Below, piece by piece: positions 1 to 64,000 of a DNA stretch of 64,000 nt. Both the position numbers and the translations under genes were made by a program. Under the pieces are notes generated by a model. It did not search any database and was not told the origin of the DNA. It saw nothing but the letters and a program-made list of their open reading frames with translations. Position 1 is the first letter of the stretch. Every line of letters starts with the position of its first letter. Source of the stretch: Gammaproteobacteria bacterium (GTDB lineage Bacteria > Pseudomonadota > Gammaproteobacteria > Pseudomonadales > Halieaceae). The stretch covers positions 7,878 to 71,877 of the forward strand of contig JAUIIQ010000001.1 in NCBI GenBank assembly GCA_030431585.1, in the 5' to 3' direction.

Positions 1-1
1 G

Positions 2-538
2 AACCTGGAATACAAGCCGGTGATGCTGGAAATTTACCAGGCACCCAAACCCTGGATCAGTGCGGTACATGGCCCAGCGGCGGGTATTTCCAGCGCCTTC
101 GCCATGGTCTGTGATCTCACGGTGATGGCGGAGGATGCCTATATTTACCAGGCGTTCACTGCGATCAGCCTGGTGCCCGACGGCGGTGCCACCTGGCATC
201 TGGTGCGTACCATAGGTCGCAAGCGCGCTTATGAAATTATCGCCACCGGGGAAAAACTGCCGGCGGCCAAATGTCTGGAGTGGGGCTTGTGTAATCGAGT
301 GGTGCCCAGTGGTGAACTGTTGGAATCCACCCTGGCCTGGGCCAGCGAGCTGGCATCCCGCGCGCCCCTGTCATTGCGCTATGCCAAACGCGCCGTGGTC
401 GAGGCCTGCGAGGCAGACCTGGACAAGGTGATCTCCCACGAGGCTGACCTCCAGCAAATCTGTATCGCCAGTGAGGATTCCGCTGAAGGTGCCGCGGCCT
501 TTCTTGAAAAGCGTGCGCCGCAATGGAAAGGACGCTGA
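2..538 (+). CDS. Enoyl-CoA hydratase/isomerase family protein (5' truncated by window edge)
   Basis: Crotonase motifs KPWISAVHGPAAG, CDL, SLVPDGG, EGAAAFLEKRAPQW; frame is open from position 2. Confidence 0.9.
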   Translation, partial: NLEYKPVMLEIYQAPKPWISAVHGPAAGISSAFAMVCDLTVMAEDAYIYQAFTAISLVPDGGATWHLVRTIGRKRAYEIIATGEKLPAAKCLEWGLCNRVVPSGELLESTLAWASELASRAPLSLRYAKRAVVEACEADLDKVISHEADLQQICIASEDSAEGAAAFLEKRAPQWKGR

Positions 539-602
539 CGCTCACCCGATAGAGCAGTACGCGTGGTAGTATTTTCACCTCATCATAATAACGAGAGCTG
601 AA

Positions 603-2465
603 ATGCGACGAATCCTGCTGCTGGCCGTGTTGATGACGGCTGCCCCCCTTGCTGCCGCCCAGGGCAAGCAGTTGCTCTGGGGTGACACGCACCTGCACAC
701 CAGCAATTCATTTGATGCCATTACCATAGGCAACCGGACCATCGACCCTGCTGCCGCGTACCGATATGCGCGCGGAATGCCCGTGGTGCACCCCTACCAT
801 GGAGCGCGCGTGCAGATCGGTACACCCCTGGACTTTCTGGTGGTGTCAGATCATGCGGAGTTCCTGGGTGTAGTGCGCCATGTCTACGAGGACTGGGTCC
901 CCACGAAGGACCTGGGCGTGATTGATTCGGTCTATGCGTGGTTTTCGGCGCTGGTTATCAAGGCTGGTGTGGGATCCAAATGGGGGCCGCTGTTATTTGG
1001 GTCACGCCTGCCCACCGCTGAGGATCCGCTCGAAGCGGGTGAGCGCCTGCAGGAAGAGGGGTTCAAAATTGGTGGCATTCCGCCCTTGCCAGACGTGTCC
1101 CGGGCCACCTGGGCGGCTACCACCGCCGCCGCAGACGCCGCCAACGAACCCGGTACATTCAGCGCCTTGATCGGCTGGGAATGGAGCTCCAATAACGGCG
1201 GAGCCAACCTGCACCGCATCGTGATCACCGATTCCGGCGCAGAGCAGGCGCAGCGCTATATGCCCTTCAGTTTCCTGGACAGTTCATTCCCTGAAGATCT
1301 CTGGGCCTGGCTGGATGCGACCAGTAGCGAGACTGGCGCTGATTTCATTGCCATTCCGCATAACTCGAATATTTCCAAGGGTTATATGTTTGACACCCGG
1401 ACCTTGCGCGGGAAGCCCTTGTCGGCAGAGTATGCGGCCGCCCGCATGCGCTGGGAGCAGGTCGTTGAGGTGACGCAGATCAAGGGCGACTCGGAAACGC
1501 ATCCGGACCTGTCGCCTGAGGATCCCTTCGCCGATTTTGAAACCTTTCCGTTCTATATCCAGCGCGACCGCGCGCCGTATGTGGCATCGCAGTCTGACTA
1601 CATTCGTTCAGCCCTGCGCCTGGGTCTGGAACTGCAGCAGGATCTGGGTCAGAACCCCTACCAGTTCGGTCTGATCGGTTCCAGCGATGCGCATTCAGGC
1701 CTGGCGGGCGCCGAGGAGGACAACTTTCACGGCAAGTTCGCCGCCGACAGCATCCCCGCGAATAAGGAAGGCCTGGTCAAGGTGGATGGGCAGGGCAGGC
1801 CCAAGGGATGGAATATGTCCGCATCCGGGCTTGCCGCCGTCTGGGCCGAGGAAAACACCCGCGAGGCTATTGTCGCCGCACTCAAGCGACGTGAAGTGTA
1901 TGCAACCAGTGGCCCTCGCATAGCGGTGCGTTTCTTCGCCGGCAACGGCTACAGTGAAGCGCTGTTGGACAGTGCTGAGCTTTATCAGCAGGCGGTGGCC
2001 AGCGGTGTACCCATGGGCGGTGAGCTTCGCGGAGCCCATGCGGCGTCGCCCGAGTTCCTGGTGATAGCGGAAAAGGAAGCCGATGGCGCCAACCTGGATC
2101 GCATCCAGATCGTCAAGGGTTGGCTGGATGACGAGGGTCGCAGTCAGGAGCAGGTGTTTGACGTGGCCTGGTCTGGCAACCGCCGCCCCGATGCCCGGGG
2201 CAGGCTGCCTGCAGTGGGTGATACGGTGGACGCGGCAACCGCCAGTTACAGCAACACGATTGGGGCAGAACGACTGGCAGCGCGCTGGCAGGATCCGCAG
2301 TTCCAGCCGCAGCAGCAGGCGTTCTACTACGCCCGCGTGTTGCAGATACCGACACCTCGCCACTCACTGTATGATGCGGTCGCCTTGCAGCGGGATATCT
2401 CCGTCGAGTTTGACGACAGTATCCAGGAGCGGGCCTACACCTCACCGATCTGGTATCGCCCCTGA
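603..2465 (+). CDS. Secreted DUF3604-domain protein (PHP-like metal-binding fold)
   Basis: Signal peptide; WGDTHLHTS, SDHAE, PHNSN, GSSDAH, REVYATSG, IQERAYTSPIWY motifs. Confidence 0.85.
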   Translation: MRRILLLAVLMTAAPLAAAQGKQLLWGDTHLHTSNSFDAITIGNRTIDPAAAYRYARGMPVVHPYHGARVQIGTPLDFLVVSDHAEFLGVVRHVYEDWVPTKDLGVIDSVYAWFSALVIKAGVGSKWGPLLFGSRLPTAEDPLEAGERLQEEGFKIGGIPPLPDVSRATWAATTAAADAANEPGTFSALIGWEWSSNNGGANLHRIVITDSGAEQAQRYMPFSFLDSSFPEDLWAWLDATSSETGADFIAIPHNSNISKGYMFDTRTLRGKPLSAEYAAARMRWEQVVEVTQIKGDSETHPDLSPEDPFADFETFPFYIQRDRAPYVASQSDYIRSALRLGLELQQDLGQNPYQFGLIGSSDAHSGLAGAEEDNFHGKFAADSIPANKEGLVKVDGQGRPKGWNMSASGLAAVWAEENTREAIVAALKRREVYATSGPRIAVRFFAGNGYSEALLDSAELYQQAVASGVPMGGELRGAHAASPEFLVIAEKEADGANLDRIQIVKGWLDDEGRSQEQVFDVAWSGNRRPDARGRLPAVGDTVDAATASYSNTIGAERLAARWQDPQFQPQQQAFYYARVLQIPTPRHSLYDAVALQRDISVEFDDSIQERAYTSPIWYRP

Positions 2466-5400
2466 ATCGGGCCCGGTACCTGTACCCAGGTGCCTCACTT
2501 CCACTTGCAGCGGCTCCACCGTGTCCAGGTGCACGTCTCGCTGCGGGAAGGAAATGGCGATACCGGCCTCGGCGAACTTGTCGTTGATTACCGCACGTAA
2601 ATCGGTCCAGGTCGCGACGCGATCTTCAGCGACGTAACAACGCAGCCATAGGACCAGTGCATTATCACCAAAGTCTTCGAAGGATGCTTTGGGTGGCGGA
2701 TCGCCGAGCACGTTTTCCGACTCTTGTGCCGCCTCAATCAGCAGCGCCAACGCCTGCCTTACGTCGGAACCATAGGCTATGCCGACGGGAATGATAACGC
2801 GGACGGCGGCGTCGGAGAGTGTCCAGTTGATCACCTGGCCAGTGATCAGTTCCTTGTTGGGAATCAGGTGTTCCTTGCGGTCAAACGTCTCGATGATGGT
2901 GGCGCGCGGATTGATCTTCTTCACTGTGCCCTCGGCCCCGCCGGCGCTGATGATGTCGCCCACGCGCACCGGGCGCTCAAACAGGATAATGATGCCGCTG
3001 ATAAAGTTGGCAACGATTTCCTGCAGGCCGAAACCGATACCCACGCCCATCGCCGCCACCAGCCACTGTACCTTGCCCCATTCCCATCCTATCGTGCCCA
3101 GGAAGAGCGAACCGCCAACGGCAATGACCAGGTACTGCAGCAAGATACTGGTCGCATAGCGCGCACCAGCACTCATGTTGAACCACTCGCGCATGAACAC
3201 TTCACTGATCGATGGCAGGTTTTTGGTAATCAGCGCAGTGACAACCAGAATGATGGCGCCAAGCGAAAGATCAAACAGGGTGATTGCGCGCAGACCGCCA
3301 GTGGGGTCGGTGCTGTCGGTGACCTGCCAAAGGGTAACGGAGTCGAACAGGGTGAATGCCGGCAAGCTGGGTGACCAGATGATGAACAGGGCGGCCCCGG
3401 CAGCGAGAAAGCGCGCCAGCGACAACAGCTTGGTGTGCGCCTCGGAAAGCGAGGGCACATCGACCAGCCCTTCATCTTCCGGCAATGGGGTCATGCCATC
3501 GTTCAGGGTTCGCTGTTCAGAACGGGCTTTTCTTTCGAGCCGTGCCCGCAAAATCAGCAGCCATCGCTGCAACAGGTCGGCGACCAGTTTTATCAGGCCC
3601 AGAATGATCACCGACCGTATCAGCGCGACCAGATAAATGTCGGCGGCAAAAGTAAGGCCCATCAGTTGCATGGCAATGACGGCAGCGGCGACCACAATCA
3701 TCACGCGCAGGCTGACAACCAACAGTCGATTAACGTTGAACTGCTCCTGGCCCAGCAAGCGCAGGCCCAGCAGGATAATACTGGCGGCGATCGCAATGGT
3801 CGCCAGGGCACCCAGAGGGCCCCCACTGACCACGACTTTCAGGTGGAAAGAGAACACGTCTACCAACATGACCAGACAGAAGATGGGGCCGGCCCAGTTC
3901 AGCTCCTTGCGCAGGCTTTCCAGTGTCCGTGCATCCCACTTTAAAAAGCGGCGGCCAACCCCGTGTTTGCTGGCAATAAGGCGAGTCAGTAACAGGATGT
4001 AAAGTATCCCCGCGGTGAATCCCAGTGCCGGAGACAAGGCCTCACTGAACTCGGTAACGGGGTCTGCGGCCGCAAGAATCACACCCATGGTATACAGCAA
4101 CAATGGCCAGGGCAGAACTATCAATGCTGACAGGATCAACCCGGCTACCATGTGCCAGAGTGTTACGCCGCTGATCAGCACGGGTTTCCTGAGCATGCGG
4201 ATATATACCGGTCGCAATCGCCAGCGCAGCAACAAGGACAGGAGCAGCAGCGCCAGTAAAGCCGTTGACCATGGCTGCGCTTCGTAGCCGGAAAGCAGCT
4301 GTTGCGGAAGCGCTAACCAGGCGCTGGCACTCAGGGTGAGAGCCAGCTGCTGTTGCAGCGCGTCAACATCAAGGTAGTTGAGGTTGCGCACCCACAGCAG
4401 ATTACCCAGCAGGAACTTGTGGAAGGTCTCGGTGGCGTTCACCAGTTGCACGGCCTGCTCGTTGTTCTCCAGCAGTCGGTGTAACAAGGTGCCAAGGCTT
4501 AACAGATTTTCTTCCAGTAGCTCGGTTCTCTGGTCCACCAGGGTGTTGGCCAGCTGGATGGTCTGAGGCTGCCATTCCCCCATATCGGGAAATAGACTGT
4601 CCAGGTAGTCCTGCCTTTCGTTGATTGCGCGGAAGTCCTCCTCCACATCGATCTGCGTCATCGAAGTATCGGCAATGAATGTGTTGCGCTCATCGATCTG
4701 CCGTTTCATCAGGCTTGTGTCGGGCAGGTTGTCCAGCCGGGTGATCATTACCCTGCCAAGAACCTCCTTGCGGCCGGCCACCTGCAGTCGCCGGTGCATC
4801 AGCAGCGAGTCCTGTTCAATACTTTCCAGTTCCGACTGCAGCCGCTGGCCTCGCTGCCGCGCGGTGTCGTTGGACAGCGTGAGGTCCAGCAGTTGTCGGG
4901 CCAGTACATGATTCTGCTGTGCAAACTGTTGCAGCCGTGGGTCCTGATCCACCAGTTGCGACTGCAGCTCGCTGGTGGTTTGCAGCTGCCTTGCCGTAGC
5001 GCTGCCGCGCGCTGCTTCCAGAGCCTTGTTCAGCTGTTCAAGCCTGGCGTCGGCCCGGTCTATGGCATAGCCCAACCATGCGCGTTCAGCGGCATTGACC
5101 CGTGAGCGCGCCGGTTCGCTGAGAACCTCCAGCTCCAGTGCCTGGCGCTCTGCCTCCGCTGCCTGCCGGCGCGCCGTGCTCAGCGCAAGGGCTACCTGCT
5201 GCTCAAGCGTGCTCGCGGAGGCAACTGCTGCACTCTCCTCGTTCTGTTGTTGCAGTGTGACCAGTCGCTGCTGCAACTCGGCGCGCCGGGATGGTAATTG
5301 ATCTGTTTCCTGCAATAGTTGAGTACGCCTGTCGCCCAGTGCCTGACGCTCGGCGCTGAGCAGTGTTATCTGGCCCAGAATCTCTTGCTCGGTGGCATCT

Positions 5401-5792
5401 TCGGGCAGCAATTTCTCCGCCGCGTCGCCATTTGCACGGGCTGTCTCCAGCTTCAGGTTAAACTGCTCCGCCCGTTGTTCACTGCTGGACATAAGCGCCC
5501 TGAACTGTTCGACGCGCGCGTTAAACGTGTCTCTGGCTTCTATCTGCTGCCGGGTATTGTCAAGTTGCTTGAGCAGTTCTTCGCGGGTCTGCTCGCTCAG
5601 CCCGGCAGCGGCGGTTACCGAAGCCTGCAGCCCAGACACGTCCTCTTCCAGAACCAGGGGCTGGGCAAGGCTGGCGGAGCTGACGGCAATCATCGCCATC
5701 AGCGTGGCAATACAAACAGTCACAAAGAGGTGTGGATGAGCAGGTGGAATCATTGCCTTGGTTTCTTCAACATTCAGCTTGTAGTGGTCCAT
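2442..5792 (-). CDS. MscK/KefA-like large mechanosensitive channel (start uncertain)
   Basis: Long periplasmic coiled coil, multiple TM segments, C-terminal MscS motif GIGFGLQEIVANFISGIIILFERPVRVGD and ISFPQRDVH. Confidence 0.9.
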   Translation of the reverse strand: MDHYKLNVEETKAMIPPAHPHLFVTVCIATLMAMIAVSSASLAQPLVLEEDVSGLQASVTAAAGLSEQTREELLKQLDNTRQQIEARDTFNARVEQFRALMSSSEQRAEQFNLKLETARANGDAAEKLLPEDATEQEILGQITLLSAERQALGDRRTQLLQETDQLPSRRAELQQRLVTLQQQNEESAAVASASTLEQQVALALSTARRQAAEAERQALELEVLSEPARSRVNAAERAWLGYAIDRADARLEQLNKALEAARGSATARQLQTTSELQSQLVDQDPRLQQFAQQNHVLARQLLDLTLSNDTARQRGQRLQSELESIEQDSLLMHRRLQVAGRKEVLGRVMITRLDNLPDTSLMKRQIDERNTFIADTSMTQIDVEEDFRAINERQDYLDSLFPDMGEWQPQTIQLANTLVDQRTELLEENLLSLGTLLHRLLENNEQAVQLVNATETFHKFLLGNLLWVRNLNYLDVDALQQQLALTLSASAWLALPQQLLSGYEAQPWSTALLALLLLSLLLRWRLRPVYIRMLRKPVLISGVTLWHMVAGLILSALIVLPWPLLLYTMGVILAAADPVTEFSEALSPALGFTAGILYILLLTRLIASKHGVGRRFLKWDARTLESLRKELNWAGPIFCLVMLVDVFSFHLKVVVSGGPLGALATIAIAASIILLGLRLLGQEQFNVNRLLVVSLRVMIVVAAAVIAMQLMGLTFAADIYLVALIRSVIILGLIKLVADLLQRWLLILRARLERKARSEQRTLNDGMTPLPEDEGLVDVPSLSEAHTKLLSLARFLAAGAALFIIWSPSLPAFTLFDSVTLWQVTDSTDPTGGLRAITLFDLSLGAIILVVTALITKNLPSISEVFMREWFNMSAGARYATSILLQYLVIAVGGSLFLGTIGWEWGKVQWLVAAMGVGIGFGLQEIVANFISGIIILFERPVRVGDIISAGGAEGTVKKINPRATIIETFDRKEHLIPNKELITGQVINWTLSDAAVRVIIPVGIAYGSDVRQALALLIEAAQESENVLGDPPPKASFEDFGDNALVLWLRCYVAEDRVATWTDLRAVINDKFAEAGIAISFPQRDVHLDTVEPLQVEVRHLGTGTGPDSGAIPDR

Positions 5793-5848
5793 AATATCGC
5801 TTTTGCATTCGCGTTGCCGGATGCGTCACACACTCAGGAGAGTAACAC

Positions 5849-6790
5849 ATGGCAGCAGCTGCCACGGAAGAGCTTGGCTTTGGTATTACGCGGATTGATG
5901 CGGGTTATCTGGATCCGGGTGTGGCCTGTTTCTATCTGCTCGAGAGCGATGACGAATACGCTGTGGTGGAAACCGGTACGCAGTACTCGGTGCCCGTACT
6001 CGAAGCTTTGCTGGATGACCGGGGCATTGCCAGCGAACAGGTTCGCTACGTTATTCCCACCCATGTTCACCTGGATCATGCTGGCGGTGCCGGCGCCATG
6101 ATGCAACGCTTCCCCAATGCTCAACTATTGGCGCATCCGCGAGGCGCCAGGCACCTGATCGATCCCGCCGTGCTCGTGCGGAGCTCGCGCGCGATCTATG
6201 GTGCCGAGGCCTTTGCCCGACTCTACGGCGAGATAATTCCGGTTGAAGCTGAGCGTGTGCTCGAGGTGGCCGACGGACAGCGCGTCGAATTTGGTGGTCG
6301 CAGCTTGTTGCTGCGACACACGCCGGGCCATGCAGACCACCATTTCTGCGTCTGGGACGAGGCCAGCAAGGGCTGGTTCAGCGGCGATGTATTTGGTGTT
6401 TCCTATCACTGGCTGCGCACTGCGGGTGGGGATTTTTCCATGCTCAGTACGACACCCACGCAATTCAGGCCCGAGGAACTGAAAGCGTCTCTGCAACTGC
6501 TGGCTGAAGCGAAACCCGAACGCATCTTTCTGACGCATTACGGCGCCCTGGATTATACTGACGATAAGCAGCGCAGGCTGGTGCAGCAGGTTGATGACTA
6601 CCTGCGGATCAGTCGTGATTGTGCCGGTGAGGTGTCGGCCATGGAGGAAGCGATAATGGACTATTCAGTAGCGCGTGTAGCTGACATGAACCCCGGCGTG
6701 GATATGACCGGCCTGCGCGAGCGATTTCGCCACGACGCGCAGCTGAATGCGCAGGGCCTGTCGCTGTGGATGCAGAGACAGCAGGCATGA
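5849..6790 (+). CDS. MBL-fold metallo-hydrolase
   Basis: THVHLDHAGG, TPGHADHH, GD and THYG motifs. Confidence 0.9.
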   Translation: MAAAATEELGFGITRIDAGYLDPGVACFYLLESDDEYAVVETGTQYSVPVLEALLDDRGIASEQVRYVIPTHVHLDHAGGAGAMMQRFPNAQLLAHPRGARHLIDPAVLVRSSRAIYGAEAFARLYGEIIPVEAERVLEVADGQRVEFGGRSLLLRHTPGHADHHFCVWDEASKGWFSGDVFGVSYHWLRTAGGDFSMLSTTPTQFRPEELKASLQLLAEAKPERIFLTHYGALDYTDDKQRRLVQQVDDYLRISRDCAGEVSAMEEAIMDYSVARVADMNPGVDMTGLRERFRHDAQLNAQGLSLWMQRQQA

Positions 6791-7536
6791 TGCTGCCCAG
6801 AGAGGACGGCCAGCAGCTTGCCTATGAGCACCGCGAGGGCTGCGAACCGGGCATCGTATTTCTCAGTGGCTTTAATTCCAACATGCAGGGCGACAAAGCG
6901 TCGGCCCTGGATGCCTGGTGTGCCGATCAGGGTCGCCAGTACACCCGTTTTGACTACTTTGGCCACGGTGCCTCCAGTGGCGCATTTGAACAGGGCACAG
7001 TCGGCCGCTGGATCGATGACGCCCTCGCCATCCTTGATCAGGTAACCGAAGGCCCGCAGTTGTTGGTGGGTTCATCCATGGGAGGATGGATCATGTTGCA
7101 CCTGGCGCTGGCGCGCCCGCAAAGAGCCTGCGCCCTGGTCGGCATTGCCACCGCTACTGACTTCACCCAGTCGCTGCGCAACGGATTGCTCGGTCCTGAA
7201 CAAATGCTGCAACTGGAACTATCCGGTTTTTGCTCCATCGACAATTGCTATGACGACGGCGAGCCTTACCGCATAAGCCAGCAACTGCTGGAGGAGGGCG
7301 CGCAGCATTGTTTGCTGGAGCGAGAGCGTATCGACATTGACCTGCCCGTGCGCCTTATTCACGGGCAGTGCGATGACGACGTGCCCTGGCAGCATTCGCT
7401 GACGCTGGCGGAAAAACTGGGGTCTGCGGATGTGGAGGTACATTTGGTCAAAGCCGGTGACCATCGCCTGTCACAGCCTCGGGATTTGCAGCGTCTGCAG
7501 CGCGTCATTGACGATCTGCTGGGAGAACTGGCGTGA
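6787..7536 (+). CDS. Alpha/beta hydrolase (ABHD10-like)
   Basis: GSSMGG nucleophile elbow, HGQCDDDVP, GDHRLS; ATGA overlap with upstream stop. Confidence 0.88.
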   Translation: MMLPREDGQQLAYEHREGCEPGIVFLSGFNSNMQGDKASALDAWCADQGRQYTRFDYFGHGASSGAFEQGTVGRWIDDALAILDQVTEGPQLLVGSSMGGWIMLHLALARPQRACALVGIATATDFTQSLRNGLLGPEQMLQLELSGFCSIDNCYDDGEPYRISQQLLEEGAQHCLLERERIDIDLPVRLIHGQCDDDVPWQHSLTLAEKLGSADVEVHLVKAGDHRLSQPRDLQRLQRVIDDLLGELA

Positions 7537-9419
7537 ATAGCGATGCCGCGCATCGCTGGTATTTGATTCACGACAGTTCCTTTGATTCCGAGAGAGCGGC
7601 CGCCTGGGTGGCGGCAGCAGAACTGGTTCTGGTGCCCTTCGCCGAACGTGAATCCATTGCGGCAGGGGCCCGGGTGCTGCTGTGGCTGGGGGATGAACAG
7701 ATCCGGGAACTGGGCGATCTGGTGCTGGCGCGGGAATGGGTGATCGGGCTGTTGGTTCACCCCGAAGCGAGGGCAGCCTGCGCCGCTCTTGGGGTGAAGG
7801 GCAATCCCGCACAGTTGATCGAGCATTACCAGGCGGCAGAGCCCATAGATGCTGACGCACTCACCTGCAACGGAGAACTGGTGTTCTCATCGGTGGTGAT
7901 CGGTTCGGTGCTGTCGTTGCGTCCTTATGATATTAACCGGCCCCAGTCGAACTGGAGCCTGTTACGTGGGGCATTGAAAGGCCTGGGCAAATTAACGCTT
8001 GGCAGTTACCGGCTCACCACCGCCAAGGAGCAGACGGTCAATATGGGAGCCCTGGGGCTGATGGCTGTAGCCCACACCCAGAGTTCCCTGGTAGGTCGTC
8101 GCTTCGATGCCAATCTCAGTATCGCGGATGGCCGGGTGTCGTTGCTGGCCCTGGCTCCGCGCAGCATTCTCGCCTATTTGTGGATGGTGCTGCGGGTGTT
8201 GTTGCCGGGCAAAATCAGCCTGTCAAGGCTGCCGGGTTCTCTGGCGCTGGTGCAGAGCGAGCGCCTGCACCTGGAGTCCACCGGTGGTTTTGAGTATCTG
8301 CTCGACGGCAAGCCGGTTCACGCTGCGGAACTGGATCTGGTAGTGCAGCCGGGAGGGCTTTGTTTGTTGCCGGGCCCGGCACTTGCCCCGAGGTCTGAGG
8401 GAAGCAAACCCAGCAGCCGTGAAACCGTGCGCTTGAATCACGTACCGGTGGATGACGCGGCAAGAGCGATGACGGGTAAACACCTGCCCTTGTTCAACCA
8501 CGCCAGCGAGGAGGAGTACCGCGAGCTGTTTATTTCGCTGCGCGAGAATGCCCGTGCCTCGTCCTCTTACCAGGTATTGATGGTGCTGAGCGTTATGCTG
8601 GCGCTGGCTGGTTTGTACGCCAACTCCGCGCCGGTGATTATTGGTGCGATGATTCTGGCGCCGCTGATGTCGCCGATTATGTCGCTGGCGATGGGGCTGG
8701 CGAGATCGGACACGGCATTGCTGCGCGGCGCGGTGAGAACGCTTGCCATCGGCACCGCCTGGGGCCTTGGCTGTGCCGTGGTGCTGGCCTGGTTGATGCC
8801 GTTTGACCTGGCGACTGCAGAGATGCAGGCGCGCATGTCGCCTACTTTGTTGGACCTGATGGTTGCCGTCATTTCAGGCATCGCCGGTGCTTACGCCCAT
8901 TCGCGTGAGGAAATCGCCAAGAGCCTCGCCGGCGTTGCCATTGCCGTCGCGCTGGTGCCGCCGCTCAGTGTGGCGGGCATCGGGTTGGGCTGGGGTGACT
9001 GGCAGATGGCGCGTGGCGCATTGCTGCTGCTGACAACCAACATGGTGGGTATCGCCCTGGCTGCGAGCCTGACGTTTCTGGTCCTCGGCTTTGCCCCTTT
9101 CACGCGCGCGCGCAAAGGCCTGGGGGTGTCGCTGGCGCTGGCGGCGTTGATCAGTATTCCACTGTATGTTGCGTATGACCACCTGGTGGAGCGCAGCAGG
9201 CTGGAAGAGCGTGTCCCGGAAGGTAGGTTCCAGGTTCTGGATCAAGCGGTGTATGTCTCTCATGTCCGTGCCACCCTGGGCGATCCACCCCTGGTCTCGG
9301 TCATTGTCAGCTCGGCTGAGCGGCTTGAAAATGCTCACCTGGATGAGCTTAAGCAATTGATAAGCGAGCAGGTGGGGCATGAAATCCAGCTTGAGGCCCA
9401 GCTCAATATTCGTCGCTGA
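7533..9419 (+). CDS. DUF389 (TIGR00341-like) membrane protein with N-terminal diacylglycerol-kinase-like region
   Basis: C-terminal NSAPVIIGAMILAPLMSPI and GVAIAVALVPPL; N-terminal half with DG...LDG pattern of the DAGK accessory domain. Confidence 0.8.
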   Translation: MNSDAAHRWYLIHDSSFDSERAAAWVAAAELVLVPFAERESIAAGARVLLWLGDEQIRELGDLVLAREWVIGLLVHPEARAACAALGVKGNPAQLIEHYQAAEPIDADALTCNGELVFSSVVIGSVLSLRPYDINRPQSNWSLLRGALKGLGKLTLGSYRLTTAKEQTVNMGALGLMAVAHTQSSLVGRRFDANLSIADGRVSLLALAPRSILAYLWMVLRVLLPGKISLSRLPGSLALVQSERLHLESTGGFEYLLDGKPVHAAELDLVVQPGGLCLLPGPALAPRSEGSKPSSRETVRLNHVPVDDAARAMTGKHLPLFNHASEEEYRELFISLRENARASSSYQVLMVLSVMLALAGLYANSAPVIIGAMILAPLMSPIMSLAMGLARSDTALLRGAVRTLAIGTAWGLGCAVVLAWLMPFDLATAEMQARMSPTLLDLMVAVISGIAGAYAHSREEIAKSLAGVAIAVALVPPLSVAGIGLGWGDWQMARGALLLLTTNMVGIALAASLTFLVLGFAPFTRARKGLGVSLALAALISIPLYVAYDHLVERSRLEERVPEGRFQVLDQAVYVSHVRATLGDPPLVSVIVSSAERLENAHLDELKQLISEQVGHEIQLEAQLNIRR

Positions 9420-9470
9420 GCATGCTCTTGGGCGTGCTAGACTGACCCCGCTTCTGTGTGGTTGATTACT

Positions 9471-10139
9471 ATGCGCAATCTGATTATTGCCTTGATACTG
9501 CTTGGCCTGGGAGCCTGTTCCAGCTATGAGTTGAAGAACATCGCCAAATCCGACGTGGATCTGGTGACAGATGAGTTCATAGAGGAAACGCGTCGACTGG
9601 TGCGCGAACTCGCGGTCAAACTCTACAAGCGCAACCCTGGCGAACTGGCAAAGATTCCCGGCATGACGATAGAGATGCGCCTGGCCCAGTTGCAGACACA
9701 CCGGGGCAAACTGGACTTTGCTGAATTGTCCGGTCGCCAGGAAACCGATGCCATGGAACTGGTGTTCAGCCAGGATTTCAGCGGCGACCGTGTGTTTGCA
9801 CTGATTGTCGGCCTGGGCGGTATGCTGCGTCACGCCTATGGCTATAACCACGAACACTTCATCTTCGATACCCTGTCGGTCGAACCGCTTTGGACCAGCG
9901 CGCACAATGTGGAAGTGCTGGCATGGCGTTTGCGGAATAACCGGCAGCCCAATGGCGAGCCCTGGCTGGTCACCAGCGAGTACCGGGGTGTAACGGATAA
10001 TCTCAGCTTTGAGCGTCTGTTCGGCAAGCTGATCGTTCTGCAGGAGATGATGGCACGCATCGCCGGCGATGCGGATAACCGCCGGGTGAACAAGGTAGTC
10101 CACGCCGCCGGTTCCGTGTTTATACCCCTGCCTATCTAG
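9471..10139 (+). CDS. Conserved hypothetical lipoprotein
   Basis: Signal peptide with lipobox LGAC; normal codon usage; no family recognised. Confidence 0.7.
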   Translation: MRNLIIALILLGLGACSSYELKNIAKSDVDLVTDEFIEETRRLVRELAVKLYKRNPGELAKIPGMTIEMRLAQLQTHRGKLDFAELSGRQETDAMELVFSQDFSGDRVFALIVGLGGMLRHAYGYNHEHFIFDTLSVEPLWTSAHNVEVLAWRLRNNRQPNGEPWLVTSEYRGVTDNLSFERLFGKLIVLQEMMARIAGDADNRRVNKVVHAAGSVFIPLPI

Positions 10140-10188
10140 GGCACCCCGGTGAGCGGCTCAGGCTTTGCAGGCCCGGGCTGACTGCTGA

Positions 10189-13026
10189 TCAGGTAGTGAT
10201 AATCAGTCGCAGTGCCTGCAACTGCAGGCTGGCGTGGTCTATGTGCAGGGCGCACTCATCCATGCGGTAGCGCACATGTTGCAATTCTTCATCACGAATG
10301 GCCGGATTGACCTCGCGCAATGCTTCCAGGCGCGCCAGCTCAGCGCCAAGGTCTGCGCGCATGCGCTGTTTGGCCTCAGCGAGAATATCCTGTAACCGCG
10401 CTTCTGCCATCGCGTTGGCCAGGCGCATTTTGGCATCCACTTCCTTATGCACCTGTTTGATGATGGCCAGCGCGGTAGACTTTTTGACCCGTTCTACCAG
10501 CGCGTTCAGGCGTTCATGGGGGACCAGGTCAGCGAGTTGTTTGCCACGCGCATCCACCAGCAGACGCAGCGGGGAGAGTGGCAAGAACCGCTCCACCTGT
10601 AGCGCCCTGGGAGCGACACAGTTCACCGTATACAAGGCCTCGAGCAACATGGTGCCCGCCGGAACGCCCTTTAATTTGATGGTGCCAATTGCGGCGTTGC
10701 CCAACTCGGTGGAGAGCACCATGTCCATTGCCTCAAGGATCATCGGGTGCTCCCAGGTGATGAACTCCATGTCCTCCCGTGCCAGCCCTTTTTCCCGGCT
10801 GAAGGTCACGGTGGTGCCTTCTTCATCTACTCCGGGGAAGTGACCAGTGAGCATGTGTTCCGAAGGCCGTAAGATCAGGGTGTGTTCCGAGTGAAATTCC
10901 TGGTCAACGCCGAAGGCTTCGCACAAGGCTTCCAGATACTGCTCCAGTATGTCCCCGCTCTCCAGTGTCAGGATTTCGTTGATCAGTTGATCGGCGATAT
11001 CGCGCTTGCAGGAGTTGCGTTCCAGCAAACGATCGCGTCCTTCGCGCAGCTCCTTGCGCGTACGCAAGGTGAATTCTGCGGAGTCTGTCAACAACTCTTC
11101 AAACGCGGGGCTGCGGCGTTCCAGTTCGGGCAACAGCCGGTCACGGAAAGTCTGGAATATCATGTAGCCCGCTGAGCAGGAATCCTGAAATAGATCCAGG
11201 CCGCGGTCGTACCAGTCCAGCAGGGTATGTTGCGCGCTGTGTTCCAGGTAGGGGACGTGAATCTGTACATCTTGCTGCTGGCCAATGCGATCGAGGCGGC
11301 CTATGCGTTGCTCCAGCAGGTCCGGGTTCAGCGGGAGGTCAAAAAGAATCAGATGGTGAGCGAATTGAAAGTTGCGCCCCTCACTGCCGATCTCGGAACA
11401 GACCAGGGTCTGCGCGCCTCCATTTTCGTCGGCAAAATAAGCCGCAGCCCGATCACGCTCCATGATTGACAGGCCCTCGTAAAACGCTGCGGAGCGAATG
11501 CCGGCGCGCATTTGCAGGTGGTGCTCCAGGGCGACTGCCGTGTCGGCATGGGCACAAATGACCAGTACCTTTTCCGGGCGCAATGCCTTCAGGGTGCTTT
11601 CCAGCCACGATACCCTCGGGTCAAAGTCCAGCCAGCTATCGTCTATGTACGGCAGCTCAGGGTGCAACGATGTTTCCAGGTCCATGCTGGCGTGCGCGTA
11701 TTCTTCCGGTTGGGCCAGCGCGTATCGATGCATGGCACGCTTGGGAAAACCTTCCACTGCCGCACGCGTATTGCGAAACAGCACCCGGCCTGTGCCGTGC
11801 CTGTCCAGTAATTGTTCTATCAATTGTGCCGGCTTTTCACTGCGATCCAGATCTGCGGGCAGGTCGTCGGGTATCTTACCCTGCTCCAACGCATCGGCCA
11901 TTTCACTCAGGCGACGATACTGTTGCTCCTCCTCGCTAAAGGTAGCGAGATCATGAAAGCGCGACGGGTCCAGTAAGCGCAGGCGTGCAAAATGACTTGC
12001 CTGGCCGATCTGTTCGGGGGTTGCCGTGAGCAGTAGCAGGCCCGCGCTGTGCGCTGCTAATTTTTCAACGAATCGATAGTCCTCGCCGGCCGTATCCACG
12101 GTGGCCGTATCCACGTCGGCCGTATCCACGTCGGCCGTATCCACGTCGGCCGTATCCACGGTGGTCGCATCCCCTGACCACTGCAGGTGGTGCGCCTCGT
12201 CCACCACCACCAGATCCCATGGGGCATCCAGCGCGAGAGCCTGCAGTGCGCTGTTGTCGGCAAACAGGTCCAGGCTGCAGAGCACAAGTTGCTCCGCTTC
12301 AAAAGGGTTGCCTTCGTCCATGCCCGCCAGACGCTCGGCGTCGAACAGGGAAAATCGCAGGTTGAAGCGGCGCAGCATCTCCACCAGCCATTGGTGCAGT
12401 AGCGACGGTGGCACCAGCACCAGCGTTCGGCTCGCTCGCCCGGTAAGCAACTGCTGATGGATGATCATGCCTGCTTCTATGGTTTTACCCAGACCGACCT
12501 CATCCGCCAGCAGCACCCGTGGCGCGTGCCGCTGTCCCACTTCGTTGGCAATATACAACTGGTGATGCAGCAGGGTGGTGCGCGAACCCATCAGGCCGCG
12601 GGCGGGACTGCCCTGCAGGCGGTCCGTATGTTGCAGTGTGGCCACGCGTAGCGCGAAGTCGGCGTTTTTGTCGAAGTGTCCATTCAGCAGCCGCTGCTGC
12701 GGCGTGGTCAACTGCACGAAGGCGTCAAGTTCGAGTTCAGATACCGTCAGCTGCTGCTCGTGGTGATCCACGCCGGTGTACATCAGCAGGCCATGGTGCT
12801 CGTCTACTGAGCCGACGATCAGCTCTACCCCGTCTACAGTGCTGATGTGATCGCCTTCCTTGAAGCGCAGACGGGTGAGTGGCGCATTGTCACTGGCGTA
12901 AGTGCGCTCCTCGCCGACAGCGGGGAAGCTCAGGGTGATGCGTCGGGGCTCAACATCTACCACCACTCCCAGGCCCAGTTGTGCGTCTGCGTGGCTCACC
13001 CAGCGCTGGCCTATGAGGTATTCCAT
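10189..13026 (-). CDS. rapA: RNA polymerase-associated SWI/SNF2 ATPase RapA
   Basis: GQRWVS N-terminus, LADEVGLGKT, DEAHH, LLLTATPEQ, GSEGRNFQF, EQRIGRLDRIGQ. Confidence 0.97.
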   Translation of the reverse strand: MEYLIGQRWVSHADAQLGLGVVVDVEPRRITLSFPAVGEERTYASDNAPLTRLRFKEGDHISTVDGVELIVGSVDEHHGLLMYTGVDHHEQQLTVSELELDAFVQLTTPQQRLLNGHFDKNADFALRVATLQHTDRLQGSPARGLMGSRTTLLHHQLYIANEVGQRHAPRVLLADEVGLGKTIEAGMIIHQQLLTGRASRTLVLVPPSLLHQWLVEMLRRFNLRFSLFDAERLAGMDEGNPFEAEQLVLCSLDLFADNSALQALALDAPWDLVVVDEAHHLQWSGDATTVDTADVDTADVDTADVDTATVDTAGEDYRFVEKLAAHSAGLLLLTATPEQIGQASHFARLRLLDPSRFHDLATFSEEEQQYRRLSEMADALEQGKIPDDLPADLDRSEKPAQLIEQLLDRHGTGRVLFRNTRAAVEGFPKRAMHRYALAQPEEYAHASMDLETSLHPELPYIDDSWLDFDPRVSWLESTLKALRPEKVLVICAHADTAVALEHHLQMRAGIRSAAFYEGLSIMERDRAAAYFADENGGAQTLVCSEIGSEGRNFQFAHHLILFDLPLNPDLLEQRIGRLDRIGQQQDVQIHVPYLEHSAQHTLLDWYDRGLDLFQDSCSAGYMIFQTFRDRLLPELERRSPAFEELLTDSAEFTLRTRKELREGRDRLLERNSCKRDIADQLINEILTLESGDILEQYLEALCEAFGVDQEFHSEHTLILRPSEHMLTGHFPGVDEEGTTVTFSREKGLAREDMEFITWEHPMILEAMDMVLSTELGNAAIGTIKLKGVPAGTMLLEALYTVNCVAPRALQVERFLPLSPLRLLVDARGKQLADLVPHERLNALVERVKKSTALAIIKQVHKEVDAKMRLANAMAEARLQDILAEAKQRMRADLGAELARLEALREVNPAIRDEELQHVRYRMDECALHIDHASLQLQALRLIITT
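12088..12162. repeat. In-frame 15-bp tandem repeat x5 inside rapA (encodes VDTA[D/T])
   Basis: GGCCGTATCCACG(GT/TC) units at 12088, 12103, 12118, 12133, 12148. Confidence 0.97.
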
Positions 13027-13838
13027 CAGGCGTTCCCGAAAAATAATTGGTGACTGTTACGGTAAACCTGTTGCAGCAGTTCTTCTACATCCAGTTGCAT
13101 GGTGTCAGCGACCTGTTCAGCGATGAAGGGTAGATAGAAAGGCGCGTTGGGTCTGCCACGATACGGCACCGGGGTAAGGTAGGGAGCGTCCGTTTCCAGC
13201 AGAGCCTGTTCAGGCGGCGTCGCAGCGATCACGTCGCGTACATTGTCTGCGCGGTTGAACGTGGCTATACCGTTGAAACCGAGCATAAAGCCCTCGGCGA
13301 GGCAGAATTGTGCCAGCGCCATACCTGAGGTGAAACTGTGAATGACTCCCTTGCGCGATAGTTGCCCGGAGAAGTTGGCCAGTATGGCGCGCGTATCGTC
13401 ATCCGCCTCACGCGTGTGGATCACCACAGGTAGTTGCATGTCAGCTGCTATCTGCAACTGTTGCTCAAACACGTGGCGTTGCACTGCACGGTCAGCGTGG
13501 TCGTAGAAGTAGTCCAGGCCAATCTCGCCGACCGCCAGCAGACGGCTGTCATCCAGTGCCCCGCGGATGCGTGAGTCTACGTCTTCATTATAGTGCTCGG
13601 CCTCGTGTGGATGTATGCCTTGCGTGCCCCATACCGAGGCGTGGCGATTGGCCAGTTCTCGTACCGTGTCCAGATTGCCGGGAGAGACTGCGATGGTGAT
13701 GATCTTCTCAACCCCTACCTCAGACGATTTTGTCAGTGCCGCATCCAGCTCTTCCCCGTCCAGGTAATCGAGGTGGCAATGGGTTTCAACAATGGGTGTC
13801 CTGAAACGCGGTATTTCGCGCCGTTTTTTCTTGCTCAT
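13026..13838 (-). CDS. TatD family deoxyribonuclease
   Basis: ETHCHLD, GIHPH, VGEIGLDY, IHTREA, LLETDAPYLTP; start placed at MSKKK (13838). Confidence 0.92.
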   Translation of the reverse strand: MSKKKRREIPRFRTPIVETHCHLDYLDGEELDAALTKSSEVGVEKIITIAVSPGNLDTVRELANRHASVWGTQGIHPHEAEHYNEDVDSRIRGALDDSRLLAVGEIGLDYFYDHADRAVQRHVFEQQLQIAADMQLPVVIHTREADDDTRAILANFSGQLSRKGVIHSFTSGMALAQFCLAEGFMLGFNGIATFNRADNVRDVIAATPPEQALLETDAPYLTPVPYRGRPNAPFYLPFIAEQVADTMQLDVEELLQQVYRNSHQLFFGNA

Positions 13839-13858
13839 GAGGCTTGAACTGTCCTCGT

Positions 13859-14830
13859 TTAACGTCTTGCGGTAACGCGCTGGCGCAGTTTTCTCGGCTG
13901 CGTCGGGCGCAGCTCGCGGATGGTACAGGTGATCTGCTCCCATAGCCAGTTGTGCAGCGGCGAGTTTTCCGTGCGCTGGTGTGCAACCAGTACATAGTCG
14001 AGGCTGGCATTTTCTTCTCCCGGCAGGGGAAGGGCTGTAATCCCCCTGCTGATGGCTTCGTTTTGCGCCAGATAGCCCGGAGCGGGCATGTAATAGTTGG
14101 TATTTCGCAGCACTTCCATGGCTGTCATCAAGTGAGATATTTCCAGAGACCCTTGCCCCGGGAAGCGGGTTTGGGTGAAGAACTTTGACACATCTCCGGC
14201 CTCCATCTGCTCCCTGTCGGATACGTATAATCGAATGACCGGGTAGTCAGCGAGCATTGCTTGATCAGCGGGTTTGCCGCACAGGGGGTGGCCCTTGCGC
14301 ACCAGCAGCGCCGGCGGGCCGCCACCGAGTTCCTGAATGCGAAAGGCCGTGCCATAGCCGGCCTGTTTGATGTGGATTGCGAAATCCAGTTTTCCCAGTG
14401 CCAGTTGCTCAAGCTGGTTCTCAACGCGGGTGATGATGCGCAAGTTGAGATGCGGGGCGCGGGATTGCAGGCGCTCGGCGAGCGTGGGGAGCAAGGTCAG
14501 GCCAATAGACTCGGATAATGCGATGGTGACATCACTGTCTGACTGAGAGGCGTCGAACTGGTCACCGGCAACCAGGCGCGTAATATCGCCCAGTATAGTG
14601 GCCAGCCCGGCCGACAGTTCCAGTGCCCGTGGCGTGGGCTGCATGCCGTGACTTGTGCGCGTGAAAAGCGGGTCAGCAAAGAGGTCCCGCAAGCGCGAAA
14701 GGGTTTTACTCATTGCCGGCTGAGTAATGAAAAGACGCTCAGCTGCTCGTGATACGTTTTTCTCCTCCAATAAAACCTGCAGAGAAATCAATAAGTTAAG
14801 GTCTATTCTCGTTAATTCCTGACTATTCAT
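13859..14830 (-). CDS. LysR family transcriptional regulator (DLNLL subgroup)
   Basis: IDLNLL...NVSRAAERLFITQPAMSKTLSRLR HTH; start placed at MNSQEL (14830). Confidence 0.93.
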   Translation of the reverse strand: MNSQELTRIDLNLLISLQVLLEEKNVSRAAERLFITQPAMSKTLSRLRDLFADPLFTRTSHGMQPTPRALELSAGLATILGDITRLVAGDQFDASQSDSDVTIALSESIGLTLLPTLAERLQSRAPHLNLRIITRVENQLEQLALGKLDFAIHIKQAGYGTAFRIQELGGGPPALLVRKGHPLCGKPADQAMLADYPVIRLYVSDREQMEAGDVSKFFTQTRFPGQGSLEISHLMTAMEVLRNTNYYMPAPGYLAQNEAISRGITALPLPGEENASLDYVLVAHQRTENSPLHNWLWEQITCTIRELRPTQPRKLRQRVTARR

Positions 14831-15006
14831 AGCTCTGATATGAACCTGATTCATGTGCAGCATAATATAAATACATTACATCTATATCATAGGCTGGCAT
14901 AGGATGATTGCAACTCGCAACATGAGCCTCGCACAGCGTGGCTGGCAGCGTCCCGTCAGGAGGTTGCCGATGACATCTCATCCAGGTCCAACAGAGTTAT
15001 TTTTCG

Positions 15007-15031
15007 AACCCGCCGCAAGGCGGGTTTTTTT
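15007..15031 (+). terminator. Rho-independent terminator oriented for a + strand transcript
   Basis: AACCCGCC-GCAA-GGCGGGTT hairpin followed by a T-run on the + strand only. Confidence 0.8.
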
Positions 15032-16803
15032 CAGGCGAGTTTTGGCTTCACCCCAGCGCGACGAGCCGCAGCGGATTTACGCCTGGTGGGCGCTTTCCTG
15101 GTGGCCGTCTTCTTCGCGGAGGCTGGTTTTTTCGCGGCTGCGGCCTTCTTCTTTGCCGGCAATTTCTTTTTTGCCGCGGCCTTTTTCTTCACAGGGGTAC
15201 TCTTGCTCCCCGCGGCCTGCTTACTGGCAGTCTTAGTCTTTTTCGCTGGCGTGCTTGTTTTGGTCTTTTTGCGGGCAGTGGCCTTGCGCTTCGCTTTTGG
15301 CTGCGCCTGGGCTACGGCTGCGCGCTTGCGTCGGCTGGCGTCCACCTTGGCCTTGGCTTTCACGGCTTTGCTGGTGGGCAGGGAATCACTGACCGCCGCA
15401 TACAGCTCCTCGTAAGAAGCGACCAGGCAGTCATGGTAAAATTCCGGGTCGGACATAATCGTGCGGTCACCCAATACGGTAAGGGTGAGCTTGCCAGCGT
15501 AGCTGAATGCTGCGTGGAACAAACCCATGCCGGGCGTAAGCACCCCCAGGCCATAGTAGTCGACCATTTTTGCGCCGGCACAGTAGAGGGGGAAGTCAGG
15601 CCCGGCAACATTGGTCACTACCGTGGAAATGTTTACCGGCAGGTATTTCGACAGTTCATTGCGCGACCAGACCCCCGCAACTGTGCGCGTGATCGCGGGT
15701 GAGAACACACCGGCCAGCTTCAACACGTCTACCAGAGGGCTGTGTTCGCCACTTTCCTTGGCCTCTGCCATCGACTGGTGGATAGCCCGCAACCGCTCTA
15801 GAGGGTCTTCGACATCGGTATGTAGAGAGGTATAAACACTGCCTACCTGGTTGTTGTCATCGGTGGTGTCGCGCCGGGTGCGCATGTTCAGCGGAATGCC
15901 TGCAGCGAGCGAGCCCTCCTCGGGGTTTTCGCCCTTGGCTTGCAGGTAGCGCTTGAGTGCGCCGCCCACCACCGCCAGCGCGACGTCGTTGATGGTCGTG
16001 TCGGTGGCATTCTTGATGTCTTTGAACCCCGCCAGCGGGAATTCTGTTGCATCCACTACCCGGTGGGGTCCCACCGGTTTGTTGAGTATGGTTTTGGGCG
16101 CGGAAATATCGGGTGCAGGAATGTCCTTGCGCGCCACATCGAAGGCGTAGCGTCCCAGCTCCAGCGTATTCCTGACCGTGCCACGCAGTAAACCCAGCGT
16201 GTTCTTTGCTGAATTGACGGTCGCTTTACTGAGCAGTTCGGTGACGCTGGGCTCGACGTCGACCAGTCTGGGCTCCTCTGCCACATCCGCTTCAGGGGGA
16301 GGGTTGGCGACCAGATCGTGTATCAGCGCCATGAATGAAGAACCGCCAGCGCCGTCTACCAGCGAGTGGTGCATCTTGGTGTAAATTGCGAAACAGTTCC
16401 TGGGCAGGTTGGGAATGTTGTCCAGGCCCTCAATGATGTAGGCCTCCCAAAGGGGGCGTGACATATCCAGCGGGCGCGAGTGCAGGCGTGCCACCTGAAT
16501 ACACAGTTGGCGCCAGTCCCCGGGCTCCGGAAGTGCGATATGGCGCAAGTGGAACTCCACATCGAAGTTGGCATCCTTTACCCAGTAGGGGCGATCGACG
16601 CCTCCGGGTACCTCCACCAGGCGAGTGCGAAAAAGAGGCTGTTTGTTCAAGCGCCGCTCGAAGCTGGAGATGACATCCTTGAAACGCACGAACCCGCCAG
16701 GCGCAGTGGAGGGGTCATAGATGCCCAGCCCGCCAACGTGCTGAGGCGTGTTGCTCTGCTCCAGATTGATGAAGGCTGCGTCGAGAATTCCGAGTTGTTT
16801 CAT
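15031..16803 (-). CDS. Wax ester synthase/diacylglycerol acyltransferase (WS/DGAT) with Lys/Ala-rich C-terminal tail
   Basis: Catalytic HHSLVDG, PLDMSRPLWE, TINDV, TNVAGP; tail such as KKKAAAKKKLPAKKKAAAAKKPA. Confidence 0.93.
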   Translation of the reverse strand: MKQLGILDAAFINLEQSNTPQHVGGLGIYDPSTAPGGFVRFKDVISSFERRLNKQPLFRTRLVEVPGGVDRPYWVKDANFDVEFHLRHIALPEPGDWRQLCIQVARLHSRPLDMSRPLWEAYIIEGLDNIPNLPRNCFAIYTKMHHSLVDGAGGSSFMALIHDLVANPPPEADVAEEPRLVDVEPSVTELLSKATVNSAKNTLGLLRGTVRNTLELGRYAFDVARKDIPAPDISAPKTILNKPVGPHRVVDATEFPLAGFKDIKNATDTTINDVALAVVGGALKRYLQAKGENPEEGSLAAGIPLNMRTRRDTTDDNNQVGSVYTSLHTDVEDPLERLRAIHQSMAEAKESGEHSPLVDVLKLAGVFSPAITRTVAGVWSRNELSKYLPVNISTVVTNVAGPDFPLYCAGAKMVDYYGLGVLTPGMGLFHAAFSYAGKLTLTVLGDRTIMSDPEFYHDCLVASYEELYAAVSDSLPTSKAVKAKAKVDASRRKRAAVAQAQPKAKRKATARKKTKTSTPAKKTKTASKQAAGSKSTPVKKKAAAKKKLPAKKKAAAAKKPASAKKTATRKAPTRRKSAAARRAGVKPKLA

Positions 16804-17039
16804 GGCATATTTCCGTGCCCGAAGGCCGTGTTGCACAGGGCTGAAAAAGAGGCGCCGTTATATCATTGTTGCCGCTTTCGCGCCATAAAGTTGGTTAATT
16901 ATTGTTCGCCCATGCTGAATAGTTGGTCATCGCCGATTCGCTTCGAGGTGGCACCATGACCACCCCTTTCCCACGCAGAGGGCTTGTTACTGCCGCACTG
17001 CGAGCACGTCAGGGCTTGCTGGCAAACAGGAGGGCTATC

Positions 17040-17660
17040 TCAGGCGTTGTGTATCACCATGATGGCCCCGGACGCCTCGATAGAGCCGCGAGTGCGCCAC
17101 TCCACTACCTCGGCGCAGTGTTTGTCTGCGCAGCGTTCAGCAACTTCAAAAAAGGGAGAGCGCTCCGGGTCGGCAATGAGGATCTGTTTCACTCCTGCCT
17201 TTACGGCTCGATTGACCATGTTGGTTACCGGCTTGACCAGGTCGTCCCAGAAGCAGATATCGGCGGCGATCAGCATGTCGTACTTTGCCAGCTGTTTTGT
17301 AGTCAGCTTCTCGAAACGCGATACCAGGTGTTGCGTTTCGACGCCGTTGATGTCGGCCGTGGCTTGCAGGAAGGGAAACACGTCAGGGTCCGCATCGACT
17401 GAAGTCACCGAGGCACCGAAATTTTTCGCGCACCAGATACCTGCTATGCCCCAGCCGCAGCCCACGTCGATAACCGACCGGAAATGCTCCGGCGGATTAT
17501 TCTTCAGGTAGTCGATGAGCAGGCAACTGGACTTCCACAGTTTATTGCCGTGTATTGACGGTTCGATACCCTGGCGTTTGATCCTGCGGATAGCTGGATG
17601 TGAGCCGGTGGGCATTCTGGCGCCACGAAAGCGGCGTTCGGTGCGTTGTTGCTTGGCCAA
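17040..17660 (-). CDS. Class I SAM-dependent methyltransferase (Methyltransf_16/METTL21-like)
   Basis: HGNKLW, VIDVGCGWG, LIAADICF motifs; TTG start preceded by AGGAG. Confidence 0.8.
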   Translation of the reverse strand: MAKQQRTERRFRGARMPTGSHPAIRRIKRQGIEPSIHGNKLWKSSCLLIDYLKNNPPEHFRSVIDVGCGWGIAGIWCAKNFGASVTSVDADPDVFPFLQATADINGVETQHLVSRFEKLTTKQLAKYDMLIAADICFWDDLVKPVTNMVNRAVKAGVKQILIADPERSPFFEVAERCADKHCAEVVEWRTRGSIEASGAIMVIHNA

Positions 17661-17662
17661 GT

Positions 17663-19690
17663 TTACTCCTTATTGGCGTTGATCCAGATCGGTGAAGTCC
17701 ACGCCCGCTCCTGCAGTGTGGGTGAATAAAACGGTTGAGTTGCCGGGTCCAGGCAACAGCGGCCGAACACGTCGCCGATGGCGCCCTGATCCTGTAATAG
17801 AGCGGTCTGCGCTGCAGCCTGCTCAGCGCAATCGCTGGCAAACGGATTTACGCCGCTCGCCTGGCACTGCAGAGTGCTCCAGCGACAGGACGGGTTTTCC
17901 AACACGCGCACATAGTAAAACGCGGACTCGTGGGGATTGTACTGTGGATCACGCCACACCGTGCAGAGATTTTTATAGCCGGTGCCAGTGGGTATGCAGG
18001 TTTGTGGGTCTACGCCGGCGCCGTTATCAGCGGAGCCGGCGACATCGTAGACTGTTTCATGCGTGTCGCCACCGGCGTCCAGCCAGCCCTTGATCACCTG
18101 CACTCGTTGCAGGTCCAGTCCGGGAGAACCCGGCACCCCGGGGTCTTTGGTGGCGCTGACCAAAAACGCCGGAGACTGTGCCGTAGCGGTCAGCTCGCCG
18201 CCCATGGGGACACCGGAGGCGTAGGCTTTCGCCGCCATATCCGGGTCTTCGCATAGCCCGGGGTCCAGATCCCGGCCCGCAAAAAAACGCACGATGGGGC
18301 GTGTGCCACTGGTGGCGTATGCCTCGCGGCGACGCATTCCCTCGAAAATGGCATCGCGCGAGTTTTCCTCTGCCCACACCACTGCCAGGCCACCGGGATT
18401 GTCGAAAAAGTGGTCCTGTACGTTGCGGTATGCGGCGTCCCGGCGCCCCAGGTGCCCTTTGTAGTTGTCCTCCTCGGCTCCGCCCGGTGATGCGCTGTGG
18501 GTGTCTGTACTGCCTATAAAACCCAATTTGAACGGGTTGATGCCCCTTTCTCGCTGCAGCGACAGCCCGTCCTTGAGCACGTTGCGAATCATGTTGCGAC
18601 GACCGAAGTCATCGAGGGCCACGGGACGCGCCTCGTCGGTGCGTACCTTGCCATGAATTGTGCCCAGCATCGCCAGGTTGTCGGCCGCTACCTGTTCAAA
18701 GTCACAGAGCTCGTCTTCTGTGTCCAGTCCGCGTCCAGCCAGCCTGTCATAGCGACATTCACTGGCTGCCTTATGCTGGACCAGTTCTACCAGAGGCTCA
18801 AAAAAGGATCTTTCCCTTGCTTCCTGCTCAGTCGCCGGGTCGGGAAACATCAGTCCCCGGCTGAGATTGGAATTATGTGGTATGGCCATCACGTCACACC
18901 CGGGAATCCCCTCGATACACTGCTGGCGTAGCTGGCGCCAAAGTTCCGGTACATTCCTTGAGCCGGTGTCGTAGGTGGAAATAGCCGCGTCGGTGACCTG
19001 CTGGTTGCGAAAAATAACGTTGCGATGCAGGTTGGCATAGTTGGGTGTGTCGGTGTATTCGTAGCCGATGAAGGTCGTAAAACTGCACTCCCCGCTGCGA
19101 TCATAGTGTGCTTCGGCGGCATCCTGAATACCCTGCCATGCCTCGCGGTGAGCCACACCGCAGTCACCGAGCTTGCAGACCATGGATTCGCCCTTGGTAT
19201 CGCTGCCATCAACCAGCCCGACCCGGGTCCAGTACTGGGCCGCCAGCAGTTGCGCAATGTACCAGTCGCTGCGCCCGGCAATGCACACCGGGAGCCAGTA
19301 AGCCAGCTTTGAAGAGTCCTGTGTGCACAGGTTGATGGGCCCGAGGAACTCCGCGTGATCGGTGACCGCAGTGAAATCCAGCGGCCGCTGAATACGGGCT
19401 TTCAAGGTCTGCTCACCGTCTGCGTCAGGCAGGATGATGGCCTCGCCTTGAGCGTAGCGGTAGGCGGCAGACGGGTCATTGCGCTGGCTGGATACATAAC
19501 TGTCGAAGGAATAGCTGGTATGTACATGCAGGTCGCCGAACATGGGCCTGCGGGTGGGGCTGGAATCCGCACAGGGTTCGCGAATCTCGGTGCGTTCAAA
19601 TGCCAGGCTGGGGCCAGCGCTGATGGTCGCCAGCCAAAGTGCCACTGTCATGGTCTTTATAAATTTGCTTTTCATAAACTGAGATTTCAT
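17663..19690 (-). CDS. Secreted DUF3604-domain protein, Cys-rich paralog
   Basis: FGDLHVHTSYS, TDHAE, PHNSN, GSTDTH, REAYATSG, LQERAWTSPIW. Confidence 0.85.
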   Translation of the reverse strand: MKSQFMKSKFIKTMTVALWLATISAGPSLAFERTEIREPCADSSPTRRPMFGDLHVHTSYSFDSYVSSQRNDPSAAYRYAQGEAIILPDADGEQTLKARIQRPLDFTAVTDHAEFLGPINLCTQDSSKLAYWLPVCIAGRSDWYIAQLLAAQYWTRVGLVDGSDTKGESMVCKLGDCGVAHREAWQGIQDAAEAHYDRSGECSFTTFIGYEYTDTPNYANLHRNVIFRNQQVTDAAISTYDTGSRNVPELWRQLRQQCIEGIPGCDVMAIPHNSNLSRGLMFPDPATEQEARERSFFEPLVELVQHKAASECRYDRLAGRGLDTEDELCDFEQVAADNLAMLGTIHGKVRTDEARPVALDDFGRRNMIRNVLKDGLSLQRERGINPFKLGFIGSTDTHSASPGGAEEDNYKGHLGRRDAAYRNVQDHFFDNPGGLAVVWAEENSRDAIFEGMRRREAYATSGTRPIVRFFAGRDLDPGLCEDPDMAAKAYASGVPMGGELTATAQSPAFLVSATKDPGVPGSPGLDLQRVQVIKGWLDAGGDTHETVYDVAGSADNGAGVDPQTCIPTGTGYKNLCTVWRDPQYNPHESAFYYVRVLENPSCRWSTLQCQASGVNPFASDCAEQAAAQTALLQDQGAIGDVFGRCCLDPATQPFYSPTLQERAWTSPIWINANKE

Positions 19691-19779
19691 AAGTTGGTGA
19701 TCTATTTGGATAACATCTTAGCCCATGCGGCGGTGATTAACTTCGCTGGCCTGAAAAGTGGTCGGTTCAGTACTCGTTG

Positions 19780-19793
19780 TTGACCTCGGTCAA
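19780..19793. promoter_or_regulatory. Palindromic operator candidate TTGAC-N4-GTCAA
   Basis: TTGACCTCGGTCAA in the divergent intergenic region between DUF3604 and the YCF48 operon. Confidence 0.4.
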
Positions 19794-19947
19794 GGCCGCT
19801 TTGCAGTAGGCGTGGCAAGAATGTAGTCGTACAGGAGCAGCCATGCGTCAGTGTTGATGATTTGGTATCGGCTCCTCTCGGTCACCAAACAGTGTGAATC
19901 GGCAGTAGTATCAAAATAAAACGCCGGTTCAGGGAGTTGGAAATAGA

Positions 19948-21096
19948 ATGATTCGGTATGCAGTCGTGCAGGCAATTGCGCTGTTCCTGGGTATTGCCCA
20001 TGCCAGCCTCGCCGTTGGCGCTCAGGTGGAGTATTCGCTGCAGACGCCGGGCGCGGCCCAGTCTATGTTGCTGGATGTCGCTGTTGCTGGTAAACGCCTG
20101 GTGGCCGTTGGTGAACGCGGCCATATTCTCACCTCGCAAGACCAGGGGCAGAGCTGGACCCAGGCCAAGGTGCCCACCTCAGTCATGCTAACCCGGGTTT
20201 TCTTCGTCGACGATAAAACTGGCTGGGCGGTAGGACACGATGGCAATGTGCTGCACAGCCAGGACGGCGGCCGCATCTGGGCGCTGCAACGTGATGGCCT
20301 GGCCGATCAGGCGCGGATAAACGAAACCAACGCGGGCCGCGCCCTATCACGAGTGCAGGAGCTGCAGGCGCAGTTGGCTGAGGCCGGAGACGATGGGGTA
20401 GAGGCGCTGGAAGAAGCGCTTGAGGAAGCCGAGTGGGCGTTGGAAAACGCCCGTGAAAAACTGGACATGCCGGTTTATGCCCCGCCCTTGATGGATGTCT
20501 GGTTTGCCACGCCTGAGCAGGGTTGGGCGGTAGGCGCATACGGCACTTTGCTGCGCACAGCCAACGGGGGGCGCGATTGGGCCGACTGGTCCCACTATGT
20601 CGGTAACCCCGACGAGTTACACCTGAACGGGGTGGTTGGCGATAGCGCTGGCAACGTTTACCTCGCCTCGGAGTGGGGCATGGTATTTGTCTCTACCAAT
20701 GCCGGGGAGAGCTGGCGTGTTGCCGAAACAGGCTATGACGGCAGTTTTTTTGGCGTGGTGTCCAACCCTGAAACAGGTAGCGTTTTCGCCTATGGCCTGC
20801 GGGGAACCATTTATCGTAGTGCAGATCAGGGAATGACCTGGAACGCTGTTGACGGTCTGGTGCGGGGGAGTCTTTTCGGTGCTGAGGCGGTAGCCGGTTC
20901 GGTGGTTTTTGTGGGTCAGGGAGGCATCGCTACGCTCACCGGTGATGACGGCAAGACTTTTGCGCCGATGGTGCAGCCTGTTCGAGACGGTCTGTTTGGT
21001 GTCGCCGCCATGGCCGATGGTCGGTTCGTGGCCACCGGGGAGCGCGGAACCAGGTTGCTGGATGTAACGGATGCAGGAGGTCAGGACGATGAGTAA
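19948..21096 (+). CDS. YCF48/BNR-repeat beta-propeller protein
   Basis: AVGERGHIL-S-D-G-SW, GWAVGHDG, repeated SxDxGxxW Asp-boxes; signal peptide. Confidence 0.88.
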   Translation: MIRYAVVQAIALFLGIAHASLAVGAQVEYSLQTPGAAQSMLLDVAVAGKRLVAVGERGHILTSQDQGQSWTQAKVPTSVMLTRVFFVDDKTGWAVGHDGNVLHSQDGGRIWALQRDGLADQARINETNAGRALSRVQELQAQLAEAGDDGVEALEEALEEAEWALENAREKLDMPVYAPPLMDVWFATPEQGWAVGAYGTLLRTANGGRDWADWSHYVGNPDELHLNGVVGDSAGNVYLASEWGMVFVSTNAGESWRVAETGYDGSFFGVVSNPETGSVFAYGLRGTIYRSADQGMTWNAVDGLVRGSLFGAEAVAGSVVFVGQGGIATLTGDDGKTFAPMVQPVRDGLFGVAAMADGRFVATGERGTRLLDVTDAGGQDDE

Positions 21097-23464
21097 TGTT
21101 CCGTTGCGCTACGCGGCCATGGAAGATGCCGGGTTGCCGGAAAAGTTGATATTCAGTTACCGGCCGCTACTGTTGCTGGTTTTCCTGGTGGCCACGGTTT
21201 TCCTTTCCTGGCAAGCCTATCACCTGAAGCCGGACGCCAGCTTTTCAAAACTTATTCCGCAGGGTCATCCCTTCGTTCAGAAAATGAATGAACACATGCG
21301 CGACCTGCGAGCCAGTGGCACCAGCCTGAAAGTGTCGGTTGCAGTAAAAGAAGGCGATATCTTCAACGACGAATACCTGTCCACACTCGGCCAGATCGCC
21401 GACGAGATCTTTTATATTCCCGGTGTGAATAAGAATGGCCTGAAGAGCCTCTGGAGTCCTGACGTCCGCTGGACGATGGTAACGGAAGAGGGCTTTGAGG
21501 CGGGCTCCGTCATCCCGCCAGAATACGACGGTTCCCCGGAGTCAATGGAGAGGTTGCGGCTGAACCTTACGCGCTCGGGTACTATCGGACGCATGGTGGC
21601 CAATGATTTCAAGTCCACTATTATCGAAGTGCCTGTCTACGATGTTGATCCGACTACAGGTGAGTACCTGAACTACCTCGAATTCTCCCGCGCCATGGAA
21701 AAACTGGTTCGGCAGAGTTACGAGAACGACAACATCAGCATACATATCATCGGCTTTCCGAAGATAATCGGCGATCTGCTCGAGGGTATCGGCGCGATAC
21801 TTTTGTTCGCAATTATCACCCTGGTCATTACTGCGATTCTGCTCTGGCTTTATACACGCTGCCTGAGAGCGACATTCATTCCGTTGTTAACCTCGGTGAT
21901 GGCTGTGGTCTGGCAACTGGGTTTGCTCAATCTACTCGGATTTGGCCTCAACGCTTACTCGATTCTGGTGCCTTTTTTGATCCTTGCGGTTGGCGTTAGT
22001 CACGGTGTGCAGGTCATCAATGGTATTGCCTTGAATATGCAGGATGCCGGCGAGCCTTCGCTGGCGGCGCGGCTGGCGTTCCGCTCGCTCTATATTGCCG
22101 GGATGACCGCGTTGATCAGTGACGGTGTGGGTTTTTTCACCCTGCTGGTAATCGATATTGAGGTGATACAGGAATTGGGCATCGCCGCCAGCGTCGGCGT
22201 GGCGGCAATTATCTTTACCAACCTGGTGTTGTTGCCTGTGCTGATGTCCTACATTGGTATCAGTGACAAGGGCGTGGACCACATGAAGCTCGACCCCGAC
22301 CATCGTCACCGCCTCTGGTCGAAGGTGTCCTTCTGTGCCACGCGTAACGTCGCGGCCGCGTCCATCGTCGTCGCCATTATCGGCTATGGGATAGGTTTTG
22401 TTGGCGGACAAAACCTGGCCATTGGCGACCTCGATGCGGGGGCGCCGGAGCTGCGCCCCGATTCCCGCTACAACCTGGATAACGCCTTCATTACCGATAA
22501 TTATGCGGTGAGCACCGATATTCTCGTAGTGATGGTGGAAACACCGGTGCAGGCCTGCACCCGCTATGACGTTGCCACGCTGATCGATAAGTTCGACTGG
22601 TACATGGAGAACGTTCCGGGTGTGCAGTCGGTTATTTCCCATACCGATGTGATGCGCCTGACGTCGATGGCGTTGAATGAGGGCAATCCGCGCTGGCATA
22701 TACTGTCGCGGAACCAACGCGCCCTGGATGGCTCGGCCGCCAGGGTCCCGCGAGCGCTGATGAACCTGGACTGCAGCCTGGCGACCGTGGCGATTTACCT
22801 CGATGATCATAAGGCCCAGACGCTGTCGACGGTGGTCAACGCTGTGCAGCGCTTCGAGCAGGACTACGGCAACGACCAGGTGCATTTTGGGCTCGCCGCA
22901 GGCAATGCGGGCATTGAAGCCGCTACCAACGAAGAGATATCTGTCGCGCAGAAGCAAATTCTGGGGTTGGTCTATACCGTAGTGGCCGCATTGGTATTTC
23001 TCAGTTTCCGCAGCGTGGTCGCGGTTATTTGTATTCTCGTGCCACTGGGCCTGACCTCTGCACTTTGTCAGGCGCTGATGGCGCATCTGGACATCGGTAT
23101 TAAAGTGGCGACCTTGCCTGTCGTAGCGCTGGGTGTTGGCGTTGGCGTGGACTACGGTATCTATATCTATAACCGCCTCACGTTCTACCTGAAGCAGGGT
23201 ATCCCTATGCAGGAGGCCTACTACCAGACGCTGTCGACGACCGGTCGCGCTGTGGCATTTACTGGTATTGCACTGGGTATGGGGGTGATCACCTGGATTA
23301 TGTCGCCAATCAAGTTTCAGGCCGACATGGGCATTCTGCTCACCTTCATGTTTCTGTGGAATATGGTTGGGGCGCTGTGGCTGTTGCCCGGCCTCGCCTA
23401 TTTCCTTGTACGTCCCGATCGGGAGAAAGCGCCTGACCATCCTGTAGAGATCGGTGGGCGGTAG
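21089..23464 (+). CDS. MMPL/RND-family transporter (HAE3-like)
   Basis: Two 1+5 TM repeats, AVGVSHGVQ, GVGVGVDYGIY, KFQADMG. Confidence 0.9.
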   Translation: MSNVPLRYAAMEDAGLPEKLIFSYRPLLLLVFLVATVFLSWQAYHLKPDASFSKLIPQGHPFVQKMNEHMRDLRASGTSLKVSVAVKEGDIFNDEYLSTLGQIADEIFYIPGVNKNGLKSLWSPDVRWTMVTEEGFEAGSVIPPEYDGSPESMERLRLNLTRSGTIGRMVANDFKSTIIEVPVYDVDPTTGEYLNYLEFSRAMEKLVRQSYENDNISIHIIGFPKIIGDLLEGIGAILLFAIITLVITAILLWLYTRCLRATFIPLLTSVMAVVWQLGLLNLLGFGLNAYSILVPFLILAVGVSHGVQVINGIALNMQDAGEPSLAARLAFRSLYIAGMTALISDGVGFFTLLVIDIEVIQELGIAASVGVAAIIFTNLVLLPVLMSYIGISDKGVDHMKLDPDHRHRLWSKVSFCATRNVAAASIVVAIIGYGIGFVGGQNLAIGDLDAGAPELRPDSRYNLDNAFITDNYAVSTDILVVMVETPVQACTRYDVATLIDKFDWYMENVPGVQSVISHTDVMRLTSMALNEGNPRWHILSRNQRALDGSAARVPRALMNLDCSLATVAIYLDDHKAQTLSTVVNAVQRFEQDYGNDQVHFGLAAGNAGIEAATNEEISVAQKQILGLVYTVVAALVFLSFRSVVAVICILVPLGLTSALCQALMAHLDIGIKVATLPVVALGVGVGVDYGIYIYNRLTFYLKQGIPMQEAYYQTLSTTGRAVAFTGIALGMGVITWIMSPIKFQADMGILLTFMFLWNMVGALWLLPGLAYFLVRPDREKAPDHPVEIGGR

Positions 23465-23511
23465 GCAACTGCCTGCGCCAACGCATTACAACATTGCCAA
23501 GAGGGAACGAT

Positions 23512-25149
23512 ATGTCTGCAAGAAAGCGATCAACACTGATATCTACCGCCGTCAACGCGGCGCTTGTCGCCAGCGGCATGGCAGCGGTGCCTGCCCATGC
23601 TCTGGAGTATGACTGGGGGGAATGGCTGTTCAACGTTGATACCACCCTAAGCGCCGGGGCCCAGTGGCGAACCGAGTCCATCGACAAGGACATGGCCTTC
23701 GATGAAGGTGGGTTGAACTTCAACGACGGCAACAACAACTTTGCCCCAGGCCTTGTGTCCAACAACATGAAGGCGCTTTTTGAGTTTAGTGGTGAGTATA
23801 AGGACTTCTCTTTCTTCCTGCGTGGCGATGCGCTCTATGACTGGGTCTACAATGAAAACAAGCGCGACCTGAGCGATGCGGCCTACGCAAGTTACAATAA
23901 CGGCTTACCGGCCGGCGGTAATTTGCAGCCGGGCGAGTTACCTCGCGAAACGATTGTCGAGAACGGCAGGCGTACCCGCCTGCTCGATGCCTTTGCCACC
24001 TATAATTTTGATGTCGGCGACCAGAGCGGCGCGGTTCGCTTTGGCCGCCAGGTGATCGCATGGGGTGGTTCCCGTTTTTATTCCGGTGTTAATGCCTTGC
24101 AGAACCCGATCGACGCGGTGGCAGCTCAGACTCCCGGGGTAGAGGTAAAGGAGATATTCCTGCCCACGTCGGCGATCAATCTGAAGTGGGACTTTACCGG
24201 CACCTTCAGTGCTGAGGCCTACTACAAACTGAACTGGGAGCGCTCCACGCTACCGGGGGTGGGCAGTTTCCTCAGCACCAGTGATACCACCGGTGCGGGA
24301 GCGGAGCGCGTATTGCTAGGGCCCCTGGGTGCAGCTCCCGTTATCAGTCGCATGACACCTGAGGACGATGATCAGTGGGGTTTCGCGGCGCGTTACAGCA
24401 GCTACAGCGGTTATACGTTTGAACTGGCGTATACGACCTCTCACTCCAATATTCCCGGTGCCCAGATCAAACTGGATCTAGGTGGGGGAGAGTCCTTTTT
24501 CCGTGAAGTTTATACGGAAGACATCGACGTCTGGTCAGCGAGCTTTAGCGGTAATCTCAGTGAAGCCGAGGTTTACATCGACCTCGCCTACTCCGAGAAC
24601 ATGCCTTTTGTTGACGTGAGCTCGGAGTTCACGGACGACGGCTACTTCACCCGCAGCGACGTCGTCCGCGGCCACTACTGGCAGGCCTCCGTTGGTTTCA
24701 GTGATGTGTATACCGCCCTGCCTTGGCTGTCCCCTTCCATCGCGGTGCTGGCGGAGGCACATGTGCAGGGTAACAATATTGGTGAGAGCGAGTTGATTCC
24801 GCCTCCCGCAGGGATCACTCCCCCCGGCGAACGCAACCTCAAGGTGACTGACACGGCCTGGGGCTACCAGGCCGTGGTCACGCTGCGTTATTTCTCCGTC
24901 ATCCAGGGCATGGACATGAATGTGATCGGCACGTTCAGGCACGATGTGGACGGCTATGGCAATGCCATCGGCCTCAACAACGGATTGAAAGAAGACTTGA
25001 TGACAGCCTCTATTGGTGCGACCGCCTATTACCTGACCAACTGGCAGTTTGATGCAAAGTATGCATGGTATTTCGGCAACGACGATGCCGCTGACCAGAC
25101 GCTGGACGACCGGGATAATATCTCAATCGGCGTCAAGTATCGTTTCTAA
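23512..25149 (+). CDS. DUF1302 family outer-membrane beta-barrel protein
   Basis: NDGNNNF, RFGRQVIAWG, PGVEVKEIFLP, C-terminal DRDNISIGVKYRF. Confidence 0.88.
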   Translation: MSARKRSTLISTAVNAALVASGMAAVPAHALEYDWGEWLFNVDTTLSAGAQWRTESIDKDMAFDEGGLNFNDGNNNFAPGLVSNNMKALFEFSGEYKDFSFFLRGDALYDWVYNENKRDLSDAAYASYNNGLPAGGNLQPGELPRETIVENGRRTRLLDAFATYNFDVGDQSGAVRFGRQVIAWGGSRFYSGVNALQNPIDAVAAQTPGVEVKEIFLPTSAINLKWDFTGTFSAEAYYKLNWERSTLPGVGSFLSTSDTTGAGAERVLLGPLGAAPVISRMTPEDDDQWGFAARYSSYSGYTFELAYTTSHSNIPGAQIKLDLGGGESFFREVYTEDIDVWSASFSGNLSEAEVYIDLAYSENMPFVDVSSEFTDDGYFTRSDVVRGHYWQASVGFSDVYTALPWLSPSIAVLAEAHVQGNNIGESELIPPPAGITPPGERNLKVTDTAWGYQAVVTLRYFSVIQGMDMNVIGTFRHDVDGYGNAIGLNNGLKEDLMTASIGATAYYLTNWQFDAKYAWYFGNDDAADQTLDDRDNISIGVKYRF

Positions 25150-25193
25150 TAGTCTAATATGAAAGATGAAGCTTCAAAGGAGAGTAGATAAGG

Positions 25194-26579
25194 ATGAATA
25201 GAAGACTGATTGTCCCGGCCATAACGGCGGCACTGCTGATGGCGGGTTTTGCGCAGGCAAAGGTGTCCGAAGAGGAAGCCGCGCGACTCAACGGTAAGGA
25301 CCTCAACCCCTTTGGGGGCGAGGTGTCTGGCAACGCAGACGGTTCCATACCGGCCTGGGAGCCGAAGTGGATTGATGTGCCGCCCGGCCTGGAATACGGT
25401 GGTCCCGGTGCCCCCCGTCCCGATCCCTATGCCGATGAAAAACCGCTGTTTATTGTTACGGCGGACAACTACAAGGAGCACATTGAACACTTGTCAGAGG
25501 GCCAGGTTGCTCTGTTTGAGCGCTATCCGGCATTCCAGTTGCACGTGTATCCCACGCATCGTGACTTCGGCTATCAGGAGCGCATGGCAAAGAAAGCCAA
25601 GTGGAACGCTTTAAACACCGAAGTCATTAACGAGGGTGAGGGCCTGAAGAATTACAACGGTGGCATTGCCTTTCCGATTCCACAGAATGATCGCGAGGTG
25701 CTGTGGAATATGCGTACCTCCGGTTGCTACACCACTTATAATGTTGCCTATGATGGTTATGGCGTATTTGCCAATGGCGAGCGCGCCCATGATGCAATCG
25801 ACTTCACCCAGTCCCATCCTTTTAACAACCCCGCTGATCCCGACACAGGCGTGACCGAAGCGCAGCGTGGAGACCGCTCTGTATGGACGCTCAGCTCGCG
25901 GCTGGCACCGCAGCGCACCAAGGGCCAGATGACAGTGGTAACCGGTCCGATGGACTACAAGAGTGACAAGCGTAACGCCTGGCAATACGATCCGGGAACC
26001 CGTCGCGTGCGCAAGGCGCCGGCTATCGGCTACGATAACCCGGACGGCCCTGGCGGCATGCAGACCATCGATGATCACAAGGGTTTCAATGGTCCCTTCG
26101 ACCGTTTCACATACAAGTTGCTGGGCCGCAAGGAAATATATGTACCCTTCCACAACTTCAAGTTTAATGACAATCGTATAGGCACCCTGGACGACCGGTT
26201 GACGGTCAACTTCCTCAACCCGGAGTATGTGCGCTTTGAAAAACGTCGCGTCTGGGTGGTTGAGGCTAATCTGGCATCTGGCAAGCGCCATGCCTACAAG
26301 AAACGGCGCTGGTATGTGGAGGCGGATACCTGGAATCCGGTGATGTCGGAGAATTTCGACGGCCGTGACAATCTCTGGCGAGTGGGCTTTTTCCTCACTG
26401 ATTACGAATACCAGATCGGTTGTTACGAGAGGAACACCCAGGTGTTTATGGATCTGCCGTCAGGCGGCTATGTGAGCAACTTCATTACCCTGGATCGCAG
26501 GGAAGCCGTGCATAACCTGCCGTACCTGGACAAGGACTACTTCACGCCCGCCAACCTGCGCAAGTTGGCCAAGCGTTAG
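25194..26579 (+). CDS. DUF1329 family periplasmic protein
   Basis: GNADGSIPAW, DPYADEKPLF, AWQYDPGTRRVRKAP, RRVWVVEA, FTPANLR. Confidence 0.9.
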   Translation: MNRRLIVPAITAALLMAGFAQAKVSEEEAARLNGKDLNPFGGEVSGNADGSIPAWEPKWIDVPPGLEYGGPGAPRPDPYADEKPLFIVTADNYKEHIEHLSEGQVALFERYPAFQLHVYPTHRDFGYQERMAKKAKWNALNTEVINEGEGLKNYNGGIAFPIPQNDREVLWNMRTSGCYTTYNVAYDGYGVFANGERAHDAIDFTQSHPFNNPADPDTGVTEAQRGDRSVWTLSSRLAPQRTKGQMTVVTGPMDYKSDKRNAWQYDPGTRRVRKAPAIGYDNPDGPGGMQTIDDHKGFNGPFDRFTYKLLGRKEIYVPFHNFKFNDNRIGTLDDRLTVNFLNPEYVRFEKRRVWVVEANLASGKRHAYKKRRWYVEADTWNPVMSENFDGRDNLWRVGFFLTDYEYQIGCYERNTQVFMDLPSGGYVSNFITLDRREAVHNLPYLDKDYFTPANLRKLAKR

Positions 26580-26601
26580 GCTTGATGCAACCCAGCCAAT
26601 C

Positions 26602-26632
26602 CCCACCCGCTCAGGCGGGTGGGCAGGCTTTT
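26602..26632 (+). terminator. Probable terminator after the DUF1329 gene
   Basis: CCCACCCGC-TCAG-GCGGGTGGG hairpin then a short T-run. Confidence 0.6.
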
Positions 26633-26758
26633 CTACCGCAGCCGTTGTGAAATCAGGAATGTGTAGCGAAATAACCGGGTGGTGTGGAAGGTAAGTGTGT
26701 TATAGGATTGTGTAAACGTACTGCTGACCCAGATCGGCGGACGCAGGTAGGGACAATC

Positions 26759-27412
26759 ATGACAACAACACGAAGGCAGGTTGAACTGCTCGAGAAGAAC
26801 CGTCCGCGCCAGGAAAGGGCAAAACGCACCTATGAGGGCATTCTTTCAGCGGCGGCGGAACTGTTGGTTGAGGTGGGCGTAGAGCGCATTTCCACCAATC
26901 TCATAGCCGACAGAGCGGGTATCACGGTTCCTGCTCTGTACCGGTACTTCCCCAATAAGTACGCCGTGATCAATGCGCTGGGTGCGCAGTTGATGGAGCG
27001 CCAGAATGAGGTGTTTCGGAGCTGGCTGGACAGCAACCTGCAGGAAGGAAATCCCGAGGCCCTGCTGGCCTGTATCTACGACGTGCTGAAAGCCACCTAC
27101 GACGTGACGCGTGAGCAGACCGGCGGTATCGAAATTGTGCAGGCGCTGCGGGCAGTGGCCCCCTTGCAGGAGTTGCGTTTGAGCTCACATGCGCTGGTCT
27201 CTGAGCGCTTCGCCGGTTTCCTCAGCAAGTTATTGCGGCGTCCGGTGGATGAGGCCCTGATCATCCAGGCCAGGGTGTCCATCGATATCGGCTACAGCAC
27301 CGTGGAGATGGTGCTGGAGGACGGTACGCTGCCGGTTGAGCAGGTGCTGCGCCAGGGAGCCAGAATGCTGGAGATGTACTGGCGCAACAGCGCTGGCCTG
27401 GCCGTGGGTTAG
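26759..27412 (+). CDS. TetR/AcrR family regulator
   Basis: PRQERAKRT...[26 protein letters not shown]. Confidence 0.92.
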
Positions 27413-27831
27413 AGGGCGTCCACGTCCTCGGCCTGGGGGCCTTTCTCGGTCCTGGTCTCGACGAAACTTACCCGCTGCCCTTCGCGCAGCCCGCGGCGAC
27501 CCTCGCCACGAATAGAGCGAAAGTGAACGAAAATCTCCTCGCCATCGTCCTTGGTGATGAAGCCAAATCCTTTGGAAACGTTAAACCACTTCACTTCGCC
27601 CTCGTCTCTGGGGCCGGAAGCCGGGGTGTTTTCTGCGACCGATGCGCTATTTTCCAATGGCCTGCCCGGAGCGGCGACTGCAGCGGCTGGCCTGATGGAT
27701 ACCAGCAACGCGGTAATAACGGTGGCGGCGACCAGCACCGCTGGCAGTGGCACCACCGGTACGAGTGCGAGTACCGCCCAGGCCACCGCGGCAACCAACA
27801 GGCTGATGACGATCTTTCCAGCAAAATTCAT
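27409..27831 (-). CDS. Cold-shock-domain protein with two N-terminal TM helices
   Basis: Hydrophobic N-terminal about 45 aa, then [15 protein letters not shown] and IFVHFRSI. Confidence 0.88.
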
Positions 27832-27905
27832 GTTTACCTCTGTATAAATAGTAATAAGGGCAGAGTTCGCCTGAACCCGGCCCGCTGCAAACCCTCGCGG
27901 GGAGT

Positions 27906-27938
27906 TAAAAAGAGGGCGCGCCCCGCCGGGGGCGCCCC
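27906..27938 (-). terminator. Probable terminator between the two csp genes
   Basis: GCGCCCC-CGGC-GGGGCGC hairpin followed by CTCTTTTT on the minus strand. Confidence 0.5.
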
Positions 27939-28001
27939 GCCAGAGGCGCTACAAGTGCCCTCCGGTGGGCAGACTATCCGGTTGGATGAGCCGCCGGTGA
28001 A

Positions 28002-28214
28002 TTACAGTTTGTGGACGTCTTCGGCCTGCAGGCCCTTGGGGCCTTCGATCAGGTTGAACTCTACCTGTTGACCTTCATTCAGGGTGCGATAACCGTCTCC
28101 CTGGATGGAGCGGAAGTGCACGAAAACATCGTCGTCTTCTGCCTCCCGGGTGATGAAACCAAACCCTTTGGCGTTGTTGAACCACTTTACCGTGCCATTT
28201 ACACGATCACTCAT
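28002..28214 (-). CDS. Cold-shock protein (CspA family)
   Basis: [28 protein letters not shown]. Confidence 0.95.
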
Positions 28215-28307
28215 ACCACTTTCCTCGGTTTTTATAGTTTGCTTTTTATTATGCTTCAGCCAGCCAAAGCCTGCTGAAGGCGTTGAAAATGTTGCCTCCG
28301 AGCGTTG

Positions 28308-31076
28308 TTACATACTGCGGATACGCTGCTCCTGCCGCTGTAACTTTTGCAGTGCCTGTTCTATGGACTGCATTTTTTCGCGTTCTTTCTCCACTACTGC
28401 GGCCGGCGCCTTATCGACGAAACTGCTGTTACCAAGCTTGCCCTGGACGCGTTTCAACTCGCTGTTCAGCTTGTCCATTTCCCTGGTCAGCCGGCCCAGC
28501 TCTGCGTCCTTGTCGATCAGCTCGGCCATAGGCACAAGGATTTCAAGGTCGCCCACCAGGGCGGTGGCCGCAACCGGTGCCTCAGCGCTGGCATCCAGCC
28601 AGGTAATATCTTCCAGCCTGGCGAGTTTCCTGAGAGAAGGCGCGTTTTCAGCAAGCCTTCTTTGATCCTCAGCGTCACCATTTTTGAGCAGGACGGTCAG
28701 TGCCTTGCCGGGAGGGATATTCATCTCCCCACGGATGTTGCGTACACCGACTATCACACCTTTCAGCCATTCTATATCTGCGTTTGCGGCGCTGTCCATA
28801 GCGTCTCCGTCCGCCTGCGGATAGGGTTGCAGCATGATAGTGGCGCCTGACTTACCCGCCAGCGGCGCAGCTACCTGCCAGATTTCCTCGGTGATAAAGG
28901 GCATCATGGGGTGTAACAGGCGTAGCCAGGTTTCGAGAACGCGAATCAGGGTGCGGCGTGTGCCGCGTTTTGCCGCAGCACTGGCGGCCTCATCCCATAG
29001 CACCGGCTTCGACAGCTCCAGGTACCAGTCGCAGTATTCGTTCCAGATGAATTCGTACAGGGCCTGCGAGGCCAGGTCCAGCCGATAGGAGGCTATCGCG
29101 CGCGCTACTTCAGCCTCGGTGTCTTGCAGGGCGCTCACAATCCAGCGATCTGCCAGGCTGAGTTCCACGTCCAGAGAGGCATCTGTCCCGCAATCCTCCC
29201 CTTCGCAGTTCATCAGCACGTAACGGGCAGCATTCCAGATCTTGTTACAGAAATTGCGGTAACCTTCTATGCGGCCAATATCAAACTTGATATCGCGACC
29301 GGTGGAGGCGAGCGAGTAGTAGGTGAAGCGCAGGGCGTCGGTGCCGTAAGCGGCTATACCTTCTGGAAACTGGCGTCTAGTTGCCTTGTCAATCTTTGCA
29401 GCCAGCTGCGGCTGCATCATGCCTGCCGTGCGCTTGCTGACCAGGCTTTCCAGGTCAATGCCGTCAATCAGGTCGATAGGGTCAATCACATTGCCTTTTG
29501 ATTTGGACATCTTTTGCCCGTCGCTGTCACGCACCAGGCCGTGAACGTAGACGGTATGGAAAGGGACTTCCTTGCGAAAGTGCAGCGTCATCATGATCAT
29601 CCGGGCAACCCAGAAGAAAATGATGTCGAAGCCGGTAACCAGAACCGAGCTGGGGTGGAAGGTTCTCAGCTCTTCTGTGTCTTCAGGCCAGCCCAGGGTG
29701 GAAAAGGTCCACAGGGCAGAGGAGAACCAGGTGTCCAGCACGTCTTCGTCCTGTTGCAAGTGCATCTCGTCCGCCAAATGGTGCTCCGCACGCACCGCCG
29801 CCTCGGACTCGCCTACATAGACATGGCCTTTGTCGTCATACCAGGCGGGAATCCGGTGTCCCCACCAGAGTTGCCGGCTGATGCACCAGTCCTGAATGTC
29901 CCGCATCCAGGCGTAATAGGTGTTTTCCCACTGCCGGGGCACGAACTGGATGTCCCCGTTCTCCACGGCGGAGATCGCCGGTTTGGCCATCTTTCGGGCG
30001 TCTACGTACCATTGGTCGGTGAGGTAGGGCTCTATGACCACGCCGGAGCGGTCTCCCCGGGGTACTTTCAGGCTATGGTCTTCGGTTTTGGCAAGCAGGT
30101 CCAGGGCATCAAGGTCGGCGATAATCTGTTTGCGGGCTTCGAAGCGATCCATGCCAATATAAGCCTGTGGTGCTTCGTCATTGATGGCGGCATCGGCGTC
30201 GAAAATATTGATTAGCGGCAGCCCGTGTCGCTTGCCGACCTCGTAGTCGTTGAAATCATGGGCCGGTGTGATTTTCAAACAGCCGGTCCCAAATTCCCGG
30301 TCCACATAGTCATCAGCAATCACCGGGATCTGCCTGCCCGTGAGGGGCAATTCAACCATGCGACCTATGAGGTGCGAGTAGCGCTCGTCTTCCGGGTGCA
30401 CCGCAACCGCAGCGTCGCCCAGCATGGTTTCCGGCCTCGTGGTGGCCACCGTTAAATGGCCCTCGCCGCCAGCGAGCGGGTAGTTAAAGTGCCAGAGGTG
30501 CCCTTGTTCTTCCTCCGAGATCACTTCCAGGTCGGAGATGGCGGTGTGCAGTACCGGGTCCCAGTTTACCAGCCGTTTGCCGCGGTATATCAGCCCTTCG
30601 CGATAGAGCTGGATAAAGACTTCCTGCACGGCATGGGACAGGCCTTCGTCCATGGTGAACCGCTCGCGGGACCAGTCCAGCGAAGACCCGAGCCGGCGCA
30701 GCTGGCGGGTGATAGTGCCTCCGGATTGCTCCTTCCAATCCCACACTTTTTCCACAAACTTCTCTCGACCCAGCTCATGGCGGTCAATGCCTTCAGCTGC
30801 CAGCTGGCGCTCTACAACCATCTGGGTGGCGATGCCAGCGTGGTCTGTGCCCACTTGCCACAGGGTGTTGTAGCCCGACATACGGTGGTAGCGAATCAAG
30901 GCGTCCATGATCGCTTCCTGAAAACCATGGCCCATGTGCAGGCTGCCGGTGACGTTGGGCGGCGGGATCATGATGCTGTAGGCCCGGTCACCACCCTGTG
31001 GTGCAAAATAACCCTTGGCTTCCCACTCTTCATACCAGCGGGTTTCGATATCAGCAGGTTGGAACGTTTTATCCAT
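28308..31076 (-). CDS. valS: Valine--tRNA ligase
   Basis: [34 protein letters not shown]-terminal coiled coil. Confidence 0.99.
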
Positions 31077-31186
31077 CAGTCGGGGGGTCCGGTCCGGGTA
31101 GTCATGCAGGGGCCGCGATTATACGTCAAGAGTTGGCGCCTTTGTAGGAGCGGGCCAGTCTCTGCGCCGCTTGCTGAGTCAGCGCT

Positions 31187-31606
31187 TCAGAGGTCGTGCT
31201 TTTCCAATTGATAACCGCGCTCCTGGTAAAAGCGCCAGGAACTGCGCAGCGCCTGGAGGCTGGTAGCATCCTGTGTGACTACTTCGGCAACGCGGGCAAA
31301 CCTGGAAAAAAAGGCGGGGATATCAAGTTGCAGGTTAATCAACAAATCCGTGTGTTTGCCCGGGTCCTGCCCCCAGCCGATGGCAATCTGCTCGGACTGA
31401 GGGTCGCCGGCCAGGGCATGAGGCAGGAAGCTGGCAGGGCGAAATCCCCACAGCAACTCGTCAAGCGCCTGCGCCTGGGGTTTGTCTGCTGCGTTGATGT
31501 ACACGCGGTGGCCCCGTGCGTAGGCCTTGTCCGCCAGACGTGCCGCCACGTGCAGGCGTTGGCCTGACTCGGCCGCCTGCACTACATAGAAACCAACGCG
31601 GGTCAC
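31187..31606 (-). CDS. holC: DNA polymerase III subunit chi
   Basis: TRVGFY, LDELLW, SFLPH motifs; GTG start overlapping pepA stop; pepA-holC-valS synteny. Confidence 0.93.
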   Translation of the reverse strand: MTRVGFYVVQAAESGQRLHVAARLADKAYARGHRVYINAADKPQAQALDELLWGFRPASFLPHALAGDPQSEQIAIGWGQDPGKHTDLLINLQLDIPAFFSRFARVAEVVTQDATSLQALRSSWRFYQERGYQLEKHDL

Positions 31607-33096
31607 CGCGCCTGGCTGCCGGAACGGTCCATGAGATAGCGGGTCAGCAGGCTGACCGGACGTCCTGTCGCGCCTTTGGGGGAGCTGTCCCAGGCTGAGC
31701 CGGCGATATCCAGGTGAGCCCAGTCGTACTTTTCGGCGAACTCCTTGAGGAAGCAGGCTGCGGTGACACTGCCACCACCGGGCCCACCTATATTGGCGAG
31801 ATCCGCGAAGTTGCTTTGCAGTTGCTTGCTGTACTCGTCCCACAGTGGCATCCGCCAGGCGCGGTCATGGCTCTCTACCCCGGCGCTCAGCAGTTGCTCC
31901 GCCAGTTCGTCCCTATTGGCGTACAGCCCGCTGGCATGGGAGCCCAGTGCCACCACGCAAGCCCCGGTGAGCGTGGCGATATCGATGACCGCCGCCGGCT
32001 TGAATCGCTCGACATAAGTAAGCGCATCGCACAGTACGAGTCGCCCCTCCGCATCGGTGTTGAGCACCTCGATAGTTTTACCAGCCATGCTGGTGACCAC
32101 ATCCCCCGGCTTGGTCGCCTTGCCGCTGGGCATGTTCTCCGCCGCCGCGACAACCGCAATCACGTTCAGCGGCAGGGCCATCTCGGTGATGGCGTGCATG
32201 GTGCCAAAGACGCTGGCGGCGCCGCCCATGTCGAACTTCATTTCGTCCATTTTTGCGCCGGGCTTGAGGGATATGCCGCCGCTGTCAAAAGTGATGCCTT
32301 TGCCTACCAGAACGTATGGTTGGTCACTTTTCTTGCCGCCGCTGTAATTCATCACAATGAGCTTTGCCGGCTCCTCGGTTCCCGCTGTCACTGACAACAG
32401 GGAGTGCATACCCAGCTCACGCATCTTCTTCTCTTCGAGGATCTGGACGCTGAGCTTGCTGTTGTCACGGCCCAGTTTGCGGGCCTGCCTCGCCAGGTAG
32501 CCTGGTGTGCAGACGTTGCCGGGCAGATCGGCCAGCTTGCGCGCCACGTTGACGCCGCGCCCGGTGGCGCTGCCCTGATCCAGTGCTCGCTGCGCGGGCG
32601 CTCTGGTCGCGGTGCTTACGACCACCCGTGCCAGCTTCAGCGCCGGCTTCGGTTTGGATACCGTCTCGGTGTAGCGGTAGGCACTGCTCTGCAAGGTGCG
32701 GGCGATCATCTCCAGCAACCAGGCCTCGTTCGCATCGCTGACCTTGAGGTGATCAAGCAACAGCAATGCATCTTTTGCGCTGGTGTCGTTAAGGCCGTTG
32801 TAGACGGTCTGCGCGAACTCTCGCGCCGCTGCCCGATCGAATTTCTTCTTCTCGCCACAGCCTACCAGCAGCAATCGCCTGGATTTTGCGGTCCCCGGCA
32901 GGAAAACGCGTTGCCCCGACCTGGCCTCAAAATCGCCCAGGTCCAGGCTCGCCTTGATAGCGCCGCCAGCCGACTTGTCCATCGCCGCGGCGGTTGCCGA
33001 CAACTTGGTGTCGCTGAACATCGGTAATACCGCGCACTGGCTGCTTGCGGTTGTTACATCGCTTATCTTACGGGCCGTAAACTTGATCGTGCTCAT
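31603..33096 (-). CDS. pepA: Leucyl aminopeptidase
   Basis: VGKGITFDSGG, MKFDMGG, NTDAEGRL, ATLTGA. Confidence 0.97.
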   Translation of the reverse strand: MSTIKFTARKISDVTTASSQCAVLPMFSDTKLSATAAAMDKSAGGAIKASLDLGDFEARSGQRVFLPGTAKSRRLLLVGCGEKKKFDRAAAREFAQTVYNGLNDTSAKDALLLLDHLKVSDANEAWLLEMIARTLQSSAYRYTETVSKPKPALKLARVVVSTATRAPAQRALDQGSATGRGVNVARKLADLPGNVCTPGYLARQARKLGRDNSKLSVQILEEKKMRELGMHSLLSVTAGTEEPAKLIVMNYSGGKKSDQPYVLVGKGITFDSGGISLKPGAKMDEMKFDMGGAASVFGTMHAITEMALPLNVIAVVAAAENMPSGKATKPGDVVTSMAGKTIEVLNTDAEGRLVLCDALTYVERFKPAAVIDIATLTGACVVALGSHASGLYANRDELAEQLLSAGVESHDRAWRMPLWDEYSKQLQSNFADLANIGGPGGGSVTAACFLKEFAEKYDWAHLDIAGSAWDSSPKGATGRPVSLLTRYLMDRSGSQAR

Positions 33097-33187
33097 GCTG
33101 ATTAACCTCGCTGAATCCAAGTTGGCTAGTGTATGATGTTGCGCACTCAAACCCAACCTCAAACGCTGAATTCAGACCACACCCGGC

Positions 33188-34297
33188 ATGAAAATTCTTG
33201 GCTATCTTACGCGCGACGTTCTCCTGCACATGGTGGCGGTGAGTTTTGTGCTGCTGGTGATTATTATCAGCGGCCGTTTCGTGAAATACCTGGCGGAGGC
33301 GGCAGTGGGTGATCTGGCTGCGGATATCCTGTTGCCGGTAATGGCCTACAGGCTGCCGGGCTTCCTGGAGTTGATCGTGCCGCTGGGGCTGTTCATAGGG
33401 ATTCTGATGTCATACGGGCGCCTCTATGTAGAGAGCGAGATGGTTATCCTTACTGCAACCGGCCTCAGCCCAACCCGGCTTGCTGCATACAGCCTGGTGC
33501 CCGCGGCCGTCGTCATGCTCGTCGTTGCTGCGCTCAGTCTTTGGGTGACTCCCCTGGGAGCGGCGCGCTCCGACGCGCTGCTGCACGCACCCGAGTCCTC
33601 ACAGGGGCTCAACACAGTTGCTGCGGGTCGATTCCAGACCAGGCGCAGTAACAATATGGTGAGTTATGCCCAGACTATTACCGCAGACGGCGTAATGCGC
33701 TCGGTGTTTCTCTCGCAGGGCAAGCGCGATGATGAGGGCGACCTGCGCATGCAGGTCACCGTGGCGCAAGAGGGTGAAGTGAAGTTTGATGTCGCAACCG
33801 GAGCGCGTTATCTCGAGTTGCGCAACGGGTATCGTTACGAAGGGTATCCGGGTGAGCTGGACTACAACATGGTGCAGTTCAAGCGGTTCGGGGAACTGAT
33901 ACCCGAGCCGGAGGGCGGTATTCGTACGGCTGACCCGGTAGATGGTCGCTCTACCCTGAAGTTGCTGGCATCCGGGAAAGCGGAAGACCGGGCGGCGCTG
34001 CACTGGCGGCTGTCGATACCTGCAATGGTGCCGGTGGTTGCCATTATCGCCCTGTGCATGAGCCGCACGGATCACCGCCGTGGTCGCTATGTGAAGATGG
34101 CGCCGGCGTTTCTTTTGTATCTGGGCTACCTGATGCTGCTGGCGAACGCTCGCTCGGCCATGGCTGAAGGTGAGGGCAGCGCGGCCGGCCTGTGGGTCGT
34201 TCACCTTGGCTTCCTCGCGCTCGCCCTCGCATTGCTTTACGGCCCCGGCATTCGCGGGCGGCTCAAGCACCGCAGGTATCTCAATGCGCAGGCTTGA
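33188..34297 (+). CDS. lptF: LPS export ABC transporter permease LptF
   Basis: GRLYVESEM motif, divergent from pepA. Confidence 0.93.
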   Translation: MKILGYLTRDVLLHMVAVSFVLLVIIISGRFVKYLAEAAVGDLAADILLPVMAYRLPGFLELIVPLGLFIGILMSYGRLYVESEMVILTATGLSPTRLAAYSLVPAAVVMLVVAALSLWVTPLGAARSDALLHAPESSQGLNTVAAGRFQTRRSNNMVSYAQTITADGVMRSVFLSQGKRDDEGDLRMQVTVAQEGEVKFDVATGARYLELRNGYRYEGYPGELDYNMVQFKRFGELIPEPEGGIRTADPVDGRSTLKLLASGKAEDRAALHWRLSIPAMVPVVAIIALCMSRTDHRRGRYVKMAPAFLLYLGYLMLLANARSAMAEGEGSAAGLWVVHLGFLALALALLYGPGIRGRLKHRRYLNAQA

Positions 34298-35345
34298 CCG
34301 CTATGTAGGCTGGACTGTTTTAGCCTCGATAGCGCTGGTGCTGGTGGTGATCACCGGCCTGGATGCCATTGCCGCCTTTATCGATGAAGCAGACGATATT
34401 TCCGAGACCTATACGTTCCTGCAGGTGAGCCTGTACATCCTGCTGACGTTGCCAGGGCGTTGCTATGAATACATGCCCTTTGCAGCATTGATCGGCTGCA
34501 TGCTGGGGCTTGGCCAGCTTGCTACCACCAGTGAGCTGGTGGTGATGCGTGCGGCTGGAGTGTCTACAGGTCGCCTGGTGTGGATTGCGATGAGGCCGGC
34601 AATATTGCTTGCTGTTCTTGGCTTTATGCTCGGTGAGTTCGTGGCACCCAAGGCGGATCAATGGGCGGAGACCCAGCGTGCGCTGGCGCAAAATCCGGAA
34701 GAGAGTTTTGCCGGGCGCCATGGCATCTGGAACCGGGAAGGGAATACGTTTCTTCATTTCAATGCCCTGGAAGCTGAAGGTGTGGTGCATGGCATAACGC
34801 TTCTGCAGTTTGATGACAACCTGGCCATGAGCACCTCGCTGCGGGCGAGGCTGGCACTGTACGAGGGGGATTACTGGACCATGAAAGACGTGGTGCAAAC
34901 CCGCTTCAGCAGTTGGCAGACCTCCCGTGAGAGGCACGACAGCCTGCGTTGGGATACCGGTATCACGCCGGAATTGCTCACCCTGGTGGTGGTAGAGCCG
35001 GATCAGTTACCGGTCCGGGATTTGTATCGTTACAGCCGTTACCTGCAGTTGCAGGGCTTGGATTCAGAGGACTACCAGTTGGCCCTGTGGCGCAAACTGC
35101 TGCAGCCGGCGGCCATCGGCGGCCTGGTACTGGTTGCCATTTCCTTTATTTTCGGTCCGTTGCGAGAAGGCACCATGGGTTTTCGTATTTTCGCGGGCGT
35201 TATTGTGGGGATCGTTTTTCGCACCAGTCAGGACCTGCTCGGACCTGCCAGTCTGGTATTTGGGTTCGCGCCTGTTTATGCCGCGCTGGTGCCGGTGCTG
35301 GTCTGTTTTCTGTTCGGTATGCTGCTACTCGCCCGGGCACGCTGA
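34284..35345 (+). CDS. lptG: LPS export ABC transporter permease LptG
   Basis: MRRLDRY, SELVVMRAAGVS, FIFGPLR. Confidence 0.93.
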   Translation: MRRLDRYVGWTVLASIALVLVVITGLDAIAAFIDEADDISETYTFLQVSLYILLTLPGRCYEYMPFAALIGCMLGLGQLATTSELVVMRAAGVSTGRLVWIAMRPAILLAVLGFMLGEFVAPKADQWAETQRALAQNPEESFAGRHGIWNREGNTFLHFNALEAEGVVHGITLLQFDDNLAMSTSLRARLALYEGDYWTMKDVVQTRFSSWQTSRERHDSLRWDTGITPELLTLVVVEPDQLPVRDLYRYSRYLQLQGLDSEDYQLALWRKLLQPAAIGGLVLVAISFIFGPLREGTMGFRIFAGVIVGIVFRTSQDLLGPASLVFGFAPVYAALVPVLVCFLFGMLLLARAR

Positions 35346-35367
35346 CAGTCGTGTGACGGGAATACCC

Positions 35368-35829
35368 TCAGCTCTTGTCGCGGCTGGACTTGGGCAGGAG
35401 GATCAGCTCGGTACCGGACAGGTAATCGTGCCAGTAGCGTCCGTTGCGGTCCACCAGCTTCCACAAATAGCCCAGCCCAAGACAGCCCGCGGAAAGTGCT
35501 GCCGCTGCGCAGCGCAGTATCGCCTGGCTGAATTTCATCTCGCTGCCATCCATGGTAACCAGTTTTATGCGCCACGCCTGCATGCCCAGGGTCTGCCCGT
35601 TTTGTAACCAGAAAGCACTGTAAAAGCCGAGCAAAGAGAGTACTACAAGAGCTTGCCCAAGCTGGGGGTCGAGTACTTCCTGCTCGCCGCCGCTGATCTT
35701 CACCACGGCTGCCAGCGCAATGGCATAGACAACAAACACCAGCGCAATGACCAGCAGTGCATCGTAGACCATGGATATCAGGTGTCGCAGCAGCGAGGGA
35801 GCTGGCAGTTTTTCAGTTGCTTCATTCAT
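35368..35829 (-). CDS. RDD family protein
   Basis: YD motif, GQTLGMQAWRI, WHDYLSGT. Confidence 0.88.
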   Translation of the reverse strand: MNEATEKLPAPSLLRHLISMVYDALLVIALVFVVYAIALAAVVKISGGEQEVLDPQLGQALVVLSLLGFYSAFWLQNGQTLGMQAWRIKLVTMDGSEMKFSQAILRCAAAALSAGCLGLGYLWKLVDRNGRYWHDYLSGTELILLPKSSRDKS

Positions 35830-35941
35830 GGGCGGTAAGTCTATCACCAAACGAGGTGCTGGCAGCCACAGCTTGTCGCCTGCTGTGTTTTGGGCCGGCC
35901 TCGGCACGTGCTACATTCTATGCGCAAGGGGATCAGATGAA

Positions 35942-36631
35942 ATGAATATTCTACTGGTGGAAGACGACGCTGCGGTGGCTGAATTTATCGCCACCGAGCT
36001 GACGCGTGCGGGGTGCCGTCACACCTTGTGCGGCGATGGAGACCTGGCCTACGACCTGGCCAGGAAGCAGCAGTTCGATGTCTGGGTGGTCGATCGCATG
36101 CTGCCCGGACGTGATGGCCTTAGTCTGATTCGCGATCTGCGCAGTGTCGGCGATACGACGCCGGCATTGATTCTCAGTGCACTGGGTGAAGTCGATGACC
36201 GGGTGCAGGGGCTGCGCTGCGGCGCTGATGACTACCTGGTCAAGCCATTTGCTATTGACGAACTGCTCGCCAGGCTGCAGGTGTTGCGCCGCCGAGCGTC
36301 GGCCAGTGCCGAAGTGGAAACCCGGCTGCAGGTGGCTGATCTGGAAATGGATCTGTTGCAACAGGAAGTGACCCGCGGTGGCCAGGTCGTAGCGTTGCAG
36401 CCACGTGAGTACCGGTTGCTGGAGTACCTGATGCGTCATGCCGGGCAGGTGGTGACCAGAGCCATGTTGCTGGAACATGTATGGGGCTACAGTTTTGACC
36501 CGCAAACCAATGTTATCGATGTGCACGTGTCCCGTCTGCGGCAAAAGATAGACAAGACGTTTGACGTTCCATTGCTGGCTACGGTGCGCGGCGTAGGCTA
36601 CTGCCTGGCCGCGGACGAGGAAGCGCAGTGA
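35942..36631 (+). CDS. OmpR-family response regulator
   Basis: ILLVEDD, DRMLP, GADDYLVKPF, NVIDVHVSRLRQK, TVRGVGY. Confidence 0.95.
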   Translation: MNILLVEDDAAVAEFIATELTRAGCRHTLCGDGDLAYDLARKQQFDVWVVDRMLPGRDGLSLIRDLRSVGDTTPALILSALGEVDDRVQGLRCGADDYLVKPFAIDELLARLQVLRRRASASAEVETRLQVADLEMDLLQQEVTRGGQVVALQPREYRLLEYLMRHAGQVVTRAMLLEHVWGYSFDPQTNVIDVHVSRLRQKIDKTFDVPLLATVRGVGYCLAADEEAQ

Positions 36632-37998
36632 GGGTTCGGGAGGTTGTCAGCAGCCTCACCTTTCGCTTCATCGCTCGCTATGTGTTGGTATTGAGCGCCA
36701 CCGTCACGCTGATTGTGGTGGGCATGTATTCGTTCTACAGCTACAACTACTTTAGCTCTCTGTCGCGCAGTATCATGGAAGAGCAGCAGACGCTGAACCT
36801 GGTCTATGAAGGTCAGTCTCTTGCGGGGGTTGAGCAGTACGTGCGTGACCAGGGCCAGTCGCAGATGATTGATCATTTCTACTACCTGGTGAGCGATGAC
36901 CAGGGCAACAAGGTTGCCGGTGATCTTCCTGCCGCCACAGCCTACCGGGAATTTGAGGGCGGCTGGCTGGGCTTTGAGTTGGCGATGCTGGAGTGGGGCA
37001 AGTCTGTCGATCTTGAATTCCTGGCCAGGGAGGTTGTGCTGGGGGAACAGTACCGGGTGTTGGTTGCACGCAGTTATCAGGAGGCGGTAGCGCAGGGACG
37101 CCTGGTACTGCATACGCTGGTCCGCACCATGCTGGTGACAATCATTCTGGGCCTTGTCGGGGGGTATTTCGCTGCAGCGCGAAGTCTGCAGCGCTTTGAG
37201 TGGCTCGGGCGAGAGATGACCCGCATTGTGCGTGGCAATCCCTCCCAGCGCCTGCATGCCGAGGCCGAGAAAGGGCAGGTAAGAGAGCTCGCTCAGGTTA
37301 TCAATGCGATGCTCGACCAAACTGAATTGTTAATGCATGGTGTGCGCAGCGTCTCCGACAATATAGCGCACGACCTGCGTACTCCCCTGGCACGGCTGCG
37401 CAACCGGCTCAGTCAACTGGGTCAGGAGTTACCGCCGCAGCATGCCGAATCCGTCGCGCAACTGATGGGGGATTGCGATGCGCTGTTGGCTTCATTCAAC
37501 GCCGTACTGCGTATCTCTGCGCTGGAGGCCGGAAGTCGATACAGCGGGGACGCGCAGGTCGATTTGCGTCAGTTGCTGAAGGACGCGGTAGAGCTTTATG
37601 ACCCCCTGGCTCAGGAGAAGGCGATCGACCTCACCATCGATGCACTGCCTGCCGCCAACTGTCGCGGCGAGGCTGACCTGCTGTTTCAGCTGTTGGCCAA
37701 TGTGCTGGACAATGCGATCAAGTATACCCCCGGCGGCGGTACGGTGAGGGTCAGTCTGGCGCCGGCTGCCAGCGGAGAGGGCTACCAGGTGGTGATTGCC
37801 GATAGTGGCCCGGGTATTTCGTCCGAGCACTGGGGTGATGTGTTCAGGCGCTTCTACAGGGTTGAGCCCAGCCGTTCAGCGCTCCCCGGGCACGGCCTTG
37901 GCCTGAGCATGGCCAGGGCGATCGCCCAGTACCATGGTGGCGATATCGACCTTGAGGATAACGCGCCAGGGCTGCGGGTGATCATTAAGCTGCCCTAG
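36628..37998 (+). CDS. HAMP-domain sensor histidine kinase
   Basis: IAHDLRTPL H-box, NVLDNAIKY, DSGPG, GLGL. Confidence 0.95.
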   Translation: MRVREVVSSLTFRFIARYVLVLSATVTLIVVGMYSFYSYNYFSSLSRSIMEEQQTLNLVYEGQSLAGVEQYVRDQGQSQMIDHFYYLVSDDQGNKVAGDLPAATAYREFEGGWLGFELAMLEWGKSVDLEFLAREVVLGEQYRVLVARSYQEAVAQGRLVLHTLVRTMLVTIILGLVGGYFAAARSLQRFEWLGREMTRIVRGNPSQRLHAEAEKGQVRELAQVINAMLDQTELLMHGVRSVSDNIAHDLRTPLARLRNRLSQLGQELPPQHAESVAQLMGDCDALLASFNAVLRISALEAGSRYSGDAQVDLRQLLKDAVELYDPLAQEKAIDLTIDALPAANCRGEADLLFQLLANVLDNAIKYTPGGGTVRVSLAPAASGEGYQVVIADSGPGISSEHWGDVFRRFYRVEPSRSALPGHGLGLSMARAIAQYHGGDIDLEDNAPGLRVIIKLP

Positions 37999-38792
37999 TC
38001 CTGCAGGGAGATGTGTTGCGTATCCGGCGCTGCGGGTGTGGCCTTGTTGCGGTATTTCTCTTCCAGCACATCGGCCCCCTCGGCGGCAAGATCCATGGCT
38101 GACAGATCCATTGGCGGTGCCTCGGGCGGGGGAGGGGCGCAATCGCTGAAATCAGTTCCCTCTGGAGACAAGCCCAGGCTGTCAGTATTGGGATTGAGCG
38201 GTGCCTCATTCCGGGGAAGCGTGGGAATGGTATCGCCCACATCACCCATTGCCAGGTGTTGCGTGTCCGGTGCCGGCGGTGCTGGCTCGGACTCAGGGGC
38301 CAGGCGGCCGCCGCTGGCGGCAATACCCAGGGCCGATGTGTCGATGTCTGCGACCACCGCCTGCCTGCGCTCCTCCGGGCGCAGTATGTCTGCACCCACG
38401 GGCTCGAGTTGCCAGCCGGTTTCTTCGTCGATTTCCGGCTCTGGCTGCGACGGTTCTGTGCTGGCGATACTGACATCGGGTGCTGCGGCCAGCGCGGCCA
38501 CACGCTCTGCGGTGGTGAGTTTACGCTCCGGCTGGGGCTCCGCCGGTGCTGATTCCGCCGGTCTGACGACCTTGACCACCGGCCGCGCGCCGGCGTTTTC
38601 CATAGCCTGTTTGTACTGCAGCGCGGTGGCCTTGTCGCATTCTCGCTTGACCAGTTGCTCGCTGCCGCTGAATAACTTGTCCAGGGTGGCGTCGTTGGCC
38701 TTGAACAAGGCGCGCAGTTTTTCCCTGACGACGTCAACCTGCTGCCCTGCCAGGACTTCACCCGCGTAGTACACGTTATAGCGCGATGTCAT
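37995..38792 (-). CDS. Conserved hypothetical protein with C-terminal acidic/Pro-rich repeats
   Basis: Folded-looking N-terminal domain (YNVYYAGE..LFK..LFSG..VKR) followed by about 26-aa repeats; GGAGG RBS. Confidence 0.75.
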   Translation of the reverse strand: MTSRYNVYYAGEVLAGQQVDVVREKLRALFKANDATLDKLFSGSEQLVKRECDKATALQYKQAMENAGARPVVKVVRPAESAPAEPQPERKLTTAERVAALAAAPDVSIASTEPSQPEPEIDEETGWQLEPVGADILRPEERRQAVVADIDTSALGIAASGGRLAPESEPAPPAPDTQHLAMGDVGDTIPTLPRNEAPLNPNTDSLGLSPEGTDFSDCAPPPPEAPPMDLSAMDLAAEGADVLEEKYRNKATPAAPDTQHISLQD

Positions 38793-38907
38793 AGCCAGCC
38801 TCCCCGCATGTTTTCAGGCAAGTATACGCTGATTGTTTTGTCTGGTCTTGTCGTCACCGGGGGCGGGTCTGTTACTATCTGCCGCATGTTTCACAGCCTG
38901 ATGTGCC

Positions 38908-39957
38908 ATGAGCGACCGCGTCCCCACACGATTTATGAAAACCCTGCTGCGTATGGTGGGAGACCGGGGTTATGACTTTTCCGCAGTGCTGACAGAGGCA
39001 GGCCTGGATTTCGATCCGCTGGACGAAACCTCGTCCTCCTACCGGCCGGAAGTGAGCGCCATGCAGTACTCCCGTGTCTACCAGCACGTGCTGAGCCTGT
39101 TGCAGGATGAAACCTTCGGTGTGACCGGCAGCCAACTGGTTGCCCCCGGGGCGTTTCGCATGATGTGCTATTGCGTCATTTCCTGCGAGAACCTGGGCCA
39201 GGCTATCTCCCGCACCTCAGAGTTCTACCGCACATTTTTTGATGAACGCAGCCAGTTGTACGCTAATTTCAGCCAGCAGTTTGCCCGGGTAGGCTACCGT
39301 CAGCTTGATCGCAGCAAAAGGGTCCAGGTGGGGGTGGCAGATGGCTACGGCCTGTCCATGTGGCACCGATTTTTCGGCTGGTTGTCCGGGCGGCCAATCG
39401 AGCTGCAACGGGTCGACTTCACCGGTGCGCCCCCGGATAACCCGGAAAAGTACGAGGAACTGTTCCGGTGCCCGATCTATTTCAACCAGTCCATGGACTT
39501 GCTCTACTTCGATAGCGCATGCCTTGCCTGGCCCATTGTCCATACCCAGTACTCGTTGGAAGAATTCCTGCGCACGGCGCCCTATCAGATGCTGATCATG
39601 GACAATGACCCGGATGGCAACAATCTGTCCGCGCAGGTGAAAGCGATGATCGGCCATGATTTCAGCGAGGGCTTCCCCGGTTTCGAGATGATCAGCAGTG
39701 CGCTGAATATGTCTGCACCGACCCTGCGCAGAAGACTGAAGCGGGAGGGCACCACGTTCCAGCAGTTGAAAGACGATGCCCGCTGCGAAGCGGCGAAGCT
39801 GTGCCTTAACCGGCGTGACCTGTCCATTAACGAGGTGGCCCTGCAGATGGGTTTTACCGACCCCAGCGCTTTTCATCGCTCGTTCAAGAAATGGACCGGG
39901 CAAACTCCCGGCCAGTTTCGCAGCGGGTTGCGAAAAGATGGGCCTGCTCGCGTATAA
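38908..39957 (+). CDS. AraC family regulator (OruR-like)
   Basis: MSAPTLRRRLKREG..F, LQMGFTDPSAFHRSFKKWTGQTP. Confidence 0.93.
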   Translation: MSDRVPTRFMKTLLRMVGDRGYDFSAVLTEAGLDFDPLDETSSSYRPEVSAMQYSRVYQHVLSLLQDETFGVTGSQLVAPGAFRMMCYCVISCENLGQAISRTSEFYRTFFDERSQLYANFSQQFARVGYRQLDRSKRVQVGVADGYGLSMWHRFFGWLSGRPIELQRVDFTGAPPDNPEKYEELFRCPIYFNQSMDLLYFDSACLAWPIVHTQYSLEEFLRTAPYQMLIMDNDPDGNNLSAQVKAMIGHDFSEGFPGFEMISSALNMSAPTLRRRLKREGTTFQQLKDDARCEAAKLCLNRRDLSINEVALQMGFTDPSAFHRSFKKWTGQTPGQFRSGLRKDGPARV

Positions 39958-39984
39958 TGTCCCTCCTTTTTTGGAGGTATTCTT

Positions 39985-40308
39985 ATGCTCGTCCAGCAGG
40001 AAATACAGGAAACGCTTGAGCAGCAACTGCAGCCCGATGTGCTGGAAGTGGTCAATGAAAGCCATATGCACAGCGTTCCCCCTGATTCAGAGACCCATTT
40101 CAAGGTAGTCATTGTTGCCAGCGCGTTCGAGGGCAAGCGCAAAGTGGGCCGGCATCAGCAGGTGTATGGCGCGTTGGCCAGTCAGTTGGCCGGGCCGGTA
40201 CACGCCCTGGCACTGCATACCTACACGCCACAGGAATGGGCGCAGCGAGAGCAGCAGGCTCCCGTCTCGCCAGACTGCATGGGCGGGTCAAGTGCGGAGG
40301 TCTCCTGA
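39985..40308 (+). CDS. bolA: BolA family protein
   Basis: NESHMHSVP, ETHFKV, RHQQVY, HALALH. Confidence 0.92.
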   Translation: MLVQQEIQETLEQQLQPDVLEVVNESHMHSVPPDSETHFKVVIVASAFEGKRKVGRHQQVYGALASQLAGPVHALALHTYTPQEWAQREQQAPVSPDCMGGSSAEVS

Positions 40309-40311
40309 GCA

Positions 40312-41283
40312 ATGTCAGATATAGTAGTCGCTGCGCTGTACCGCTTCGTCACCCTCGATAATTATCGGGAACTGCGGGAACCTCTGCTGGATTGTTGCCT
40401 GGAAGCGGGTGTGAAAGGCACTTTATTGCTCGCCTCTGAGGGCATAAACGGCACCATAGCCGGAACCCGGGCGGGGATAGACAAGGTATTGGCCTACCTG
40501 CGTGCCGATCCGCGTCTGGCCGAGCTGGAGCACAAGGAGTCACACGACGAGGAAATGCCCTTCTACCGGATTAAAGTCAAGTTAAAGCGGGAAATCGTCA
40601 CCATGGGTGTGGAGGGCATAGACCCCAATCTTGTCGTGGGCACCTACGTCAAGCCGCGGGACTGGAACGCGCTGATTAACGACCCTGAGGTGTTGTTGAT
40701 AGACACTCGCAACGAGTACGAATACAGCATTGGTACGTTCCATGGGGCCCAGGACCCTCATACCACCAGCTTCCGCGACTTTCCGGCCTATGTGCGGGAA
40801 AACCTGGATCCCGGGCGCAACAAGAAGGTGGCTATGTTCTGCACCGGCGGCATCCGCTGTGAGAAAGCCTCCGCGTTTATGTTGCAAGAGGGGTTTGAAG
40901 AGGTGTATCACTTGCAGGGAGGCATCCTCAAGTACCTGGAAGAGGTGCCGGAGGAGGACAGCACCTGGGAGGGTGAGTGCTTCGTGTTTGACAACAGGGT
41001 GGCGGTCAATCATCAGCTGGAGAAAGGTCGTTACGACCAGTGCTATGGCTGTCGCATGCCGATCACGGAGGAGGACAAGCGCTCGGAGAAGTATTGCAAA
41101 GGTGTGTGCTGTCCGCATTGTCACGACAGCTTGAGCGCGGAGCAGGTTGCGCGTTTCAGTGAGCGACAAAAACAAATGGAGCTGGCGGCGGCTCGCGGTG
41201 AGCAACACGTAGGAGCACCGCCGCCTGAGCGACAGCACAGCTCACACGATACTATTGCAGATAGCGACCAAGCGTCCCGCTGA
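40312..41283 (+). CDS. trhO: tRNA uridine(34) hydroxylase TrhO (rhodanese-related)
   Basis: [41 protein letters not shown]. Confidence 0.92.
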
Positions 41284-41980
41284 AGCCGGCCACCGGAACA
41301 AACAGGCTGATACCCTGGCTGTCCCCGCGTGAGATCACACCGCTCAGCTGCGCTTTGCCCTCAGCGTTCACTTGTATGACCGCCCCTCCAGAGGCGCCTT
41401 TGTAGGCACGGCAGTTGCTGGCGCTTTCCCTCTGCGCCTGGCGAGTGATGCGACAGTCAGCATGGTAGGTCAGCACAGCGCCATCCTCGCCCAGGCCCTG
41501 GTCACCGGAGTAGCCGGCCATGGTCACGGTACGCGTCTGGTCCGCGCGCCCCGACTGGGGCACCAGGGCAGGGGCCGTGTCCCGGGGTATGGCCTGGAAC
41601 AGCTTCAGCACGGCCCAGTCAGCATGCATGCCTCCCCCGTCCGCGACTCTATAGGCCTCACGCGTCACCACCGCTCCCGACCCCAGGTTGAGCGTGAAGG
41701 TAATCGGACGTGACAGGTCGCTGTAGAACTCCAGGCAATGCCAGGCGGTGACAATGGTGCTGGCGCGGTCGCTGCCCGCCTTCGCCACCAGCGTCGCCGA
41801 GCAGTTTTCCTGCTGGTGCCTGCCATAACCCTGGTGATAAGTCTGACCCGGGACATGCAGCTTGCCCACGGCGCGCAACCAGGGAGGGGAGTCATGGTGA
41901 CTGTAGACCTGGCGTTGTTCGGCCTGCAGGGCAACAGGGCTGCCGCACAGCACGGCCAGCGCGACTGGGATGAGTCTCAT
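41252..41980 (-). CDS. Secreted trypsin-like serine protease
   Basis: Signal peptide; TAWHC, DWA, GASGG catalytic triad motifs. Confidence 0.85.
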
Positions 41981-42096
41981 GGGCGGAAATTTCACCGTGG
42001 GTTAACAAGTTGGCCAGCCGCCATGGTAATCGGCTTGGCCGCGGCCGTCACCAGTCGGTAGGATGAACCCATGCCAGTCAGCCAGGGTTCGGAAAC

Positions 42097-42963
42097 ATGA
42101 CAGTGAAGCAGAGCAATACTATCGCAGTGGTCACCGGCGCCAGCCGCGGTGCCGGCCGGGGAATCGCGATCGCATTGGGCGCAACGGGCGCGACGGTGTA
42201 CGTGACTGGGCGTACCCAGAAGGAAGGCGATGCTCCCTTGCCTGGAACCGTCGGCGCGACCGCAGCTGAGGTCAGCGCAGCAGGCGGCGTGGGTATTCCC
42301 GTGTACTGCGACCATGCCGACGACACGCAGGTGGCGGCCCTCTTCCGCCAGGTGCAGGAGGAGCAGGGCAGAGTGGATATTCTGGTCAACAATGCCACCT
42401 GCCTACACGATGACCTTACCGTCAAGGGGCCGTTCTGGGAGAAGTCGCTGGCACTCACTGACATCTGGAACGTGGGCATGCGCTCTCATTACACTGCAAC
42501 CTATTTTGCCGCCCCGTTGTTACTGGCCAGCCAGCAGGCACTGGTGGTCAACACGTCCTCGTTTGGCGGACGAATCTACATGCACGGTCCGGCCTACGGC
42601 GCCGGAAAAGCCGCAGTCGATAAAATGGCGCACGACATGGCCGTGGATTTCAGGCCGCATGGCGTGGCAGTGGTATCCATTTGGATGGGCCTGTTGCTTA
42701 CTGAGCGCACGCGCAAGGTGTTCGACGCCGAGCCGGAGATGTACGCAGGCCTTATTGATACCTGCGAAACGCCGGGCCTTACCGGGCGAGTGATCCACGC
42801 CCTGCACCAGGATCCGCAGAGAATGGCGCGCAGCGGCAAGGTATGGATAGGTGCTGAACTGGCGCAGGAGTATGGTGTAACCGAGGAGGACGGCCGCCAG
42901 CCACCCTCACACCGCGCCTTTTTCGGTGAGCAGACCCAGTTTGGTGATGCCGTAGTGGAGTAA
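42097..42963 (+). CDS. Short-chain dehydrogenase/reductase (DHRS1-like)
   Basis: TGASRGAG, NNA, YGAGK. Confidence 0.92.
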   Translation: MTVKQSNTIAVVTGASRGAGRGIAIALGATGATVYVTGRTQKEGDAPLPGTVGATAAEVSAAGGVGIPVYCDHADDTQVAALFRQVQEEQGRVDILVNNATCLHDDLTVKGPFWEKSLALTDIWNVGMRSHYTATYFAAPLLLASQQALVVNTSSFGGRIYMHGPAYGAGKAAVDKMAHDMAVDFRPHGVAVVSIWMGLLLTERTRKVFDAEPEMYAGLIDTCETPGLTGRVIHALHQDPQRMARSGKVWIGAELAQEYGVTEEDGRQPPSHRAFFGEQTQFGDAVVE

Positions 42964-43070
42964 TGCATAACCCAAATGAAGGATGCTGTTTTCGCGCCCA
43001 CGGTCTTTAATGCAGGCTTACCGCGCGATGCGGCCAAATGATCAACCATAACAACGCGACAGGTGAACGC

Positions 43071-44261
43071 ATGAACGAATACGGATTGGAGTCTCCACGT
43101 GCACAGGAACTGATAGCAGCGGCTCGCGCCATGGGCCCCAGTCTCGTTGCTCGCAGGGCAGAATGTAAAGCGGGGCGCAGAGTGCCTGATGCCACTGTGG
43201 AGGATTTCCACAACGCAGGGTTCTTCAAAATTTTGCAGCCAGAGCAGTGGGGTGGTTACGCCATGGACCCGCAGGTTTTTTACATGGTGGGTTTTGAAGT
43301 GGCTCGACACTGCCCCTCCAGTGCCTGGATACTGGGCGTGATTGCCGTCCACAACTGGCAGCTTGCCGTATTTGATGATCAGGCGGCGCAGGATGTCTGG
43401 GCAGAAGACCCCTCAGTATTGATCTCGTCCTCCTACGCGCCGGTTGGCAAGGTGAAAGTCGTTGATGGCGGCTTCCGGCTCAGCGGCCGCTGGAGCTTCT
43501 CCAGCGGCTCGGAACACTGCAAGTGGGCGTTTCTGGGTGCTGTTGTGCCAACGCCTGAGGCACCGTTTGATATGGCCAACTACCGCACCTTCCTGGTTCC
43601 CATGGAGGATTACGAAATTGTTGATAACTGGGATGTGGTGGGCCTGCAGGGCACCGGCAGTCATGACATAGTCGTTGACGATGTGTTTGTGCCCGAGCAC
43701 CGTACTCACAAGTCGATGGACGGCTTCCTTTGCGACAACCCCGGCAACGCCGTGAACAGTGCGCCGCTCTACCGTATGCCGTTTATGCAGGTGTTTGTAC
43801 GCGCCGTCTGCACCGCGTCGCTGGGTGCCTGCGAAGGTGCCCTGCAAGCGTACATCGAGGTCGCCAAAACAAGGCAGGTTGGGCCCAACAAAATGAAAAA
43901 CGACCCGGCGGCGCGAAGCCTTGCCGCCGAAGCGCGTGCGGATATCGAGGAAATGAAGCTCACCATGGTGCGCAACTTCGACGCGATGATGGACAAGTGC
44001 CGCGCAGGTGAACCCATACCGGTAGAGGACCGGGTTCGCTATCGCTATGACTCAGCGGTGGTGGCAGACCGCTGCCTGGCGCTCAGCAGCCGCATGCTCA
44101 AAGCATCCGGTAGCGGCGGCGTCCGTCATGGTAGCGAACTGCTCGATTATCACCTGGACATACTCTGCAGTCAGGCCCATGTTGCCAACCATTCAGCGCC
44201 TTTTGCCAATAATCTGGGTGGCGTGATGTTCGGCGAAGAGAACGTGGACTACGCGGTGTAG
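43071..44261 (+). CDS. Flavin-dependent monooxygenase oxygenase subunit (HsaA/C2-like, acyl-CoA dehydrogenase fold)
   Basis: LQPEQWGG, ISSSYAP, WSFSSGSEHC, WDVVGLQGTGS, VFVPEHR. Confidence 0.88.
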   Translation: MNEYGLESPRAQELIAAARAMGPSLVARRAECKAGRRVPDATVEDFHNAGFFKILQPEQWGGYAMDPQVFYMVGFEVARHCPSSAWILGVIAVHNWQLAVFDDQAAQDVWAEDPSVLISSSYAPVGKVKVVDGGFRLSGRWSFSSGSEHCKWAFLGAVVPTPEAPFDMANYRTFLVPMEDYEIVDNWDVVGLQGTGSHDIVVDDVFVPEHRTHKSMDGFLCDNPGNAVNSAPLYRMPFMQVFVRAVCTASLGACEGALQAYIEVAKTRQVGPNKMKNDPAARSLAAEARADIEEMKLTMVRNFDAMMDKCRAGEPIPVEDRVRYRYDSAVVADRCLALSSRMLKASGSGGVRHGSELLDYHLDILCSQAHVANHSAPFANNLGGVMFGEENVDYAV

Positions 44262-44387
44262 TGGTCAAGTGATGCACGCAGTCAGTGTGCTGCGGCAGGC
44301 GATCATGCATCAGTTCGGTATGTCCGCGCAGGCGGTGTTCCGCCATCGCGGAACCAGGAAAAATATTCAGTAAAACAGGACGACAAA

Positions 44388-45221
44388 ATGGGAACAATCG
44401 GCCTACTGCCCGAAGGGAAATACGCGAACTGCGCCAACGGTTACAAGATTCATTACCTGGATGAAGGCGAAGGTGATGCTGTGGTTTTCCTGCACGGTTC
44501 CGGTCCCGGCGCCAGTGGCTACAGTAACTTCAAAGGCAACTACCCGGCCATGGTTGAAGCAGGCTACCGCTGCCTCGTTCCCGATCACATCGGCTACGGT
44601 TTTTCCGACAAGCCTGACGACGTGGACCATCCGCTGGCCTTCTTTGTTGAATGTATCAAGCAGACACTGGACTGCGCCGGGGTGGAAAAGTGTACCTTGA
44701 TCGGCAATTCGCTGGGCGGCGTGGTCGCTATCGGCCTGACACTGGAATACCCGGAACTGGTAGACAAGCTCATACTGATGGCCCCCGGCGGTCTTAACGA
44801 CCTGCCTGACTATCAGGCCATGCCCGGCATGCAGAAAGTTTTCCAGGTGTTTGGTTCAGGTGAGCCGGTCACCCCGGAGGTTATGAAGGACCTGTTTGCC
44901 ACTGGCCTGATGTACGACCCGCGCCACGCCACCGATGAACTGGTGGCCGAACGCATGCAAATAATGCAGATTATGAACGGCCATGTCATGGCCACCATGC
45001 AGATTCCTAATCTTGTTGACCAGCTGCACCGCATAGAATGCCCGGTACTGGGGTTCTGGGGCATGGACGAACGCATGATGCCGGAGACGGGCATTATGCG
45101 CATGGTCAAGAACATCAAGCACATGCGCCTTATCCTGGTGAACGAGTGCGGGCATTGGGTAATGGTTGAGCATGAAGGTATGTTCAACCGGGCCTGTATT
45201 GACTTTTTGCAGCACGGATAG
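44388..45221 (+). CDS. Meta-cleavage product (C-C bond) hydrolase, BphD/HsaD/DmpD-like
   Basis: HGSGPGASG, GNSLGG, CGHWV motifs. Confidence 0.85.
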   Translation: MGTIGLLPEGKYANCANGYKIHYLDEGEGDAVVFLHGSGPGASGYSNFKGNYPAMVEAGYRCLVPDHIGYGFSDKPDDVDHPLAFFVECIKQTLDCAGVEKCTLIGNSLGGVVAIGLTLEYPELVDKLILMAPGGLNDLPDYQAMPGMQKVFQVFGSGEPVTPEVMKDLFATGLMYDPRHATDELVAERMQIMQIMNGHVMATMQIPNLVDQLHRIECPVLGFWGMDERMMPETGIMRMVKNIKHMRLILVNECGHWVMVEHEGMFNRACIDFLQHG

Positions 45222-45260
45222 CACAGCAGCAAGTTGAGCAGGGTGCCAGGAGGCTCCCTG

Positions 45261-45545
45261 TTACATCCCCCTTTTCGCCGCATGGCGACCGGCACGCCGA
45301 CCGGCAAAAATGCAGTCGGCGATAGACAGGCCACTGACGTAGGAGTGTGACGCCACACCCTCCGCGGCCCGTCCCGCGGCGTACAGGCCAGCTATGGTGT
45401 CACCGTTGCCATTGAGGACTTCACCGGTCTGCTGCTGAATTTGCGTACCGCCCCCCGTGTAGTAAATACCGCCGGAAATTTTGGTAGAACCTCCCCCGTT
45501 AAAGCGGTCGATTATCGCAACATCAGCGCCCTGGTCTCTGGCCTC
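45261..45545 (-). pseudogene. Relic of an FAD-dependent 3-ketosteroid-dehydrogenase-like flavoprotein: N-terminal piece fused to C-terminal piece
   Basis: Manual translation: EARDQGADVAIIDRFNGGGSTKISGGIYYTGGGTQIQQQ/TGEVLNGNGDTIAGLYAAGRAAEGVASHSYVSGLSIADCIFAGRRAGRHAAKRGM*; no start codon, in-frame TAA just upstream. Confidence 0.85.
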
Positions 45546-45728
45546 TCGCGATAGCTTGTCCCTTTAATGCTATGCTTGCCCGGGTATAAAGTGACTGTCC
45601 CAGATCAACCTCTGTGCTCTGCTTTGTTTCAAGAAGGGAGCGAGTGTAAGTTGAAGGGCGTGGCCGGGTGTGGCCAGATCGCAGCGTAAGATGCGCGAAA
45701 ATCATAATTAGACAGACAGCAAAACAGT

Positions 45729-47390
45729 ATGAGCCAGGAACTACCGGACCTCCCCGCGATAGACGATCTCCAGAAACTGCTCCGCTTCGAGCCGGATGAG
45801 GGGCGCATCTGGCTGGAGGAAGAGCGCATGGTGCTGCTGCGCAGCAGCGAAATGCAGGCCCTGCGCAAGGAGATGATAGAGTCCCTGGGTATCGACCGGG
45901 CCAAGGGCCTGCTGATTCGCATGGGCTATATTGCCGGACAGCGGGACGCCGAGACCGCGCGACGTCTGCGTCCTGACGCACCTTTGTTCGAGGTATTCTC
46001 TGTTGGGCCGCAATCGCACATGATGACCGGGCAGGTCAAGGTTGTGCCAGTGACGCTTGATGTGGATGAGGAACGACAAACCTTTCACGGCGTGTTTGAG
46101 TGGCAGAACTCGTTCGAGGCAGAGATATTCCTGGCAGAGTATGGGGTGAGCTTCGAACCCGTCTGTTGGTCGCAGATTGGTTATGCCAGCGGCTTTACCA
46201 CCCGCTTCACGGGTAGGCAGATACTGTTTCGGGAACTGGGATGCATGGGCTGCGGCGAGAAGGCTTGTCGCATCGAAGGGCGCCCTGCAGAAGAGTGGGA
46301 CGACAGCGAGGACCTGTTGCGTTACTACCGTCCGGATCGTATCGCCGACCAATTATTTTCGCTGCAGTCCCAGGTGACGGCCCTGCGCGAGAATCTTACC
46401 GCTGCGCAGAGTTTTGGTGACCTGGTGGGTTGCTCCCCGTGCTTTCTTGAGGTGCGTGAACTGCTTTCGCGGGCAGCCGAGAGTAAGGTAACCGTACTGC
46501 TTCTGGGAGAAACCGGTGTCGGTAAGGACATGTTCGCCAAGGCTTTGCATGAGGGTAGCCCGCGAGCCGACAAGCCCTTTATCGCTGTAAACTGCGCGGC
46601 CATTCCGGGGGACCTTATCGAGGCGGAACTGTTCGGTGTTGAGAAGGGCGCCTACACCGGCGCTGACCAGTCGCGACCCGGGCGTTTCGAGCGAGCTCAC
46701 GGCGGTACTCTGTTCCTTGATGAGGTGGGTGAGCTGTCTCCCCAGGCGCAGGCCGCGTTACTGCGCGTGTTGCAGGAGAGCGAGCTGGAACGGGTAGGAG
46801 ATACACGTACCCGCAAGGTGGATGTGCGTCTGGTGGCGGCGACCAATGAAAATCTGGAGGAGGCGGTAGAGGCGGGACGTTTTCGCTCGGACCTGCTGTA
46901 TCGATTGAACGTGTACTCGGTGACGGTGCCGCCACTGCGCAAACGCATCGACGATATACCGGAACTGGTCAGCCATTTTCTCGACAAGTATTCGACATTG
47001 CACGGCAAGCGGGTCACAGGGCTCACCAACCGGGCCATGGCCTCGCTGCGTGCCTACCACTGGCCGGGAAATATCCGTGAGCTGGCGAATATGATCGAGC
47101 GGGGGGTGATCCTTGCAGAGCACGGCGGGGAGATCGGCAGTGCGCTGCTGTTTCCTCACCTGCAACAGGCAGGGGATGATGCCGATGATCATACCCGGGG
47201 AGCCGGCCGCTCACTGGGTGTCCTCGCGGATAGTCTGCTTGAGGAAGGCTGCAGCCTGGGTGAGCTTGAGCAGCAAATGATTGCTCGTGCCATGGAGCGC
47301 ACCGGCGGGAATGTTACCCGGGCGGCGAAACTGCTGGGCCTGTCGCGACCGACGCTGGATTACCGTCTGAAAAAAGCGGGTACAAGCTGA
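45729..47390 (+). CDS. Sigma-54-dependent phenol-responsive activator (DmpR/XylR/MopR family)
   Basis: XylR_N GRIWLEEERM, V4R Cys motif, GETGVGKD, GAYTGA, RAHGGTLFLDE, WPGNIREL, HTH. Confidence 0.95.
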   Translation: MSQELPDLPAIDDLQKLLRFEPDEGRIWLEEERMVLLRSSEMQALRKEMIESLGIDRAKGLLIRMGYIAGQRDAETARRLRPDAPLFEVFSVGPQSHMMTGQVKVVPVTLDVDEERQTFHGVFEWQNSFEAEIFLAEYGVSFEPVCWSQIGYASGFTTRFTGRQILFRELGCMGCGEKACRIEGRPAEEWDDSEDLLRYYRPDRIADQLFSLQSQVTALRENLTAAQSFGDLVGCSPCFLEVRELLSRAAESKVTVLLLGETGVGKDMFAKALHEGSPRADKPFIAVNCAAIPGDLIEAELFGVEKGAYTGADQSRPGRFERAHGGTLFLDEVGELSPQAQAALLRVLQESELERVGDTRTRKVDVRLVAATNENLEEAVEAGRFRSDLLYRLNVYSVTVPPLRKRIDDIPELVSHFLDKYSTLHGKRVTGLTNRAMASLRAYHWPGNIRELANMIERGVILAEHGGEIGSALLFPHLQQAGDDADDHTRGAGRSLGVLADSLLEEGCSLGELEQQMIARAMERTGGNVTRAAKLLGLSRPTLDYRLKKAGTS

Positions 47391-47406
47391 GTAATCCAGC
47401 CTGGAT

Positions 47407-47455
47407 TTCATGAAATGATGAAATTAGCCTGTGGCCGGGTTCATCATATGATGAC
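47407..47455 (+). promoter_or_regulatory. Two DmpR/XylR-type upstream activating sequences
   Basis: TTCATGAAATGATGAA (47407-47422) and TTCATCATATGATGAC (47440-47455), resembling the TTGATCAATTGATCAA consensus. Confidence 0.8.
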
Positions 47456-47530
47456 TTTTTACCCCTTGAACGATTCCTCGCCTTCGCAGTAACGTATATA
47501 ACTACCTAAAATATATATATTTTTCCTTTC

Positions 47531-47546
47531 TGGCACGCGCATTGCT
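47531..47546 (+). promoter_or_regulatory. Sigma-54 (-24/-12) promoter of the phenol hydroxylase operon
   Basis: TGGCAC-GCGCA-TTGCT, preceded by an AT-rich spacer that could bind IHF. Confidence 0.92.
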
Positions 47547-47591
47547 CTATTGCTTCCATCAAATAATGCATAAAGCAATCCGGAGCCTCCC

Positions 47592-47861
47592 ATGGCACCA
47601 GTATCAAACATCCGCAGCAATGCGGACGCAGCCAAATTCTCTGAACTGAAGCGCTATGTGCGCGTCCGTCAGGTCATCGACGACAAGTTTGTCGAATTCG
47701 ACTTTGCCATCGGCGATCCCTCCCTGTACGTGGAACTGGTCCTGCCCAAGGCCGCTTTTGACACGTTTTGCCACCACAACAAGGTGGAAATCATGTCTGA
47801 GGAGCAGGCCGCAGCGGTGGATGCAGACATGGAAAAGTGGCGCTACGGCGACGAGAAGTAA
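47592..47861 (+). CDS. dmpK: Phenol hydroxylase assembly subunit P0
   Basis: RYVRV, FVEFDFAIGDPSLYVELVLP, KWRYG. Confidence 0.92.
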   Translation: MAPVSNIRSNADAAKFSELKRYVRVRQVIDDKFVEFDFAIGDPSLYVELVLPKAAFDTFCHHNKVEIMSEEQAAAVDADMEKWRYGDEK

Positions 47862-47896
47862 CACCCGGAACATCAACCCCAGCAACAGGTAATCCG

Positions 47897-48877
47897 ATGA
47901 GCATAGAGATAAAGACAGCAACACTGGAACCGATCAGGCATACCTACGAACACACCAAGCGTCGTTTCGGCGACAAGCCAGCGTCGCGTTATCAGGAGGC
48001 CAGCTACGACATAGCGCCCGAGCAGAACTTTCATTACCGGCCCACGTGGCAGCCAGACAAAGAGTTATTCGACCAGAGCCGCACCGCTGTGGTGATGGAT
48101 GACTGGAATGTGCACAAGGACCCTCGCCAGTATTACTACGGCACCTATGTCCAGGCGCGGGCGAAGCTTCAGGAAGTAACCGAGAGCAACTACGCCTTCT
48201 TCGACAAGCGCGGATTCGCTGATCGCATGCCTGAGGAGGTGAGACAAAAAATCATACGCTGCATGGTACCGCTGCGACACGCTGAACTGGGCGCCAACAT
48301 GAACAACATGTTTTGCTTCTCTTACGGCACGGCCACGGTGGTGAACCAGGGTTTTCTGTACCACAGTATGGACCGCCTTGGTATCGCTCAGTACCTGTCG
48401 CGAGTGGGGCTGCTGCTCGATGGGAACAGTACTGAGAGCCTGGCTGCCGCCAAGGAATTCTGGATGAGTGACCCCGTCTGGCAGGGCATGCGTCGTTATA
48501 TCGAGAACGTGCTCTGCCTGGAAGACTGGTTCGAGGTGTTCATTGCCCAGAACGTGGTACTGGATACGTTGGTATATGACCTGATCTATCGACAGTTTGA
48601 CGAGAAAATTACTGAGGAAGGTGGTTCCGATCTAGCAATGCTAATCGAATTTATGCAGGAGTGGCACAAGGACAGCTCCCGTTGGGTGGATGCGACCCTC
48701 AAGACCACAGTGGGTGAGTCCGAACATAACCGCGAAACAATCCGTCGCTGGGTTGCCGACTGGCAGGAGAAGGCGGTAGCTGATTTGGCCCCTCTCGCTG
48801 AGATTGCGGTGGGCGACGATGCCATGAATGCATGCGTGGAAGTATTGAACAAGCGACTGGCCAAGGCAGGCCTCTAA
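47897..48877 (+). CDS. dmpL: Phenol hydroxylase beta subunit P1
   Basis: RRFGDKPASRYQEA, FHYRPTW, DPRQYYY, GANMNN. Confidence 0.95.
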   Translation: MSIEIKTATLEPIRHTYEHTKRRFGDKPASRYQEASYDIAPEQNFHYRPTWQPDKELFDQSRTAVVMDDWNVHKDPRQYYYGTYVQARAKLQEVTESNYAFFDKRGFADRMPEEVRQKIIRCMVPLRHAELGANMNNMFCFSYGTATVVNQGFLYHSMDRLGIAQYLSRVGLLLDGNSTESLAAAKEFWMSDPVWQGMRRYIENVLCLEDWFEVFIAQNVVLDTLVYDLIYRQFDEKITEEGGSDLAMLIEFMQEWHKDSSRWVDATLKTTVGESEHNRETIRRWVADWQEKAVADLAPLAEIAVGDDAMNACVEVLNKRLAKAGL

Positions 48878-48892
48878 AGGAGCAAAAAAACG

Positions 48893-49162
48893 ATGTCGAA
48901 AGCTTATATCGCATTGCAGGACAACGAGGAATCTCACTATATCGTGGAGGCGATCGAAGAGGATAACCCCACCGCCACGGTTATCTACCAACCCGCCATG
49001 ATTCGCATAGAAAACGAGGGACGCCTGGTGATCAAGCGGGAGACCGTGGAAGAAAAAATGGGCAGAGACTGGGAGATCCAGGCTCTGCATGTGAACCTGA
49101 TTACCCTGGGAGGCAACGTCGACGAAGACGATGACCAGTTTTCCCTGAGCTGGAAGCAATAA
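48893..49162 (+). CDS. dmpM: Phenol hydroxylase regulatory protein P2
   Basis: IALQDNEE..IVEAI..DNP, NLITLGGNVDED. Confidence 0.95.
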   Translation: MSKAYIALQDNEESHYIVEAIEEDNPTATVIYQPAMIRIENEGRLVIKRETVEEKMGRDWEIQALHVNLITLGGNVDEDDDQFSLSWKQ

Positions 49163-49174
49163 GGAGAAGGCAAG

Positions 49175-50707
49175 ATGACAGCTAAAAAACTGAATATGAA
49201 AGAGAAGTACAGTCTCCTCACGCGAGACCTGGACTGGGAATACAGCTACCGCGACTACAAGGAAATATTCCCCCAGGAGGAATTTGAGGGCATTAAGATT
49301 ACCGACTGGAGCAAGTGGGAAGACCCCTTCCGCCTGACCATGGATGCTTACTGGAAGTATCAGGCAGAGAAAGAGAAGAAGCTCTACGCCATCCTTGATG
49401 CGTTCGCCCAGAATAACGGACAGCAGAACGTGACGGACGCCCGTTACATCAATGCCATCAAGCTGTTCCTCACTGGCATTTCACCAGGAGAGCACCAGGC
49501 CGCGATGGGCTTCGGCCATGTGGGACGTCAACTGGGTGGGGTTGGCGCGCGAGTAGCCTGCCAGATGCAGGCCATTGATGAACTGCGCCATGTGCAGACG
49601 CAGATTCACGCGATGAGTCACTACAACAAGTTCTTCGATGGCTTCCAGGACTTTTCTCATATGCACGACCGGGTCTGGTACCTGTCTGTGCCCAAGTCTT
49701 TCTTCGATGACGCTCGCACCGCCGGGCCATTTGAATACATGGTGGCGATCGGCTTCTCGTTCGAGTATGTGCTGACCAACCTGCTGTTTGTGCCGTTCAT
49801 GTCCGGCGCCGCCTACAACGGTGATATGGCCACGGTGACCTTTGGCTTCTCCGCACAGTCGGATGAGGCGCGCCACATGACACTGGGTCTGGAGATCATC
49901 AAGTTCCTGTTGGAACAGCACCCGGATAACGTGCCTATCGTGCAGCGCTGGATCAACAAGTGGTTCTGGCGCGGCACCCGCATGCTGGCGCTGGTGGCGA
50001 TGATGATGGACTACATGCTGCCAAATAAGGTGATGTCCTGGCAGGAGGCCTGGGAAGTCTACTTTGAGGAAGCGGGCAGCTCCCTGTTCAAGGATCTGGC
50101 GCGTTATGGGATTGAAATGCCGGCCTATGCCAAAACGGCTATTGCCGAGAAGGAGCATGTTTCTCATCAGGCATGGAGCATTTTTTACAACTACGGTCAC
50201 GCCGCTGCCTTCCATACCTGGATGCCTACAGAGAAGGAAATGGACTGGCTGTCGGAGAAATACCCCAACACATTTGACAAGTACTACCGCCCGCGCTTTG
50301 AAAAGTGGCGCGAGATGGAGGCGGCCGGAGAGCGTTTCTACAACCCGACCCTGCCCATGCTCTGCCAGACCTGCCAGATTCCGATGGGCTTCACCGACAT
50401 GGAAGACCCTACGGCAACCTTCTACCGCCAGTCTGAATACGACGGTGAACGCTATAACTTCTGCTCTGACGGTTGCAAGGACATCTTTGACTATGAGCCT
50501 GAGAAGTACGTGCAAGCCTGGCTGCCGGTGCACCAGATATACCAGGGCAACTGTGGCGGAGCGGAAATGGAAGATGTGCTGGGCGACTACTACAAGATAA
50601 ACCTCGGCGTCGACAATATGGACTTCCACGGTTCTCCTGACGAGGAACGCTGGAATGCCTGGCACAACCTGCCGTCCGCTGAAGACAAACTGAAGCAGGC
50701 AAGCTGA
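49175..50707 (+). CDS. dmpN: Phenol hydroxylase alpha (di-iron) subunit P3
   Basis: WEDPFRLTMDAYWKYQ, two DExRH motifs (IDELRH, SDEARH), YHS-like FCSDGC. Confidence 0.97.
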   Translation: MTAKKLNMKEKYSLLTRDLDWEYSYRDYKEIFPQEEFEGIKITDWSKWEDPFRLTMDAYWKYQAEKEKKLYAILDAFAQNNGQQNVTDARYINAIKLFLTGISPGEHQAAMGFGHVGRQLGGVGARVACQMQAIDELRHVQTQIHAMSHYNKFFDGFQDFSHMHDRVWYLSVPKSFFDDARTAGPFEYMVAIGFSFEYVLTNLLFVPFMSGAAYNGDMATVTFGFSAQSDEARHMTLGLEIIKFLLEQHPDNVPIVQRWINKWFWRGTRMLALVAMMMDYMLPNKVMSWQEAWEVYFEEAGSSLFKDLARYGIEMPAYAKTAIAEKEHVSHQAWSIFYNYGHAAAFHTWMPTEKEMDWLSEKYPNTFDKYYRPRFEKWREMEAAGERFYNPTLPMLCQTCQIPMGFTDMEDPTATFYRQSEYDGERYNFCSDGCKDIFDYEPEKYVQAWLPVHQIYQGNCGGAEMEDVLGDYYKINLGVDNMDFHGSPDEERWNAWHNLPSAEDKLKQAS

Positions 50708-50722
50708 GAGGAGCGTTGAATC

Positions 50723-51085
50723 ATGACCGTAGCAGCAATTACCCCCGAGTACATCGGTGAACGCCGGGATCGAGTTGAGAACTTCCACGGCAACCAGATC
50801 GTGTACGTGGGCTGGGACAGGCACCTGATGTTCTGCTCGCCCGTGGCCTTCGCCCTGCCGCCCGAGACCTTATTCTCCACCCTGGTCGATGATGTCATCA
50901 GCGGTGCGTTTAGCCAGCACCCCGACTTCGCCGAAATAGACTGGGGAAAGGTCCAGTGGCACCTCAACGACCAGCCCTTTGCCCCTGAGCGGGACAAGAG
51001 CTTGATTGAACAAGGGGTGGACCACAAGTCCATCATCCGTATGGCCACACCCGGTTTGAACGGTATTGAAGGCTCGGGCAGTTGA
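50723..51085 (+). CDS. dmpO: Phenol hydroxylase gamma subunit P4
   Basis: RDRVENFHG, GWDRHLMF, HPDF, PGLNGI. Confidence 0.94.
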   Translation: MTVAAITPEYIGERRDRVENFHGNQIVYVGWDRHLMFCSPVAFALPPETLFSTLVDDVISGAFSQHPDFAEIDWGKVQWHLNDQPFAPERDKSLIEQGVDHKSIIRMATPGLNGIEGSGS

Positions 51086-51098
51086 ACAGGAACCCATC

Positions 51099-52157
51099 AT
51101 GTACGAAGTAACTGTAGAGCCCACCGGCGATGTGGTGGAGGTCGAAGAAGGACAGACGATACTCGATGCGAGCCTGCGTCAGGGAGTATGGCTGCCCTTT
51201 GCCTGTGGCCACGGCACCTGCGGCACCTGCAAGGTACAGGTGCTGGAAGGTGATGTGGAGATTGGTGATGCCTCACCCTTTGCATTAATGGACATGGAGC
51301 GGGAGGAGGGCAAGGTACTCGCCTGTTGCGCCATCCCCGAGAGTGATCTCATTATCGAGGCAGACATCGATGTGGACCCGGATTTTATGGGCTATCCCAT
51401 CGAGGACTTTCAGGCCACTGTGGTCGCTATTGATGACCTGTCGCCAACGATAAAGGGTGTGCGCTTTGAGCTGGATCACCCGATAGAGTTTCAGGCTGGC
51501 CAGTACATCAACCTGAATATGCCGGGCGTGGAGGGCGCGAGGGCCTTTTCAATTGCCAATAAACCCTCTGACGCATCGGTGCTGGAGTTGCACGTGCGGC
51601 GGGTGCCGGAAGGTGCGGGTACGGGCTATATACACGACCAGCTCCAGATAGGCGAAACGCTGCCACTCTCGGGGCCCTACGGTCAGTTTTTCACTCGCAA
51701 GTCCGCCCCCGAAGACTTGATCTTTATCGCCGGCGGTTCCGGATTGTCGAGCCCCCAGTCGATGATTCTGGATCTGCTGGAGCACGGCGACACACGCAAG
51801 ATCACTTTGCTGCAGGGCGCGCGTAATCTGTCTGAACTCTACAACCGCGAGCTGTTTGAGCAGCTGGCTGAAGAGCATGAGAACTTTAGTTATGTGCCCG
51901 CACTGGACAACCCCCTGCCCGAAGACAACTGGGACGGCTTTGTGGGCTATGTGCATGAAGCGGCGATAGACCATTTCGATGGCCTGTTCGCGAACCACAA
52001 AGCATACCTGTGTGGTCCCCCGCCCATGATCGACGCAGCGATTACGGCATTGATGCAGGGACGCCTGTTTGAACGGGATATTTATATGGAGCGTTTCCTC
52101 ACTGCCGCCGATGGTGCCGAAGGCGCTACGAAAAGTGCACTGTTCAAGAAGATCTAG
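51099..52157 (+). CDS. dmpP: Phenol hydroxylase reductase P5 (2Fe-2S/FAD/NADH)
   Basis: CGHGTCGTC, FQAGQY, RAFSIA, AGGSG, YLCGPP, SALFKKI. Confidence 0.96.
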   Translation: MYEVTVEPTGDVVEVEEGQTILDASLRQGVWLPFACGHGTCGTCKVQVLEGDVEIGDASPFALMDMEREEGKVLACCAIPESDLIIEADIDVDPDFMGYPIEDFQATVVAIDDLSPTIKGVRFELDHPIEFQAGQYINLNMPGVEGARAFSIANKPSDASVLELHVRRVPEGAGTGYIHDQLQIGETLPLSGPYGQFFTRKSAPEDLIFIAGGSGLSSPQSMILDLLEHGDTRKITLLQGARNLSELYNRELFEQLAEEHENFSYVPALDNPLPEDNWDGFVGYVHEAAIDHFDGLFANHKAYLCGPPPMIDAAITALMQGRLFERDIYMERFLTAADGAEGATKSALFKKI

Positions 52158-52163
52158 TTGTAG

Positions 52164-52472
52164 ATGAGTCATACCATCAAGTTGACCGACACCGGGGAGA
52201 CGTTTTGCTGCCGCGACGACCAGCACCTGCTGCAGGGCATGCAAACGTTCCAGATCGGCAAGCCGATGCTGGACGCAATCACCGTGGGTTGCCGGGGCGG
52301 TGGTTGTGGTGTCTGCCGTATCAGGGTTGTTGAGGGGGAGTACGAACTAAAAAAGATGAGTCGCAAACATGTCAGTGCAGAGGAGCAGGCCGAGGGTATT
52401 GTCCTGGCCTGCCGCGTCTTTCCCCGCTGCGACCTGTTGGTCGAAGTGCTGCCTGTGGCGAAACCGGCATGA
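52164..52472 (+). CDS. dmpQ: XylT/DmpQ-type 2Fe-2S ferredoxin
   Basis: GCRGGGCGVC, KMSRKHV, LACRVFP. Confidence 0.88.
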   Translation: MSHTIKLTDTGETFCCRDDQHLLQGMQTFQIGKPMLDAITVGCRGGGCGVCRIRVVEGEYELKKMSRKHVSAEEQAEGIVLACRVFPRCDLLVEVLPVAKPA

Positions 52473-52873
52473 TCAATATCAGCGCCACTGACGCATGCGA
52501 GATAATCGAGCGTGCAACCGTCAGGGCGACGGAGCTGAATGTTGCCGCCTGCATTGCGATTGTGGATGCGGGAGCCCACCTGGTCGCCTTCCAGCGCATG
52601 GACGATGCAAGTATTGGTCCTGTCGATGTGTCTCAGCGCAAGGCCCGTACTGCGGCGCTGTTCCAGATGCCCAGCGGTGATTTCGGCAAGGTTATTGTCG
52701 ACCACGGCCTTACCGGTATGGAGCTGACTAATGGCGGCCTTGCTGCTTTCCATGGCGGTCTGCCAATACTGGACAGTGGCAGACTGGTCGGTGCCATAGG
52801 CGTCTCTGGAGGCAGTGCGGAGCAGGATCTCGATATAGCACGTCATGCACTGGACATGAACCAGCAAGCCTGA
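52469..52873 (+). CDS. GlcG/HbpS (heme-binding, PduO C-terminal-like) protein
   Basis: IAIVDAG..L..FQRMD, KARTA, GGLPI, GAIGVSGG; ATGA overlap with dmpQ. Confidence 0.88.
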   Translation: MINISATDACEIIERATVRATELNVAACIAIVDAGAHLVAFQRMDDASIGPVDVSQRKARTAALFQMPSGDFGKVIVDHGLTGMELTNGGLAAFHGGLPILDSGRLVGAIGVSGGSAEQDLDIARHALDMNQQA

Positions 52874-52976
52874 AGAGGGAGCGTTAGAGGGCTGCCTGCT
52901 CGGCTTGAAGCTGCATCCGCGTGGGGCGTTGCGCCACGCGAGAGTATAAAAACAAACAGCTGAAGGAGCCATCGCC

Positions 52977-55250
52977 ATGACACGTCTTTTCTCTCACAAG
53001 CATCGTCCGGTGCATATGAGCGCTTTTCCCCTCGAGATTCTGCCGCGAGGGGAAAGCGTGCCTGAGTTCAAGCGCCCGCAGCCCAGCCCTGTATTCACGG
53101 TAGAGGATTCGGCTAACCCCCATTCGCTCGCCAACGGCATGCGCGAGTACATCAACGTGATGGACCGTATGCGTTTGGGGCCGATTGCTCCGCAGCAAGC
53201 ACCTGTTCCGCAGGACCCCGAGGAGAGAGCGAATCACCTCAAGGCTGCGTGCTATTACCTGGATGCCAGCATGGCAGGCACGTGCAGAATTCCTGCCAAC
53301 GCGGTGCTGGCAGAGCCTGTTGTCAACGCTGCCCTGGGCGAGTCCATGGAGCGGGAATACGGCGCCGGCTCCGCTGATAATCCTATGGCTGAGATCAGTG
53401 TGCGCGAGGGCAGGGCGGCCTGGGAGCGCGCCCAGGCAGAGATAAACGAGCCGCTGCAGGACGGATATGCTCTGGTGATACTGAATGAGCATACCCGCGA
53501 TGTTGACCCGGCTGAACCCGGCGCAACGTGGCTGCTTGATACTCAGGCGCAGCGCGCCGCCCTGCGTGCCGCTGAGGTCGGGGCCGTAATGGCGAACTAC
53601 CTGCGTATGCTTGGGTTTGACGCACGTTTGCACACGGTAACTGCCACGGAGCTTGATATCGAGCAGATGCTGCTGGCAGCGGGCCTTGGGGTGAGTGTTG
53701 AAACAGAGGGTGTGGCCAGGGTGGAGGTGCCGTATCTGGGAGCGGGCTATGGCGCTGTAATTGTGTCCACATCGATGGAGTTAGCCAGCGACTTGCCTCT
53801 GGCGCCGGGAGCCATGTCGTCCTGTCGTAACGTTAAATGGTGGTCAGGCTATGGCGGAACGCGGCCAGGTTTTCAGGGGCCTCTGTACAAGGGGCGTCCG
53901 TTTCATCTTGGTTTGTACCCGATGGAAACGGTTAAACGGGTTGCCGAACCCACTACCCTGATTGACGCACCCAATGTGCCTCGAATTCCCAAACGCCATG
54001 ACATGTTTATTCGCGCAAGCATCGGCGACCTTGGCCCCAAGGCTCAAAAAGAACTGACGGATTTTCGCATGATCACCAAATCCCCGTTTGGGCATGCAAT
54101 GATTCCGGTGTTGGGTGGCATGGTGCCGCTGCAGTATGGTCAGGAAGCGGAACAGCAGGCCCAGGGGTATGCAGATGCCCGCAAGAATTCAGAGATGATC
54201 AAGGCTGCCATGTACTACCTGGGTGCCGACATGGTCGGTATCTGCGAGATACCCGAGTACGCCTGGTACTCCCATGATCTGGACGGCTCCGAAATCAAGC
54301 CCTATCACAAGTACGCCATTTGTATCCTCGTAGACCAGGGTTATGAAACCATGGAAGGGGCCAGCGGTGACGATTGGATCAGCGGCGCGCAGAGCATGCG
54401 CGCCTACATGCGTGCTCAGTTGATTGGTGGCACGGTTGGCTCTCATCTTCGCGGCCTCGGTTTCTCTGCGCGCGGGCACAGCGTTATGGACCAGGATGTG
54501 CTGCACATACCGTTAAACCTGCTGGCGGGCCTGGGAGAATTACCTCGAATCGGCGAGATGGTGTTGAATCCCTTCGTTGGGCCGCGCTTCAAGTCGGGTA
54601 TTCTCACCACCGACATGCCTCTGGAGCCGGACCTTCCCATCGATTTCGGTCTGCAGGACTTTTGCAACAAGTGCCTGAAGTGCGCCAGGGAGTGCCCCGT
54701 TACCGCAATCCCCTTCGGTGACAAGATCATGTTCAATGGCTACGAAATGTGGAAGCCGGATGTTGAGAAATGCGGGCGCTACCGGATTACCAACGCCGCC
54801 GGATCAATGTGTGGCCGCTGCATGAAAACCTGCCCCTATAACCTGGAAGGTGTACTGAAGGAAAAACCCTTTCTGTGGAGTGCGATGAACCTGCCTTTCA
54901 GTCGCAAGTGGATAGCCGACCTGGATGACAAGGTGGGGAATGGCAGAATTAATCCGGTGAAGAAGTGGTGGTGGGATCTCGATACCGACGATGATGGCAA
55001 TATCGTGCCAGCAAAGCGCATCAATGCCCGGGAGTTGGAGTTTCGCTCAATGCAACCCAGGGAGCAGAAGCTGGCCTGCTACCCACACGAGGTTGTGCCC
55101 AGCCCTGTTGTCGTGGAACCGGCTGCGCCAGACCGCAAGCAGGGTGTGCAATTCTACAAGGCTGCACCCTCACCCGAAGACTATCGCGCGAGGATGAGGC
55201 GTGGAGAGACCTCACCGGGGAAAAAGCCGAACTGGGAAACAGGGGAGTAG
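52977..55250 (+). CDS. rdhA: Cytoplasmic (catabolic) cobalamin-dependent reductive dehalogenase, NpRdhA-like
   Basis: CxxCxxCxxxCP and Cx12CxxCxxxCP Fe-S motifs, GADMVGIC, SMRAY, AGLGE, NPFVGPRFK, KWW; duplicated N-terminal domain; no Tat RR signal. Confidence 0.9.
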   Translation: MTRLFSHKHRPVHMSAFPLEILPRGESVPEFKRPQPSPVFTVEDSANPHSLANGMREYINVMDRMRLGPIAPQQAPVPQDPEERANHLKAACYYLDASMAGTCRIPANAVLAEPVVNAALGESMEREYGAGSADNPMAEISVREGRAAWERAQAEINEPLQDGYALVILNEHTRDVDPAEPGATWLLDTQAQRAALRAAEVGAVMANYLRMLGFDARLHTVTATELDIEQMLLAAGLGVSVETEGVARVEVPYLGAGYGAVIVSTSMELASDLPLAPGAMSSCRNVKWWSGYGGTRPGFQGPLYKGRPFHLGLYPMETVKRVAEPTTLIDAPNVPRIPKRHDMFIRASIGDLGPKAQKELTDFRMITKSPFGHAMIPVLGGMVPLQYGQEAEQQAQGYADARKNSEMIKAAMYYLGADMVGICEIPEYAWYSHDLDGSEIKPYHKYAICILVDQGYETMEGASGDDWISGAQSMRAYMRAQLIGGTVGSHLRGLGFSARGHSVMDQDVLHIPLNLLAGLGELPRIGEMVLNPFVGPRFKSGILTTDMPLEPDLPIDFGLQDFCNKCLKCARECPVTAIPFGDKIMFNGYEMWKPDVEKCGRYRITNAAGSMCGRCMKTCPYNLEGVLKEKPFLWSAMNLPFSRKWIADLDDKVGNGRINPVKKWWWDLDTDDDGNIVPAKRINARELEFRSMQPREQKLACYPHEVVPSPVVVEPAAPDRKQGVQFYKAAPSPEDYRARMRRGETSPGKKPNWETGE

Positions 55251-55292
55251 GTGGGCTGTGTTGCTGTTACACGGGGTTTACGCCCGGCAGCG

Positions 55293-55715
55293 TCAAACAG
55301 GCTTGTAGGCAACCGCTTTTATTTCAATCAGTAAATGCGGGTGCGGCAGTTGGTGCACCGCTACGGTGGTCCGGGTGGGACCATCGTAGTCGAAGTATTC
55401 ACTGTAGACCGCATTGTAGCCACCGAAGTCGTTCATGTTTACCAGGAACGCGCTGACTTCAACCAGGTCGTCAAGGCCCGCTCCGGCCTCTGCCAGAATA
55501 TCGCGAATATTGTCGATGACTGCGCGGGTTTGCACGCGGATGTCCAGATCGACCGTGCCCATCTCGTCCACATCGGCGCCAGCCAGTGAATTGTCCGGCC
55601 GACGAGAACTGGTGCCGGAGACAAAAAGAAAATCTCCGGCGCGTTTGATGTGTGGAAAGGTACCGCGGGGTTGAGCCTTGCCTGGCACCACAGTTGCCGA
55701 TGTTTTGTCACTCAT
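55293..55715 (-). CDS. amnD: 2-aminomuconate deaminase (RidA/YjgF family)
   Basis: [43 protein letters not shown]; directly downstream of amnBA. Confidence 0.85.
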
Positions 55716-55779
55716 ATTGCCGATGTCTTCCTTCGAAGCCGGTAAGCCTGGTTAATCTGCTTCCTGCTGTATGGTGTCC

Positions 55780-58170
<2,391 letters not shown>

Positions 58171-58275
58171 TGGCGGTGCTCGCGTTCGAATCTGGCTAGG
58201 TACGTAATATGAAATTATCAGCAGTTATCAGGATAGCGGGCAAATTCCAAACTTACTAAGCAATTCTTAGATCCA

Positions 58276-58378
58276 GTCGATATTAAAAGATAATATCTAT
58301 AAAACTAAAAAATATCGATAAAATGTTGTTCAGAGATAAAATATAGACTATCGTTAAAAACATCAAATATCGATAAAA
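58276..58378. promoter_or_regulatory. Repeated AATATCGATAAAA operator-like motifs in AT-rich divergent promoter
   Basis: Exact copies at 58311-58323 and 58366-58378, 1-mismatch copy at 58292-58304, inverted partial copy at 58276-58284. Confidence 0.7.
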
Positions 58379-58432
58379 AGCAGTATCACACAGATCCGGG
58401 GTGCCGGATTGTCCTCGCAGGAGTAAGTAACC

Positions 58433-59359
58433 ATGAGAAAAGGAGTAATGCGCCCGGGTCATGTGCAATTGCGCGTGCTGGACCTGGATGAGGCAATTGT
58501 TCACTACCGCGATCGGCTGGGGCTGATTGAGGTTAATCGCGATAGTCAGAATCGCGCCTACTTCAAAGGCTGGACCGAAATAGATTCGTTTTCCGTGGTG
58601 CTGCGCGAAGCAGATGAGCCGGGAATGGATTTCATGGGCTTCAAGGTCACCACACCGGATGTACTTGAAGAGCGCAAGCAGGAGTTGATCGAATACGGTT
58701 GCCAGGTGGAGGTTATCCCCGCGGGTGAACTGGATGGCTGCGGTGAACGGGTTCGCTTCGACTCGCCCACTGGGCATTACTTTGAGCTTTACGCCGAGAA
58801 GGAGCAGCCGGGTAAGTGGGGTATCTCTCCCAAAAACCCTGACGCATGGCCCGAGGACCTGAAGGGTATGAAGGCAACCCGATTTGATCACTGCCTGCTC
58901 TACGGCGACGACCTGGACGGTACTGTCGAGCTGTTGCAGAAAGTGCTTGGTTTCCAGCTGTCGGAGCAGGTGGTTGACCACCAGGACGGCACGCGGGTGG
59001 CGGCGTTCCTGACGGTATCAACCAAGGCGCATGACGTGGCGTTTGTGCGTCACCCTGAGAAAGGGAAGTTCCACCACGCCTCTTTCTGGCTGGACACCTG
59101 GGAAGATGTTCTGCGCGCTGCCGACCTTATATCCATGCACGATATGTCACTGGATATCGGTCCCACCCGTCACGGCCTGACTCATGGCCAGACCATTTAT
59201 TTCTTCGACCCGTCTGGCAACCGTAACGAGGTGTTCTGCGGTGGCGATTACACCTATCCGGATCACCCCGTTGTGACCTGGGACGCGGAGCAGATCGGCA
59301 AGGCAATTTTCTACCACGACAGGGTGCTCAACGAGGCATTCCTGGGTGTGGTGACCTGA
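58433..59359 (+). CDS. xylE: Catechol 2,3-dioxygenase (XylE/DmpB subfamily)
   Basis: [51 protein letters not shown]. Confidence 0.96.
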
Positions 59360-59397
59360 TTATGTCCCTGGCCCAACAATCGACAGAAGACGCAGTG

Positions 59398-60858
59398 ATG
59401 AGCGACGTAAAAAACTTTATTGATGGCGAATATCGTGGGTCTGCTGCGGGCAGGGTCTTCGACAACATCAATCCCTGTACCGGCGCGGTTATCAGCTCTG
59501 TGCACGAAGCATCCCGAGAGGATGTCGATGCCGCAGTAAAAGCCGCGCGTGAGGCACTCTCCGGCCCCTGGGGCAGGATGAGTGATGAAGAGCGGGGCGA
59601 GATTCTGCACGCTGTGGCGGATGGGATTGACAGGCGCTTCGATGAATTCCTGGCGGCCGAATGCGCCGATACGGGCAAGCCATACAATATTGCCAGTCAC
59701 ATAGATATTCCACGTGGTGCAGCCAACTTTCGCGTATTCGCAGATGCGGTAAAGAACGTTGCCACCGAAGCGTTCCAGATGGCGACGCCAGATGGTAAAG
59801 GCGCCTTCAATGTGGCGGTTCGCAAGCCAAAGGGGGTTATAGCGGTCATCAGCCCCTGGAACCTTCCACTGTTGCTGATGACCTGGAAGGTCGGTCCAGC
59901 CCTCGCCTGCGGCAATACTGTTGTCGTCAAACCTTCAGAGGAAACGCCCACTACCACCTCTCTTCTGGGTGAGGTCATGAACGAGGCTGGCGTGCCGCCC
60001 GGCGTGTTTAACGTGGTGAACGGATTTGGCCCTGACTCTGCAGGTGCGTTCCTGACTGAGCATCCGGAGGTTGATGCGATTACATTCACCGGTGAAACGC
60101 GTACCGGTGAGATTATTACGCAGGCGGCGGCGATTGGTCTGCGTGACGTGTCCATGGAGTGTGGCGGCAAGAATCCTGCGCTGGTCTTTGCCGACTGTGA
60201 TATGGATAAGGCAATCGAGGGGACCTTGCGTTCTGTCTTTGCCAACTGCGGCCAGGTTTGCCTGGGCACCGAACGGGTGTATGTAGAACGTCCCATCTTT
60301 GATGAGTTTGTTTCCCGGCTGGCCAGTGAGGCGGGCAAATTCACACTGGGTCTGCCGGAGGACGCCAATACTGACATGGGGCCGCTGGTTTCTCACGAAC
60401 ATCAGCAAAAAGTTCTGTCCTACTACGAGCTGGCGGTTGCCGAAGGCGCCACCGTGGTGCTCGGCGGCGGCATACCTGACATGCCTGATGAACTGGCTGG
60501 TGGCGCCTGGATACAGCCTACCATCTGGACCGGACTGCCCGACGATGCCCGGGTGGTCAATGAGGAGATATTTGGCCCCTGTTGTCACATCCGTCCATTC
60601 GATACGGAAGAGGAAGTGATCAAGCTGGCCAACGATACGAAATACGGCCTTGCCGCCGCTATATGGACTGAGAATACCTCTCGTGCACTGCGTGTTTCCA
60701 CTCAGATTGATTGTGGCGTCGCCTGGGTAAACAGCTGGTTCCTGCGCGACCTGCGTACCGCGTTTGGTGGTGCCAAGGCATCGGGAATGGGCCGGGAAGG
60801 CGGCGAGCACTCTCTTGAGTTCTACTCTGAAATGCAGAATGTCTGCATAAAAATCTGA
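59398..60858 (+). CDS. dmpC: 2-hydroxymuconic (or 2-aminomuconic) semialdehyde dehydrogenase
   Basis: HIDIPRGAANF, SPWNLPLLLMTWK, FTGETRTG, NCGQVCL, EEIFGPC, VNSWFLRDLRT. Confidence 0.92.
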   Translation: MSDVKNFIDGEYRGSAAGRVFDNINPCTGAVISSVHEASREDVDAAVKAAREALSGPWGRMSDEERGEILHAVADGIDRRFDEFLAAECADTGKPYNIASHIDIPRGAANFRVFADAVKNVATEAFQMATPDGKGAFNVAVRKPKGVIAVISPWNLPLLLMTWKVGPALACGNTVVVKPSEETPTTTSLLGEVMNEAGVPPGVFNVVNGFGPDSAGAFLTEHPEVDAITFTGETRTGEIITQAAAIGLRDVSMECGGKNPALVFADCDMDKAIEGTLRSVFANCGQVCLGTERVYVERPIFDEFVSRLASEAGKFTLGLPEDANTDMGPLVSHEHQQKVLSYYELAVAEGATVVLGGGIPDMPDELAGGAWIQPTIWTGLPDDARVVNEEIFGPCCHIRPFDTEEEVIKLANDTKYGLAAAIWTENTSRALRVSTQIDCGVAWVNSWFLRDLRTAFGGAKASGMGREGGEHSLEFYSEMQNVCIKI

Positions 60859-60880
60859 ATATTGAGTCTGGAAAAACACC

Positions 60881-61672
60881 ATGAGCACACTGAGTAACGA
60901 AGTTGTAGGGCAGTTGGCGGAACACCTGGAAAACGCTGAACTGCAGGCCCACGACGTCACCAAGATAACGGATGACTACCCCGAGATGGATTTTGAGGAT
61001 GCCTACAACATCCAGTGGGAGATCCGTCGTCGCAAGGAGGCCAGAGGCAACAAAATTGTGGGTATGAAAATGGGGCTGACCTCCTGGGCGAAGATGGCGC
61101 AGATGGGAGTCGAAGAACCCTGCTATGGTTTTCTGGCTGATTATTTCAGTTGCCCCGATGGCGCTGCTATCGATACGTCAAAATTAATACACCCCAAGGT
61201 CGAGGCGGAAATTGCTTTCGTTACCAACGCCCCTCTCAAAGGGCCGGGAGTGCACGTGGCAGATGTCATAGCGGCCACCGATTTTGTTCTCCCCGCTGTC
61301 GAAATAATCGACTCGCGCTATCGTGATTTCAAATTTGATATCAAGAGTGTTGTAGCGGACAACAGCTCTTCCTCGCGTTTCGTTACCGGCGGTCGCAGCT
61401 TGCCGGTGGGGCATATGGACCTGCGCACAACCGGCGTCATCCTGGAGAAGAACGGCGAAATCGTCGATATGTCCGTGGGTGCGGCAGTACTGGGTGACCC
61501 CGCAGCCAGCGTCGCTATGTTGGCCAACATGCTGGGTGAACGGGGTGAGGAAATTCCGGCTGGAACGTTTGTTATGACGGGCGGCGTAACCGCCGCAGTG
61601 GCGGTAGCGGCCGGTGACAACATCACCGTGCGGTATCACGAGATGGGATCGATCAGCATGAGGTTTGTCTAG
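60881..61672 (+). CDS. dmpH: 4-oxalocrotonate decarboxylase (DmpH/AmnE)
   Basis: KMGLTSWAKMAQMGV, IHPKVEAEIAF, DSRYRDFKFD..SVVADNSS. Confidence 0.9.
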   Translation: MSTLSNEVVGQLAEHLENAELQAHDVTKITDDYPEMDFEDAYNIQWEIRRRKEARGNKIVGMKMGLTSWAKMAQMGVEEPCYGFLADYFSCPDGAAIDTSKLIHPKVEAEIAFVTNAPLKGPGVHVADVIAATDFVLPAVEIIDSRYRDFKFDIKSVVADNSSSSRFVTGGRSLPVGHMDLRTTGVILEKNGEIVDMSVGAAVLGDPAASVAMLANMLGERGEEIPAGTFVMTGGVTAAVAVAAGDNITVRYHEMGSISMRFV

Positions 61673-61715
61673 CGCGTTTGCGCTGCAGGCAGACCCGGAT
61701 TTCAAGATGATAAGA

Positions 61716-62696
61716 ATGAACAGCGATATGACCCAGAAGCTCCTCCCGGCACAACGCGCGGCATCGCTTGTGTTGCTTGCGCTAGTGTTGCTTGCCGGCT
61801 GTGAAGCACCGCTCGACCTGGCGTCGGTGGAGGCAGAGAAGGCGCGGGAGTTCAGGCGCTATGACGTACTGCAGGCAGCGGCTCATAGCGGCCAGCGAGC
61901 CGTGGTGGTCAGTTCCATCGGCGCGATCATCAGCTCCGAGGACAGCGGAGCCAGCTGGCAGCGGACTGAGTTGAGCGGCCGTCCCCAATTGATTGATGTT
62001 ACAGCGTGTCCCTCGGGTGACTTCTTTGCGCTGGATGCAGAACGCCGCATATGGCGTCAGACGGCTGCTGGTGATTGGCAGTCTTCAGCCATCGATACAG
62101 CGGAGCACACACTCTCCATCCATTGCGCCGCCAATGGCCGGCTCTGGGTGTCTGCGAGCTTCGGTACGCTGTTCTGGTCTGCAGGTGACATGCAGCAATG
62201 GAATGAATTCAGCCTTTATGAGGACCTGCAATTCACTGCGGTGCGCTTCGTTGACGAAAACGTCGGCTTCGCGCTCGGTGAGTTCGGTACAGTCATTGTC
62301 TCTACCGATGGCGGTGACAACTGGGAGCGCCGCGACGGGATTCCGAATGAATTCTATCCGATGGCGGCGGACTTTTTGAACGAGAACACCGGCTGGGTTG
62401 GCGGTCTCGATGGTGTGATCTGGGAGACCCGGGATGGCGGCAACAGCTGGCAGCGCCAGCAGTCTGTTACCTCCGCGCCGATCTACAACATTCACGCTGA
62501 TAAACACGGCGTATTTGCCGTGGGCGGCAGCGCCAAACTGGTGGAGCTGCGTGGCGGCCAGTGGCAGAACTTTGTTGGCGCTCCCGAGGTGCTGGCATTC
62601 ATGCGCGGATTGGATGCGCTAGATAACGGAGCGCTACTGGTAGCAGGTGGCGGTGGCACGTTGGCGGTAATACCGCTTTCTGGTCGTGATGCCTGA
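61716..62696 (+). CDS. YCF48/BNR-repeat beta-propeller lipoprotein (start uncertain, 61716 or 61728)
   Basis: Lipobox LAGC; SEDSGASW, STDGGDNW, TRDGGNSW Asp-boxes; GEFG. Confidence 0.85.
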   Translation: MNSDMTQKLLPAQRAASLVLLALVLLAGCEAPLDLASVEAEKAREFRRYDVLQAAAHSGQRAVVVSSIGAIISSEDSGASWQRTELSGRPQLIDVTACPSGDFFALDAERRIWRQTAAGDWQSSAIDTAEHTLSIHCAANGRLWVSASFGTLFWSAGDMQQWNEFSLYEDLQFTAVRFVDENVGFALGEFGTVIVSTDGGDNWERRDGIPNEFYPMAADFLNENTGWVGGLDGVIWETRDGGNSWQRQQSVTSAPIYNIHADKHGVFAVGGSAKLVELRGGQWQNFVGAPEVLAFMRGLDALDNGALLVAGGGGTLAVIPLSGRDA

Positions 62697-62719
62697 AACG
62701 GCTAACTAAGGGTTTCCAA

Positions 62720-64000
62720 GTGAAAAAAGATAGCGTAATCAGTCGATTTTTCAGGATGATAGAAGTATTCGTCTTCTATCACCCCAAGACCTTTCTGTCT
62801 GTCATTCTGCTGGCAACGGTGTTTTTCGCCAGCCGCATCCCCTATCTGGAAATGTACTCCAATTTTGCCGACCTGCTACCGCAGGAGCATCCCTATATTC
62901 AGCTGCACAATGAGGTAAAGGATACCTTTGGTGGCGCAAACAATGTGGTAATCGCCATTTCCGTGGAGGAGGGGGATATTTTCAACTCCGACACGCTGTC
63001 GCGCATTCACCAGCTGACCCAGGGTGTCGATTCTCTGCCTGGCGTCAACCACAACCTGGTACGCAGCCTGACCCACCGTACGGTGCGCAAGACCTGGCTG
63101 ACCGAAATGGGCAACATGAATTCGCAGGCCTATTACGATCCGCTCTATCCGGACATGACGGAAGAACAGCTCTCTCAGATGCGTTTGGATGTCATGGCCA
63201 ATCCTACCGTTTATGGACTGCTGGTCTCTCCGGACCTCAAGTCTGCCCTGATTCGCGGCACCTTCAATGAAGGCCAGCTCGACTATGTGGAAATCTTCCA
63301 GCAGTTAGGGGTGTTAAAACAGGAAATAGAGCAGCAGCCAGGTGCTGGCGCCGGTCCTGCCGTGCAAATCTATGCGACGGGGCAGCCAGTGCTGATGGGT
63401 TGGGTCTACAGCTACCTGAGCCAGATTATGCAGATTTTCTTCCTCACGATGGCGATCCTGCTGGCTCTTCTGGTGGCGTATTTCCGCACCCGGGGCTACG
63501 GCATATTGCTGCCGCTGATCGGCGTGCTCATCTCTGCTACCTGGGGTCTGGGCATTGTTTCGCTGCTGGGATACAACCTGGACCCACTGACGCTTGTCAT
63601 ACCTTTTCTGATTACTGCCAGGGCGATGTCGCATGGCATTCAGTTGGTTGAACGCTATTACGTTGAAGCGCATCACGCGAAAGACAACCACGATGCTGCG
63701 CGCCGCACGTTTGAGACGCTGTTTCGCCCGGGCACCCTGGGTATTGTGTCCGATGCGGTTGGCCTCCTGCTGATTTCCCTCGGCTCCTCCCCGATCAACG
63801 TCAAACTCGGAATTTATGCGTCTATCTGGGCTGGCACTGTGGTGATCACTGTATTGATGACAGTGCCGCTTATCCTTTCACTGCTGCCGCTGAGCAAAGT
63901 AAGCGGGGATGCTGCCGACGCTGCGCAGCAAGGTATTTTTGCGGCCCTGGCGCGTTTCGTAACCAGCCGCGGCGGGTCTCTGGCGGTGCTTTTACTGGCG
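62720..64000 (+). CDS. MMPL/RND-family transporter (3' truncated by window edge)
   Basis: Not in the ORF track because it has no stop in the window; GTG start; LLPQEHPYIQ, FGGANN, LDPLTLVIPFLITARAMSHGIQ, PGTLGIVSDA. Confidence 0.88.
   Translation, partial: MKKDSVISRFFRMIEVFVFYHPKTFLSVILLATVFFASRIPYLEMYSNFADLLPQEHPYIQLHNEVKDTFGGANNVVIAISVEEGDIFNSDTLSRIHQLTQGVDSLPGVNHNLVRSLTHRTVRKTWLTEMGNMNSQAYYDPLYPDMTEEQLSQMRLDVMANPTVYGLLVSPDLKSALIRGTFNEGQLDYVEIFQQLGVLKQEIEQQPGAGAGPAVQIYATGQPVLMGWVYSYLSQIMQIFFLTMAILLALLVAYFRTRGYGILLPLIGVLISATWGLGIVSLLGYNLDPLTLVIPFLITARAMSHGIQLVERYYVEAHHAKDNHDAARRTFETLFRPGTLGIVSDAVGLLLISLGSSPINVKLGIYASIWAGTVVITVLMTVPLILSLLPLSKVSGDAADAAQQGIFAALARFVTSRGGSLAVLLLA

Follow-up and report, generated by a model that had tools for sequence, protein, structure and literature searches.

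Gene content of the locus

The window, the whole 64,000-nucleotide stretch of DNA that was analyzed, comes from a marine bacterium that is uncultured and probably belongs to the family Halieaceae. All of the genes named in a preliminary description of this DNA were recovered as intact ORFs by Pfam, NCBIfam, and PDB matches, and these are given here together with the flanking genes and the regulatory sites. The enzymes of the cluster are closely related to characterized ones.

42097-42963, plus strand: SDR (Pfam, NCBIfam)
43038-44261, plus strand: HsaA-like flavin-dependent monooxygenase oxygenase subunit (Pfam, NCBIfam)
44388-45221, plus strand: BphD/HsaD-like meta-cleavage-product hydrolase (Pfam, NCBIfam)
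45729-47390, plus strand: dmpR, XylR/DmpR/MobR-type sigma-54 activator (XylR_N, V4R, AAA+, and HTH_8 domains)
47531-47546, plus strand: sigma-54 -24/-12 element TGGCACgcgcaTTGCT, a perfect match to TGGCAC-N5-TTGCT
47592-47861, plus strand: dmpK
47837-48877, plus strand: dmpL
48893-49162, plus strand: dmpM
49175-50707, plus strand: dmpN
50723-51085, plus strand: dmpO
51066-52157, plus strand: dmpP
52164-52472, plus strand: dmpQ, XylT-type plant-type [2Fe-2S] ferredoxin (Pfam, NCBIfam)
52469-52873, plus strand: glcG, GlcG/HbpS/NahX-like gene (PF03928)
52977-55250, plus strand: rdhA, NpRdhA-type reductive dehalogenase, 757 aa (PDB, TIGR02486)
55293-55715, minus strand: amnD, 2-aminomuconate deaminase, RidA family (PDB 6IZH)
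55780-56592, minus strand: amnA, non-catalytic alpha subunit of 2-aminophenol 1,6-dioxygenase (PDB matches)
56589-57509, minus strand: amnB, catalytic beta subunit of 2-aminophenol 1,6-dioxygenase (PDB matches)
57511-58170, minus strand: gntR, FCD-family regulator, AphS/BphS-like (Pfam, NCBIfam)
58310-58320 and 58365-58375: two palindromic operator-like sites, AAATATCGATA, spaced by 55 bp in the AT-rich region between gntR and C23O
58433-59359, plus strand: C23O (TIGR03211, 439 bits, above cut-off)
59362-60858, plus strand: dmpC, 2-hydroxymuconic semialdehyde dehydrogenase (TIGR03216, 867 bits, above cut-off)
60881-61672, plus strand: dmpH, 4-oxalocrotonate decarboxylase (TIGR03218, 469 bits, above cut-off)
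61665-62696, plus strand: BNR/Ycf48-like gene (Pfam, NCBIfam)
62720 onwards, off the window end, plus strand: RND/MMPL transporter (Pfam, NCBIfam)

The gene arrangement is not an assembly artifact, and in a public DNA run, which may itself be the source of the window DNA, a single contig of 30.9 kb covers 45000-64000 with 21 differences. The cluster extends past 61672 and past the window, where the RND gene is followed by DUF1302, DUF1329, a DsbA-like gene, two GSTs, and then dmpE-dmpF-dmpG. At the other end, the BphD/HsaD-like hydrolase (44388-45221), which is 96% conserved at the equivalent position in L046, the closest relative, could substitute for DmpD.

The dmpR product matched the NCBIfam MobR model with an E value of 4e-192 and 639 bits, under the cut-off of 999. 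The sigma-54 element lies 45 nt upstream of dmpK, and no other intergenic match of this type occurs in the cluster. The dmpKLMNOP genes (47592-52157), encoding a six-component phenol hydroxylase, carry PF06099, PF02332 (twice), PF02406, PF04663, and Fer2/FAD/NAD domains, and DmpN is 96% identical in G219, a genome of the same genus. All four cysteines of DmpQ (Cys43, Cys48, Cys51, and Cys83) were invariant in alignment A1. The GlcG-like protein matched EfgA (PDB 6BWS), the PduO C-terminal domain (5CX7), and NahX (9JTH).

The amn unit is inverted as had been described, with amnD, amnA, amnB, and gntR all on the minus strand between rdhA and C23O. AmnB matched 8IHG_A (E 2.5e-166) and 3VSG_B (E 1.3e-165), AmnA matched 3VSG_A (E 2.9e-100) and 8IHG_B (E 4e-91), and AmnD matched the 2-aminomuconate deaminase 6IZH at an E value of 1e-57, compared to approximately 1e-20 for generic RidA proteins. 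The amnB gene starts at GTG 57509, one base past the gntR stop and preceded by the RBS GGAGGA; judging from the start codon and the translation, the longer ORF reaching 57650 is not amnB. An amnC or amnE gene belonging to the amn module was found neither in the window nor in L009, a relative considered below.

Properties predicted for RdhA

Residues 3-742 of RdhA aligned with NpRdhA (PDB 4RAS; E 2e-176), and the protein scored 199 bits against the reductive dehalogenase model TIGR02486, whose cut-off is 160. Both Fe-S motifs were found, all of the NpRdhA catalytic residues, whose roles are known (PMC7565698), are kept, and Ser422, Met423, Tyr426, Lys488, and Arg552 were invariant in 85 of 85 aligned homologues. 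Inspection of the sequence revealed no Tat signal and no adjoining rdhB. RdhA is predicted to be a stand-alone, cytoplasmic, oxygen-tolerant enzyme of the NpRdhA type that carries cobalamin and two [4Fe-4S] clusters.

Ortho-halogenated phenols are debrominated by NpRdhA and JtRdhA. The substrate pocket of the RdhA clade found here differs from that of NpRdhA at four positions (F290M, K307L, P311R, and A419G), and therefore its substrate could differ from simple halophenols. The unlike pocket would also suit a homologue that performs a cobalamin-dependent reduction, rather than a dehalogenation, on a phenolic intermediate of the pathway, as would the existence in the same family of epoxyqueuosine reductases, which do not dehalogenate (PMC7585037). 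We consider this very improbable, given that the proton-donor Tyr-Lys pair and the Ser and Arg holding the phenolic OH are invariant, the TIGR02486 score is above its cut-off, and the alignment with NpRdhA is full length.

In vitro, a plant-type ferredoxin can serve NpRdhA as electron donor. Genes for a 2-oxoacid:ferredoxin oxidoreductase and a ferredoxin adjoin rdhA in relatives, whereas here the candidate electron donors are DmpQ, the plant-type ferredoxin, or DmpP, the reductase. The genome has one cobalamin riboswitch, immediately 5' of a BtuB-like receptor gene, and CbiC and CobS were not found in the genome, itself 87% complete; RdhA probably depends on imported B12.

Expression and regulation

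The gap between glcG and rdhA is 103 nt and contains an RBS and no terminator; in L009, the tblastn matches of these two genes are separated by 18 nt, and the genes as called are directly adjacent. In RNA run X19, a marine RNA library, one 5,540-nt contig extended over 47750-53289, from dmpK through glcG into rdhA, with a depth of 0 over dmpR, and DNA run X5 was even across the region. These RNA data are assembled contigs, all from this one poly(A)-selected library; DNA carry-over into it is possible, and one RNA contig over two genes is no proof of a single transcript. The RNA contig, together with the close spacing of the genes, indicates that rdhA is co-expressed with the dmp genes, probably as the final gene of the dmp operon and under the DmpR/sigma-54 promoter with the phenol hydroxylase.

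The preliminary description had viewed the cluster as one regulated route. Its sequence instead points to at least two regulated units, one of them controlled by DmpR/sigma-54 (dmpK to rdhA) and the other a GntR divergon (amnBAD on one side and C23O-dmpC-dmpH on the other). The two AAATATCGATA sites, compared to 0.25 expected by chance, are conserved in six loci and correspond to AAATmTCGAkATTT, the AphS/BphS motif (PMC6449761), over its left 11 nt. The gene order proposed for the amn unit stands, with gntR heading gntR-amnB-amnA-amnD and divergent from C23O. That gntR belongs to this unit by origin does not, since it occupies the equivalent position in G219, L004, and L005, all of which lack amnBA, and is native to the meta-cleavage operon.

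The junction in related genomes

In G219, dmpQ-C23O-glcG is already convergent with gntR-C23O-dmpC-dmpH; glcG and gntR are approximately 100 bp apart, and there are no rdhA or amn genes. The addition therefore consists of rdhA and amnBAD, 52874-57510, so that the roughly 6 kb earlier assigned to a dmpQ-dmpB junction becomes 4.6 kb at the convergent glcG/gntR junction. The window differs from G219 in lacking the first C23O copy, between dmpQ and glcG. The presence of glcG in G219, which is without rdhA, marks it as a native accessory gene of the meta operon.

A synteny check found the order glcG-rdhA-...-gntR-C23O in four other assemblies (L004, L005, L009, and L046; RdhA identity, 77 to 84%), so this genome is not the only one with the arrangement. 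The full arrangement, including amnB-amnA-amnD, is present in L009 and L046, with rdhA of the latter split into two ORFs, possibly because of a sequencing error or because it is a pseudogene. Junction contents varied, with tetR and a plus-strand RidA gene in L005, no amn genes in L004, and an extra ORF in L046. This variation is as compatible with a permissive insertion site as with selection.

Beyond this junction, rdhA is divergent from dmpK in L028, forms rdhA-dmpR-dmpKLMNOP-C23O in L040 and L047, and ends the series BNR-RND-DUF1302-DUF1329-GST-GST-rdhA in P0010 and L011. Approximately 15 MAGs carry dmpG-dmpH-BNR-RND-DUF1302-DUF1329-DsbA-rdhA (L039 has dmpF as well), and in the 3 of these genomes that were checked the phenol hydroxylase is 0.8 to 2 Mb distant. 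In L027 and L044, rdhA adjoins amnBA, and no dmp genes lie closer than 10 kb. In the gammaproteobacterial clade of RdhA, 24 of 37 rows had rdhA linked to genes of phenol hydroxylase, of the lower meta pathway, or of amnBA, in about five different arrangements, compared to 0 of 40 outer RdhA rows.

The gene was absent from three other species of the same genus, and of 401 genomes sampled across the order, just 1 contained a member of its clade. It is an accessory gene and could be a passenger. In a rival reading, the neighbors would be accidental, the glcG/gntR junction being a permissive spot where accessory genes accumulate, RdhA acting on substrates foreign to this pathway (halogenated hydroxybenzoates or hydroxyphenylacetates, for example), and AmnBA acting on non-halogenated 2-aminophenol, with no metabolic coupling between them or with the phenol hydroxylase. 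The differing junction content and the three congeners without rdhA agree with this, as do P0012 and P0013, where rdhA (71% identity) is in unrelated contexts, and the preference of characterized relatives for carboxylated substrates: 3,5-dibromo-4-hydroxybenzoate is the best JtRdhA substrate and also a ligand in NpRdhA crystal structures. However, Lys307, which in one NpRdhA complex forms a salt bridge to the substrate carboxylate, is missing throughout the RdhA clade, and the link recurs in structurally different arrangements in that clade only, including two further unrelated contexts in which rdhA adjoins amnBA. With the indicated co-expression also against it, we regard coincidence as unlikely.

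Proposed role of the cluster

The explanation that we favor, and hold to be probable, is a mosaic in which an ordinary phenol hydroxylase/meta-cleavage system has received two plug-in modules at one convergent junction, with RdhA dehalogenating halophenols. The first module would be rdhA behind dmpKLMNOPQ-glcG, expressed from the DmpR/sigma-54 promoter along with the phenol hydroxylase. RdhA would most likely strip halophenols of a bromine, iodine, or chlorine that is ortho to the phenolic OH and possibly also act on 3-halocatechols formed from them by the hydroxylase. Hydroxylation of the dehalogenated ring would give catechol, which C23O could cleave without being poisoned, and the product would pass to DmpC and DmpH and then to DmpE, DmpF, and DmpG, encoded further down the contig. 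The second module, amnBAD behind the AphS/BphS-like gntR, would add just the two steps that are specific to amino compounds, in which the 2-aminophenol ring is cleaved and 2-aminomuconate is deaminated, and 2-aminophenols could thereby join the same DmpC/DmpH branch. We infer the substrates, the order of the steps, and a functional coupling of RdhA with AmnBA, as well as debromination, the substrate range, the haloaminophenol link, and the dependence on B12, from homology and gene neighborhood, the basis of all functional statements on the cluster. With the pairing repeated in relatives, the cluster is a plausible candidate route for growth on brominated phenols.

C23O is inactivated by 3-halocatechols. 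RdhA might accordingly guard the extradiol dioxygenases rather than feed the pathway, dehalogenating 3-halocatechols, which the phenol hydroxylase may make from halophenols, and halo-2-aminophenols, which perhaps arise by a similar route, before they could act as suicide substrates of C23O or AmnBA; downstream GSTs would strip halogens left in the ring-fission products. NpRdhA-type enzymes need just a halogen ortho to a phenolic OH, and both 3-halocatechol and 6-halo-2-aminophenol qualify. In the approximately 15 MAGs and L011, rdhA adjoins ring-cleavage or lower-pathway genes rather than hydroxylase genes, in L027 and L044 it adjoins amnBA, and GST and DsbA-like (kappa-GST) genes are repeatedly beside it; BphK-type GSTs dechlorinate PCB degradation metabolites (PMC6396153). 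In the window, however, rdhA appears to be transcribed with the hydroxylase and not with C23O or amnBA, and halocatechols are only putative RdhA substrates, which leaves a guarding role conceivable but doubtful.

Dehalogenation of halophenols by a mosaic cluster, our preferred reading, agrees in kind with what is already known, namely, catabolic reductive dehalogenation that feeds an aerobic ring-cleavage pathway. A literature search found no paper on the present arrangement, in line with the preliminary description, in which no described system of this kind was known. What appears to be new, judging from gene order, is the addition of rdhA to a sigma-54 phenol hydroxylase operon and of amnBAD behind an AphS/BphS-like gntR.

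Organization of the cluster

The window is part of a contig of 117,856 bp, from an assembly of 3.68 Mb (335 contigs, 87% complete, 58% GC), and all of the genes named in the preliminary description were found in it, its gene list being correct. The features are as follows.

45729-47390, plus strand: DmpR/MobR-type sigma-54 activator
47531-47546, plus strand: perfect sigma-54 element, TGGCAC-N5-TTGCT
3' of the sigma-54 element, plus strand: dmpKLMNOP, six phenol hydroxylase genes
3' of dmpKLMNOP, plus strand: dmpQ, plant-type 2Fe-2S ferredoxin
Between dmpQ and rdhA, plus strand: GlcG/HbpS/NahX-like gene (glcG)
52977-55250, plus strand: rdhA, predicted B12 reductive dehalogenase, 757 aa
Minus strand, convergent with rdhA across a 42-nt gap: amnD
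Minus strand, overlapping amnB by 4 nt: amnA
GTG start at 57509, one base past the gntR stop, minus strand: amnB
57511-58170, minus strand: gntR
Divergent from gntR, plus strand: the catechol 2,3-dioxygenase gene (C23O), dmpC, and dmpH, each above its NCBIfam equivalog cutoff
3' of dmpH, plus strand: BNR/Ycf48 and RND genes
Past the window end: DUF1302, DUF1329, DsbA-like (HCCA-isomerase family), two GSTs, dmpE, dmpF, and dmpG

The K, L, M, N, O, and P subunits were all present in order, together with the DmpR-type activator and the sigma-54 promoter, and dmpQ overlapped glcG by 4 nt. The gntR-C23O intergenic region was 262 bp long and AT-rich, and a second sigma-54 promoter, sought before C23O and before rdhA, was found at neither place. 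GC content was 0.55 to 0.60 throughout the region with no anomaly at the borders of the insert, and no transposase-like ORF was present among the ORFs examined.

Directly 5' of dmpR, at 42097-45221, are genes for an SDR, the oxygenase subunit of an HsaA-like two-component flavin monooxygenase, and a BphD/HsaD-like hydrolase, the last of which is conserved in the near relative L046; with these genes, substituted phenols may have a second hydroxylase and a hydrolytic branch. Inverted repeats rich in AT, tttcatgaaatgatgaaat ... ttcatcatatgatga, occur at 47395-47450, approximately 100 nt 5' of the sigma-54 promoter, and may be DmpR upstream activating sites.

RdhA is a stand-alone enzyme of the NpRdhA type

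The RdhA sequence aligned with that of the characterized enzyme NpRdhA (PDB 4RAS, 6ZXU) across residues 3-742 (E 2e-176), whereas with PceA structures the Fe-S core alone aligned (E 6e-22). It scored 198.8 bits against TIGR02486 (cutoff, 160.35) and has a class-III cobalamin RdhA core with two [4Fe-4S] motifs, CNKCLKCAREC at 563 and CGRCMKTC at 612. Its N terminus, MTRLFSHKHRPVH..., aligned with NpRdhA residue 2 and is the family's conserved structural start, with no Tat signal; the additional N-terminal lobe of the type is present. The gene stands between glcG and amnD with no fused reductase and no adjacent RdhB-like gene; a C-terminal PDOR-type NAD(P)H reductase domain was absent from the protein, for which Pfam gave Fe-S motifs only and which ends at 757 aa. 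Fused reductase forms of approximately 1,040 to 1,100 aa occur among its homologs (P0069, P0078, and P0096).

In NpRdhA, Tyr426 and Lys488 form the proton-donor dyad and Ser422 and Arg552 bind the phenolic hydroxyl, Met423 being named along with these four (PMC7565698). Ser422, Tyr426, Lys488, and Arg552 correspond to S473, Y477, K539, and R603 of the window RdhA, and all five residues were invariant across 85 aligned homologs. The gammaproteobacterial clade has a pocket signature that differs from NpRdhA by F290M, K307L, P311R, and A419G, each in 36 to 37 of its 37 members. Since in one NpRdhA complex the carboxylate of the benzoate forms a salt bridge with Lys307 (PMC7565698), the uniform loss of this lysine hints at noncarboxylated substrates, but we draw no conclusion from it because the new Arg at 311 could stand in.

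Position of rdhA in the dmp operon, expression, and occurrence

The glcG-rdhA gap was 103 nt and contained a good ribosome binding site, and a consensus scan detected no intrinsic terminator or strong attenuator within it; a hairpin at 52918-52940 is part of a fold that did not outscore 14 of 200 shuffles (z, -1.8). In a poly(A)-selected marine RNA run (X19), a single 5,540-nt contig began within dmpK at 47750 and ended at 53289, taking in the first 313 nt of rdhA. Further pieces lay inside rdhA and in gntR (one each), a 2,867-nt contig covered 58387-61253, beginning 46 nt before the C23O start, and dmpR had no depth at all. Such a pattern is consistent with transcription out of the two promoter regions and read-through from glcG into rdhA, and it is supportive rather than conclusive because it comes from assembled contigs of one library.

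DNA nearly identical to 51000-59500 was present in 20 runs, which belong to 13 studies and include three organisms as well as metagenomes labeled marine sediment, marine, algae, biofloc, aquatic, and "soil." A 30.9-kb DNA contig spanned all of 45000-64000 with 21 differences, in a run that may be the window's own source, and an algae metagenome contained pieces of the same interval at ≥99% identity. From the occurrence in 13 studies and the marine RNA library, the organism and cluster seem to be widespread and expressed. A leaf litter RNA run (X20; word share 0.09) contained short pieces only and was set aside as habitat evidence.

The cluster contains at least two regulated units

We compared the window with G219, a genome of the same GTDB genus whose DmpN is 96% identical and in which no RdhA match was found at an E value of 1e-50 or better. 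There, the order dmpR-dmpKLMNOP-dmpQ-C23O(1)-glcG is convergent with gntR, which is divergent from C23O(2)-dmpC-dmpH-BNR-RND-DUF1302-DUF1329-DsbA-GST, which makes glcG, gntR, and the second C23O native genes of the cluster in this family. Relative to G219, the window has rdhA as an extra gene behind glcG and amnB-amnA-amnD as extra genes behind gntR, jointly 52874-57510 (4.6 kb), and lacks C23O(1), differences that can be read as gain or loss. Relatives (L093, which is the G219 locus, and L004:2-376) have a C23O copy behind dmpQ and another behind gntR. In L004, a C23O fragment 5' of glcG coexists with rdhA.

The gntR product has GntR and FCD domains, and its gene is divergent from the meta-cleavage genes. 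Two exact AAATATCGATA palindromes, 55 bp apart, lie in the gntR-C23O intergenic region, where 0.25 were expected by chance, and the pair recurs with the same spacing in six loci (the window, L046, L009, L005, L004, and G219). The palindrome equals the left 11 nt of the 14-position AphS/BphS operator, AAATmTCGAkATTT, and BNR (COG4447), RND, DUF1329, and DUF1302 genes are within the AphS/AphR regulons (PMC6449761). Because of the operator match, the conserved sites, and the shared regulon genes, the most fitting reading of this GntR is that it regulates the meta operon in an AphS/BphS-like way and would now drive amnBAD as well. The cluster thus comprises at least two regulated units, one under DmpR and sigma-54 and the other a GntR divergon with its own putative operator sites, rather than the single regulated route first proposed for it.

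Two gene-specific roles were considered and rejected. The gntR gene is not an amn-specific regulator, because it and its putative operator sites also occur in G219, L004, and L005, all of which lack amnBA. The fold family of glcG includes the PduO C-terminal domain, and we considered the gene as a B12-handling partner specific to RdhA; we rejected this role as nonspecific, since G219 has glcG at the corresponding position although it lacks rdhA, and since meta operons ordinarily include NahX-like genes.

Conservation of rdhA neighborhoods

A check of synteny, as the preliminary description had suggested, found rdhA between glcG and gntR in four other assemblies. The arrangements in relatives are listed below.

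Table. Gene neighborhoods of rdhA in relatives (percentages, RdhA identity)
L004 (78%): no amn genes
L005/L006 (77%): tetR before rdhA, which is followed by an AmnD-like gene on the plus strand and by luciferase-like fragments
L009 (78%): complete arrangement with amnD-amnA-amnB
L046 (84% overall, best segment 95%; near relative, uncultured gammaproteobacterium, 760-kb contig): full arrangement plus one extra ORF
L028: rdhA divergent from dmpK
L040, L047: rdhA-dmpR-dmpKLMNOP-C23O
L031: dmp genes approximately 6 kb from rdhA
P0010, L011: BNR-RND-DUF1302-DUF1329-GST-GST-rdhA
Approximately 15 MAGs: dmpG-dmpH-BNR-RND-DUF1302-DUF1329-DsbA-rdhA, with dmpF too in L039
L027, L044: rdhA beside amnBA; no dmp genes within 10 kb

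In L046:10001-13598, rdhA is broken into a pair of overlapping ORFs, 10001-11167 and 11164-12276, through either a frameshift or an error in long reads, and the extra ORF, of 426 aa and without a Pfam match, lies between rdhA and amnD. For L027 and L044, only the rdhA-amnBA adjacency was used; their neighbors are high in GC, ORF picking there is unreliable, and most chosen frames had no Pfam match. Three genomes of the MAG group were checked for phenol hydroxylase, which was 0.8 to 2 Mb from rdhA.

In a maximum-likelihood tree of 85 RdhAs, links to phenol, meta, or amn genes occurred in 24 of the 37 rows of the gammaproteobacterial clade, a lower bound because several of the "other" rows are short contigs, versus none of the 40 outer rows (Acidimicrobiia, Alphaproteobacteria, and Burkholderiales; ≤50% identity), a comparison used descriptively because kin are not independent. 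Within the window's order, this RdhA clade occurred in the source genome alone (1 of 401 genomes) and was absent from three congeners; rdhA is an accessory gene.

A DsbA-like/HCCA-isomerase-family gene (PF01323) and one or two GST genes are immediately beside rdhA in L011, L015-L042, L045, and L095, with DsbA/GST-rdhA gaps of 18 to 170 bp in the MAG group. In the source genome, the DsbA-like and GST genes (L002:7439-9492, contig C77) lie 12 kb 3' of rdhA, between DUF1329 and dmpE.

The amn module is incomplete

The amnB and amnA genes encode two LigB-type subunits, a catalytic beta and a noncatalytic alpha chain. AmnB matched the solved 2-aminophenol 1,6-dioxygenase beta chains at E values of 1e-165 to 1e-166 (8IHG_A, 2.5e-166 over 300 residues) and AmnA matched the alpha chains at 1e-91 to 1e-100 (3VSG_A, 2.9e-100). 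The RidA-family product of amnD matched the 2-aminomuconate deaminase 6IZH at 1e-57, versus approximately 1e-20 for generic RidA. Only amnB, amnA, and amnD were found; the module's own amnC dehydrogenase and amnE decarboxylase were absent, as were amnF, amnG, and amnH. DmpC is the nearest dehydrogenase and DmpH the nearest decarboxylase, both scoring as catechol-pathway equivalogs, and the module must rely on dmp genes for these two steps and for those of the hydratase and aldolase. The genes examined at 33188-64000 included neither a nitroreductase nor a mutase.

A RidA/AmnD-like gene is located approximately 115 bp 5' of rdhA in four Acidimicrobiia loci (L070, L072, L073, and L074) and directly 3' of rdhA on the same strand, without amnBA, at L005:12496-12936. 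A RidA-RdhA link may therefore be independent of aminophenol cleavage.

Cofactor and electron supply

One cobalamin riboswitch was detected in the source genome, directly 5' of a gene for a BtuB-like TonB-dependent receptor (G000:C301:13543-15617), and CbiC and CobS were sought there and not found, which suggests, short of proof at 87% completeness, that B12 is taken up and not synthesized.

In L010 and L045 (the P0013 context; RdhA, 71%), rdhA is directly behind a pair of 2-oxoacid:ferredoxin oxidoreductase (OFOR) genes with a gap of approximately 65 nt and no phenol genes within 10 kb, so the electron-supply and phenol modules appear to be alternative neighbors of rdhA. An Fe-S ferredoxin gene lies between OFOR and rdhA in L032 and L095, and OFOR and ferredoxin beside rdhA agree with a report on NpRdhA (PMC10463259). 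L095 belongs to the cultured alkylphenol degrader Pseudomaricurvus alkylphenolicus (GCA_011683955.1), a ready experimental model; its locus contains MMPL-DUF1302-DUF1329-DsbA-GST, tetR, OFOR alpha and beta, ferredoxin, and rdhA (62% identity), the last 45 kb from a dmp operon on the same contig.

A dedicated OFOR and ferredoxin were also sought in the source genome (87% complete), which yielded only 27 to 40% paralogs on other contigs; the ferredoxin match was a housekeeping-like FdxA (58%), also on another contig. NpRdhA works in vitro with spinach ferredoxin, a plant-type 2Fe-2S protein, DmpQ is a ferredoxin of this same type encoded in rdhA's own operon, and DmpP is similar, in trans, to the reductase that BhbA-type enzymes carry as a fusion. 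Because of these likenesses and the distance of the genome's OFORs, we propose DmpQ or DmpP as the electron donor of RdhA. Prediction of an RdhA-DmpQ complex gave scores of 0.00 and 0.00, which count neither for nor against DmpQ as the donor.

Proposed pathway and its significance

Phenolic inducers would be sensed by DmpR, upon which the sigma-54 promoter would fire and the hydroxylase and RdhA would be made together. RdhA would strip halogens ortho to the hydroxyl from halophenols or 3-halocatechols, and C23O would cleave catechol, passing the product to DmpC and DmpH and on to DmpE, DmpF, and DmpG. AmnBA and AmnD would supply exactly the two steps that bring 2-aminophenols into the DmpC/DmpH branch, which would be why the module has no dehydrogenase or decarboxylase of its own. 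The link between RdhA and aminophenols comes solely from the independent rdhA-amnBA adjacencies in L027 and L044. More speculatively, the GSTs and DsbA-like protein encoded beside rdhA may clear residual halogens from the ring-fission products, as is described for the GST BphK (PMC6396153).

Under one joint reading, which we consider possible but rather unlikely, one marine gammaproteobacterial RdhA clade would be a standard accessory of extradiol pathways, drawing electrons from DmpQ or DmpP with no dedicated OFOR and, with AmnBA, opening to natural brominated phenols and to brominated 2-aminophenols an aerobic route not yet described; RdhA would supply the extradiol dioxygenases with substrate and also shield them from suicide substrates.

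Although bromophenols abound as natural products in marine algae and invertebrates, the genes behind their aerobic turnover are poorly established. Catabolic B12 dehalogenases (NpRdhA, BhbA, and JtRdhA) are known biochemically. For the stand-alone type, physiological pathway context and electron donor are open questions (PMC10463259). The cluster and its relatives offer a testable context in a sigma-54 operon, predicted to be phenol inducible, with rdhA as its final gene, a ferredoxin or reductase of the operon as candidate donor, and an unexpected, recurring link to 2-aminophenol cleavage. If confirmed, this would add a route in aerobic heterotrophs to the marine halogen cycle and provide oxygen-tolerant debrominases with a native redox partner.

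Comparison with known systems

A catabolic B12 reductive dehalogenase that feeds an aerobic oxygenolytic pathway is already known in BhbA of Comamonas sp. 7D-2. Our literature search found nothing relevant on rdhA-dmp or rdhA-amn clusters, subscription journals being thinly covered, and, within this incomplete coverage, no paper in which a sigma-54 dmp operon is described as ending with a stand-alone rdhA or in which rdhA adjoins amnBA. All of the parts are familiar; their association is conserved and apparently expressed in the sea.

Like NpRdhA of Nitratireductor pacificus pht-3B (PDB 4RAS, 6ZXU, 6ZXX), the window RdhA is a stand-alone, cytoplasmic, two-lobed enzyme with no Tat signal, RdhB, or fused reductase; it differs clade-wide at the pocket and entrance residues (F290M, K307L, P311R, A419G), and its gene instead follows a phenol hydroxylase operon with a plant-type ferredoxin. 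The bhb bromoxynil cluster of Comamonas sp. 7D-2 and JtRdhA share the logic proposed for the window, in that an aerobic bacterium reportedly removes ortho halogens from a phenolic ring with a B12 reductive dehalogenase before oxygenases degrade the ring. Unlike the window RdhA, both BhbA and JtRdhA have a PDOR-type NAD(P)H reductase domain at the C terminus, and their substrates are hydroxybenzoates; the bhb system has no multicomponent phenol hydroxylase, sigma-54 control, meta-cleavage genes, or amn genes.

In Pseudomonas sp. CF600, the dmp operon (dmpR, dmpKLMNOPQBCDEFGHI) shares with the window its DmpR-type activator, sigma-54 promoter, six-subunit hydroxylase, DmpQ, and meta-cleavage genes. 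The CF600-like order of dmpQ directly followed by C23O is kept in the relatives' genomes G219 and G106, whereas in the window glcG and rdhA come after dmpQ, C23O-dmpC-dmpH make up a unit of their own under predicted GntR control, the operon has no dmpD or dmpI, and an RND/DUF1302/DUF1329/GST block sets dmpE, dmpF, and dmpG apart. The betaproteobacterial aph/bph clusters of AphS/BphS likewise have a GntR gene divergent from meta-cleavage genes, and no rdhA is reported in their regulons (PMC6449761); the window's host, in contrast, is gammaproteobacterial, and the regulator's own operon carries amnBAD. Finally, AmnB, AmnA, and AmnD have orthologs in the amn/cnb clusters (Pseudomonas sp. AP-3 amnBACFEDHG; Comamonas sp. 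CNB-1 CnbCaCb, 3VSG; 8IHG; 6IZH), from which the window differs in having three amino-specific genes only and in placing this module behind an AphS-like gntR, convergent with rdhA.
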